The position numbers and the translations under genes are program-made. The notes beneath the pieces are model-generated. The model saw nothing but the letters and a program-made list of their open reading frames with translations, was not told the origin of the DNA and did not search any database. A stretch of 64,000 bases of DNA, taken from contig NC_092345.1 of NCBI RefSeq assembly GCF_963676685.1, positions 49,166,001 to 49,230,000 of the forward strand, written 5' to 3'. This document shows, piece by piece, positions 1 through 64,000 of this stretch (positions within the stretch are counted from its first letter, which is position 1; every line of letters starts with the position of its first letter). Source of the DNA: Mytilus edulis. Taxonomy: Eukaryota.

Positions 1-475
1 AATTACCCCCACTTCTTTCATATTTGTAAATTTATGAAAGTTCAAAGGTTGAGATTTCACAAAACATGTTTAACCCCGCCACATATGTGCGCCTTTTACC
101 AAGTCAGGCCTTTGTTAGTCTTGTATGTTGGTTTTTTTTTCAATTTAGGTTCACTAATATGTTTCGGGGTTGAGTGTGAAGTCTTATTTCTCTGACCTGG
201 TCAACTTTTTTGTTTAGATGCCAGTTAAAGACCGCACCAGTTTTTGGGATTTCTCGCTGTATTAAAGGCCCATTGTGGCCTTGAGTTGTTTCTGTTATTT
301 GGTTGTAGTCTTTTTAAAGCATTCTCCGGTTCCATTCTCTATTTTATCAAAATTAAAATGTGTACATATTCACTGAAACTGACATTAAGTAATGGGAACT
401 GAATCAATTAAATGTTACACGTTCTAGTTACCCAATTTTAATATGAAACAGTCATTTTTATCTGAACACCTTTTA

Positions 476-975
476 GGGGGCATTAGCTACAATCTAGACA
501 AAAAAATAAAATATGATTCTTTTTTTTTTATTATTCAAGTATTAATAAATACAGATTTTTGAATTAAGATCTAGTTATTAGCGGTCAGTTTATTTCATTT
601 TTTTTTTCAAAATAAGCTAAAAGATATTCGCTGGTGTATTACTGACTTGCAAGTCAATAATCGTATCTTATTGAATCTGTACATATATCTACAAGTTTGT
701 TTGCCTTTGATATGAAATCAAACAGACCTAGAAAAATCATATTGCATTTGCACACTATCTTTCATAGTTATGTTCATATCGGATAACATGACCCTCTACA
801 GTCTTCAGAGGTCATCTTGATTGTTTATAAGTTGGTATATATTACCGAGTTCGTGCATTTCCAATTGTTTATTTAATACCTTTTTTGTACAATTGTATAT
901 AATGTTTATGATGTTAAAAATCCAGAATGAGAATAAGCCAAATTGGTGAACATTAACAGAACAGCTAATGTCCCT
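476..975. mobile_element. Kolobok-like MITE (degenerate)
   Basis: TTTA|GGGGGCATTAGCT ... AGCTAATGTCCCT|TTAA. Confidence 0.55.
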
Positions 976-2409
976 TTAAAAGACAGAACAATGTATTGTT
1001 AAGAAATTTTCAGTTTTCAGTCAATTTTTAGACTTATCCATTGCGGTAAATTCAGCACTGTTCAGATGATGTTAGGATCAAAATGACCTTTTCAAATTAA
1101 AAATCATTTACTAGAGCTCAGCGCGTGATACATGTATCTGATTAACAGATATTATTATACACGATAGAAATCTGTTAGTGTTCAAATATTTTTACAAGAC
1201 TAGAATTAATTTGATTTAAGATCAAAGTAAAACCAATTGGTAACGTTTAGTAGTTGTTATCAAACAATTCGTTTCTATGTATGTTATCGTTTGTTTTTGT
1301 TGCAGTTCGGTGATTCTTGTTGATCCGTTGTTTTCCTCTTACAGTTAATGTGTTACCCTCTGTTTTAGTCTGTTACCCGGATTTGTTTTTTCGCGTGATT
1401 GATTCATGATTATTGAACAGCGGTAAACAACTTTTGAACAGTTTGATTAAAATCAACTCTGATTATGAAAAAACAAATACGTACCAATAAAAATCGAGTA
1501 AATATGGTCTAACCCGGCAACCGAAACAGAAACATGAATGATACTGACAGAAAATCAAATAAGATGTTAAAATAAAGAAACTTAAGGTGTTTTCAAATCA
1601 TTTAATTGATTAAAAAACGACTCCAATCACGTTCAATATTGATATGCATTGAAAAGTTGAAAGTAAATTGGTGTGTGGTAAACATTCGGTATTTTTTTTT
1701 TACAATCACTTCTCACTCGATACTTTTTTCAATCATGTAATGCCCCCAACACATGATTTATCAGCTCGTTACTATGATATATGCATGGTAAACAAATGGG
1801 GACGTCAAAACATGAGGTTGGTGTTCAGAATTGTTTTTATAGCTATTTCTGTTCAAGGAGGAACAATCAGGCATTGGTACAATTGCACGAATTTATTTTG
1901 GTTTATCTTATAATATTATTGCAAAAGTAACCATCAATCATTAAGGACTTAACACTTGAGGTGATATGCCCCCAGAGACAAACAGAAAGTGAAAAAATGA
2001 AATGCATGCTAAAACCCTAAATGGAAGAGTCGTCTCATTAATCATGAGTGTCAAGTGAAAAGGCTTGTACTCCTAAAATAGTGCATTGAAAAGACAAATA
2101 TATACCGCATCGCCATGATGATTAAACAATTTCATATATATGGTTTAACAACTCTTTGACTTTGCATTTAACTTATTTGTTTAAGAAGTTATCTATATGT
2201 CGCCTTATTAGTTTTTCGTGTCATTGTCAAACATGACATAGATGTTATATCAATTTATGTCTTTCTCGATATTTGCTGTGAACCATATTACTATGGTCAC
2301 TCTTAAATATTATTAACTTTTCAAACTTCACTTTGAATTTTATTCACCTTGAATAATTTGATATGCACAGTCAATAATTTAACATTAGTATCAATAAAAC
2401 AGAAAGTAA

Positions 2410-2563
2410 TATAAAAAAGAAGATGTGGTATGATTGCCAATGAGACAACTATCCACAAAAGACCAAAATGACACAGACATTAATAACTATAGGTCACCGT
2501 ACGGCCTTCAACAATGAGCAAAGCCCATACCGCATAGTCAGCTATAATAGGCCCAGATAAGAC
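2410..2563 (-). repeat. Dispersed repeat family A copy
   Basis: Near-perfect reverse complement of 8352-8507. Confidence 0.8.
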
Positions 2564-4039
2564 TTTGTTTATATGTTTCTATATGCAGCTGACACAATTT
2601 TAACGTTATATAATCAAAATTGCATTACGAATTAAAAAGAACAAAAACATTCAGCTTAGGACGCATTCTCTGAAGAAAATTATTCTTTTTATATATATTT
2701 CATTTGAAAAACATTTACAGACATTACTTTGTACTTTTTGAAAATGTCATTTTTAGGGGTCTTTACTCGCTCTAAAATAATTTCATGTGGGTCGAATGTG
2801 TGAATCGGGATCAACTATTCCTCCGTAAAATGTGTGTGTTTTTTTTTTTTTAACTTTTTGGTGCAAAATTGGGTGCACCTATTTGGTATTCAAGAATGTT
2901 CAGATATCACAGATTGCACCTTTAAACGGTAAAAGATCAAATTTACGAGCGAGTGTTATGTTCTTCTGAATTATTTTTTTCCCTCAATTGCGTCAAATAG
3001 TTGTTAAAAACTTCTACGTACTGATAAAATATATTTTGATCAGGAACACATGATACGTGCGATTGACAATACTAAATTCCGCGGTCAAAATGGTTTAAAA
3101 TAATGTGTAAAAAATGAAGGTACGAAAAGGCAATATATGACCTTCTTTGTTTTCATTTTGAATAAGCCTAACGCAAAGCTCTGATTCCGTGCCCAACTTT
3201 GGTTATGCCTTTTGTCCTTTAAGTGTACAAACTCCACATTTTTTTAAAGTTTGCTTTGATCATCAATTGGGGCAAAATAGCATTTAATAAACAAGTTTTG
3301 TCCGCCCCATTCATTAGATTTAATCGATGGCTATGGGTATGGCTTATGAATTGATTCCAAGACGCATTTGTCTAAATATGAAGATGTGGCATGATTGCAA
3401 CGAGACAACTCTCGCAAACAGTCGCAACGATTTAGATTTGAGCGCTTGTATGTCTATGTACGGTCTTCAACAATGTGCAAAACCCATACCGCATAGTAGG
3501 CTATAAAATTTACCCGAAATTACAAATGTAAAACCATTCAAACGAGAAACTTACGGCCTGATTTATGTACAAAACAATAAACGAAAAACACATATGATTT
3601 ACAAGAACAAACGACAACCACTTAATCACAGGCTCCTGCACTTGGACAGGCACATATAGTATGCCAAACTTATCTCTTTACACCAGACGGTGCTACAAAC
3701 AGTAAAATAACAAAGATACTCCGAGAAAAAATCAAAACGGAAAGTCCGTAATCAAATTGCAAAAACAGCACAACATTAAAATAAACTATAAAAATCAGTC
3801 GAAAAGGGGCTCAAGTCATCAGATTGATACAAAGCACAAAACAAACACAAAAGACACAAAATGTAGATCTTTAGAGTACTCGCAATTCCCTATAGCTAAT
3901 GCTAAACCAGTCACAACTCATTATCAAAGAATAAAATATCAAGCAGTATACATTCTATGGATTGAGTGTAAACACATCATTAACCAACTGAGAAAAAAAC
4001 ATGATGTTATGCCGTTTTTTTGAGTCAATCAATGTATGA

Positions 4040-4466
4040 AACTAGATGTGTCAAAGCGACACGAATGGCCATGTCTCAAAAAGTTTATAAAATCTGCAAT
4101 TTCAATAACACATGTTGACACAAACATGATGGTAGTCTCACATATCAAAAATCAGCCCAATATCTGAAAGCGTTTAGAAAAAAAGTCTGTATAACTGTGA
4201 TTTTCAACAATTTATCAAAGCACAAAGCCCGTAATTTCGGCAAAAATTAGCGGAGCGAAACGTAACTTAAACTTGATCTATAACTCATCATGATTAACTC
4301 ACATACCAAAAATCAGCCCAATATCTGAAGTCGTTTAGATAAAAACTCCATATAACGGTTTGTGGCGGAATGACGGAATGACGGAATTTCGGAATTACGG
4401 AATTTCAGAATTACGAACAAGGGTAAAACTACATGGCAACGAAAACTTCGTTGCGGGGCCATTAAA
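4040..4466 (-). mobile_element. Second HINE-like family element
   Basis: AACTAG end with hairpin GTGTC-AAAGC-GACAC, ~167-bp internal repeat (CATAYCAAAAATCAGCCCAATATCTGAA x2), (ACGGAAT)n microsatellite, hairpin GCAACGAA..TTCGTTGC, A-rich end. Confidence 0.7.
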
Positions 4467-4484
4467 ATAAAAAATTTAGTTGAT

Positions 4485-4670
4485 TTAATTTATGTGTTTT
4501 AACGCCACTGTTAAGCACCGCATTTTAGGTCAGTTTTTATTGGTGGAGAAAACCACCGACGATTGGAGACCAGTGCAACCGAACGAGCGGATTTCGAACT
4601 CACAATCTCAGTGTTGACCGGCTAGTGATAACAGTAGTTACTACTTAGACCACTCGGCCACGGAGGCTCC
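4485..4670 (-). mobile_element. tRNA-derived SINE with V-type domain (internally deleted)
   Basis: GGAGCCTCCGTGGCCGAGTGGTCTAAG (A box), GAGTTCGAAAT (B box), GTCGGTGGTTTTCTCCACCAATAAAAACTGAC, GTGGCGTTAAAACAC. Related copies at ~6580-6660, ~28615-28740 and ~40820-41022. Confidence 0.7.
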
Positions 4671-5886
4671 TAGAAATTAAGGAGTCACGACTTACCTTTA
4701 AAAGTAATTATGTCGTCCAAGTTAAATAGCTTTCATTAATTGATTGAGTGTAATCTGATGAACGCCTTGCACACTCTTCTTACATTTCCATTCAACAATA
4801 TGTTCTACAATTAAGTCAGTTGGGATAAAGTAAAATCACAAAAATACTGAACTTAGAGGAAGATCAATTGGGAAAGTCCATAATCACACGGCAAAATCAA
4901 ATAACAAAACGCATCAAAAACGAACGGACAAACACTGTCATATTCCTGACTTGGTACAGGCATTTTCAAATGTAGAAAATGGTGGATTAAACCTGGTTCT
5001 ATAGCGCTAACCCTCTCACTTGAAAAGGCTTGAATTGTATCTCGCCTTGGATAACAAAAAAAATTATTTTACGAGAATTATTTGTAAAAAATAGCAAATT
5101 GTTATCAAAGGTACCAGGCTTATAATTTGATACGCCAAAAACAACATATCATTTAAAAATCAGTTCGAAAGGGCTCAACTAGTCAGACCGATACAAAGCA
5201 CAAATAAACACAAAATACACAAAATACAGATCTTAGAGTACTCGTAGTTACCTAAAGCTAATTCAAAGCCAGTCACAACTCATTATCTAAGACTCAAATA
5301 GCAATCAGTATACATCCTATGTATTTAGTTTGACCATATCTTTTACCAACTGATGAAATAACCATGATGTTGTGTCGTCCAAGTAAAATAACTTTTCATT
5401 AATTGATTGAGTGTAGTCTGATGAACACCCTGCGCACGCTTCTTACATTTCCATTCAACAATAGGTTCTATGTTATGTCATGTGTACTATTGTTTGTCTG
5501 TTTGTCCTTTTCATTTTTAGCAATGTCGTTGTCAGTTTATGTCAGGAAAAAAATGGTGGGTTGAAGTTTGTTTTATGGCCATCCAAACCTCCCGCTTATA
5601 TGGCAATTTATAAAAATACCGATAAAATGACTACACTTCGTGACAGGAATTTGGTACAAACAAACACAAGAACACTTAGCGCAGAAAAATACATAAATAA
5701 ATGATATAATAGTACATTACAAAATGTGAACAGCGAAATAACAATGTACACCTCCCATGAATTTACGACAGCACACAAGAAATCATAAACGAAATAACAA
5801 CTGCGCGTCACACGAACGGATTAACGTAACAAAAAGTGATAACTCAATAGATGCCCAGTCATATTTGAACGCTCCTATTTGCTATA

Positions 5887-6039
5887 ATGTGTGTGTTACA
5901 TTTTAACGTTGTGTTTCTGTTGTGTCGTAGTTCTCTTATATTTGATGCGTTTCCCTCAGTTTTAGTTTGTAACCCGGATTTGTTTTTTTCTCAATCGATT
6001 TATGAATTTCGAACAGCGGTATACTACTGTTGCCTTTAT
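5887..6039 (+). repeat. Dispersed repeat family D (3' terminus shared with the PLE at 16266-17945)
   Basis: ...CCCTCAGTTTTAGTTTGTAACCCGG...GAACAGCGGTATACTACTGTTGCCTTTA. Copies at 1285-1435, 9425-9640, 14100-14185 and 25500-25530. Confidence 0.75.
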
Positions 6040-8318
6040 CTATACAAGTATTATGTTTCGATTATCAAAAATTATTTATACTAAAACGAAATGAAGGTGT
6101 GTGAATGAGACTAGCATTCTTAGTAATTCCTTGTAATTGAATGTGCTATTTAATACTGAAAGAGTTATTGTAAGGGCTTTAAAGAGGGTGAACCGTAAGG
6201 AAGCAAATTCTTTCACGTACTGAATGTCAAAATACTTAAATTTTATGCATTCAAAAAATATGTGTTTTATAAGTACAGAGTATGCGAATATATACTACCT
6301 TCGTTTGTCTGTATAATTGAAACCATATTCATACATATCAACTGGTTAATTGCATATGATCGGTGTCGATGAACGAGGTAAATAATGTCAAAATTTTGAA
6401 CTTTTTCACTTGATAAACAAAAAATTCCCTGAAAATTGGTTAACCAGGAGAATTACCGACAAAATTGAACGGGATGATTGAATGGGTGAGTATTGGTATG
6501 TAATTCTACCTTCAGAAATCTTGACCTTATTGTGAAACCGGGTTCTTATTGGGCGAATTCTTCACCTGCCACCAGCAGGCTTCGAACTAACAACTTAAAA
6601 GTGTTATCAGGCTAGTGATCGCTGTAGATGAACTTCTTATACAGCTCGGCAACCGAGGACACAGACAACGAAATGACTTCACTTAAACTATATTCTATTA
6701 CCGGAATTCGGAAACTCGGCTTTAGTTGTAATATAAATTTTAGAGTGGAGAAATAAAATAAATCTTATCAAACAATAAAAAATACTTTCAAGTTGCCTTG
6801 CAATACTAAAACTTAAAATATATACTAATACCTTACCTTTTGTTCGCACCTCTGCTAGGTTAAAAAAAAAAAGGTTCAGCTCTGACTACTTAAAGTCTGG
6901 AATTGACGCTGTATTGGCGTTTATTTAATATAATCCTGAAACATGTCAAAAGTTATAAAATATGGCTTTGTTTACATAACTGACGATTCAATTTAATTAC
7001 CTATTTCTCTAAACGTTGATAACATTCACAAAATTTGAAACCAATCAAATTAATTTCACTTTGAGATGACAGGTAGAGTTGATAAAGTCATTTATTGACT
7101 TGATGGGGGTTAAATAATCACAAATAACATAAATGTATGTGTGGAAATTTATTGAAGGCATACTAGGCTGTAAAAAAAATGTATCAACCCACCGGATATT
7201 ATTTATTCAGTTGGCATTTTTTTATTTTATAAGAGTGCATTCCTTTTGTTATAATTTTAAACAACGTGAAAATGCATTTGTAATCTTAACCGTACTAAAC
7301 GAAGAAGTTTTGAAATTTAGTATGAATCGGTTTGGCAATAAAATCTACATGAAACAGACTTGTTTTCCCTGTATGGTATATTCATTTGCTTACAACGAAT
7401 TTGCTTATTTATTTTTATATATCAAAATATGATACATATACTAGTAACGATAATTCCAACGTCAGCACACAAAATTAATCTGTTCACTAATAACCAGCCT
7501 TTTGCCTAAATGACATACAAACATAACTTTCTTTGAATGACTGGTGTTTAAATAATTTTTGAACAAATACTTTATAAGCATAACGTCATAGTGCCCAATT
7601 TGCATCCATATAAATCATTTAAAAAAAGCCAATGAAATGTTATAGGTTTTTTAAGAACAATTCGTATAATTCATAATACGTTTTTCAACATATAAATTTA
7701 TTGAAAATAAAAACATTTTTGTCAGCAAGTTCAGATAATCATTGAGGATTAAGTAATATCTACTGTGTAGTAATTTTATCTGGGGATTAGCTATCTGGGG
7801 TCTAGGGCAGTATTGTACATCATGAGTGTAGACACTTTATCTCCCGCCTGAGGCCAAGGTGTGCTATAGTCAAATAAGGAAATGGATTAGCCAGTTTTTG
7901 GGAGGGACAATTAAGATCAGATTATTTTGCTTGAACTTGGAACTGCAGCCATTCAGTTAATTTCTCTGAATGAAGAAACATCATCTATTTGAAACTTGGA
8001 AAATATTTTGTAACTTTTTGCAAAAACCCACCCATCTTCCATCCAATTTTAATGACAGTTTTAATCATTATTTTTTAATGTTATTATTTTATCATCTTAA
8101 GATACGGGATGTGTGATGCTTCACAAAATTATTTTTATTTTATTCATAGTAGTATTTTACTATTTGTTACTGTAATGTATGATATACTGGTTGGGGCATT
8201 TTCTTAACCCCACCTTTGCTTTTTAATATCCTTGTCATTTATTTGCTACTATTGATATTGTTGATATGTCATTCTCAATTAATTATAAATTTTGAATAAA
8301 TGACATTTTGCTCAACTT

Positions 8319-8507
8319 GGCATTAGTTTTCTCGTTTGAATTATTTTACATTGTCTTATCGAGGCCTTTTATAGCTGACTATGTGGTATGGGCTTTGCTC
8401 ATTGTTGGAGGCCGTACGGTGACCTATAGTTGTTAATGTCTGTGTCATTTTGGTCTTTTGTGGATAGTTGTCTCATTGGCAATCATACCACATCTTCTTT
8501 TTTATAT
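8319..8507 (+). repeat. Dispersed repeat family A (3' terminus shared with the PLE at 9870-11522)
   Basis: ...GGCCGTACGGTGACCTATAGTTG...GTTGTCTCATTGGCAATCATACCACATCTTCTTTT. Copies at 2410-2563 (inverted, near-identical), 3378-3660, 22730-23005, 30040-30280, 44525-44600 and 48565-48620. Confidence 0.8.
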
Positions 8508-8651
8508 TGGCTAAATATATTTAAAAATACACAAAACGGTCACATTATGAATGGGTTTTATGAAGATGAACTACTTAGACATCTCGGACAACGATGACAG
8601 CGACAACGAATGACATCACATACACTCTATTCTATTGCCGGAATTCAGAAA

Positions 8652-9231
8652 GGAGTAGGTCCGGTAAGGGCCGATTTAGGCCTCAAATTTCAGGTTCATT
8701 TAACAAAAGATTTTGGGCACTTTTTAAACAGTTAAGTGTCTATTTCAATTGATTCAGTTAGTTTATGTGAAAGATTTTAACTGATTGAGTCATTAAAAAC
8801 GCTCCGATTCAAGCTTAAATATCATGGAAAATCTATCAAATATGCAAAAAAAGTCACTTTCATATAGTTTTTGTCAAAAATGAAAGTGGCCGCATCCGTG
8901 TTCATCCTTAATTTTTATATAATGTTATGTATTATCATCAAATACAACTTATATTTCAATATTAAGAATGAACAAGAATGCGGCCACTTTCATTTAAGAC
9001 GAAAACCGTCTAAAATTTGACGTAAATGCTCAAATTGTGACGATTACAGTAATTTAGCATGGCTTAAGGATGCTAGTTCCCGATATATGTGCATCGCATG
9101 GTTGAAAACAGCCCATATTTATGTAGCAAAAGCATTCTACTCTCCAATAGATAACTAAAAGTTTACATTTTAATAATTTTGTAAAACTGCTTTATTTTGG
9201 GGCCAAAAAGGGGTCTTACTGGACCTACTCC
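8652..9231. mobile_element. Spy-like MITE (inserted in AAA|TTT, no TSD)
   Basis: TIRs GGAGTAGGTCCGGTAAG / CTTACTGGACCTACTCC flanked by AAA and TTT; internal IR AATGAAAGTGGCCGCAT / ATGCGGCCACTTTCATT. Confidence 0.75.
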
Positions 9232-9869
9232 TTTGGCTTTAGCTATAGTATTACACACCTGTTAACTTCAAAGGTGGGGAAATGAAATACAACTTAACAA
9301 AGCGCTAACCATATGACCCATAACTTGACACTTTGTCTGAATGGATGAAAGCTTTTCGACCATGTTAGAAAAGTATTCAGAAACTACGTTGTATTATGGG
9401 CACATGGGTTTCTGAATAAAGACAAAAGTGATATACCGCTGTTCAATTTTCATAATTCGATTTAACTGGGGAAAAAATTGCGTCACAACCAAAACTGGGG
9501 GAAACACTGTTCAAACACATCAACTATAAGAGAAAACAAAACGAAACAAAATAAAACACTGGACTGCTTCAAAAACAAACATTTACATAACATAGAGACA
9601 GACTATGTGATAACAACTGCCACATGCCTGACTTGGTACAGAATCCTATTATATTTCTAGTCCATTCAATAACCAGAAAATTGTGGATTCTTTATCCCCT
9701 TTGCATAACAAATATGCTGTTGGTCCAACAGATTTAGTCTCCATTAAATATGTCTACTGATGTAAAAACTATTACTTGGAATGCAGCTGACAAAATCTAC
9801 TGGTCCGACGCAAATTCTACTGGTCTCGGACCACCAGAACAGCCTAATTTCGACACCTGGTGGAATGTT

Positions 9870-11522
9870 TCACAAAAGAACATCATTAACAAAGAATGAA
9901 ATTTCCAAAATCACAAATCTGTCCTTCTTTCTTTTGGTATTAACATCAAAGAAAAAGAAGAAAATCTACCGTCATTAAACTGGATACCAAAAATGCACAC
10001 CTTATAAGGAACGATACATAGCTGGATAGTTTAATATCTTTCTTTAATGCTGACTACTATTCTTTCTACAGTAAAATCTGTACCTGTAGAAAACTTATCG
10101 AAAATGGTATTTTACATCCTAAATTTTACGATAATATTGTACTTAAAGCGCGGAAATTACTATGTGATCCGTGTAAACTCATCGAACCTTTAAACAAACT
10201 TATTAGTGAGGGTTATCGTACCAATATTGTAATTAGATCTCTGAATATAGTTTACATTGGCACTAATATCGATTCAGTCATTAGCAAATTAAAACATAAC
10301 TAAATTGTATTTTCTTTGCAAGCGGGATCATATAGAGACACACACACGTTAAGTTTTATCTCTAAAGAATTCGCTCCTCACTATCCTGCTACCTGTCGAT
10401 ACATTTGTTTTTGGCATTGCACAAGTGATGTTTTCTCTGACTGTTCATGACGTTAAAATACTAAATCCCTGGGATGTGTTTTCGTTGATTTTAGTCTCTG
10501 ATGCATGATTTTTATTATTAATTGTTTTGGCTTTTAACTAGCTTTCAGTAACTGCGAGTACTCTCAAATCTTACTTTCTTGTTAATTTGACCTGTTGATA
10601 CTATTTGTAATGCTTTTTTGTTATTTTTTTTTTATTAATATGGATCTTGTCTATATTACAGCTTTGATTATTTGGAATATCTACTAATTTTCACTTCTTC
10701 GTACTATGAACATCAAAATTATTCATTTTTTTTTTAATCTGTACAGAAAGTTCTATCTAGCTCTAATTGTATAGTTTTATTGTTGATATTCACCCATATG
10801 TACCAAATTTTAGATTATGTTTATTTATATTACAGAACTTTCTTGGTATTCCCAATAGGAAGATTTGGTATACACAACGACAAAATTATTTTTATTTACC
10901 TGTGTAAAATATGAAACCGGTTTATTTCAAAAGTGAGGATTTTGTACAAGTTGTTAAATTTTCACAGTTGTATCTTACCATAGCTTTGTTTAAACTTGTT
11001 TATTTACTTTTGACCTTAAATATTTATCCTTAATAACTTTATTAACTATGTATTTGCATTCAGGCATCGCAGATCAAATGTATTCGTTCACATTGTGTTA
11101 ATTAACGTTTTTTGATTGAGTTAAGCCTTCCAATTGATATTATTTTATCGTGTGTTTATCTATGTTGTGATGTTATACTATTGTCTAAAAAAAGGGAGAA
11201 GGTTTGGTACCATTAAAACATCTTATCCTGCTGCAAATGTTTGCACCTGTGCTAAGTCAGGAATCTGATGAACAGTAGTTGTCGTTTGTTTATGTAATTT
11301 ATACGTGTTTCTCGTTTCTCGTTTTTTTATATAGATTAGACCGTTGGTTTTCCCGTTTGAATGGTTTTATACTAGTAATTTTGGGGCCCTTTATAGCTTG
11401 TTGTTTGGTGTGAGCCAAGGCTCTGTGTTGAAGGCCGTACCTTGACCTATAATGGTTTAATTTTATAAATTGTTATTTGGATGGAGAGTTGTCTCATTGG
11501 CAGTCACACCACATCTTCCTAT
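9870..11522 (+). mobile_element. Internally deleted Penelope-like retroelement (Naiad-type) with intact 3' UTR/terminus
   Basis: Frameshifted RT N-part (TKNEI.NHKSVLLSFGINIKEKEENLPSLNWIPKMH.PYKERYIAG) joins at ~10081 directly to the C-terminal TCRKLIENGILHPKFY...PLNKLISEGY...HN* (stop 10301-10303). No C-terminal GIY-YIG. Ends in GTTGTCTCATTGGCA..ACCACATCTTC. Confidence 0.8.
10439..10496 (+). promoter_or_regulatory. Type II SECIS-like element in the 3' UTR of a Penelope-like element
   Basis: Helix I GACTG/TAGTC. Core ATGAC (10447) / TGAT (10486). 10-position helix II GTTAAAATAC/GTGTTTTCGT. AAA 12 nt after ATGA. Mini-stem TCC/GGA. Confidence 0.7.
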
Positions 11523-11584
11523 TTTTATTCAATAGTAGTGCGATGAAATGTATTCAACCAGTGGTGTCAATTAGATGTGGATTC

Positions 11585-12640
11585 TAAAAAAATTGTAAAG
11601 ATCTACTGATACATCTAAGATCACAATCTCTGCAATTTTGCAGCAACTTTAAAACCTTTTTTACGCTTTTCACTGCTATCCCCATGCTCAATTGAAAGAT
11701 CAACTTTCCAATCTCATCAAACAGATTTTTTTCTATAAAAATGGGAATCGTAGATTTGAATTTCTTGTTTTTGGTCATGATAATTTTTATTTTGTGAACT
11801 TTCAGAAAATATGCTGGAGATGATAATATCAAAATGTTGAATTTTTGTATCGATAATGTTTGGTTTGTATCGACAATGTTTGGAGGATCGATATTTCACC
11901 AGACAGTCAGTATTCCAATGGTTACTAATTGTGCAACACTACTGTCCGACTTGTTTTTGTAATCGTATGAAGCAGCCTTCATTCAGAACCATATAAAGGA
12001 CGAAAAGAAAAAGCACCTTGCAAAATTCTTTAATTTTAATTTTAGATATATTAATGATGTTCCACCACTAAATACACATATTTCAGTCAGTACTTACATC
12101 TTATATATATCCCAGTGAACTTGAAATTAAGGATACTACTTATACTAGAAGGACTGCTTCATACCTTAATCATTTCCTCAAAATTGACACAGATGGACGA
12201 CTTCACACTAAATGACAAAGGGGACAATTTCAAATTCCTAATTATTCCTAATTAACATACCTCCAGCTCCGTCTTATGGTGTTAACATATCTCAGCTGAT
12301 GCGTTATGCTTGGGCTTGTCACACTATAAGGACTTCAGTTACAGGAGCTCAGTGCTCCTTATGCAGACACTGCTTCACAAAGTAATGAGGTGGAAAAATA
12401 AAAAAAATACACTCCATAACCTCCATGGACACCATTACGAAATGGTTGATCTGTACGATGTGTCTGTGTCTAAACTAGCTTACGATATTTTTACCAAGTC
12501 TTATATTCTGGTTTACCATCTAAGTCGTCTGACCTGCGAAGTACCGAAAGTGAAATAATCCCGAATATGACTGTCTTCCCCAGTGTGAATTCACATTGCT
12601 AGTAGACGTGTCTCAGTATTTATACATCCAACAATTATGT
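11585..12640 (+). mobile_element. Decayed Penelope-like element reverse transcriptase fragment
   Basis: IPHAQLK, FGGSIFHQTVSIPMVTNCATLLSDLFL*SYE, FRYINDV (from YIDD), IYPSELEIKDTT, APSYGVNISQLMRYAWAC; multiple stops and frameshifts. A matching 3' terminus resumes at ~14100-14185 after the HINE insertion. Confidence 0.88.
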
Positions 12641-12722
12641 ACAAATGTATATAGTTATGATGTTTCGTTTGTAATTATGGTTTGGTATTGAGTTATGTCA
12701 TTTCGTTTGTGGTTTGATTTTT

Positions 12723-13974
12723 TTTAGCTCACCTGACCTGAAAGGTCAAGTGAGCTTTTCTCATCACTTGGCGTCCGTCGTCCGTCGTCTGTAAACTTTT
12801 ACAAAAATCTTCTCCTCTGAAACTACTTGGCCAAATTCTACCAAACTTGGCCACAATCATCCTTGGGGTATCTAGTTTAAAAAATGTGTGGCGAGACCCG
12901 TCAAACCTACCAAGATGGCCGCCATGGCTAAAAATAGAACATAGGGGTAAAATGCAGTTTTTGGCTTATAACTCAAAAACCAAAGCATTTAGAGCAAATC
13001 TGACAGGGGTAAAATTGTTGATCAGGTCAAGATCTATCTGCCCTGAAATTTTCAGACGAATCGGACAACCTGTTGTTGGGTTGCTGCCTGTGAAATGGTT
13101 ATTTTAAGGAAATTTTGCAGGTTTTGGTTATTATCTTGAATACTATTATAGATAGAGATAAACTGTAAACAGCAATAATGTTCAGCAAAGTAAGACCTAC
13201 AAATAAGTCAACATGACCAAAATGGTCAGTCGACCCCTTAAGGAGTTATTGCCCTTTATAGTAAATTTTTAACAACTTTTCGTCATTTTTTGTTACTTTT
13301 CTAAAAATCTTCTTCTCTGAAACTACTTTGCCAAATTTAACCAAACTTGGCCACAATTATCATTGTGGTTTACAGTTTATAAAATGTGTCCGATGACCCA
13401 GCCTACCAAACAAAATGGCCGACATGGCTAAAATTAGAACATAGTGGTAAAATGCAGTTTTTGCTTTATATCTTTAAAACTAAGACATTTAGGGCAAATC
13501 TTTCAAGATTTTAATGTCCATCAGAATAAGATATATCCCCTCACAAATTTTCAATTGAATCGGACAACCTGTTGTCGGGTTGCTGCCCTAAAATTGGTGA
13601 TTTTAAGGAAATTTTGCAGTTTTTGGTTATTATCTTGAATACTATTATAGATAGAGATAAACTGTAAACAGCAATAATGTTCAGCAAAGTAAGATCTACA
13701 AATAAGTCAGCATGATCAAAATTGTTAGAGGACCCCTTAAGGAGTTATTGCCCTTTATAGTCAATATTGAACAACTTTTCGTCATTTTTGTAACATGTAT
13801 AAAAATCATTTCTAAAACTACTTGGCCAAATTTAACCAAACTTGGCCACAATCATAATACTAGGGTATCTTTTTTTTTTAAAAGTGTCTAATGACCCCGC
13901 CTACCAACGAAGATGGCCAACATCTGTAAACACATTAACAGGTGAGCGACACAGGCTCTTGAGAGCCTCTAGTT
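12723..13974 (+). mobile_element. Helentron-associated non-autonomous element (HINE / DINE-1-like)
   Basis: T-rich ends, subterminal IR GCTCACCTG...CAGGTGAGC, 5' hairpin, (GTCC/GTC)n microsatellite, ~500-bp internal tandem units, 3' hairpin AGGCTCTTGAGAGCCT. Confidence 0.85.
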
Positions 13975-16265
13975 TTATTTGTACATGTATGTAAAAGTTA
14001 AGATAGATAATCAGCTAGTTAATTTATAGGATTTTTAGTTTAGAGCTGCTATATGCACAGGATTTATTTAATTTTACAGTTTTTAAGTTTATGTGTTTCT
14101 TCGGTTTCGCTTTGTGACACGGTTTTGTTTCAGTTCAATCGATTTTTTACTATTGAACAGCGGTATGCTAATGTTGCATTTATTTACCTCAGTGGTTGAA
14201 CTCTTTTTTTCAGGTACCACATACATATGTATGAAACAACAATAAAGAATTGATAGTTGTAGCAAATTTACCTGACGATATCTGGATATGGGTATTTAGT
14301 CGGATCTTAACACGTACTTGTGATTTGTTTAAAACCGGTTTTAACGAAGAAATGTCGAAATGTTCAGAACTTAATTAAATCTGTTTTTTGGTAAGATGGT
14401 GCAAGCATACGATTTTTATTGCGTCTTACACTTTGAGAAGCGAATAATCTATAGCTACTTTATATAAATATTGTGTAAAAACGTTAATTATGAGCTATGA
14501 AAGTCAAGTGGCTCAAGCATTTTACTGAGGAAGTTTTAAAAAAATGCAAAGAAATATTTTACCAGTGGGTTAGATTTCATTAGTCTTCACTATTTATAGA
14601 TTAAAAACTTTTGGTTATATCTATAATTTAGAATCATCATTGAAGGTGGAGCGCGGTTGCACAGTTAATTAATTATATTGATGTGTCATTTGTATGCAAG
14701 AGTGACATTCCGTTGTATTATGTGCCAATTCGAAAAAGTTATACGAGTATTGTCTCCCTTTAACAGGTTCATTATTTTATAATTAAGTTTAGGTTTCTGA
14801 TCTAAATTTGAATAGTTACAAAATGTATCAATTCAATATAATTCAGTTTTTGTTATAGGTGTATCAAAAATATTGATGTACGAATATAATTTCATAAATT
14901 TGAAACGTTTAAAATGATTACATACCAATATAAAGAACCGTTCATCATTTTTGAAAAAGACTATGATTAAATTACATATTATTTATCTTCCCTTCATGAT
15001 ATATTGATTGGGAAATGAACCAGAGTTATCTAAAGGTAATCACAGAGAGGGACTAGTAAGCAATTTTTAAATGTAGCTTATTTAATGTTAAAACTACTTT
15101 CCACTATAAACAAATGTTACTTTATACAAATATAAGAACCTTGTTAAGAGGTCGGTTGAAACTATTTTTTAGTACACAGTATAGATTCAAAATTAAATTT
15201 GTAAAACTATGTAGTAAATAAGGATACAGCCATAAAATATGGAATCTTTTGTTTATTTTACTAATAACGTAGATGGAAAAATTTCGAAATAAATGCAAGA
15301 AGAGCAAAAAAGTGTTGATAATTAGAATTCTACAATCGAAAAATACGTTACCACTTTTCAAATTAATTATTCTAATGCTTTACACAGATTTTGAATATTA
15401 AAACGCATTCAATTCTTTATTTTTGTGTCATATTTTGTATTGGGTACCTGTAACAAAGAAAAAACAACTCTAGAAATTGAAACCAATCTAGATCTGAGTT
15501 ATGCCGCTTTGTGCAACGAATATCACTTTAATCATGTAACATTTCGTTACCGCAACCAGCCTTAACATATATGCGCACAGCCTTTTAAAGACTGTTAGAA
15601 CTATATATGTTACAAAAACGTATACTGAGCGAAGCTTTTCTTTGTTACCTTCATAGGAAAACTATCAAAATTGAAACCAAATACACGCACGGCTGTAAAA
15701 GTTTGATAAAATGTTCTATATGAATGCCTATATAAAGTCCGATTGTATTATTCACGCTATGCTGGAATAATCCATTAATTACATTGTACACTCAGTTTTT
15801 CTCACTGGCAATTAGACAAAAACTTTAATAGACATAACTAAATCGTGTAAGATGTTTTTACACCAAAAGTTAGTATACTCAAACTTATAAGACATTTTTT
15901 TTCAAAATACTTGTCTGAACAGATATGAAGATACGAACGACACACTTAAAATCAACAAGCGGAGAATAAAAAACGTCGCAGGGGACCAATTCTATACAAT
16001 AATTTACAGAACATATGTTCTTTTCACTGTCACGCTCCATTTTAATAATAGTTAATATAATCTTATTGTGTATAAACGATAATTTTTTTTCCCATGTTGT
16101 GTTCTACAATGAAAGAAAACAATATCGACAAAAATGAGCTTTCGATGAAAGATTTATTGCAAAGGTATTGTATTCTAGGGAATGATGGTCTTTGCCAGAT
16201 TTGGAATGTCGTGTCAAAATTTTAGTTTTCAATGCTTTTCAACTTGGTTATTATTTGAGTTTGTA

Positions 16266-17945
16266 AATAAAGGCAACAGTAGTATACGAAACTCATAAAT
16301 CGATTGAGAAAAAAAAATCTGGGTTACAAACTAAAACTGAGGGAAACACTCAAATATACGAGGAGAACAACGGTACAACAGACACACAACATTAAAATGT
16401 AACACACACAGAAACGAACTATAATATAACAATGGCCATTTTCCTGATTGATACAGGACATTTTAAGAAAAAAATGGTGGTTTAACCTGGTTTTGTGGCA
16501 TGCCAAACCTCCCGCTTTTATGGCAATGTTAAATATAACATTAAAATGACAACATTACAGGACAGGACTACAATACAAATAAATGAAAGAACATACAGGA
16601 CAGAGAAACACACGAATAATAGCTAACCAGGTTTAAAATATAATGCGCCAGACGTGCGTTTCGTCCACACAAGACCAGTTACGCCCAGATGAAAAAAGTT
16701 CGAAAACCAAAACAAGTACAAAGTTGAATAGCACTGAGGAGCAAAAGTTCCAAAAAGTTTTAACCAATACCTGCTAGGGTTTTCTGCATGTGATAAGAAC
16801 ATCCTTATTATTTAGAATAATTCATACTTTTGCAACAGTAAATTTTATAAAATGACAACTAGTATATAATAGATATACATGATAAAACCGAAGTGGTGTC
16901 TAACTACAGAATAAAAACGGATACATTACATAAAACAACCTAATCCAGCACATATTAATACACAGCCGAGTTAGCCAAAGCCTCAACGCACAAAGTGACG
17001 TCACATTTGAAATTCTAAAAAAACACAAATTGACGTCACATTTGAATTTCTAAAAATATTTCCCAAAAATAAGATAGAATTAGAATTGATTCAAGATTAG
17101 ATGTGTAATACTGATATTACATCTAATGAAAATTACAATACTTATTAATATCAAATTGTGGTAGTAATTAGATAATTAATTGTATTATCTAGCTATGTCG
17201 GTGTTTCTTCTGAATCAAACTGTAAACCAAATAAATCGTGTAAATTTCGTTGAACCAAACTAAAATCTAATAAATGAAGGGGGCGATTAATTATCTTTAC
17301 CATTACACACGAATATAACAGAAAAGACGTTAAAACATTTGACAAAGCCGATGAGAATAACAAATATAACATCAAAACTGAATACATGAATTTGGGATAG
17401 AAAAGTACCGTGACACGTCTTATAGCAATGCGAATTCACACTCAGCAAAACAGTCACAATAAAAGATCAGACGACGTAATGAAAAAACCCACAATCTAAC
17501 ACGTGGTAGAAATGTTCTTAGTTAGTTTGGACTAAGACACATCGTATGGATCAACCAATTCGTGATGGTGGCCGTAAAATTAAGGAGAGTCATTTTTAAT
17601 CTGTCCTCCTCATAACTTTGTTGGGGCAGTTTCTGCGTAAGGAGCAAACTCCTGTATATGAAGTCCGTATAGTGTGAACAAGCACGAGAATAACGTATCA
17701 ATTGAAGTAAACACCATACGAAGGAGCAGAGAGTATGTTACTGCTGAGAAATGGGAAATTGATAATTGGGAAGTTGAAATCGTCCTGTTTATCATAGATT
17801 TTCGTGTGAAGTCGTCCGTCTGTGTCAATATTGAGGAAAAGATCAAGGTATGAAGCAGTCCTTCTAGTATCAGTAGTATCCTTAATTTCAAGTTCAGTGG
17901 GATATATAAGATGTAAGTATTGGATGAAATATATAATACGTATGT
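16266..17945 (-). mobile_element. 5'-truncated Penelope-like element: RT thumb region, 3' UTR with hammerhead remnant, and 3' terminus
   Basis: YLHLIYPTELEIKDTTDTRRTASYLDLFLNIDTDGRLHTKIYDKQDDFNFPIINFPFLSSNILSAPSYGVY; same subfamily as 11585-12640; ends GTATACTACTGTTGCCTTT. Confidence 0.88.
16645..16686 (-). ncRNA. Degenerate type I hammerhead ribozyme (core deletion)
   Basis: GGGCGTAA CTG[ATGA missing]GTC TTGTGTG GAC GAAAC GCAC GTC TGGCGC. Confidence 0.7.
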
Positions 17946-18090
17946 TTTCAGCACCATTGTTCATTAAATATCAAAATCGTTACGAATATTACAGTGTTCA
18001 AGACGTATTAGACACAACTTTTTCGGAATATGGAGTTTTTAATGCTCTTCATCTTCGTATTTGATTTAACCTTCCAACTGGTTTATTCGA

Positions 18091-18131
18091 GCGTCACTGA
18101 TATGTCTCATGTAGATGAAAAGCATTTCTGG
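18091..18131 (+). ncRNA. Degenerate hammerhead ribozyme copy
   Basis: GCGTCA CTGATAT GTCTCATGTAGAT GAAA AGCATTTC TGG, with the same flanks as the other copies. Confidence 0.55.
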
Positions 18132-18799
18132 TTTTCCAAATTATAAGCCTGGTATTTGATGAGTTTTTATTTCTAAGACATACCGGTAATTTGCCTGAGT
18201 GAAAATGGGAATTTTTTTTTTGATTTTCAGTGCTTTTTAGATTCGTGACATATTAGGTGTTTTACATGTTTATAATTGTATGCTACTGTTATTGACGTCG
18301 GAAACACGCGTCTAGAAAGTTCAATCATAAGTCCGACCTTCCATCATAAACCGTTTTCAGTGCTCAGATTAGTTGTGCTTGAAACACCAAATTCAGTATT
18401 TTGAATGGTTTAGTAAGATACTCGTAGTCAAAATCTTTGTAATCATACGTCGATATACAAAAAAGGATATATATGATTAGGTTTTTTCTTTCATAATCAT
18501 TACTTTAGGTATCAATTGTATATAAGAGACTACATAAGATACGGTTCGTTTGAATTTGACTCCCTGCATTAGAAGTGCTTATTGTATTTCTCTCAATTTT
18601 GTCGTTTTATTTTGCTTGTACCGTTCTAGCTTCTTACTTTGTGTCTATACTAATATCTTGTACATTTCTGTAACATACACAGCTAGTATAAAAATAATTT
18701 GAATCAAATGCTCTGTAATTTAATCTCAAAGCATAACTTTGTACTTATTTCTACAACAATTCTACAACGTTTGTTTTCATGATTGCTGAATTCAGATGA

Positions 18800-19092
18800 A
18801 AATAAAATGGTGGAATGGCAATGAGGAATGTGTCAAGGAGACAACAACCTGACCATAGAACAGACAACAGCAGAAAGTCTCCAACAGGTCTTCAATGCAG
18901 CGAGAAATTTCCGCACCCGGAAGCGTCCTTCAGCTGGCCCATAAACAAATATGTATACTAGTTCAGTGATAATGAACGCCATACTAAACTCCAAATTGTA
19001 CACAAGAAACTAAAATTCAAAATAATACAAGACTAACAAAGGCCTGAGGCTCCTGACTTAGGACAGGTGCAAAAATGCGGCGGGGTTAAACC
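18800..19092 (-). repeat. Dispersed repeat family B (putative PLE 3'-terminal fragment)
   Basis: GGAATGTGTCAA.GAGACAACAACC...CCTGACTTRGGACAGG...GGCGGGGTTAAAC. Other copies at 62-345, 33685-33743, 35157-35250, 37909-38197 and 58585-58743. Confidence 0.75.
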
Positions 19093-19351
19093 TGTTGCTA
19101 AATTCAGATGATTTTATTTGTATTTTAATTTTAACTTTTTATCGGCTAGTTTCGTGCGATCGTATCCTTATGCTTGTATTTTAATGATTCCATGATATAC
19201 TGACTGGAAATACCAATATACTTGTGCGTCTGGTAAATTATGAAGATCACAAGGTATAATTTACTAATAAAGACATCAAATATCATAAGTTCTAATTTAT
19301 AACATTAGAAAAGGGACATCAAATTAAAGTGTCTTGTTTTATTCTTATTAT

Positions 19352-19651
19352 TCAATTATCGATAATCCATTTCGGATATTGCTTTATTAGTTCGTCATAG
19401 TTATGATCAGCTGGCAGACATGTGGACTCCCGTTTCACGCCATAACGCTGTACTCTTACAGTTGATCCCCTTTTGGACCTTTCTATCGGCTCTACACGTA
19501 CAGCATTTTTAGAGGAAATAGCTGCATCTTCAGCAAAATAATTATAGGGCAAGAATAAACAACTATTATCCATACCAGGTGATGTTGTGACAGGAAGATC
19601 TTCTGTGTGTGGAATGTGATATTGACCCATAGTAATCCAGGCTACCAAATC
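19352..19651 (-). CDS. Copper amine oxidase, exon 3 of 3
   Basis: Acceptor TCTCTTAAG|GAT, phase 0. DLVAWITMGQYHIPHTEDLP...LPYNYF carries the third Cu-ligand His motif of AOC enzymes. AATAAA follows the stop (19338-19343). Confidence 0.95.
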   Translation of the reverse strand, partial: DLVAWITMGQYHIPHTEDLPVTTSPGMDNSCLFLPYNYFAEDAAISSKNAVRVEPIERSKRGSTVRVQRYGVKRESTCLPADHNYDELIKQYPKWIIDN

Positions 19652-19930
19652 CTTAAGAGAAAAAAACATTTAAGAGCTGAATTTTAGTTAAGATTAGTTA
19701 AGATAGGAAACAATATTATGTTCAGTCAATGTATTGAAAGGTAAATGGTATGTTAAAACTACAAATTATATCGAAGTGATAAGCAAATGAAAATATACAT
19801 GTGTTCTTTTTTTTCAATTATATTCGGACTCTGTTTTCTTTGTAATATTTGTTCTTGGTTTACTTTTTTTCGTCGATACATCCATTGTAAAATAAAATAT
19901 ATATAAACACATTGCTTATATTAGACTTAC

Positions 19931-22008
19931 TTCATCTAAAATAGAATCGTTGTCGTCAATGTATTTCTGGAAATCTACTACTGGTTCTTTTATATCCAAA
20001 GAACCATAAACAGAAGAACTTGTTCGTTCAGAGTCGTTATATTTAGTAACTGCCATTTGGTAACGTGCCCAACTGGCTATAGGTTCATTTCCGTATCCTC
20101 TTGGTAATAACTGATAAGTCATGCCTTTATTTAAAATTCTATAACTTTTAACATTACCATAGTTATCCTTCATTTGTTCGTTGTACATAACTAGGTACTT
20201 TGGGGCATCGAAGTTAAAACGGTAAGCTGCGTCTTTTTCCGTTTTTTTGACAGATGTGTTAAATTTGAGTTGGATAATTTGTTCAACCGGAACTTCAGAG
20301 AACTGGTTTTCTATCTCTTCTGTGTTAATATCTAATGTTGCAAATCTATTTGATGTACCCTTTATATCTAGATCGGCTTTTATATGAAAAAGATGATGAT
20401 GAATAGGCGCGCCAAAATTATCATGCAGCTGGAATGAATATTTTTCGTCACCTTTTGTATAAAATAACGCCCGTACATAACCAGTGCTCGTCACCTTCAC
20501 TTCTAGCGCTCCATTAGGATAGAAAATAAAATCTATTATATAGTCATAATTGCCAATTGTAGGAATGGTCCTTAAGACAAGAACTATATTTTCCATTCCT
20601 TCGTAAAATCTACCATTACTAAACCAGTAAGAATGATGCCGCCTAAGTGGCATACCTGTATTCAATTCAAACAGACAAAACGAAGTCGTAAGTTCATAAG
20701 AACTTACACCTCCGACATGGAAACTAGAGCCAATAAGGGTTGCATCTTCAGGACAGTCGACACCAGGAAATAAAACTTTTGATTGCAAGCCTATAAGTGC
20801 AATACTATCCAGAAATTGTGCTAAAATGTCATTTGGTTTAAAACCAGAATAAAAAACAGCTATTTCCTGTATACTAAGTTCATAAGCAATCCGTTCATTT
20901 TTAAATCGGATATCATACAACTGTGGTCCATGTATTGTAGACATTCGAAAATCAAATTTCCAAAACATGTATTCGACATGATGTCCTTGGACATTGTATC
21001 GCTTACCATCAGGCGAAAACTGCTTTGGGTTTCTAAGCGATGGATCCATTGGAGGAATGCCTCGCTGATTTAAAGTAGAAAAATCGTCAGAGCTATACAA
21101 GGGCAGTGGAATTTTGGGAATAGTTTCTTTGTTTTGATTATAGAATGTTAACACCTCAGTTATGTTATTGAATAGTGTACTATTAAACCAAATCTTTTCA
21201 ATGGTAAATATTTTCATATCTATATCAACGAGTACAGAAAAATCTAATAACCGGAATCCTGAATACTCTGAAATATGATTTAATGACGTCCATACTTTCC
21301 TTTTGTTTTCGCCAGAGAGTGTAGGAGATACGGCTACACCATTTCCAAATTGAAGACAAGCATTATCACAATTTGTAAGTCGTGCGCCAAAAATATCCAT
21401 GAACATGACACCAAGAAAAGGATCGATGTTTTCTCTTAAATATATTATCATTTTGTAATATTCATTTCCGCTAAATAGTGGGCGGTATACAAATGGGATT
21501 TTCTCAGACCTAAATGGTACGGGTCGGTAGTGTGTTGGCGTTGGTAGTGGACCAACTATTACTTCCTGCATGTATGGTGGTTGTTCATTTCCTCTGAATA
21601 TAATAACATGAGCTTCTCTTGGTGGTTTCGGTCCATTCCTATCAAGGTAATTTAAGACATCTTTTTTATCGGGTAAATATAAATCACTTAAAAAAATAAA
21701 ATTTTTGTCTACGTTAATATCTTTTAGATCTACGAGATTCAGTTCTTGTTGATTGTACAAAAACGATCGCAGTCCTTCAATTTCAGCTCTTGTCAGATGA
21801 ACAAATATAGAACTGGTATTTGATAGTTCAAGGTTTATTTTCCCGTATTTTTCACTAGTGGTTTGACATTTTCCGCTTTCTACCTTGTCATTTTTGTTGT
21901 TCTTTATGATTACAACGATGAGTGCTATAGCTAACCCCATAGACAACAGTCCTAGTAAAATTGCTATTATCCGCCATCTCTGCCCTGATATGTTGGTATA
22001 ACTTGGTC
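19931..22008 (-). CDS. Copper amine oxidase (membrane primary amine oxidase-like, AOC family), exon 2 of 3; full protein about 796 aa
   Basis: N-terminal type II TM helix (WRIIAILLGLLSMGLAIALIVVII). Catalytic Asp region QFLDS, TPQ consensus TIGNYDY, Cu ligands PIHHHLFH, plus LRRHH and ARYQMAVTKY motifs. Ends at donor GAA|GTAAGT. Confidence 0.95.
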
Positions 22009-22324
22009 CTACAAAACATATAGAATCCGCACTACTACATTGACGATTTTTTAATTATAAGAATTTTCTGTTTTTTTTTGTGATTTTCAACCGCTTTGAA
22101 GTTGTTTTTTTTTTTATTGTTTTGATCGTTTTACAAATTGCTATTCCCTCTCGGGCGAGAGTTTTAGAAAGTATTATGTTATGTAGTTTCAATATTTTTT
22201 GTACAAGATATTTTTTTTTTTAAATTGTATATTTTTGTGTACATATTTTGATAATAAATATCATATATTTTTAATATACAGAAATAAGGATAAGAAAATA
22301 TGTCATTATAATGTTATTATTTAC

Positions 22325-22337
22325 CTTTCATTTCCAT
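22325..22337 (-). CDS. Copper amine oxidase (AOC2/AOC3-like), coding exon 1 of 3 (MEMK-G)
   Basis: Minus strand reads ATG GAA ATG AAA G|GTAA. The phase-1 donor matches the phase of the acceptor TTTTGTAG|GA CCA at 22008 and gives MEMKGPSYTNISGQRWRIIAILLGLLSMG... Confidence 0.65.
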
Positions 22338-24888
22338 AGTGATCAGTGGTTATCTTTCATAGAAGATAGACAATTTTTGTAGGTTTAGTTTACAATCTAA
22401 AACAAAGACAAACATAGTTATCAATGTTTATCTTTCTTCTAAACCTGCACAAAACAACATGGGAGTCACAGTGTATCAATATTTACGATTTTTCTGATTA
22501 CTTGTTGATTGTGTTGGTTGATTCTTTCCAACCTAAAAGCATAGAGCTACATTCCTTGTAGTAGTATCTAGTTACAGAACGATGTAAGTTCTGCTTACTT
22601 TCGGTGGAAGAAAGAACTAAGATGGACGAAAGAGGTAACTAAGAGTCATAAGTCGAAGGACAGACAACACAATGGCAAAAAAATCGAACAGATCATAAAT
22701 AAACACGAACTAGTCAGTAGTCATGTGCTTGTAGTTCAGAGGTTATCATTGGTTTATGTCTACCCTATTTGTTTTTTTTTGTAAACTGTTTGTTATGAAT
22801 TAGAACGTTAGTTTTCACATTTGAATGTGTCATATTATTTATGTCGGCCGACGGGGCTTTTTTTAACCGACTCCCAGTATACGGTATGTGTTTTTCTAAT
22901 TGTTCAAGGTAGTAAAGTTGTTTATGAATTGATTGCTTACATTCATTTCATTTGAACGTTGGTGGATAGCTGTATCATTGGCATTTATACCACGTCTACT
23001 TATTTGTATGGCAAATCGATCGTAGATATTCACATTTTAACAAAAACTACAACTAAAAAGTAAAAACACAAAAATACTGAACTCAGAGGAAAATTCAAAA
23101 AGGAAAGTCCCAAATCAAATGGCAAATTCAAAAGTTCAAACACATCAAACAAATGGATAACAACTGTCATATTCCTGACTTGGTACAGGCATTTTCTTTG
23201 CTAAATGCTGCTTCTGGACACTTTGTAGTTGACTACCTAAATGAAACAAGAAAACCTATAAATTTCATTTTGATTTTTACCCACTGGAAATGGTCCACTA
23301 TATTTGCACATTTCAGTTCTTCTTACTGTAAAGAATCTCTTTAAGAGGTTATGGCCAAACTCTTGAGGGCAAGGCTAGATAGACTGCTTGCTGATGGATC
23401 CCGGAGATATCTTCTTAGAAAAGATATGTTTTGGAGGATTTTTTTTATCCTGAATTGCATTTAAAAATGTTACAAGTAGGGGGAGTTGTTCCAGCAGGAG
23501 ATATTTGTACTTCCCATGTCACAAGGGAAAATTGTTTGCGAAAGGAACTATTTGGAGGTAACATTTGTAGAGGACATGTAGAATACGTAAGATGCGTTTT
23601 GGCAGATATTGTTTCATAAGATTTTACGATGTACTTCTAACGCTGAACGATAGCAGTACAACACCGTTGTAGAAGCTACATGTAGCTATATACGCGTTAA
23701 AAGTCATATGAGATATGCAAAAATAACTTACGGCACTCACCGTGGCTGTTGATTCCTCGGGAACGCTCTCCTACCTTTTACATCAACACAGTTGTAGGAA
23801 TGGGTGGGCCGATGAGTTAGCTTTATACAAGCAGGATGCAAGAATAGCGTACAGCAGTCACTGTTGTTGATGTTTCCTCGGGAACGCTCTACTACCTTTT
23901 TAATGCTTACCAATTTGTTTCTATTTTACACATTGCAAAATTCCAATACGGACGAAGAACGTAAAGGGACCATGTATTTCATTCCTGAGAGAACGCCGAG
24001 GGTCTATGATTTATCCAGTAAAGAGCATTCTTTTCTTTTATCTTAATGCATATTGCAAATAAATTTAATAAACAACTATATTTAAAATACACTTACGACC
24101 GATACCTGGCTTATATGTATCACGGTTACACAGATTTGTATGGGAATTGCTGAAGCATGGATTTTTTTAAATATGTATACCACGAATAGTTTTTTAAATG
24201 AAATACATGAAGTATGATACTCTAAATTTAACGACAATTTCAAAACAAATGCTAATTTCAACAGTTTATGGTGTACCTCTAACGCTGAATGAGAACTGTT
24301 GTTCGTTTGGGGGGGGGGGGGGTCGGGAAGAAGGAAATTATTTAAAAGATTATATTTCGTTGATTTACAGGTTCAATGCAGACAAAAAGCGACATTTACA
24401 ATCGAATGACCACAATGTGATACAATTACCCCCCTTTGCAGTAAAATATGGTTCCCTTGGTATTTCACACATGATTATAATTGTTTATTGTTTTATCTTC
24501 TGTGAATGCTTATTGCACAAGTGATATTTAATTATCTCATTATTTTAAACTTTGTTAATTTGATTTATAATCATCTTAAAATTGTGGACCGATCAACTGT
24601 CCAATTTTAAATACTTTTTATGTATAAATAATAAGTTAAAAAAATACAACGGGTGCATATTTCGTCTACATAAAACTTAGCATTGGTGCTCCAATCTAAC
24701 TAATTTGAAACACAAGTAAATTACAAAGTTGAAAAGCTTCTGAATTGACATTTCAAATTTTCTACGGTAATTAATGCCTTGGATTGAAAACCTTCGTTAT
24801 TGATTTTTCAACGAATACTCATTTTTGTAAGTATAGTTTGGTCCTCAATGCTCTTCAACTTCGTACTTGTTTTTGCCTTTTTATTCGA

Positions 24889-24932
24889 GCGTCGCTGATG
24901 AATCTTTTGAAAACGAAACGCGCGTCCGATAT
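24889..24932 (+). ncRNA. Type I minimal hammerhead ribozyme (stem II damaged)
   Basis: GCGTCG CTGATGA ATCTTTTGAAAAC GAAA C GCGC GTC CGAT; stem I GTCG/CGAT. Confidence 0.75.
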
Positions 24933-25239
24933 AAAATTTCAATTGTAGTATCTATGATGAGTTTATTTACAACCACTGGGTCGATGCCACTGCTGGTTGA
25001 GTTTTTATTCACCGGGGGTATCACTAGCACTTCTGTGTTAACATGAATTATAGTTGATATGGTCATGGTTATAAATTATCTGTTTACAAAACTTTGAATT
25101 TCCGAAATAATAAGGATTTTCTACCTCAGGAATAAATTAGCTTAGTTGTATTTGGCAAAGCGTTTAGGAATTTGTTATCCTCAATGCTCTTCAACTTCGT
25201 ACTTGTTTTAGCCTTTTTAACTTTTTTTTTATTATTCAA

Positions 25240-25283
25240 GCGTCACTGATCAGTCTTTTGTTGACGAAATGCACTTCTGGCGC
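25240..25283 (+). ncRNA. Type I hammerhead ribozyme, degenerate core
   Basis: GCGTCA CTGATCA GTC TTTTGTT GAC GAAA TGCACTTC TGGCGC; stem I and stem II intact, core G8->C. Confidence 0.7.
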
Positions 25284-25575
25284 AAATATAAAGTTTCAAT
25301 CCTGGTATCTATGATGAGTTTAGTTACTTATGGCTTTCAACGCAAAACATACAGAAATAATGTTCATCTTTTATGCGCAATAGGAGTATACTAGTATTTT
25401 ACAATGAAAGAACCCGTGACATTGCGAAGATTACATGCTCGGTAAATGAGTTGTGTACAACTGGAAGATGTCTTGGAAAAGTTTGGATGAGGATATAAGT
25501 AAAGGCAACAGTAGTATACCGCTGTTCAAACTCACTTTATTAATTGGTGTATGGAAAGGTCTCTTGTAGCTTTAA

Positions 25576-25784
25576 GGTGGTAGACCTTGGTTCAGGGAGA
25601 TAACTCTTTAAATCAGTTATGTGTTTGTGAAAGTCACGTTTCATCAATGTATTTTAAGCATTTACCTGAAACAGATTGCAAATAATCTATGTAACCTAGA
25701 AACTTAAAATATATTTATGAAAATGGTTGACACAAACGTACTGATGATTTTAAGAGTTATTTGCCTTAACCTAGGTCTTCCTCT
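25576..25784. mobile_element. Kolobok-like MITE, TTAA TSD
   Basis: TTAA|GGTGGTAGACCTTGGTTCAGGG...CCTTAACCTAGGTCTTCCTCT|TTAA; inverted homologue of 63526-63733. Confidence 0.8.
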
Positions 25785-26140
25785 TTAAATGCATGCATTT
25801 TATTTGTCACAGATTTTTTTTGTACAATATCCAACACATAATTGACAATAGAAAAGGATAAGTGAAATGTCATGAAAACCCATACCACAAATTTGGCTAT
25901 AAAAGGCCAAGACTTAAGAAAAGGGATACCATTCAAATCAGAAACTAACGATCTAATTTTAACAAAACAATTTATGAAAATCGAGAACGATCAATACAAT
26001 TTACATATAAGGGGACTATTCTGATATCTAAGTATCTTAGACCGCAAAAACATGTGCTAGTGATTTAAGACTTATATATTTTGGATCCACAATGCTCTTC
26101 AACTTGGTACTTGTTTGGCTTTATAACTATTTTGATCTGA

Positions 26141-26184
26141 GCGTCACTGATGAATCTTATAAAGACGAAACGCGCGTCTGACGT
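26141..26184 (+). ncRNA. Near-intact type I minimal hammerhead ribozyme
   Basis: Stem I GCGTCA/TGACGT, core CTGATGA, stem II TCTT/AAGA, GAAA, palindromic stem III C-GCGC-G, cleavage triplet GTC ending at 26178. Confidence 0.85.
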
Positions 26185-26227
26185 ATTGAATTATAAGCCT
26201 GGTACCTTTGATAACTAATTATATATT

Positions 26228-26702
26228 TTTATACTTCACGTTAAAATACCATATTTTGATTGGCTAATACGAGGGTGTTAATTTACTCACATGGCTGAGC
26301 GGGTGACAATTTTTGAATGTCACCCTCTCGTCAAGACCAATCATAAATCGACAATTTAAAGGACAATGAATTGAATTTACATCAAGTAATTAATTACAAT
26401 GCTTAAGTTCTACGTTTTGACTCAAATTTTATTTTTTGACTGTCAAAATAAAAAAAATAAAACATCTTGCCTAAATTTTGTTGTTTTTTATAATACTCCT
26501 AACGTAGGTTATGAACATGACCTCATATAAATTACTTTCAAAATAAAATTAATTAGCAAAAGACAATAGTGATAGGACAATCAGTATAATAAATTAAATA
26601 AAACATAGCTGGGAGGGTGATAGAGCAGATTCGCCGCGGTTGACACTGTTTTCTCGGGGTAACAATCTGCTCTATCACCCTCTCAGCTATGTGTTATTTA
26701 TA
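26228..26702. mobile_element. Hairpin-bearing non-autonomous element (Crypton-like)
   Basis: TGATTGGCTAA end motif plus terminal hairpin CATAGCTGGGAGGGTGATAGAGCAGATT / AATCTGCTCTATCACCCTCTCAGCTATG. An inverted copy of the left end lies at 27402-27460. Confidence 0.55.
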
Positions 26703-27725
26703 TAGTGTCGATTTGAGTCCGTGCTCCTCATTAAAAGTGGCAGAAGATACAAAAAGGATATTCAAATCCACGATGGGATAGAGTGTTTTGAACTGTAGAG
26801 AAAAGTTTACATTTGGAAACATTAAGTTTGTCATAGGATCTAGTTAGAAGTCGCCAATCATTGTTATCCTTTAAGAAAGGATTAAAAACATGAAGCAGAC
26901 GTTCTAGTTTCGGTAGTACTTCGCTATAAACTTGGTTGACTTTTAAAAACTGCCTAGAATTCATTTAGAAGGACCAAAGTCTAAATATCTATAATAACCA
27001 CGATACGTATCCACCTGTTTGTCCCTAATCCTATCTCTGATGTGGTTGTTCAAATATTAATACCAACTCTTCTAAGTGAACTTGGTAGTGGTTGCAACCT
27101 TATGGTAGTCAGTATAATTTTTTTATAATTATTTCTTGACTCGTGACGATTTCAAACTAGACATAATGTATGAACCAATGTATATTGTTAATGGCGGTAA
27201 TAACTTTGTTGATATAGTCTACATGAATTAAATGTAAACTTTATCTTATACCAGAAAATTGTAAGAAGGTTACAGATAGTGTAAGTATGAATACAAATCA
27301 CAATATATAAAGTCAAATAAGATATGATTTTTTATACATAACAATTGGTCTACACGAGAGGATGACATACAAAACATGTTCTCCCGCTAAGCAATAGGAC
27401 AGAGTAAATAATCTCACTCGTATTAGCCAACCAAAATCTGGCATTTCAACGTGAAGTATATTAATTATTGTCATCTATTCATGGAAGATAATAATTACTT
27501 GAAATGAACTGAATTATTCAACGCATCAAACCATAAATATGCACAGTTATAAAATCATTGTTTGCTATCATGATGCAAAGTGTTTTTACGCATGTTGTTA
27601 TTCTGATGATATTTTTCCACATCTAAAACACACGCAATGTAGTTATAACGCCATTTTTGTGAACTTTATGATGGTTTGATGAGTATTTGCCTTCTTGCCC
27701 GGTAAATATAAAATAAAAGTCAAAT

Positions 27726-28109
27726 CTACCACACTTTCTTCGGAGAGGACATTGTCCTTGAACTAGATGTAGATTTAGCTGAATTTCTTAAACCACCATT
27801 TCTAGTATAAAACATCCTAGTTTGGTCCTGGTAAAGCTTCATATTTGACCAGGAAAAATATTTAGTACAGTCAATAAAATTAATCCTTCTGTTGAATTCT
27901 AGAGTCTTAAGTTTAGTAGCTGTGGTCGGTTTTGATAATCTTGACAATAAGTTCTTTTCCTTAGGCACGTACGACCGAGGTCTCACAAATGGCGTCATGC
28001 TCTGTGTTGGTGTTTCTATTGCTGTACTTGGACGGGATGGACGTAGTGGTTTAGGTTCTCTCCATGACGGAAATTTCATGCCCATATTATCAGCCGGTGC
28101 AACCGTAGT
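27726..28109 (-). CDS. Uncharacterized small basic protein, exon 2 of 2 (about 172 aa total)
   Basis: Acceptor CTTTTTTCCAG|ACT in frame with exon 1. TTVAPADNMGMKFPSW...LLSRLSKPTTATKLK...PKKVW*. GC content is above the flanks. Confidence 0.72.
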   Translation of the reverse strand, partial: TTVAPADNMGMKFPSWREPKPLRPSRPSTAIETPTQSMTPFVRPRSYVPKEKNLLSRLSKPTTATKLKTLEFNRRINFIDCTKYFSWSNMKLYQDQTRMFYTRNGGLRNSAKSTSSSRTMSSPKKVW

Positions 28110-29152
28110 CTGGAAAAAAGGTATAACAATTAATTAATTGATTCCACCTATTTGAAATTTAGCTATAATAGTTAAGAATTCATCAAATTGTAACTATTAT
28201 AATCTACTGAATGATATGCATAATGTTGTTTTCTATATTTGTATCACCCTGCTACGATCGTCCGCTCGACAGATTAATTGATTAAGACTTAGTATTTTCT
28301 GATTAACCTCCAGTAACAATAACTTCAATTGTTTGGTTCTGGAAAGTGGATCGACAATGAATATAAAGGACGGGAAATTAGACTATAAGTACATGGGAGG
28401 AAAGATCATGTTGAATAGGAGAGTTCAAGACAGTAAAACATGACCATGTTTATGGTGCACGATTTGGACGATTGGAGCTATAGTCATATCATTATAGACG
28501 AAATGTTATTTTTTTGTAACTGGCAGAGGTTTAAATACATGGTGGTCGGTATTTACGTTAAACGAGCGATAACTCTAAATTAAATCATTACAATTATACA
28601 TACTGAATAATGATTACTGGTGTTTCGGTCACTTTAACACCATTGAAGTCAATATCAAGACGGTCAGTTTTTGTTGGAGGAAGAAGTCGGTATTCCCAAC
28701 GAAAATCATAAAACTTTAGTATTAAACCAGAAAAAAACCAGTCACTTTAAATTAAATTAAAGCCTAGCTATGGATTATTTTTTCTCCTATTGTACTAAAC
28801 CTGCGTCTCGTGTCCAAATATAGTGACTTCCCCAACAAAGCTAAATTGCTGTTTGGAAAATAAAAGTAATATGTTCAGGATAAAATGCATATTACGATTG
28901 TTTGCAACATGATCACACATACACATGTAATTGTCATGTTCGTCACAACGGGTTTGTGGAACATTCCACAGAGAGTATCTCGTCGACGACTTGAGATATT
29001 TCCAAAGTGAATTACGCTATCAAATCACATGCATTTGCCTCAGTACTCCTGTAGTCGATTATTAGAAATATTTTGTTTGCTTTCTTTTTTTGTCAAGGTT
29101 TGAAGGTATGGTAAATGTATTTGAAATGAGTTTTAAATAAAAATTTTATAGG

Positions 29153-29700
29153 AAAAAGTAGTATCACAAAAATACTGAACTCCGAGGAAAACTCAAAACG
29201 GAAAGTCCCGAATCAAATGGCAAAATCAAAAGCTCAAACAAATCAAACGAACGGACAACAACTGTAATATTCCTGACTTGGTATAGACATTTTCTTATGT
29301 AGAAAATGGTGGATTAAACCTGGTTTTATAGCTAGGTAAACCTCTCACTTGTATGACAGCCGTGTAAAATTCCATTATATCGACAACAATGAACAAAACA
29401 ATTAGACATAATTGGTAAAAAATGTAAAAAAAAAATAAGGGTGCAGCAGTTAACGTTGTGTTATTATCTTAATCACTTTAAAACAAACAGATATATAATC
29501 CTATATTTACCATGACACAAAAAAAAAACACAAAAAGGACACAGAAAAACGCACATTAGCAAAAACGAAAGACAATTAATAATACAGAAATTATCATAGG
29601 ACATTAACACAATAACGGGGTCATAGGTACAGAGCAAGTTCATATGCTACAAAGAAACACAAAAAGGTATACAGAAAAAGCATATTATAAACATACATTT
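29153..29700 (-). repeat. Dispersed repeat family C (putative PLE 3' fragment)
   Basis: AAAAATACTGAACTCCGAGGAAAA..AAAACGGAAAGTCCC..CCTGACTTGGTA..AAAATGGTGGATTAAACCTGG. Copies at 3700-3780, 4826-5021 and 23055-23197. Confidence 0.7.
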
Positions 29701-31041
29701 TGTTTCAAATAAACTTGTAGTGATTGATAATTTAGTCTTAGATGCATGATTTATTTTCATTAGTTTTAATTGGCTTTGAACGAGCTGTCCGTAACTCGGA
29801 GTACATTTGGATCTGTACAAAGTGTCTTTTTGTTGTTGGGATGTACAAGTACCCGACCACGTCCACTCTGTGTTTTTGTTAAATGTGTTTCTTTTTGTAT
29901 CCATCTGATGAGTAAAGCCTTTTTCAACTGATTTTTATAGTTCGTTCTTAGGTTGCACTGTGACACCATTGTCCTAGCTAAGGGGGTGGGTTGGGATCCC
30001 ACTCAGATGTTAAACTCCGCCACATTCTGTACACCTACTTCAGTGGTTGTTGTTTGTTGCTGTTTTACATATTCGTTTTCGTTCATTTTTTGTACATTAA
30101 TTTGGCCGTTAGTTTTTTTCGTTTGAACTGTTTTACATTTGTCATCTCGGGGCCTTGTATAGCTGACTATTTGGTATGGGTTTTGCTCATTGTTGAAGTC
30201 CTTATGGTGACCTATAGTTGTTAATTTCTGTGTTATTGTTAGAGTGTCATTGTCAATCATACCACATTTTCTTTTTTATAAGTAATTAAATGAGTGTTTA
30301 TCAATGACGATTGATTCAATGATGAGTATGCATACAGTTTTCTAGCCTGGGATCCTAGATCACTGTTTTACAGTAGACTGACTCGCTGATGTTTGACCAA
30401 GACCCCAGGCTAAAAGAAACAGCGCACTCGCTCTGCATTCTTATATTAAAACCAAAATGGTCTAAATATAAAATTCCAAATTTGGACGAGAAATGTATGG
30501 CAAAGTTGTATTATATATTTTTTTTTTTTTAATAAATAAGAGTATTTCCTTAGGTGGATTCAGAGGGGGTCGGAAGTTGTGATCCTCTCTTCTGATTTTC
30601 TTAAAAAATACATTGAAATGACGATAATTTTGAAGAATCCATCTTGAATTAAACACGTCTGATTCTACACCGGATTTATACTATTAAAATATAAGATACA
30701 ACTTGCATTGTAACGCAACAACAGAATGTTGCGAATCCCTATAAAAATCAGAAAATTGAACATTGTATTTCACATACATGTACTTGCTTCCGTCAGATTT
30801 CCTCCAATCTGTTCATCAATTAGACAAACCGTATCAACGATAACAGACTATTATAGTTATTGAAAATTAGGATGTATAATTACTCATTTCCTTTTCATGA
30901 AAAGTAACAAACAAAAGTGTGTACGTTTATCGTTGTAGCTAATGCCCTTCAATTCATAAGAATATTTCCAAATTTCATTGACAGTACCCGATGGTAGCAA
31001 CCTCCATGTCCTAAAATACAATTAAAAATACAAGTACTCAC

Positions 31042-31176
31042 ACGACCGGGTTTATATGGTGATGTTGATTTACGTGTTAAATCCACTGATTTGGTGGACG
31101 TAGTTGTCGATGTACTTCCAGGACTGTAAGTTCTCCAACTCATAGAGAGAGAACTTGCGGACGAACTTGTCGGCAT
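31042..31176 (-). CDS. Uncharacterized small basic Ser/Thr/Pro-rich protein, exon 1 of 2
   Basis: ATG at 31176 (alternative 31143); MPTSSSASSLSMSWRTYSPG...PYKPGR; donor CGT|GTGAGT, phase 0. Confidence 0.65.
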
Positions 31177-32065
31177 TTCGGGGGGGTTGTCACGTGTAAC
31201 CACAAAAAAAAACTCTCCAAATACAATTTCACAAAATATTCATATTTTTGTCAAATTAAAGCTGCACATTAGTTCCACATACATATTCTGGAACGTTATT
31301 AAACAACTGACTCGACAACCAAATAGAATTAAATCTTGAATACATAAAAGCCAATCAGATTATTGGATTATTGGCAGCTTAACACTTATAATTCTTTGGT
31401 GTTAAGACGCCATAGAGTTTAAAATAGGTCATTTTCATATTGTAATTATAACAATACACATTTAATTTATTTAAAGTTGAGATGTAAAAATAATTTGTTC
31501 TATAAGATTCAAGAATAAAAGGGTATAGATATATTAAATTAGTCTCATTTAGTATTTTAAAAACATCATTTCTGTTAGGTAAACAGTAATATTATTGAGA
31601 CTAATTTTTACAAGTGGAACTCCGAGGGCTGGAGAAAACGTTGTGAAACTGTAGACGATGACGTCAATACTATATAAAATAATAATAGCATTAATATTTA
31701 AAAAAAATGTTTACCAATTCACAAAATGCCATTAATCCAGTCGGTAACTTTAAAAATAAACAGACATTAATGCATTTATATCTTATTATTTGAAGTTATA
31801 TAAAGAATTCCTTACAGATAATCCGGCTAAAGAGGAGAGTCACAGTCGATCTCTCTAATTACCAGTTCTCGTCCTTCCTTTTTCCCCATGAACACGTACT
31901 ATGATTTTAAAATGATGTATGTCAGAGGATAAATGACACACCAATTTCAAAAGCATGCTTGACCATCAAATTTTAAAACTAGTAAAGTAATATAAAGGCA
32001 TATAGTATACTACTTTGTAACCAGTGCATTCGAAAATGTTTCAATACTATATATAAAGTATTAAC

Positions 32066-32255
32066 CAGGGTTGTGTTCAATATCGTGGCGGCTATGTACA
32101 CAGGGCTACGTAGATGTATGAACATTGAACGTGTAGCTAGCCTAGATACTACATGGATATTGATAGCAGCTAGGCTAGCTACACGTTCAATTGTCATAAA
32201 TCTACGTAGTACTACGTAGCATTATTTAGCTGCTACGATGTTGAACACAACCCTG
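32066..32255. mobile_element. Fold-back MITE (Harbinger-like)
   Basis: CAGGGTTGTGTTCAA / TTGAACACAACCCTG with internal IR ATTGAACGTGTAGCTAGCCTAG / CTAGGCTAGCTACACGTTCAAT. Confidence 0.8.
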
Positions 32256-35200
32256 TGGTGTCTTATTTTTTTTTCCAAGCTGGCTGTTAGGTTCCTCTAG
32301 TTTCACGTGTTATTTGGTATCATCCTTAGATGGTTGTTTGTTGGTATGAACAATCACACGTTTTAACATTCATCTCTCTTTCACCGTGAAAAGTAAGAAG
32401 ACAAAATGTACATAATAATATAGCACCATAATAGAAGTGGACAGTTGATTCCATATGCCCATACTTTTCTGCCTAAAACTGTTGTGAGTAACACGACGGG
32501 TGCCACTAACCGGATCAGGAACTGCTGTCCTTTTCTGAGCATTTTAGTTAACCTCTAGTTAGTGTCGGGATTCGTCTTATTCAATTCTTTAGTTTTACGT
32601 GAGGTCTTTTTTGTTATTGTTGTTTTATCGTCGTTTTTCCTTTTCACAATAGTGGTTCATTTGGATTGGTGATATATTTATGATTCCTTCTTGTCTGATA
32701 GTATATTTTCTATCTGTCTCTTGGAATTCAGGGGGTGGGGGTTCGAAATATTAGATTCACTTCAACTTACAATTATATTTGAAACTTAAATAAGGGGATT
32801 GATCATCATAGCAAAACCTTCTAAAACTACCATCAAACAGTTTCCATTTAAATCCTTAAAAAATCATATAATCTTCTCTGTATTTACTTGGCCAGTTCAA
32901 ACCTATCTTGCAGAGATGGTATGTAAAATCTCCGTCCTTTTAAAAAAATATTATAAAATCCTTTGGACTGCATTTGGTTTGTGAAAGATCCGACCAAGAA
33001 TAAACATCAATAAACTTCAAAACGTTTATTCCGTTTTGTCTCTTGAAATGTTTTTTAAAAGACATGTCTTACTTAAAACATCATATTGTCTTGGGTATAA
33101 ACTATGAAACACTTTATGACAGAACTTAAGCTAGTCTTACAGTCATGTCTTTTGGTACCTGCTAAAGCAAAAGTATATATGTCTTGTCTATGTGCACCAT
33201 CGTCAAGGTACACCAGAAGAGTTGCATGGTCCATCAGTAAATCTGCAACTTGAAGTACTGATAGAAATTGCTAAAAACATGTCATGTTCTTTATAAACTA
33301 AAACATTTTAATTATCTATCTATATTTATTAACGCATATCAATAAATGAAACAATTGGTCCAGTGCAAATGTGTTCGATCAACAGTTCTTCGGAACATTC
33401 AGTTCCGCCTGTGTCTTTAACTTTGGTAAAAGTAAATACCAGCACCACCAGACGACAAAATACCGGTAAAATTATATTCCAAGAATAAGTTTACAATTGC
33501 ACACCGCATTGTTGCCATCGTTGTCTACAACAGAAATTCAAACATGCAACTTTAAATTTCAAGTTCAAGTTCGACTGACATTCATAATTACAAAATATTG
33601 ATTTCGCTAATCCTCCTCGAAAGACGGTTTAATATTTGTTACTTGTTTAGGTATTTTTTCAGGACAAACATGCTTTCTTTTTCCCGCTCTTTGGTCGGGT
33701 TGTTGTCTTCTTGGCACATTCACCATTTCCATTCTCAATTTTATTTCTTATTTCTTAAAATGTTAATTTAAAAGTTGTTTGTTCATAAAAGCATATAACT
33801 GTTCGTTAAATGTTACATGTAATATATTGTGGGAAATTTGTTTCATTAAATAGAAATAGTTAGAAAATCCGCTTAAATGCTTATCATAGTGCAAATAAGT
33901 ATTGCATTGTAAGGGCTCCCTAATATATATGTCATACTTAAAATGTATACTAGTATTCCTTTATAGCGTGTGTTTAAATGCTCGTCTAATAATTATTATA
34001 TTTCATTCCATTAAATCTATTTTCAATTTTGATAAAAACAAATGCAAGTGTTATGACGTCTTAAAAAAATAAGGTAGCTCTATAAAACAAGATATATACT
34101 AGTATGGTATTCCTGTTAATGTGACAACTATCCATAAAGATCAAATGTCACAACGAACAAAGTAAAGGTAATTGCAAAACCTTCAATAATGAGTAAATTG
34201 TATGCCATAGTGTCGAGTAGTAATGACAAAATGCGAAACAATTCAAACATTTTAAGCAACGGCAAGATTTTTTAAACAACAAACCGTGAAAACAAATATA
34301 ACAGACAGCAATCAAATATCATCGCTGAATGACTACCTTCAACAATAACACCATTAGCTATTATTCGCAGTTTTGGTCCGATTTGATTTTAATGTCATTA
34401 AATGGTGACTTGTCGTCTGCGTCTGCATCTGATGGAGACTTCTTGAAACAGTAACACCAATCTCATCTCTTCTTTTCATTTCCTGCCCATTAGCTCAACT
34501 AGGACCTGGTGTTTGAAATGTAAAGTAAATGCATAAAATTTAACTTACATGACATTTAGACTAAAACTTTTCAATCTAAGATTTGTAAATATATGCTAAA
34601 TTCTATTAAACGAGTATATGCTATGCAATTTAGTGCTCAGGGTAAGCCCCTCGATCTAAATTGCATAGTACTTACCTTGTCATAGACTAACCGATACATA
34701 GAGAGTTGAGAAGGTGAACACAAAGTGTTTTACTGTTATGGTGTAAGTTTTAGATCGTTGATCTACTCTTTTCAATTTATTATAAATTGTTTAGACTACA
34801 AATGTTTAAAGAATGAGTTGGTGTCTTTTCTATTTGTTTGTATTCTGCTCAAAATCCCCAGTTTTATTCTCTCTGAGGCAAACAGATACATACACAGCAA
34901 AAAAAAACCCAAAAAAGTAAAGAATAAATACACACTAACTTTTAAAATACAGAAGAGCATATATATATATAACTTGTTTTTATGGAGTATTGTAGGGATT
35001 AGGTGCTGATGACTTATTTTGATATTCCTTGTTTTTATTCATTTTTAACTTTTTTCCGCTGTATAAGATATTGATATTAAAATGCAGATGTTAAACGAAA
35101 CCACATTTAAGAAAATAATATATAGAAAAATATCTGCATTTGCTGTTACTCTTCTATAAAATTGAAAATGGAAATGGGGAATGTGTCTAAGAAACAACAA

Positions 35201-35336
35201 CCCAACCATGGAGCAGACGACAGCCGAAGATCACAAATGGGTCTTCAATGTGTTTGCTCTTTAGATATTTATTTTTTGTTTTATATTGCACTGTCTGGGT
35301 TTTTTTCATGTTTGTAATTTTTTTATGTGTTCCTAT

Positions 35337-36854
35337 TTAGAAATATGCTGGAAGTATTACGAATGTGTATAACTTACTTGCAGGGATGTATTGACAGCCA
35401 TCCTTGTATCCTTTGTTTCTTGATTGTTTTACTTTTTCTCTTAGTTTTAATAATCTTTCTTTAGACCTCTTAATTTCATTTTCTAACTTCTCTAAATTAC
35501 TTAAAGAATGATCTATCTCACATTCTATTTTGTCAAATTGTCTTTGAATTCGACTGTCTTCTTCGTTGTCATTACATGGGGTTGAAATTTCATATTCATG
35601 ATCGTGAAATTCCTTTATTGGTTTACACAAATTGTTATATATATTGAGAGCATTTTGAGATCCTAGTATTTCTTTTGAATACTCTCCCTTTGTTGCATAA
35701 CATAGTGCTTTCTCTGTGTATTTTATAGCGTTTGAGAAATCATAATCTAAACCGAAATGTCTGGCTTTCGCTGTATAGTATGACCACTTCCAACGAGTTT
35801 CCATTCTCTTCCAACTTTCTTTAGACTCTTTTATTGATCTTAAAAAACCTTTGGCTTTACGTTTGTCTTCTGTTGTAACGGAAACATCTAGATATACACC
35901 GAACATACCTATACCCAAGAGAAGATGTGACAGTTTTAACAGCACCATTCTCTTGAAATCCAAATACACAGTTTCATCAAATTCAATTTCAACAGCAAAA
36001 TGTTCAATTGCTTGGTTAGCAATGTTGTTGAGTTGTTCCTTAAGACCTGGTTCCAAAGTTTCGGCGTATTTCTGACACAGCATATTATACTCAATGTATA
36101 ATACCGTACCCGTTTCCCTACAACCATGTATTAAGTCAAATTTGCTTTTTGCATCATTCACATAGTCTAAAGCGGTATCTAGTTCATCTTTGTTTGTCAT
36201 TAAAACTGCCGAGCCATATCGAACAAGTCTCATCATTTCTGGTAGGTTTTCCTCTGACAAATAAGGTTTCAGATTTTCCATCTTATCGAAAACGTCGGTA
36301 TACATAAGATTTTTATCATATATCACTCTCTTGTACTCACACCATGCATCAAGGGCGAAAAAGTAAAAGTCTGCAGCTTTAAATCTTTTATTACTCAAAC
36401 CTGAATTTTCAACAATTTTCCAGTTTTGTTCTGCTTTGAAAAACTCTTCTTCGAAAGTCAAGTGATCTCCACTGTGACTAAGACGCTTCAGATAATGTCT
36501 ATACACAACTAACTCTTTTCGAAACTTGCTAAAATATTCTGCTTTTCGTTGGACGGAAACTGAGCTCTGTGATGACTGACGAAGTACTTCTGCTAAAAAC
36601 CCGTACCCAGTATTCCTTAACGACTCGTATAAAATTTCCATTGTAATATTATCCATGTCAGCCACTTGGAACATGAACACTCGAGCCCTGTCCCCTCTGA
36701 ATTCGATGCTTCGCAACTTCATACAAGTATTTGCGTTAAAAACACCAATTTCATAAAGAAAGTCCATGACGTAATTTGGATCTAGATTCTCTATAAATAT
36801 TCGGTGCACTTTTCGGAGCAATAATTTGCTTTGTTCGTCCATTTTTAATATCAT
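35337..36854 (-). CDS. CARD (death-fold) domain protein with central TPR-like helical region and C-terminal coiled coil
   Basis: 505-aa ORF. The first ~95 aa follow the CARD pattern (LRKVHRIFIENLDPNYVMDFLYEIGVF...RGDRARVF...LYESLRNTGYGFLAEVL). Helical repeats follow (ALDYVNDAK, AIEHF, AIKYTEKALCYA), then a heptad segment (LSNLEKLENEIKRSKERLLKLREKVK). A possible donor GTAAGT at 35377 could replace the last 13 aa. Confidence 0.85.
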   Translation of the reverse strand: MILKMDEQSKLLLRKVHRIFIENLDPNYVMDFLYEIGVFNANTCMKLRSIEFRGDRARVFMFQVADMDNITMEILYESLRNTGYGFLAEVLRQSSQSSVSVQRKAEYFSKFRKELVVYRHYLKRLSHSGDHLTFEEEFFKAEQNWKIVENSGLSNKRFKAADFYFFALDAWCEYKRVIYDKNLMYTDVFDKMENLKPYLSEENLPEMMRLVRYGSAVLMTNKDELDTALDYVNDAKSKFDLIHGCRETGTVLYIEYNMLCQKYAETLEPGLKEQLNNIANQAIEHFAVEIEFDETVYLDFKRMVLLKLSHLLLGIGMFGVYLDVSVTTEDKRKAKGFLRSIKESKESWKRMETRWKWSYYTAKARHFGLDYDFSNAIKYTEKALCYATKGEYSKEILGSQNALNIYNNLCKPIKEFHDHEYEISTPCNDNEEDSRIQRQFDKIECEIDHSLSNLEKLENEIKRSKERLLKLREKVKQSRNKGYKDGCQYIPASKLYTFVILPAYF

Positions 36855-37908
36855 TTTATTATACGGAAGTGTTAGAAGGTTTACATGGGTTTTACATGTG
36901 TTCCTAAAAAAAGTCCCTGACGCAATTTAGGTCTTCTAAAATTATACTATTCTTATTATATGCATTTTTTCCCTAGTACAATGTAATATCTTATTATATT
37001 GTCCATTTAATTATATAATCATAAATCTGTTAAATGCTTTTATTATGATTTATGAACCAAAACATTCGCTGCATATTTGATATGAATACATGTACATCTG
37101 AAACCAAATACTATAATACTTAATTGTATTACTCTACATTTAATATGATCGGTAAAATAAAAAAATAAACAAGGCTTTCAACCCAATAGTATATAGTGTG
37201 TGTCTGCTATATATATTATATCCTTTTTGAAGGGAGTAAGTTAATGTAACTTGATGCTCTAAAAACTATATAAAAGTGTGATTTCTAGTCTATGTCTCTT
37301 GCAACTGTAAAATTTGTAAACAATTGCGTCTTACTTCTGAAATAGTTTATAAAGAGCTCCATATACGTATTTTTTTTTCAAATAATATATCAAAAAAACT
37401 TTTTTATATTCCTTTGAATATTTAAATTGGTTAAAAAAAGGAAACCCTGTCCCCCTCAATTTCCACCTCTGAGAGTTATAAAACATGCCTTATTTTTCAG
37501 TAAAGAAGAAAATGCGGTTCAAAAATGAAGTCCATTAAATTCCATACAATATGTTGTAAAACGTTTGTGATGTTTGGGTCATTTCTCCCTTTAGTGCCTC
37601 GAAAACGTTACATTTACAATGAATCTACTCGAAAAAAATACAAACATGGACTGTCATATGGAATTCCAAGCAAAAGAAATGCATGAAAATAGGACTAAAA
37701 GGGTTCAAAAAGTATATCGTTACGATGGACCAAGATAAAGTCCCTTTTAGCTTAGCTATATCATATTTGGATAACACAGACCGAATGGGAAACAAAACCT
37801 AAAAAATGATGTATGTACAAAAAAAAACTTGCCGTTCTAAATCAATACCAACTATCGCTTATTAAAAAGGACACTATAAGAATCGGTTTAATTGAACTAT
37901 TATCATAT

Positions 37909-38197
37909 ATAAAATTGAGAATAAAAATGGGGAATGTGTCAAATAGACAAAAACCCAACCAACGAGCAGATAACAGCCGAAGGCCACCAAATGGGTCTTC
38001 AATACAGCAAGAAAATCCCGCACCCGGAGGCGTGCTTCAGCTGGCCCCTTAACAAATTGTATATTTGTTCATTGATAATGAATGTCAGACTAAACTCAGA
38101 AATATATAAAAGAAACTAAAATTAAAAATCATACAAGACTAACAAAGGCCAGAACCTCCGGACCGGCGCAAACATGCTGCGCGGTTAAACATGTTTT
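37909..38197 (-). repeat. Dispersed repeat family B copy
   Basis: Colinear with 18800-19092. Confidence 0.75.
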
Positions 38198-38722
38198 ATG
38201 GACATGTATGTAAAAGTAATTGTGAAAGAAAACTATGGTATCAGACGACTGATAATGAGGACGCCACACAAATGCCACCAAACGAAGTCACCAACAACCA
38301 TAATTCAATATAAGACCTGTTGAATATAATCAACTTACTATAAGATATAATTTGGTCTGTAAATAGAAGAAATGTAAAGATTTCACAACAGGTTAATTTT
38401 GGGACGTCATCGTAGATTCAGTATCCCTCCGATGGGACCAAAGATAATATCTTGTTTACACTGTATTAATATCTTTGTGTCATTATTTTGGCCGTAAATA
38501 AGGGAAGAATATGTCATGTACTGTAGTAATTGAGTGGGCAAAATTTGTATCTGTGTTTAAAACTAGGTAACAATTTATATATTTTTGCATAAAGATTCTG
38601 AGTACATTTACATTTGTTCCCTAATCATGACGCCTGGATGAGGTAGTAATGTATGTGGTGGCAGCAGTTTCTTTTAAATCATTGCATATACAGAGAGAAT
38701 GATAATTTTGTATGTATATTTA

Positions 38723-39031
38723 GGCAGCAACCATTTGATTTTCGGGGGGGGGGGGGGGGGGGGGCTATGGTTTTTTTTTTGGAAAAAAAAGTTTGTTTCC
38801 AGTTTTTGGAGAAAAAAATAATTTGTTTTTGATTCTGAGAAAAAAAAATTGTTTGTTTCACCCTCAGCTGCCACTATATGTAATGCTAAAATTGAAAGAA
38901 AAAAATTGTTTTCGACTTGTCGCGAAAAAAATAAATTGTTTTTCGGCCCAGGCGAAAAAAAATATTTGTCCAGAAAAAAAACCCATAGCCCCCCCCCCCC
39001 CCCCCCCCCAGAAAATCAAATGGTTGCTGCC
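38723..39031. mobile_element. MITE with long TIRs containing poly-G/poly-C tracts (Kolobok-like)
   Basis: GGCAGCAACCATTTGATTTTC-(G)n-CTATGG / CCATAG-(C)n-AGAAAATCAAATGGTTGCTGCC; flanks TTTA and TTAG. Confidence 0.85.
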
Positions 39032-39335
39032 TTAGCGGTTAAAGTTTGCAGGTACGTGTACGTGAAGTCCATAGTTTTTTCGTGCAGTACTGTCTTGTCA
39101 GATGTCTGGTGTATTAGCATAGTGGATGAAATTTCTACAATGTTATGAACAGTCTTGTAGAATATTTCAATTTATCTTGAATGTATTATATTTTTTTGGT
39201 TTTTTTTTAATGCTGAACCAGTTTAACTTGTTAATATTTCATTTCTGACACGCTGATGTCAGGGATCTTATGGTATCGATCGAGGACCAAATCAATTGTA
39301 ATGTTTATGTCTGCTGAACAGAATGAGATTCCCTA

Positions 39336-39759
39336 AAGCCCGAGTCACACTGTCACGTTTTACTACATTTTAAAATGCTACGTTTCAACTGCGTTTTGAA
39401 TAAAAATGTCCGGTTAAAACTAGGTTTTACTAGTTTTTTTCTACGTACGTTCATATCACAATTTGTTACGTCAAAGTACGTGTAAACCCACGTTTCAACC
39501 ACGCATTGAAACGTTTCGATGCGTAGTAAGTACGTTTTGTTTCGTTCCGCTAAGCTTTGATACGTACTTTCTATGTTTCTACTTCGTTTCAATTTTCACT
39601 ACGTTTGTTGTTAAATTTTCAAAACTTACGGGGCATGTCCCGTTTTAGTCAAAGGATCACTACGCTTCGATACGCTTAGTTACGTATATTCCCGTTCCGC
39701 TACGCTTTCAAAACGTAGTAAAACGTAGCACTTGAAACGTGACATTGTGACTGGGGCTT
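39336..39759. mobile_element. MITE with ~25-bp TIRs and ACGT-rich interior
   Basis: AAGCCCGAGTCACACTGTCACGTTT / AAACGTGACATTGTGACTGGGGCTT flanked by TA (or CTAA/TTAA); superfamily ambiguous. Confidence 0.8.
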
Positions 39760-39967
39760 TAACTGAGCAATAGTACTACTCCCGAACAGGTAACGTTAAA
39801 CAAGTGACATGTATGCCTGACTTTTGATGGTTTTTTTTTTATTTCTTTTTATGAGATAGGAAGCTCAGACATTTGTGATCATTTGATACATTTAGCTATG
39901 ATGTTCTCTATTTACTTTGACCGTTTAGTTTGTTTGTTGTATTATGCCAAGATATATAGCCTAATTA

Positions 39968-40236
39968 CAGCCGATTTTATTGCCGCGTGTAGCCAAAAGC
40001 TAATATGTTTGGTTAGTTTCCTTGTTAGCTGAACCGTGAAGTCCTTGTTAAATTGAGTAAACTACTCTACTTTAAGAGTAGACTAATCCAACAGATATCC
40101 AATCTATCAGTCTGTTGGACTAGGCTTCTTCGAAAGGAGGATAGTATACCTGACCTAATAATGACTTCACAGTTCAGCTAACAAGCAAGCTAACCAAAAA
40201 TATTACCTTTGGCTACACACTCAATAAAATCGGCTG
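39968..40236. mobile_element. Fold-back Tc1/mariner-like MITE
   Basis: TA|CAGCCGATTTTATTG...CAATAAAATCGGCTG|TA; the whole element is an imperfect palindrome. Confidence 0.85.
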
Positions 40237-40819
40237 TAACACATTTAGAAGAAAAAAGTTCATTTTTATTTTGTAATTATTTAAATGAAATCAGCTGCAA
40301 ATATGACATACAATGAATGGTTTTTGTTTGGTCTTGAACCCTGCTAAACATAAGAACGACACACTAAGCCGAATTATCAACATGCTTGGTTGAAACTGAT
40401 CCAACCAATATTAAGAAATGTTTGCTTTAACTCTTAAATATCGCGCGCATGTTACATAGCCAGCAAAGATCATTTTAAAGCTTTTCGTTTGACTCGGTCA
40501 GGGATAGAGCCAATGAGATCTTGCATTTTAAGTGCAACTACAAGATTACTAAGGTTCTTTTTACGACCAATGTGAACAACAAACATCTAGGACATGATCA
40601 ATGTAGAATGCAAGAATGGAGAAAAACAAAAGACGATTGCATTAATTCTAAACACTTACACTAACGTATGCATGTCTTTAAGCTAGTAAGAGGATACAAA
40701 TAAAAAAGGTTACAGAGTTATTTTCTTCTTCTTTTGTCAAATGAAAGTTTGCCATCGGTAATGATCATAATTGTTGGTATTTCCTTACTCTTTCACTACT
40801 CTAAGCTAGATTGTGGCGA

Positions 40820-41022
40820 CCATTTCATTTTGTTAGATGAAGCCAAGGTACTCTGTGAAAACCACCGACCTACCGCTGGAAATCTACCAATCCTAGTCAA
40901 TTGTACTGTAGTAAGATTAGAGTCAAGCGCATCTGCAACGAGAGGGGTTAATTCAAACCGACAACCTCAGTGATGACAGATTTGTTATCCCTGCAGATGA
41001 CCAACTAAGACCACTCGGCTTC
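40820..41022 (-). mobile_element. Degenerate V-type tRNA SINE
   Basis: GCCGAGTGGTCTTAG head, GGTTTGAAT B-box remnant, GGTCGGTGGTTTTC..GAGTACCTTGGCTTC. Confidence 0.6.
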
Positions 41023-42143
41023 CACTTTATATCATGATGTTTTTATAAAAATAACAAAAGTTAATATAATAGAAAAACAAAGGATATGGGATATCTGTTC
41101 ATGACTAAAAATTAGTACACGCACAGAAAAAAAACACACACAAAAAGCAAAGGAACAGCGCTTTTATTGCTTGTTTTCATGCTACCTTTTGTGAGTGACT
41201 GGTATATTTTGAAAGGATTATAAGAATGAAGAGAATTTTTATGAGAATAAATGACAGAATTTTGAAATAATATATTGAGAAAACATCTCTGATAAAATGC
41301 TTTCTAGAAAAACTCAAATCAAATTAGGGTCACCGTACGTGTGTTGTCATTCTAAAACAAAAAACAAAAACCTACTGTAGATTCCTTTGTAAATCTTCAT
41401 TACCTTTTTTTAGACTTGTTTTAAAATAAAAAATAATGAAATCGAAAGAAATTTTGCGTTTGTAAAAACAGTCGTTATAATTAATCAGATATATGAAACC
41501 ACACAGTTGTGCTCATTTCAAAGAAAAGAATTTTAAATGTCTCAAAGTTGCATATTTCATCCGATATCAAGACTGTCGTGTTCTGTTAATTTACGACTCA
41601 AGATGGTGGAGAACCTCGAATTACTTTACGCAAACTCTCAGTCAAAATCACATATATCCAATATTTCAAAAATTAATAAACACTGAGAAAAAAAATACAT
41701 TTTACTTAATCTCTAAACAATATCTATGAATTATGTAAAGGACTATGGAAATTATAACAACAAGACTGATTTACTTTTTAAGTACTGGTGATTTGTATAC
41801 CTAAATGAACAGAGTATCACACAACACGGTCTGTACCCCTATATACATCAAAATCCGTTCTTTTGTAGCAGTTATAACAGATAATTCTGGTGTATACATA
41901 TGCATAGTTGACTTTTAATGACGTAAGCATCTTAAGTGAGCAGTAACTTGCAGAGTCATTGTTTACTATTTAACTAATGACACTAATAGGAACAAAACAT
42001 CATTACACACAAAGCAATCTGTTAGAGTTTCTGAGAAATCTACCAAGCCTCTATGAATAAGGCGAAATAAAACTTTTCTATGGAAACCATAATAATCATT
42101 CTAATGTAAACAAATAAGTGGATTTTATGTTAATATTCACCGT

Positions 42144-43739
42144 TCAAACAACAGTCGTTACAGGGTTGCAGTCTGAAAAACGTCCATTTGACATAGGAGT
42201 CGTGGATTCGAAACTCACCATACTATAAAAAATAACAATTTGAAAAGCCATACATAGCCATAAAATAAGAAGTGAAAAATTGTTCATTAGTCTTATGCCA
42301 TATGAATCGTTTTCTTCCTTGCAACAACTACAATCACAAGAAAATGCTTTAAGCAATGATGCGCACCAAGTTTTTGGAGTGTATCTACACATTTTACACC
42401 CAAGTGTACAACAGCAAAGAGGACATGGCATATCGCACATGCAGCAGCATTCTTTTGGTTGTATCTTGCAAAAATATTCCTTGTTTCGGCAACAACAGCA
42501 GCGCCAGCACAGATTGCAACACCCGTCCTCTCCTCCAATTGTGTCAAAACTCGTGACAAACCGAAGTGTCATGGAAATACATGCGCTGATAGAAGCCAAC
42601 AATGCATAAAGGTTCACGTGAGGCTTTAGCTTATCACAATCACACAAAAAGAAATAAATAGTAAATAGTATGTTTTGCGGAAGTTCTTCGAAAAACATAA
42701 CAAAACATATTTCACTTTGACCTTGCAAAATTTGGAAAAAGTTTGGTTTCCTCTTTTTAATAATTTCCATAACAATGTTTATTACTTGCAAGATTGACAG
42801 CAGTGATCCAAGGAGAGAAAAAACAGCCGCCAGAGTCCAAACATCATTCGTGTTACTACACATCGATGTATCGATTGCTAATATATCGAGCTTAAATGTC
42901 TTGTTGATCACTCTACAATTCGCCTTACACATTCCAGATTCAAAATCACTTGATGTGCCAAGGAACTGAATTGGTCCAGAACTTGCAAGCAACCAATCAT
43001 TGACTAGATCCCATATAATGAAAAAAATCACTAAAATACGAATCGTAACGAAAGTGCTGGTTGACATTTCTGTCTTCTTCTTTGAGATGTCTATGCTCGT
43101 ATCGGAACCACGCCTGCTTTTATGCGGTTCTGTATAAACAGGTTCAAGGGATCTGTGCCAAGACGGTACATTGCCATAGTCTACAACACTATTTGCAACA
43201 GATCTCGGTTGTCTTGAACTTCGGTATATATCGTCAATACTACCACTTTCAACGGCTCTCGGTATTTCCCAATTACTTGACTGTCTGGTACCTGGCTCAG
43301 ATAGAACTCCTCTCCCTCTGTATATTTGCATACCAGGTCCACTCCTTGATTCTACAACTGCTGATCTCTGATCGTACGGTCGTCTCTCATATCTTCTGCC
43401 ATTATAAGCAGAATATCCATGATTATCTTGACCTATATTTTCCGTTGCAGCGATACTTCTTCTGTCATAGTCAGGTCCCATGAATCTGGTTTCCTCGTTG
43501 TCGCTATATAGTGGGTTTGTTCGTCGCACTGCTGGTCCATGTAGTCCACTTTCACTCTGAACGGGCAATGGGATGCCATTTGCAAGGTAGTTATTTCCTA
43601 AGGGACGTCCATTATATTGTTCTGTTCTATGATCTCGCCAAGAATTTTCATTTCTACCATATTGATATGGAGACCGATCATCTAGGCTCCCTTGACCATT
43701 TTCTTCATTCCATCGGCGTGTGAACTCTTCCCTATACAT
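42144..43739 (-). CDS. Multi-pass membrane protein, divergent XK-related (XKR/CED-8)-like, with long disordered N-terminus and Cys-rich loop (about 531 aa)
   Basis: Long ORF. A splice acceptor (TTTTACAG) precedes 43808 and the first ATG is at 43739 (MYREEF). About 5 hydrophobic helices, with motifs WDLVNDW and EICFVMFFEELPQNILFTIYF resembling the XK-family DxxxD and ExxxxExxPQ motifs. Confidence 0.85.
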   Translation of the reverse strand: MYREEFTRRWNEENGQGSLDDRSPYQYGRNENSWRDHRTEQYNGRPLGNNYLANGIPLPVQSESGLHGPAVRRTNPLYSDNEETRFMGPDYDRRSIAATENIGQDNHGYSAYNGRRYERRPYDQRSAVVESRSGPGMQIYRGRGVLSEPGTRQSSNWEIPRAVESGSIDDIYRSSRQPRSVANSVVDYGNVPSWHRSLEPVYTEPHKSRRGSDTSIDISKKKTEMSTSTFVTIRILVIFFIIWDLVNDWLLASSGPIQFLGTSSDFESGMCKANCRVINKTFKLDILAIDTSMCSNTNDVWTLAAVFSLLGSLLSILQVINIVMEIIKKRKPNFFQILQGQSEICFVMFFEELPQNILFTIYFFLCDCDKLKPHVNLYALLASISACISMTLRFVTSFDTIGGEDGCCNLCWRCCCCRNKEYFCKIQPKECCCMCDMPCPLCCCTLGCKMCRYTPKTWCASLLKAFSCDCSCCKEENDSYGIRLMNNFSLLILWLCMAFQIVIFYSMVSFESTTPMSNGRFSDCNPVTTVV

Positions 43740-44949
43740 TCTTTGTCGTCTGCAATTGCAAAATGGCGATTTAAACAAGGAAGAACATATAGTTGGACTG
43801 TATTTTATCTGTAAAAGGTGTGTCACCGTAATTTACAACTGATAACACAGTCGATTGTATTTGCGTTGGTCGTTCAGATATGTCTGTTACATAAACTGAT
43901 AACTTTATTGAACAATTTAGTTTTGATATTTACAATCTAAAACCAATATCTCAGAAAAACAAATATCTTGTTCGATTAAGAAATCCGAAATATCCGTGAT
44001 CAAATGTGAGGGTGTTTGTATTACGTGCCTACTTGATGCCAATTTTCTGTTTAGAAAATATAATATATATAGTTATGTAATATGCAAATGACACATTTGT
44101 GCTTATGTGTCTAAATGGAAATAAACAATTAAGAACTATACCATGTGCAGATATAGTCAAATACAGAGACAAGAATTAAAAGAACTCATTTTAATCATAA
44201 TTAAGAAGCGAAAACAAACAAATAGCACATTGTATTGAATGACACAACATTTCTTTAATGTTCATTGATTTGTATCTGAAAGACAATACATTTGTTTTTC
44301 GTTCATTTTTTTTTTATATAAATAAGGCCGTTAGTTTTCTCGTTGGATAACTGCGAGTACTCTCAGATCTGTTCCTAGTGTCTTTTTGTTGTCGTGATGT
44401 ACAAGTACCCGGTCACGTCCACTTGTATTTTTGTCCATCTGATGAGTTAAGCCTTTTCAACTGATTTTTATAGTTCGTTCTGATGTTGTTCTGTTATACC
44501 ACAGTCCCAGGGTTGGGATCCCCTGCGTACGGTGACCTATAGTTGTTAATGTCTGTGTCATTTTGGTCTCTTGTGGATAGTTGTTTCATTGGCAATCATA
44601 CCACATCTTCTTTTTTATATTTGTTTATACGGAATCCTTGCAAGGTCTACGTACATGTCCATCTGACAGGATTCGGCTGACCTCAGCCTCGTTCATCTAT
44701 CGGTGATCATAATTAAGTTTTCGTATCTAAATTATTATAAGCAATAGGTCAAATATATTTGGTGTATGGAATGATTGAAAGGTGAACAGTCATGTTTTAT
44801 TTGACGTGTTTTTCATGGTTCATTTGAAAATGTTAAGTTTTTTTTATGTGTTTGGTTTTTTTTCTCAGGTCAGTTACTGTAAGCAATTATAGGGGTACTA
44901 TATTTGGTGTAAATAATGAATTTAAGGTGCTTATGTCTGTCTAACATTT

Positions 44950-45275
44950 ATAGTGGATTTGGAAACAAGTTATTGCAACTTATATTTCCAACTTTGCGGG
45001 TGCGAGTGCTGCCTTGTAGCGGCCTTAGCCTACTCTTTTTTCGAAATCTACAAAGGTGTATTTTACGTGCCAGAGATATGGCTCTCTCTTCGCACGGGTC
45101 AGCCATTTATCGTCCCCAAGTTCCGACGGACTATCATCGTTTCCTCAAGACCATACTCGCAAATGGTGTTAAGGGAGCCGAACATTCATTCTATGAAATT
45201 TTCACCCCGGAACGGGGATCGAACCAGGAACCTTAATGTTAGTAGTCCGATGCGCTAACCACTACACCACGGCTC
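44950..45275 (-). mobile_element. tRNA-derived SINE with Meta-type central domain
   Basis: Head GAGCCGTGGTGTAGTGGTTAGC (A box) ... GGTTCGATCCCC (B box). Core GTCCGTCGGA..GGGACGATAAA..GCACGTAAAA..TTCGAAAAAGAGTAGG. Confidence 0.8.
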
Positions 45276-47028
45276 TTCTGTAATATTAGGCCAAATGCAA
45301 TCTACATCTACTAACTATGCTGTATATTATTTGTTATCTACGTCTCTCTGACAGATTTTGACTGACTTTGACCTCATTTACATCATAATGTTAAGTGTTT
45401 GTAATACTTGAGGTAAAACCTTCATATAACTATACAGATTTCAACATAAATTCAATCATTAAAGCAGGCTTGACATTTCAGCGTGTGCACTCTCGTTTGA
45501 TTAAGTACTTACAAGAGTGTAAAATTTCAACAATAAATCTTGTCCAAATTTTTTTTTTAATGAAGTTTTTACCACTTTTTCTATGTCTGTGTTCCTGCAG
45601 ATAAAGTTTCGGTTTCTCCTGCAGATAAAGTTTCGGTTTAATAGGGGAAATTACGTGAGATATTTGCACTTAAGAAGAAGACATCGGTACGCTAGGATAA
45701 TTTTTAAAGAAAAGAAATATTAGAAGTATTGTAATGCCAATAGGAGGCTATGTCTGTGACCATTGGCACTAACTTCAGGCTAGCATTGCATACATTTGTT
45801 GACATTTCTATACCCTGAAATGCCCATGTTCAACCAGGAGTATAATTTCAAGTTTGTATGTTGCTCATGCAGTTTGAATATTATACATGAACCTTAATTT
45901 GTGTAGACTGGCACAGTAACATATTTCGACAATGAAACAAGATTTCATTTTGCATCTTCCTGTTTGAGTGATCTTTTAACGATGACTTGCATTTGTGGTC
46001 TGTAACCCTTGTCTAAACCTGTTGCTGACTTACATTATTTGTTAAAGTATTATAAATATTACAGCACTCTGTAGAACTTCGTTTTTACCAAATCTTTCTT
46101 TGTGTACTTGTCAAAGGATAGTTTTTACGTATAAAAAATCTACACATATTATGTGTATCAAAAGCATTTTTTTTTTAATAATGTGCACGTCTAAATCAGT
46201 ATTGTCAATTTAAATACACTTAACTGATAAACTCGTAATTATAAAAAAAAAAACACCAGTTGTTTCTTTTATTAAAGAATCATTAGAACTGAGGAAAGTA
46301 GACCAATAACATGTATATTATTACTGTCAAGTTTTTCTTATGATTGTTTTTGCTATGTATTTGCTATAACCAAAATTGGTGTTTGTTTTTCAAATGAAGT
46401 ATTGTCAATATTATGAATAAGAATACTAAGATGATAAATAAGTTGCATGAATTGTATCTAAATTAACTGTTTCAATTTGTCTTGTGGATGGATCTAAAAC
46501 TTATTTATTCTTAGACTTAACGGGGGTTCGTTCAAAAAAGTGTGTACCAAGTTAAAATAGAATGAATGAAAAAATACAAGTGTGTGTCAAGTTAGAATAG
46601 AATGAATGAAAAAAAGAAGTGAACAGCCCTATACTTTTGCATTTCCACAAATGGTACCTGATAATTCTCAGTAATTGATCAGATCGGACTCAGTTTCTCT
46701 CTTCCATAGACTGAACTCCATGCTGAGCAAAATAAGAAATATATTTCATTTTTCACATTTCAGTACATATGCAGCTGATAACAGATCTTGGAATTTTGCA
46801 ATTTGCAAGTAGATAAAGTCAGGTATTAAAGTGTGTCACACATAAATTACTTTGTCAAACTTGCATAACATTTTTTTAAACTTGAGTCGAAGTTTTTTTA
46901 TGACTAAATTCTTAAATAAAATTTGAACAAATATTTTCTTTTGTCATCTAACGAAGGACAGCCGGTTTACATTTTTTGCAGATAACATTATTAAAAAGAC
47001 AGTTTATGATTACCTTTTTTACTAGTCT

Positions 47029-47220
47029 GCTAGTATATCAGGAATTGTAATTCTACCAAGTAATTAGAGGAATGGCTGCTAGTATATCAGGTATTGTAAT
47101 ACTATCAAGTAATTAGAGGAATGGCCGCTAGTATATCAGGTATTGTAATACTATCAAGGAATTAGAGGAATGGCTGCTAGTATATCAGGTATTGTAATTC
47201 TATCAAGGAATTAGAGGAAT
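47029..47220. repeat. 49-bp minisatellite, about 4 copies
   Basis: GCTAGTATATCAGGWATTGTAATWCTAYCAAGKAATTAGAGGAATGGCY starting at 47029, 47078, 47127 and 47176. Confidence 0.95.
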
Positions 47221-47399
47221 ACTTTTTTACATGATGGTTTTGTAAACCTGGTCGGAAGAAGCTAGCCTAATTTAACTTGTCTGGATGATCAAGGAATAGC
47301 GATTTAACTTTTTGTTTTTGTATTTTACTTATAAATGTTTACAATTAACTTTAGACATATATTTTATTATACTTTTAAACAACAAACAATGTTAAACTG

Positions 47400-47790
47400 G
47401 CCGGCTTTCCATGTGCTTATGAACACGTGTTATATGTAAACATAACCTTTGAACTTTCAAGAAAGCTGATAGAAACGTAACTACCATTGGTTAATCGACC
47501 GCTATTTTCCCACGTGGTATGAAAAACCGATAACAATAGAAGAAATGAAAAGTGTGCCAGGATATTGTTAATAAACGTCCAATATGCCAAATTAAGGGAC
47601 ACGTATTCATGCTATAACTAAGTGTAATATTTAGAATTTGAAGACACACACATGGCAGGATTTAAATTAGGAGTTATCCGGTTAGGAAAAGCGGCAGGAA
47701 AAGTAAGTGATGCTCCCAGTTCCGTTCACCGGAACATGAATGAAACATGGCGCTTTGTTGACATAGTAAACAATATTTGCTTAAGGAACA
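47400..47790. promoter_or_regulatory. Probable ZMYND19 promoter / 5' region
   Basis: Locally CpG-retaining segment around exon 1. E-boxes CACGTG at 47424 and 47511, ETS-like CCGGAA near 47729, YY1-like AACATGGCG at 47744. Confidence 0.45.
47652..47702 (+). CDS. ZMYND19: Zinc finger MYND domain-containing protein 19, exon 1 of 6 (229 aa total)
   Basis: MAGFKLGVIRLGKAAGK|GTAAGT matches the N-terminus of vertebrate ZMYND19 (MTDFKLGIVRLGRVAGK, from recall). Confidence 0.92.
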
Positions 47791-50776
47791 CGTCGAATTA
47801 ATAAAAAGCACAATTAATGAATTGCCAAATGTTGTCATTTCCTTCATGTACAGAATTACAATGAAATGTGCTTACTGTTTTTTTTTATTTAACAGTGACC
47901 TCTTGCGACACCTCCCCCTTTTTACACGCAGGTATGATGTATAAATTCGATCTTTAATATCTTACACACTATTATGCTGAAAATATCCTTCCAAGACGAA
48001 TTAGTATCGATCGAGATTCTTTAGAGAAAGAGAAGGGACCAAAATTTCTGCTTCTTTGTTGAGTATTTTAAAGGTTCCCAATCATAGTAATATCAGAGAC
48101 ATATAATACAATTTATATATTATATGTCTGGTAATATATTAGTTTTATTGTTCTCAGAACCACAGGGACTTGTCGCTGACTCTCAAAAATACCTACATAT
48201 GTTATACCTATTAAACTGTCCTAAAGTATATATTAAGAGATACAGAAATTTATTTAGAAACCAGTGGTTTTTATAATTTCTACAGATTCTTTATATTTTT
48301 TTGTCCAGTAAACTCTTTCTTTTATATTTTTAGCATCCCATTGTTCTCTATTCTTTACATGTATATGTAAGACCTATTTTTCTCTATTCTCTTTGTCAAA
48401 TGGTGTCTATAGAAGTGTTAATGCATGCTCAACATGCTTCAAGTCCAATGAAATACAATGAAATATGCATTATCAATACTTTAATATGTCATTGTTTCAC
48501 AATCTGAAAATTAAGATGTAATACATGTACAAATACAATGCATATGATCATGACCCTTCTACGTCATTTGGTGTTTTGTGGACAGTTGTCTCATTGGCAA
48601 TCATACCATATCTTCTTATAAATTTTACATAAAGAATTTATTACAAATGTGTAAAATTAAATTGATATTTAATTTCGAATGTATATATTGATCTTTGAAA
48701 ATTTGAAATTTAATCAATTATTTAAAAATTTACAGTCACACAAAGGCTTTTTGATATACAATTCAGCTGCTGTTATTAGGTCAATAATGTCTTTTTCTTC
48801 CCCTCAGCAATCAATTAGCAATACTAGAAATGAACATCTGTCACAGGTAAACATATGTTGGTTACACCTCTGGTTGGTGTATAACTGTCAATTACATTAA
48901 TAAAGTAATCATGGTAATATAAAGCCATTATGAACCAGGACATTGTTATTTTACAAACATACATTTACTGTTGACTTAAGTTGTAAAGTAAATGTTTATT
49001 TTATTTGTCAGAAAGCAATATAATTTGATATAGCAAAGTCAAATTCTAAAATTTATATAAACATGATAAATTTTGAGAGAATGTTATATTGATGAGTGTT
49101 TTTTTTTAGTACTTTCTTGATAGAATGTCATTTACTGTTCTGAAATCTTGTGCATGAAAAAAGTAGGAATCTGAAATTTTACAGTTTCTAACCTTTTACA
49201 TTTTATAGACAATCATTTTCTTTACTTAAAATACATACATGTAGCTGTTTAACTTCATATAATCATTGATGAATATTGTGTGTAGTTGCCTTTGACTACT
49301 TTATAAAATGGTCCATTATCCTCATAATGGCAAAACAATTGATGTAATTGTGAGGATGTGGTTGGGGTTTACAGAAAAGAAAATATTTGGTAAAAAATTA
49401 AATAAAGAGAGAAAAATATTCCTTAGAATAAAAAAAATAGAGAATAATGAGGTGCTAAAACACAAAGAATAGAGAAAATGTTTTGCCCCCCCCCCCTGAA
49501 ATAAAGACCCCCCTATGATGATGAGTATCCAGACCCTCAATTATCTTCTTTCTATAAAACGAAAATGCATCATTAACAATTGAGATTCAGCCCTGTAAAA
49601 ATAATCATGCCAGGAAAATATAAAAGTATTGACATGTACAGGACTGTCCTAGATTTGGATGTCTTTTGAACAAAGATTAATGATTTTTTGAATGACTACT
49701 ACTAGTATAGGAATATTTTTATTCCTGACCTTTAAACATTGAATCATGACATTATTATAATCCTCTTTTCATAGTACTGTGACAGTCACTGATAAATAGA
49801 CATTGTCTATGGTCATACTAAAATTAAGCATCCTTATGTTTAAGATACAGTCACTACCGTGTATTATTGATAAAGATGGGGTTGTTAAAAAAAGATATTT
49901 CACAAAAGAATGAAAAATTGATTTCTGTGAAAAATTTATTCCTGAATGGTGCATTTTTTTTGAAGCACTATATACAATGCTTATTACATGTACAAATGTA
50001 CCACAAAACTCATATCAACTTCAAATTTGGGCAGCATCACGTTCATTGTTCTTGATTTATGTCCTTTTATGAGGTTTCGCAAGCCAGGCACCATCTGTGT
50101 TCCACATTCATCAATTATCTAGAATTGAAATTAACTTGAATTGAATTTTCCCAACTAATTTGTAGGAAGATCCTAATTTACCTTTAATCTTATCATATTT
50201 ATTACCATAATCCTCTTTCCATTGTTTGGACAATCATTGATAAATAGACATTGTCTACATGTAAATCTATAATCAAACTAAGCTTTGATAATAAGCATCC
50301 TTATTACTATTAGAATTTAGTAAAGCTTATAATCACTGGCTAATCCTAGATAAGATTGCAGGTGACATTTATGCAGATGAGGGTTTTTAAGGAGAGTCTT
50401 TGCAGCAAATACATATAATATTAGGGGCGGAATTTATAAGGTTTACAGGGGGCCTGCCTCTCACTTTTGTCGGAAATATTTGGTTGATTATTTAGGGAAT
50501 TACTGAAACATGATTGGAGTGGGCCGACCCTGTCCCCTTATGAAAACTTCTTGATCCCCCACTGAATATAAAACTGACTTTTTACAATCATTGAAAAATA
50601 ACTTCTTGTCTTGAATGGTTCATTTTGCATGCGTTTAAATGCACATGTAACATAGCAAATAATGACATTTTAAAACAAAAAAATATAAGACAAAAAAAGT
50701 GTAATTTTGCCTGCAAAAAAACAAACTATTATTTCCCTTTCATCATATTTTGTTAATATTCAAGACATCTTTCATT

Positions 50777-51142
50777 TAAGAATTGAATGCTTCTTTTTGT
50801 AAATTTATTGGGGTGGAAAAGCGTTGCCCGAAGTACATTTTGTATGAAGCGCGGAAGCGCTTCATTCTAAAAATGTACGCACGGTCAATGCTTTTACAAC
50901 CCTATAAAGTTACAAAAAGAAGCATTCAATACTTATAATTACATTTTTTAGCTAAGATCATGAAAACACGAATTTTACATATTTTATTATTTTATTCACC
51001 TGTGCACTTTATTGTTGGAGCATGTGTTATCATGAATGAAAAGTTGTATTGAGCAATGCAAATGCTTACGGAATAACATGTGATGTGCAGTTAGCCAATC
51101 AGAATAAAATATTATAATGAAACATACATCTAATGTAATTAT
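50777..51142. mobile_element. Hairpin-bearing non-autonomous element (Crypton-like)
   Basis: ~160-bp hairpin at 50777-50935 centred on GAAGCGC-GGAA-GCGCTTC; AGCCAATCAGAAT motif; IR ATAATTACAT / ATGTAATTAT. Confidence 0.6.
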
Positions 51143-53176
51143 TGCCAAGTATAATCATCTTGACTTTTTTTTGTAATTGATTCTGATGACTTTGTAATTG
51201 TTCTATTATAACCAATAAATTGATATAATTGGTCAATTTTTATACCAAATTCAAAGAACAATTGACAATTAATTCCTAAAAGATTTGTACTAGGATAATA
51301 TCAAAGTTACGACATGTTTTCCTCCAGTTGAAGTTACTGTTTTCAAATTGATATTTATAGGAAGATATTTCTGTCTAACCTTTTACCTTACATATACATG
51401 TACATAATCCTCACTTGATTGTTTCAACAATCAGTGAGGAATACATGTACATGTACATATATATTTAGGGAGCTATATTATTACATGTCTAGAAGTTAGA
51501 CGAAATGTTAATTAATGTATGTAATAACAATGATAATTGTAATGATTTTATGGTTCTCATCCTGCCTGGAACTAAATGTATTTGATTTTTATAGAATGAA
51601 GATAATAACACCTATCTGAACTTTTTTTAATGTTTCCTTTTATTATATGAAAATGTTTTTCTGTTACAAATCATGATGTATTGTCCTATGTGTACATGTT
51701 ATGCTGCCCATCAAGGGCCCTTGATTGGAATAATAAAATATTCTATTCTATTCTATTCTGTACATTTAGTCTATGGTTAAATTTTTTATTGAAAAGTTGG
51801 TTCTATGAATTCAGAATAGCATTCTTATTTTAAATGGGATTAATTGCAGTACTCATTTTAAAATATATGTTATGTCCCTGTTCTTGAAATGTTGTCATGG
51901 TTGTGGCAAGCTTTAAAATGTTGTAAAGTTTTAAGGATGTAACATATTTTGTATATTATCATGATTAACGCTAGTAGAAATATGTTTACAACATTGGTAG
52001 GGTTCACAAAGATAAACACATCTCTGTGTCCATTATATATGGTGTTGTTATAGTTTTAAATTTTCATTTTGTCCGTTATTTTAACAAGTATAATATATGA
52101 TCAAGCAATTGTTCAAGAAAGGACAAAGAAAGTTTAAATACTTCACTTGTTTGCTTTCTTTACCCTAGTTAAAGTGAGTTTCAAATTATCGATGAAGTTA
52201 AATGATAAACTTTAAATTATTGATAGGAAAAATTCCTTAGTGATTTCTGAGTGACTGCCAGCAAATACAAATTTAGAAAACTTATTTAGATCTGGTCCTA
52301 GCCTGTTTTGGTAAATTTGATAAGAACCTGATAGGTAATACAATATAGATAAAAATAGTTACGATAAATGATGTCAATTTTCTGAAAAAAGAACATGTTT
52401 GTATGTAAATGTTTGTGTTGCTTTGTACCTTATATGTATGTTTGTTTACATTATTAGTTGAGATTGTTATATCATATGCAGTTTCCATAGTAGCTACAAA
52501 ATAGTGTATTTTTATGACATTGACACTTTATAATTTTAATTAACAGTGATATGGGTGGGTAGGGGTGGAGGTGTCCTGTGTTTGAAACCCTCCCTTTTTT
52601 TTTTAATGATCATTGCATTTTGAATGAGGACAAATGGTTGGACCCCCCCCCCCCTCTTTTTCATCCTGGGATGGGGACCCCCCTTTTTAAAATGGTTTTG
52701 ATAACTTTTTTGCTATTATGATAAGGTCTTTGAATATACCCTTGTATAAATTAGTCTTGGAATGAGGGACAACATTGAAATACTATGCCTTAGAAAAAGA
52801 AAAATATAAACTCTCTTAGTGCCTCTGTTCATGTACATGTTTACTATCTCAATATTATAATCATTAATTAATATAAAGATCTTCATAGAAAAAAAATCAA
52901 CACATTGCTAATAGAAGTTATTTTTAGTCTGTACATTGAAAGGCCATTACCAAAATAACTTTCATTTGTAACAACAAAAACAGGAACATTCTTAACAAGC
53001 ATGATTTTGGACATTGTGAACTATTTATTGTCCTTTAAAACATACATTTTCAAACATTTAGTTTTACTATACATTACAAAAATTACCAAAAAAGTTACAA
53101 AAATTGTAAATTTTTCTAATATTTAGTTTTACTTTCGTGAAAATGACTTCAACATACATGAATTGAATATGTAAAA

Positions 53177-53232
53177 TTGCTTTTTTAAACTTTTTTTTAA
53201 TTATGATAATTAAAAAAAAGTTAAAAAAGCAA
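53177..53232. repeat. AT-rich near-perfect palindrome
   Basis: TTGCTTTTTTAAACTTTTTTTTAATTAT-G-ATAATTAAAAAAAAGTTAAAAAAGCAA. Confidence 0.85.
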
Positions 53233-53274
53233 CTTTACCTAACCCCAAGAGGGAAGCTGCAAGGAGCCCAATCT

Positions 53275-53460
53275 GCCAAATGGGTCTTAGACAAAGCTAC
53301 TAGTTGTTCCACCCAAAACTTACATTGGGTCCCAGCCAAAATACTCAAATGAACCTAGCCAAAGCCTCCAATGGGTCCAAGCCAAAACCTCTATTTGGTC
53401 TCCGCCATGGTTTCCAAATGGTTACAGCCAGACTCTAATGGGTTTCTGACAGCCAAAGCT
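53275..53460. repeat. Degenerate ~22-24-bp tandem repeat
   Basis: Recurring ATGGGTC(C/T)NAGCCAAA-like unit, about 7-8 times. Confidence 0.6.
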
Positions 53461-54609
53461 TTTTAGTGATTAGAACACATAAAAATTCTAAAGTACATGT
53501 AGAAAGATTGTTTGTGGATTTAGGTCTACGTTTGTAACATTTAAGGAATCCAAAATGTCACAGATTGATTAATTCAGAAATAAATGGAGAAAATGGGAAA
53601 GAATTTTTCTGTCTGCTTCGCATATTCATTGAATGAAATGTTCAGCAATCCAGCTAATTTTCACTTATGATAAGATCTTACTTGAAGAGCGGCTTCTCCT
53701 TATTTATAAATTACAAGAAACTAGAAGTAAGTTTTTAAAAAGGACTAGCTCCAAAAGACAAAACAAAAGACAAAAAAAATGTATATATTTGGGGAACAAG
53801 TTACTAGTATATGTACTGGAGAAATATAAATACCAAGGAAAATAAATGAATGCAAAATTTTAATAGAAGAGAAATGGGAGGAAGATAATTTGATCCACCT
53901 CTATTCCCCCATTCAAACATGGCAAAGAAATTAAATCTACCACTGCATGACTGTCCACTTCAAAAGTACCAATAAGTTATTGACTCTGGTTTATCTCCCC
54001 TTATAATATCAATATTGACTGATTTGTATTTCATTGGAGAGATTTATATTGATTTCAGTATTTTAATAGTTAGACCTGATCTAGATAGAGTATTGCATGT
54101 ATTGTAAGGGTGTGTTTTATAAACTTAGTCATGAAAGATAATTTTTATCAGTTGTTATCTTGGCATTGTATTGATCAAAACTTTACAAATATCATGGTCA
54201 GATAATATTATCTATTAAACGTCTGGTAATCACTTTAACATGCATGTAATCTTGTATTTTTGAACGAATTTATATATTATAATTGAATGTTGATAAATAA
54301 GTAAATCTGCTTTATAATATTGGTACTTAGGTTAGAAATGTATTTTAATTGATGAATTTACATTTCTTTGAAAAGTTATCACATGAGAAAATTAGGAAAA
54401 AAGAAATTGTTTACTTCCTTGGTCCTTGAAATAAATAAATAGAGAGTGATTAGTGTTACTCTGAAGATGGTACATGTAACACAAATTTAAATGGAATGAC
54501 GGTTAAATCAATCTAACTAAAACTTGATACAGAAAGCCCAGTCTTCATTGCATTTCATCCTTAGCTTATTCTGGATAAGAAAATAATTGTAATAATTGTT
54601 TTTTCAACA

Positions 54610-55938
54610 AGGGCCAAGTGAGCATTTCTCATCACTTGGCGTATGTCATCTGGTGTCCTGCGTCCATAAACTTTTACAAAAATCTTCTCCTCTGAAACTA
54701 CTTGGCCAAATTTGACCAAACTTGGCCACAATCATCATTGGGTATCTAGTTTAAAAAATGTGTCTGGTGATCGGGCCAACCAAACAAGATGGCCACCATG
54801 GCTAAAAATAGAAAATAGGGGTAAAATGTAGATTTTGGCTTATATCTCTGAAACTAAAGCATTTAAAGCAAATCTGACATGGGGTAAAATTGATGATCAG
54901 GTTAAGATCTATCTTCCCTGAAATTTTCAGACAAATCGGACAAACCATTGTTAGGTTGCTGCCACAGAATTAGTAATTTTAAGGAAATTTTGCAGTTTTT
55001 AGTTATCTTGAATATTATAAAAGAAAGAGATAAACTGAAAACAGCAATAATGTTCAGCAAAGTAAGATCTACAATCAAGTCAATATGACCAACATTGTCA
55101 GTTGACCCCTTAAGGAGTTATTGGCCTTTATAGTCAATTTTTAACCATTTTTCTACAATTTTAGTAATCTTTTAAAAAAATCTTCTCCTGAAACTACTGG
55201 GCCAAATTAAACCAAACTTGATGAGTTAAACCAAAATTATCAGTTGACCCCTTAAGGAGTTATTGTCCTTTAAATATAGTCAATTTTTAACAATTTTTGT
55301 AAATCTTTGTAATTTTTACAAAAATCTTCTCCTTTGAAACTATTGAGTCAATTTTAACCAAAATTGTCCAGAATCATCATAAGGGTATCTTGTTTAAAAA
55401 ATATGTCCGATGATCCCACCTGCGAACCAAGATGGCCGACATGGCTAAAATTAGTATTATAGGTGAAAATGCAGTTTTTGGCTCATATCTCAGAAACCAA
55501 AGCATTTAGAGCAAATCTGACCGGATTATTTTGTTCATTATGGAAATGTCTATCTGCCCTGAAATTTGTAGACCAATCAGGCAACTGATTGTTCCGTTGC
55601 TGCCCCTGAAATGATAATTTTAAGAAAATTTGCAGCTTTTGGTTATTATCTTAAATATAATTATAGACACATATAAACTGTAAACAGCAATAATGCACAG
55701 CAGAGTAAGACCTACAAATAAGTCAGCATGATCAAAATGGTCAATTGACCCCATACTTGGACTAGTTTATTATAGATAGAGATAATTTTGAGCAGCAAGA
55801 ATGTTCAGTAAAGTAAGATCTACAAACACATCACCATCACCAAAACACAATTTTGTCAGGAATCCATCTGTGTCCTTCGTTTATGATATGCCGATAGACC
55901 AAGATGAGCGACACAGGCTCTTTAGAGCCTGTAGTTTT
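54610..55938 (+). mobile_element. HINE copy, same family, in ZMYND19 intron 1
   Basis: Same internal units and 3' end GAGCGACACAGGCTCTTTAGAGCCTGTAGTTTT; the extreme 5' end is eroded. Confidence 0.85.
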
Positions 55939-56556
55939 TCTTATGATTAATATTATTTTGAATTGAATGTTTTAGAGCTCTCTTTTACTGACATGACTGA
56001 GAGTGCTAAGACTAACTGTTTGTGGGGTGGAAGAGTTCTCATGATAACTTAATTTTCTCTTTCACTGTGAGTGAGTGAGTTTTGCAGCAGCACTTTTTGG
56101 CAAGAATTTTCCCTTCAAATTTGACCAGATTTCCCCTCATGAATATCTTCACATACCTTATATTCAACTCCTGAAGTTGTACAAGACTATAAGTGTGTGT
56201 ATCAGTACATGTATATGCTATATGTATATATGTTCTCAGTCTCCTTGGATACTTAATTCATGTTCAACTCAAAGAGTTCCTTGTTTATATTTCATAATGA
56301 ATTCATCATGTGAAAGAGAAAACAGTAACAGAAACAGTTTGAATAAAAAGTTTTTATTCCCCAGTCAAGATTCACCATCATATGCCTGGCAACTATCTAA
56401 ATGACCCAATTATTTTTACATGTACTTTTAATTAAAAGATTACATTTGATCATGACAACAGATGTGACAGGATAAAAGGCGGGAAAACTCATGACTGAAA
56501 TAGAAAATAAATTTATGTGTTTATAAACATTGATAAATGTATGTTTTTCATTACAG

Positions 56557-56723
56557 ATAAAATATTCCCTTTTAGACGAACAGGATGTGTCCTTAATTAG
56601 ACGATATGGCTTTCAGGCCCACGTAGATATGGATCGAGATGGTAATGGTGCCAAGATATATGCCTATGCATACGATCTGATAAAAGGGAAGTCCTCGATG
56701 CAGTCACTTCATAATATGTTATG
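56557..56723 (+). CDS. ZMYND19: ZMYND19 exon 2
   Basis: TTACAG|ATA; IKYSLLDEQD...DRDGNGAKIYAYAYD...LHNMLW; donor TG|GTAAG. Confidence 0.95.
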
Positions 56724-57284
56724 GTAAGATAAATGTCCAACTTTATCTCTTCAAGGAAGTTAAAAGTAGACAGTTAATACTTTCGTCATGCAAAGAACAT
56801 AAAACAGTTTCAAAATAATAGGTTTGATTGGTGATTGCATTATTTCGTAAAGTATATTTACTTGTATGGTATTGGGTGAAATTTGAATACAAAAATGTTA
56901 AAAAGGAATATGATAAGAAACAACTCCACCTACTATCACATGGGTCATTTTGTTGCTTGCCAACTAAACAATAACACTGAATTCATGATTAGTAAATAAA
57001 GAATAAATATACATATATATGAAAGTAAGAAGATATGGTATGATGTGACAAATGATGTAGAAGTCACAAACAATATGTTACTGTACAGCCATCAGAATAA
57101 ATTGTTAATTTCAATAAGACAGTGATCCAACAAGAAAAGTAACATAATTTACATTTGAATCTCACCATATGTTCTTCTACAGTAGGCAAGCAATTCACCG
57201 TTTCAGAATCTATTGCATTCTAGGTAATATTTTCAAAAGTATACACCAAAACATTGTGATTGGTTTAAAGAATAACATGAATAG

Positions 57285-57904
57285 TTAAAAAAATGTGTCC
57301 GGTAACCGGGCCATCCAACCAAGATGGCCGCCACGGCTAAAAATAGAACATAGGGGTAAAATGCAGTTTTTGGCTTATAACTCAAAAACCAAAGCATTTA
57401 GAGCAAATGTAACGGAATTTAATTGTTGATCAGGTCGAGATCTATTTGCCCTGAAATTTTCAGATGAATCAGACAACCCGTTGATGGGTTGCTGCACCTT
57501 AATTGGTAATTTTAAGGAAATTTTGCTGTTTTTGGTTATTATCTTGAATAAAGATAAACTGTCAACAGCAATAATGTTCAGCAAAGTAAGATTTACAAAT
57601 AAGTCAACATGACCGAAATGGTCAATTGACCTCTTAAGGAGTTATTGTCCTTTAAAGTCAATTTTTAACAATTTTCATAAAATTTGTAAATTTTTATTAA
57701 CATTTTCCACTGAAACTACTGGGCCAAGTTCATTATAAATAGAGATAATTGTAAGCAGCAAGAATGTTAACGTTCAGTAAAGTAAGATGGACAAACACAT
57801 CACCATCACCAAAACACAATTTTGTCATGAATCCATCTGCTTCCTGTGTTTAATATTCACATAGACCAAGGTCAGCTACACAGGCTCTTTAGAGCCTCTA
57901 GTTT
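57285..57904 (+). mobile_element. 5'-truncated HINE copy in ZMYND19 intron 2
   Basis: One internal unit plus 3' hairpin CAGGCTCTTTAGAGCCTCTAGTTT. Confidence 0.85.
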
Positions 57905-57942
57905 ATTAACAGTACACTGTGAATACACAACAATATTAATGA

Positions 57943-58215
<273 letters not shown>

Positions 58216-59116
58216 TGACTATAGTTCTTTTACAAACTCATCCTTTTTGATCTTGCATATACAAAATGTAATCGATAAAGGGTTCTTAACATAAAGAATC
58301 CAAGAAACAATCTCTAAATTATGTTACATGACAAAACACTTTATTTCATTAGAAAATGTAAGATCATATAAAAAAGTGGGAGGGCAATCAAATCATATCC
58401 AAAAACGCAGAAGATGATAAATTATAGTCTATAAAAAACTGAACCAAACTATAGCTTGAGCTACTCGATCCCACCAAAATATAGAATGAAGTACCAATGA
58501 ACACATGTGTTCTGGAACGGTCAGCAGTTCTTACTTAACCAATGCAATAAATGGACAAATACATGGAATAAGAAGAGACTGAACTAGTATATATATTTTT
58601 CTTTAGGGGCCAGCTGAAGGACACCTCCCGGTGCTGGGATTTCTCGCTGCATTGAAGACCTGTTGGTGACCTTCTTCTGTTGTCTGTTCTATGGTCTGGT
58701 TGTTGTCTCTTTGACACATTCCCCATTTCCATTCTCAATTTTACATCATTATTTTATTAGACCAGGCATCTGAATTGGATGAGAGACATACATGTACATA
58801 TAATGAAACATGATTGTGATGAACTTCTAATCATTTGAGAGAAAACTATAAAATTGTTCATGAAAATAATATCAAACGGTAAATGCACTGCCTGTAATAA
58901 GCTGAGAAATTAGATTTCAAAAATACATGTATAACACAGCAGCATGAGTATACAAACTTTAAATCTTATGAATGCTTGTATTAGCTCAAAGCATGCTCCA
59001 GACGTTGAGAATTGAAATCACATACCCTATTACACTGAAATATGCAAGTGTGTAATTGTAATGTCAATTTATTGATGTAGTTTTATGTTTTGATCAAGTT
59101 TTTTCTTTTATTACAG

Positions 59117-59183
59117 CAAAATCCAATAGAAATCCAAAAGCACAAGTTTTATGATAATAATGGTCATGATGTATACTTAGAAG
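59117..59183 (+). CDS. ZMYND19: ZMYND19 exon 4
   Basis: TTACAG|CAA; QNPIEIQKHKFYDNNGHDVYLE; G|GTAAGT; phases are consistent with neighbouring exons. Confidence 0.88.
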
Positions 59184-59602
59184 GTAAGTGTAATAAAATC
59201 AATTTGTAGCTAGGCTAGATAAACTTTGGATTTAATTATTTTTGTAGTTATTTAATTTTATGGATAAAGGCAATTTTTTTGTGTGGATTTTCATGATATT
59301 TGATTTTGTGGTTTTGGTTATCTCTGCATACAAAGCCTGTAGAAGATTTGTAATTGTTAAACATTAGAATTGGTGGTTCATCTGTACTCATGACACCAAT
59401 ACAAATTGGTATCTAATGAATAGTTATGAATCCACAGTACCCTTAACAATGTCTTTGAAACAGTTTAATGTTTGAATGACCATCCAGATTTGCTCTGACC
59501 ATATGTTATGTTAGGTCACATCTTTATTTACCCTTCTGGTCATGTCTTCTAAAATCTTTTGAAATTAAGATTTTTCAACGAAATTTGTTTTCCATGAGCT
59601 CA

Positions 59603-60889
59603 TTTTTAGCTCACCTGGCCCATAGGGCCAAGTGAGCTTTTCTCATCACTTTGCGTTCGGCGTCCGTCGTCGTCCTTCATTGTTAACTTTTACAAAAATC
59701 TTCTCCTCTGAAACTACTGGGCCAAATTGAACCAAACTTGGCCACAATCATCATTGGGATATCTAGTTCAAAAAATGTGTGGCGTGACCCGGCCAACCAA
59801 CCAAGATGGCTGCCATGGCTAAAAATAGAACATAGGGGTAAAATGTAGATTTTGGCTTATAACTCTGAAACCAAAGCATTTAGAGCAAATATGACATGGG
59901 GGGTAAAATTATTTATCAGGTCAAGATCTATCTGCCCTGAAATTTTCAGACAAATTGGACAACTGGTTGTTGGGTTGCTGCCCCTGAATTTGCAATTTTA
60001 AGGAAATTATACCGTTTTTGGCTATTATCTTGAATATTATTATAGATAGAGATTAACTGTAAACAGCAATAATGTTCAGCTAAAAAAGATCTACAAATAA
60101 GTTCAATGACTAAAATGGTCTGTTGACCCCTTAAGGAGTTATTGCCCTTTATAGTCATTTTTTACAAATTTTTCATAATTTTTTGTAATCTTTTACAAAA
60201 ATCTTCTCCTCTAAAACTACTGGTCCAAATTTAACCATACTTGGCCACAATCATCATTGAGGTATCTTATTTTAAAAAATGTGTGCGGTGACCCTGCCAA
60301 CCAACCAAGATGGCCGTCATGGCTAAAAATAGAATATAGGGGTAAAATGTAGATTTTGGCCTATAACTCTGAAACCAAAGCATTAAGAGCAATTCAGACA
60401 TGGGGGTTATATTGTTTTGCAAGTCAAGATCCATCTGCCCTGAAATTTTCAGATGAATCCGACAACCGGTTGTTGGGTTGCTGCCCCTGAATTGGTAATT
60501 TTTAAGGAAATTTTGCTGTTTTTGGTTATTATCTTGAATACAGAAATGTATTATTATAGATAGAGATAAACTATAAAGAGCCATTATGTTCAGCAAAGTA
60601 AGATCCACCAATAAGTCAACATGACCAAAAAGGTCAGTTGACCCCTTAAGAAGTTATTGCCCTTTATAGTCAATTTTTAATAATTTTGTAAATTTTAACA
60701 AAATATTTTCCTCTGTAACTAATGGGCCAAGTTCATTATAAATTGAGATAATGGTAAGAAGCAAGAATGTTCATCTAACAACACATCACCATCACCAAAA
60801 CACAATTTTGTCATGAATCCATCTGTGTCCTTTGTTTAATATGCACATAGACCAAGGTGAGCGACACAGGCTCTTAAGAGCCTCTACTT
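59603..60889 (+). mobile_element. Full-length HINE copy in ZMYND19 intron 4
   Basis: TTTTTAGCTCACCTGG...AGGTGAGCGACACAGGCTCTTAAGAGCCTCTA with two internal units. Confidence 0.85.
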
Positions 60890-60970
60890 CTAAATTTTAT
60901 GCAACGGAAAAAACCCCATCTTATATTGACTTTAGGAAGAGTATGATAAATAGTATACAATATGCATTAA

Positions 60971-61090
<120 letters not shown>

Positions 61091-61409
61091 TAAATAATAT
61101 CAAATAAAAGTAGATGCACAAAACAAAAAAAAGATATTGAGAGGCAATCAAATATTCTTAGGGTAAAATTAAAACAAACAACACTATGACCAAAAATTCA
61201 AACAAAAACCAATCTAACAATGTGTAGATCAATAAGACAGCAACGCACAACACTTGACCTAAGAATTTGGTACGCATTAAGAATTGAAAAATCACTTTTT
61301 TTATGTGGTTTCAAGTATTTTTCTCTTATGATACCAAATTTTACTGGAATGTCTGTAAAGATCAGCAAGCTATTTATGTAAATTATAAAATGGTTACATT
61401 TCTTTGCAG

Positions 61410-61515
61410 GTATTGCGGGACAATTTGTCAACAGCAAGATTGGCCTGTCCACAAGACTTACTGCATTGAACGACCAGCTGTAGACTCAGACACAGAGAGT
61501 TTACCCGACAGATGA
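61410..61515 (+). CDS. ZMYND19: ZMYND19 exon 6 (MYND finger, second half, stop)
   Basis: TTTGCAG|G; YCGTICQQQDWPVHKTYC...LPDR*. Confidence 0.95.
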
Positions 61516-62618
61516 AACAGGACCCTCTTTTTAAAATAACATTGTTTAAAATCAGTGGACTTTCCCAGAGTTATCTGCCCACAGGATACTGCTTCACACC
61601 ATAGTTGTTACACTGAAATCATGAGTGTAAACTCTTACAGCAAAAAACATTCATTTGATAAACTTTTTTTTTTTGAAGTGGTAAATTCTGTTTAAGTGTT
61701 TGGATTGTTTTAAAAGCTTTTTAAATTCTTTGTTACTATGTCGCTACAGCATAATCAATGTCTGAAATACTGGCATATCATTGTCTGAAATCCAAAAGAT
61801 ATGCTGGGCTTTATTCACTTTTTCCTGAAGTGAGCTAGTTCTTGATTTTTTAAGTGTAAATTATTAGCTTTAGATGGAGGTAATGAGTTAAAGCTCTTTA
61901 AATTTCGCCAGCATATAAGGTATTTCTGTCCTTCTAACACATTTTGTTTCAAACAAATTGTAGTTGTTATAATCAAAATTGACTTGTTAAAACTGCTAAA
62001 GTTACTTTCAATCTGTATAATTTAGATTTTTGTTACTGTCAAGTTTAATGAAATCTGTTTTAACAAATGGAATAGAAATGAACCACTTTCAATTGAATAG
62101 GTAAATAAATGTTTTTTGTTGTAAGGCGCGTTTTGGAAACCTCTTTATAGTGCTTAATATCTGCAACTGATGTCAATTCTAGTTTCTTTGAATTTGTTGA
62201 AAAAAGTGACCGCATTATGAAATCCTTATATATATGTATTAAATGTCGATGCATTGTTTTGCAGCTATGATTAAGAACCTAGCAGCTGAAATCATTGTTT
62301 ATATTGCTGTATGACAAATGGCATAGGGAAAGCAGACCTTAATTTTGATTTATATGTTGAATATGCAAAGTTGAAGGGAACCGAATGAGTATTATTTTAT
62401 AACTTTATTTTTAATGAAATCTCTAATTTTTCTAATTTGAAGTAAGCCAAATGAGTCTTTTGTATAATGATTTGTGGGACTTAAATAATTTGAGCACTTT
62501 AGAAAGTAAACAAGAAATATCTTTCTTTGTTTTGAATTTAAAAATAGCAAATACAGTATAAACATGATAATTTGGTGAAAATTCACTTCAATTGACAATG
62601 TTTTAGTGTAAACACTAG

Positions 62619-62754
62619 GCCTCACGGTCATAAAACTTTCGAGCATGATTTTTGTACTCGGACTCGAAAATCAACCAATCAAATTGCTGGATTTCATGTT
62701 TCGAGCATGATTTTTGTGCTCCGAGCACTGAGCAAAGTTTTATGCCTTCAAGGC
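62619..62754. mobile_element. Small MITE with 3-bp TSD (Harbinger-like)
   Basis: TAG|GCCT..GGTCATAAAACTTT ... AAAGTTTTATGCC..AGGC|TAG; internal direct repeat TTTCGAGCATGATTTTTGT. Confidence 0.7.
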
Positions 62755-63525
62755 TAGGTATTGGTTATTTGTCTTTCTTTCCTCGTAAATATCAATATTA
62801 TATGCAAGGGTCATTCCAGTCATCTTGTTTCAGATTGATTCGATCACTATTAAAGCACCAACAAAAGTGGTGTTTGAGTTAATTAGAATAAGTGTACTGT
62901 ATTAATCACATGTGCTGTCTTTAAACATAAAGGTTCTTGCATGTTGGTGCTTTTTTCCTTGATTGTTTGCATTGTCATTGCAGATGATTAAAAATTTTGT
63001 ATTTTCATTGAAGACATTAGTTCATTTGCATTTTCATTGCATCAAGATTGAAATACTTTGCAATTTCTTTGAAGATCAGTGGATCATTTGCATTTTCATT
63101 TATGATTGGATCATGTTCATTTCATTTTCGTAAAGAATTAAATGCTTTAATATTTATTTTGTTGCTGGTTTGTGTGTTAACATTTTATTTAACAAGAATC
63201 TAATTTTAATGTTGTTATAGTAACAGATTTAACTCTTCCGTGTTGCACTTTATTTTGTTTATTTACATAATATTAATTATTTTATTTTATATACGTAAAA
63301 TTGTTTATTTTCGTTTGTCTTTGATACATTTTAAAGGTTATATTTGATTGGCATAAACATGTCACATGATAATTATGAAATATACACTGAGAATGTGTAT
63401 ATGTATTTGATTTTGAAGTTATGAAATTTTATGTACAAAAATGTATATTGAAATTTTATGAAATATGTGGATATTTAAATTTTCAAAGACAAACTTCATT
63501 TATTTATTATACTTTGTTACTTTAA

Positions 63526-63733
63526 GGAGGTAGACCTAGGTTAAGGGAAATAACTCTTAAAATCATCAGTACGTTTGTGTCAACCATTTTCAAAAACATA
63601 TTCTAAGCTTCTAGGTTACATAGATTATTTTTAATCTGTTTCAGGTAAATGCTTAAAAAACATTGATGAACTTGACTTTTACAAATGCTTAACTGATTTA
63701 AAGAGTTATCTCCCTGAACCAAGGTCTACCCCC
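63526..63733. mobile_element. Kolobok-like MITE, TTAA TSD
   Basis: TTAA|GGAGGTAGACCTAGGTT...AACCAAGGTCTACCCCC|TTAA. Confidence 0.85.
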
Positions 63734-64000
63734 TTAACATGATGTATGTGTTTTATTGTGTGTAAACTAGTCATATATATTAACGCCAACTAATCATGCC
63801 ATTTGATAACAATATGTCTAATACACTAGTCAGATTTTTATACTTCTGTCTCTTGTTTCTGTTTTTAACCGACTAAGAACAAGTCATTTTAAATATACCT
63901 ATTGTGTATATTTACTTCTTTGATTTATGTTACAAACAACTAAAGGGTAGGGTACTCTTCAAGAATTCCAAATATGTTGAACCACTTTAATTCGTCCATA

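Follow-up and report, generated by a model that had tools for sequence, protein, structure and literature searches.

The locus at positions 24840-25333 (plus strand) of the analysed window, a stretch of 64,000 nucleotides from Mytilus edulis, is very probably a dead retrotransposed copy of a Mytilus non-LTR retrozyme family, which was inserted as 1.4 units into an older relative and has decayed since. On this reading it descends from the non-LTR retrozymes of mussels and is a relic that no longer works. Because the family and its circles are already published, with about 5000 hammerheads, a single dead copy is ordinary, and as such the locus is a new, dead member of that family. Its use lies in the insertion that it records, and its mechanistic interest is modest: the literature has yet to settle which reverse transcriptase moves animal retrozymes and whether the circles are a true intermediate (PMC7229834; PMC7761336; bioRxiv 10.64898/2026.07.22.740005). 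Our literature search returned no paper on M. edulis hammerheads; nor did it return a description of the insertion anatomy of mussel retrozymes, the 2020 supplement and most subscription papers lying outside the search.

The window has a GC content of ~32%. Its frame 19931-22009 (minus strand) is 100% identical over 693 residues to the M. edulis copper amine oxidase P0001. The start codon of this gene is found at 22337 (minus strand), and the two-hammerhead locus lies 2.5 kb upstream of it on the opposite strand. Pfam gave no relevant match for the reverse-transcriptase-like fragments of the window; hence, the partner reverse transcriptase is not named from the window.

The repeat unit and its copies in the window

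Two hammerhead cores, CUGAUGA at 24895 (copy A) and CUGAUCA at 25246 (copy B), lie 351 nt apart, and the same distance separates their cut sites (C17) at 24926 and 25277. The exact spacing reported in the preliminary description therefore holds for cores and cut sites alike. Its repeated flanks are equally real: the hammerheads occupy the same register of two terminal repeats of ~130-150 nt, namely 24842-24970 (plus strand; the end of the previous unit and the tail) and 25178-25327 (plus strand; ending ~50 nt past the cut site), which BLAST matches with an E-value of 6e-26. Their alignment has 129 columns with 17 mismatches and gaps of 15 and 6 nt (K2P 0.146). Between the two cuts, the unit that would form the circle extends over 24927-25277 (plus strand), and its GC content of 33% lies below the 50% limit of retrozymes, a weak test given the composition of the window. 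The tail is joined to the body by a link region (24971-25027, plus strand), which is 12 nt shorter than in most copies and is present in other loci. It starts with the AC-rich arm of a predicted hairpin whose stability is not above that of shuffled sequences.

The whole inserted copy comprises ~1.4 units, is 5'-truncated and has a GC content of 35%. Its ends are uncertain by ~8 nt; they were placed by the flanks, which align with the neighbouring positions 16115 and 16117 in another copy of the window (G). A candidate target-site duplication, 9 bp long with one mismatch, may mark the insertion target: AGTATAGTT at 24830-24838 (plus strand, uncertain) and AGTTTAGTT at 25317-25325 (plus strand). 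If it is real, the inserted copy would be 24839-25316 plus the duplication, leaving 6 extra bases relative to copy G. The right-hand copy is ambiguous, for it overlaps the family tail, which matches it at 8 of 9 positions, and random segments of the window, used as a control, give the candidate a chance of 0.10.

None of the 25 window matches to a tRNA-Met primer-site motif falls inside the element, its longest purine run as a possible polypurine tract is 5, and it contains no coding frame of at least 90 residues, all six frames being interrupted. We rejected a protein product of the minus-strand frame 24884-25075 (64 residues). This frame matches only short predicted ORFs, and all ten that were looked up are singletons; since the matches leave the frame at different points, we read them as spurious translations of the repeat. 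A word-indexed protein search with the same frame retained none of 39 candidates among longer proteins, and the search with the plus frame retained its only candidate, P0121.

BLAST and a profile built from the window copies detected seven further family pieces in the 64 kb, i.e. copies C to G and two halves of a copy H; the family makes up 2.8% of the window in total, and the older relatives 2%. Copy C (26085-26216, plus strand) is solo and truncated. Copy D (16611-16898, minus strand) and copy E (18000-18172, plus strand) are solo and 5'-truncated, the former with a 4-nt deletion in the core, the latter with a decayed core. Copy D spans the equivalent of 25028-25315, and the link has no second copy in the window. 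Copy F (5095-5137, minus strand) consists of the tail only and begins at the first base past the cut site. Copy G (15986-16269, plus strand) is an uninterrupted member of the older family to which H belongs; its 3' end is cut off by another repeat, and it serves as our empty-site reference. Two tail variants are distinguishable, one in A, B and E, the other in C and F.

The head-to-tail junction was examined with phmmer, using its translation against 1.84 billion proteins. Of the 16 matches obtained, 13 run from body through link to tail; as they span the junction, the 351-nt unit is a real repeat of the family. We fetched 14 matches, all of them short unnamed ORFs with 58-78% identity (13 with body, link and tail, one with link, tail and ribozyme), and left aside P0125 and P0128, which are long and match at 34-36% identity in many stretches. 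The hosts of the matching ORFs are, judging by sequence, presumed to be mussels. Twelve of the 14 translations carry four additional residues in the link, and the copy at our locus has consequently lost ~12 nt there. Size and architecture thus agree with the assignment to a mussel non-LTR retrozyme family made in the preliminary description, as judged by the published account of the mussel clones (GenBank MN642551-MN642576). In a search of papers, six sequence words taken from the element had no occurrence.

State of the hammerhead ribozymes

The hammerheads have a helix I of 6 bp, a helix II of 4 bp and a helix III of 2 bp with a palindromic GCGC tetraloop. Canonical metazoan and minimal type I layouts are defined in PMC4209133, according to which the minimal Penelope-type hammerhead lacks a helix III and a loop 3 outside its core and has a helix II of 7-8 bp and a helix I of 4-5 bp (further literature: PMC10886601, PMC2837043). 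By these definitions the helix lengths and the palindromic tetraloop correspond to the canonical metazoan form, and the ribozymes are not minimal, as they had been called.

A search with hammerhead models, proposed earlier as a check, was successful for two of the ribozymes: the Rfam model Hammerhead_1 (type I) finds A (24889-24932, plus strand) with 29.0 bits, at an E-value of 3.8e-5 on 491 nt and 0.0049 on the whole window, and C (26141-26184) with 29.7 bits. B (25240-25283, plus strand), by contrast, is weak, with 16.1 bits and an E-value of 0.21 on 141 nt; it was missed in the 4-kb and 64-kb scans. At the gathering score, which is 34 bits for Hammerhead_1, Rfam has no match in the window. 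The hammerhead of C is the best preserved, its only lesion being an A.C mismatch at the base of stem II.

Lesions had been claimed for both ribozymes at the locus (stem II; CUGAUCA core), and they are more extensive than that. Hammerhead A keeps its core and helix III; pairs 1 (A.C) and 3 of stem II are mismatched, and stem I, weakened in its outer part, has three Watson-Crick pairs, two wobbles and one mismatch. Hammerhead B carries G8C (at 25251) and retains C3; the second pair of its helix III no longer forms, and its loop has ceased to be palindromic. The G8C mutation abolishes hammerhead cleavage (PMC11167929), and B is predicted to be dead. In a circle released by cleavage at A and B, the core would be that of B, and the first pair of stem I would be an A.C mismatch. 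An intact hammerhead in both repeats, by which active retrozymes are recognized, is thus not present. The suspected fossil status agrees with all this, while the term 'genomic template' of a circular RNA does not describe the present locus, whose downstream ribozyme is predicted dead and whose circle junction is mismatched. From the lesions of B, we infer that the locus can no longer release the 351-nt monomer. Weak stems II are sometimes tolerated by natural hammerheads (PMC3088659); hence, A or C may, by this analogy, retain some activity.

Minimum free energy (MFE) folds of six hammerhead copies and one antisense stretch were in no case better than those of shuffled sequences (z from -0.91 to +0.79), and we regard MFE as of little use here. 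Folded as a circle, the 351-nt unit reaches -60.5 kcal/mol with 59% of its bases paired (z +0.15 against 100 shuffles), i.e. it has no excess structure. Rfam did not support a further hammerhead that we considered for the minus strand of the link; there was no minus-strand ribozyme match in 23000-27000, 24590-25080 or 25200-25340.

The preliminary description further pointed to a compensatory change in stem I of the first copy. The change is present as described, but it is a single event and not significant. Pair 2.1-1.1 is G-C in A, A-U in four of five other aligned copies and unpaired in the remaining one. The translations of other copies imply U at position 1.1 in six of seven in-frame cases, and C in none, and A at position 2.1 in three of three; the G-C pair is therefore private to A. 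We rejected selection on this pair: pairs with double changes are not above shuffles in the covariation analysis (227/500), and in a neutral simulation at least one double change among five copies occurs in 12-45% of runs. Differences between A and B are concentrated inside the ribozyme (10/44 versus 7/85 outside; p 0.03), which might be taken for selection for inactivation. We rejected this explanation because the excess is accounted for by CpG loss: without five CpG-type changes it is no longer significant (p 0.20).

The interrupted older relative

A decayed inverted fragment had been noted immediately upstream, at ~24710-24830. The fragment is indeed real and decayed, but its extent is larger, covering 24620-24839 (minus strand) and resuming at 25334-25464 (minus strand). 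We regard these pieces as the 3' half and the 5' half of H, an older relative parted by the insertion. Against six copies, the inverted fragment yields scores of 54-88, each above the best of 300 shuffles; it includes a heavily decayed hammerhead at ~24645-24692, for which Rfam has no hammerhead match. The 5' half scores 87 against the sequence upstream of G, a value reached by none of 500 shuffles (mean 24). On G, the right flank of the insertion (25334-25464) corresponds to 15986-16115 and the left flank (from 24839) to 16117-16269; when joined, the flanks score 163 against G (best of 300 shuffles: 51), with 74% identity over 262 columns. Because the flanks map contiguously onto G, the 1.4-unit copy sits inside an older element of the opposite strand, and these alignments show it to have split H in two. 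No duplication was found around the whole block of inverted fragment and unit.

The greater age of H is reflected in its hammerhead, which differs by 35-40% from those of A, B and C, as compared with 19% between A and C and 29% between B and C. The inverted fragment is closer to G (28% divergence) than to B (33%), though no closer than to D (27%). The 5' half of the G/H type compared with the link of the unit does not score above shuffles (404 and 365 of 500). One possibility for the G/H family is a third family of mussel retrozymes; another is that it represents the terminal repeat of the autonomous partner. We did not accept homing into relatives as shown, since one nested event against a background of 2% of the window is insufficient.

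Mode of insertion and relation to known systems

In all five copies with a readable 3' end (B to F), the sequence ends 35-50 nt beyond the cut, short of the link, whereas the 5' ends vary; H is too decayed for its end to be placed relative to the cut. The shared 3' end lies just before the AC-rich hairpin arm of the link. Beyond it, C and F have ~30 nt of further AT-rich sequence in common. The pattern of ends suggests a constant internal position, downstream of the cut, from which reverse transcription begins. Such a start, as opposed to an end made by the ribozyme, implies that the template was a circle or an uncut multimer.

According to the cycle proposed for these elements, tandem transcripts are cut once per unit, monomers are closed by a host ligase, and the circles are reverse-transcribed into cDNA longer than one unit (PMC7229834; PMC7761336); Penelope-like elements are the published candidate for the borrowed reverse transcriptase (PMC7229834; PMC7761336). 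In M. galloprovincialis, cleavage and circles have been demonstrated, and reinsertion has not (PMC7229834). Applied to our family, tandem repeats would be transcribed in active members and cut by the type I hammerhead once per unit, a host ligase would close the monomer to a circle of 350-390 nt, and the reverse transcriptase of an autonomous element, possibly Penelope-like, would return the RNA to the genome. At our locus, copying would have started ~45-50 nt downstream of a cut site, passed through one whole unit, continued for ~85 nt past the next cut and then stopped, resulting in 1.4 units with a hammerhead near each end. Judging by the flanks, this product broke the older relative on the opposite strand in two when it was inserted there; afterwards the two repeats deteriorated, in part through the loss of CpG, and ribozyme B lost G8 and helix III.

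A stricter version of this scenario is offered tentatively, and as a whole we consider it rather doubtful: the locus would be a fossil of retrozyme mobilisation by a Penelope-type reverse transcriptase with a constant internal start, 35-50 nt beyond the cut and at the base of the AC-rich hairpin arm; the enzyme would travel round the 351-nt circle more than once and would have a tendency to choose older relatives with hammerheads as its targets (homing). Its elements, i.e. the fixed 3' end, the 5' truncation, the length above one unit and the nested empty site, lend themselves to a genome-wide count, which could be set against the internal start measured for a Penelope-like element. If they hold across thousands of mussel copies, the signature of the insertion site would name the partner enzyme.

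A rival reading concerns the template. An uncut linear tandem transcript on which the reverse transcriptase started internally would yield the same family and the same dead state, with one step differing, and we regard it as a serious possibility, if somewhat short of an even chance. A Penelope-like element shows internal initiation, and normal insertion of hammerhead mutants, in vitro (PMC11167929). Two units of an array could also supply repeats that differ by 13% and two indels, with a G-C pair private to A; these differences equally fit decay after insertion, 5 of the 17 being of CpG type, and in mussel tissues circles dominate the retrozyme RNA (PMC7229834). It is quite improbable that the dimer was produced directly from DNA, whether a solo copy was duplicated in place or a satellite-like array shrank. 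The terminal sequence of Penelope has been proposed to be amplified locally into tandem repeats (bioRxiv 10.64898/2026.07.22.740005), yet a truncated solo copy, duplicated in place, would leave the link missing from its family position, and the block sits cleanly inside the older element, its flanks contiguous within 1-6 nt and its end coinciding with the ends of solo copies. We judge it very unlikely that the locus is what remains of an autonomous Penelope-like element, with its pseudo-LTRs as the two repeats and its coding part lost by deletion. Pseudo-LTRs of Penelope do carry type I hammerheads and form partial tandems (PMC8557442; PMC4209133), and Xenopus retrozymes are homologous to them (bioRxiv 10.64898/2026.07.22.740005); a deep descent of the family from a pseudo-LTR is conceivable. 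But no frame of at least 90 residues lies between the repeats here, the spacer is the standard family unit in 13 of the 16 junction matches, and the hammerhead is canonical.

Two further readings, in our view, deserve hardly any credence. That the locus is still an active template of the 351-nt circle, perhaps by means of dimeric hammerheads, would accord with the preserved core and helix III of A, the occasional tolerance of weak stems II (PMC3088659) and the known rescue by dimers (PMC7229834; PMC4209133). Against it, B carries G8C but no compensating C3G, its loop is no longer the palindrome through which dimers form, the circle junction opposes A to C at the first position of stem I, and eight of nine predicted Xenopus dimers were inactive in vitro (bioRxiv 10.64898/2026.07.22.740005). 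Just as implausible is a functional double-stranded RNA hairpin of inverted fragment and unit, a source of small RNAs, or their origin as the two arms of a single Penelope-type inverted insertion. The inverted homology is real, the MFE fold of 24600-25330 pairs some of it, and insertions of Penelope often have an adjacent inverted truncated copy (PMC8557442). However, that fold has a z of only -0.57, the duplex of fragment and unit reaches -75.5 kcal/mol against -71.5 +/- 6.4 for 100 shuffles, and its longest perfect helix is 10 bp, or 12 with G-U pairs (shuffles 12.2). The double-stranded RNA suggested in the preliminary description is therefore rejected, and the fragment is half of an interrupted older element. 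We also rejected a single inverted insertion because H extends past the far side of the inserted copy and is a member of another, older family.

Our preferred reading, a dead retrozyme copy, leaves only a loose analogy of the earlier term 'viroid-like', given that no minus-strand ribozyme was found. Viroids of the Avsunviroidae type have a similar size range, and their multimers are processed by hammerheads. Both features are shared by the active retrozyme family. Unlike viroids, the locus is genome-encoded, has a type I ribozyme on one strand only and no rod-like fold, and gives no sign of RNA-RNA replication or infectivity.

With the pseudo-LTR ends of Penelope-like elements (PMC4209133; PMC8557442; PMC11167929) the family shares a type I hammerhead near the 3' end in a partial tandem, variable 5' truncation, a fixed 3' end past the cut, an AT-rich target and insertion into related sequence. 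In contrast to these elements, it has no reverse transcriptase/GIY-YIG frame, 351 nt between the repeats and a canonical hammerhead, and the inverted neighbour is an older element instead of a part of the same insertion. The anole element described in PMC11167929 starts internally in an AC-rich stem-loop downstream of the hammerhead and can nick its own terminal repeat. The shared 3' end of our copies before the AC-rich arm parallels this start, although the hairpin here is not above shuffles and the end lies 35-50 nt past the cut as compared with ~85-92 nt in the anole element (by subtraction of the positions in PMC11167929). Non-LTR retrozymes of vertebrates are described as non-autonomous Penelope derivatives (bioRxiv 10.64898/2026.07.22.740005). 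Similar to our family, they are scattered between genes as monomers, dimers or truncated copies, and the majority of their predicted dimers are inactive; the preprint sampled no mollusc, and its definition of 'active', an intact hammerhead in every repeat, does not apply to our locus.

The closest relatives are the retrozymes of M. galloprovincialis. Cervera and de la Pena (2020; PMC7229834) reported ~5000 type I hammerheads of two similar families in this species, whose repeats measure 350-390 bp and cleave at ~0.1 per min, and abundant, 'highly self-paired' circles; as criteria for retrozymes we used a repeat of 150-450 bp, GC below 50% and, when present, a target-site duplication of more than 4 bp. 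The locus differs from that description in its host M. edulis, in its 1.4 units with both ribozymes damaged (one predicted dead) and in its nested position in an older relative. Furthermore, its circle is no more structured than shuffles, a test absent from the main text of the published account of self-pairing. In common are the mussel host, one type I hammerhead per head-to-tail unit, a unit length of 351 nt within the range of 350-390 bp, the low GC content and a lack of primer-binding site, polypurine tract and long ORF; the two tail variants of the window likewise accord with the two similar ribozyme families of M. galloprovincialis (PMC7229834).

Intact hammerhead cores and copy ends

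Among the copies in the window, intact cores are found only in A, the upstream hammerhead of the 351-nt retrozyme unit, and in C, a truncated copy downstream of it; the two differ in tail variant. In both, the basal pair of stem II is an A.C mismatch (24902 in A, 26154 in C), at a position that is occupied by G instead in B (the downstream hammerhead of the unit), in the truncated copies D and E, and in H, an older opposite-strand relative split by the retrozyme insertion. The shared mismatch is not a CpG change. On the plus strand, 1252 nt separate the cut site of A from that of C (24927-26178); speculatively, if both ribozymes were partly active, a long transcript could give rise to a 1252-nt piece with ligatable ends. 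The short copy F (5095-5137, -) starts precisely at the first base past the cut site, as would a cDNA that terminated at a ribozyme-made 5' end, a sequence pattern represented here by a single short case.

The older, hammerhead-bearing family is represented in the window by the uninterrupted member G (15986-16269, +) and of H (24620-24839 and 25334-25464, -). Its 3' part is held in common with the retrozyme, while the 5' half is unrelated, and in both copies the alignable sequence begins some 320 nt ahead of the cut site in H.

Open frames, genes and other repeats

An open antisense frame of 64 residues (24884-25075, -) spans the ribozyme and the link between tail and body of the retrozyme unit. 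A similar frame is retained in other copies of the family, probably because only open frames get predicted as proteins.

The window also contains the M. edulis copper amine oxidase gene with three coding exons (19355-22337, -) and a frame of 529 residues that carries a CARD domain at its N-terminus (35337-36926, -; Pfam E 1.1e-6). A further frame of 562 residues (42144-43832, -) had no Pfam match; it includes hydrophobic stretches, and its C-terminal part is strikingly rich in cysteine. Furthermore, a repeat of about 500 bp forms four arrays that are 77-85% alike (12721-13977, 54609-55938, 57282-57904 and 59603-60892). MITE-like elements with long terminal inverted repeats occur at 38730-39024, at 8861-9011, and at 25564-25804 with 63514-63757; one of them is bounded by G and C runs. 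The miRNA matches of the whole-window Rfam scan arise from these elements and are spurious.

Possible Penelope-like fragments and a SECIS-like element

Two frameshifted fragments (17356-17970, -, and 12078-12676, +; 73% identity to each other) are similar to the thumb region in reverse transcriptases of Penelope-like elements; a Pfam search of both was negative. The former lies in head-to-head orientation to retrozyme copy E. Another frame (10022-10303, +) is similar to the end of such a reverse transcriptase, a likeness for which Pfam gave no support. After a gap of 134 nt it is followed by a SECIS-like element (10437-10498, +; Rfam SECIS_1, 27.8 bits against a gathering threshold of 35) with E-values of 0.0014 in a 301-nt scan and 0.29 in the window scan, and with AUGA, AAA and UGAU at the expected places. 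SECIS-bearing Naiad elements have been reported from clams and spiders (PMC8557442); a Mytilus Naiad with a SECIS, if true, would be a lead.
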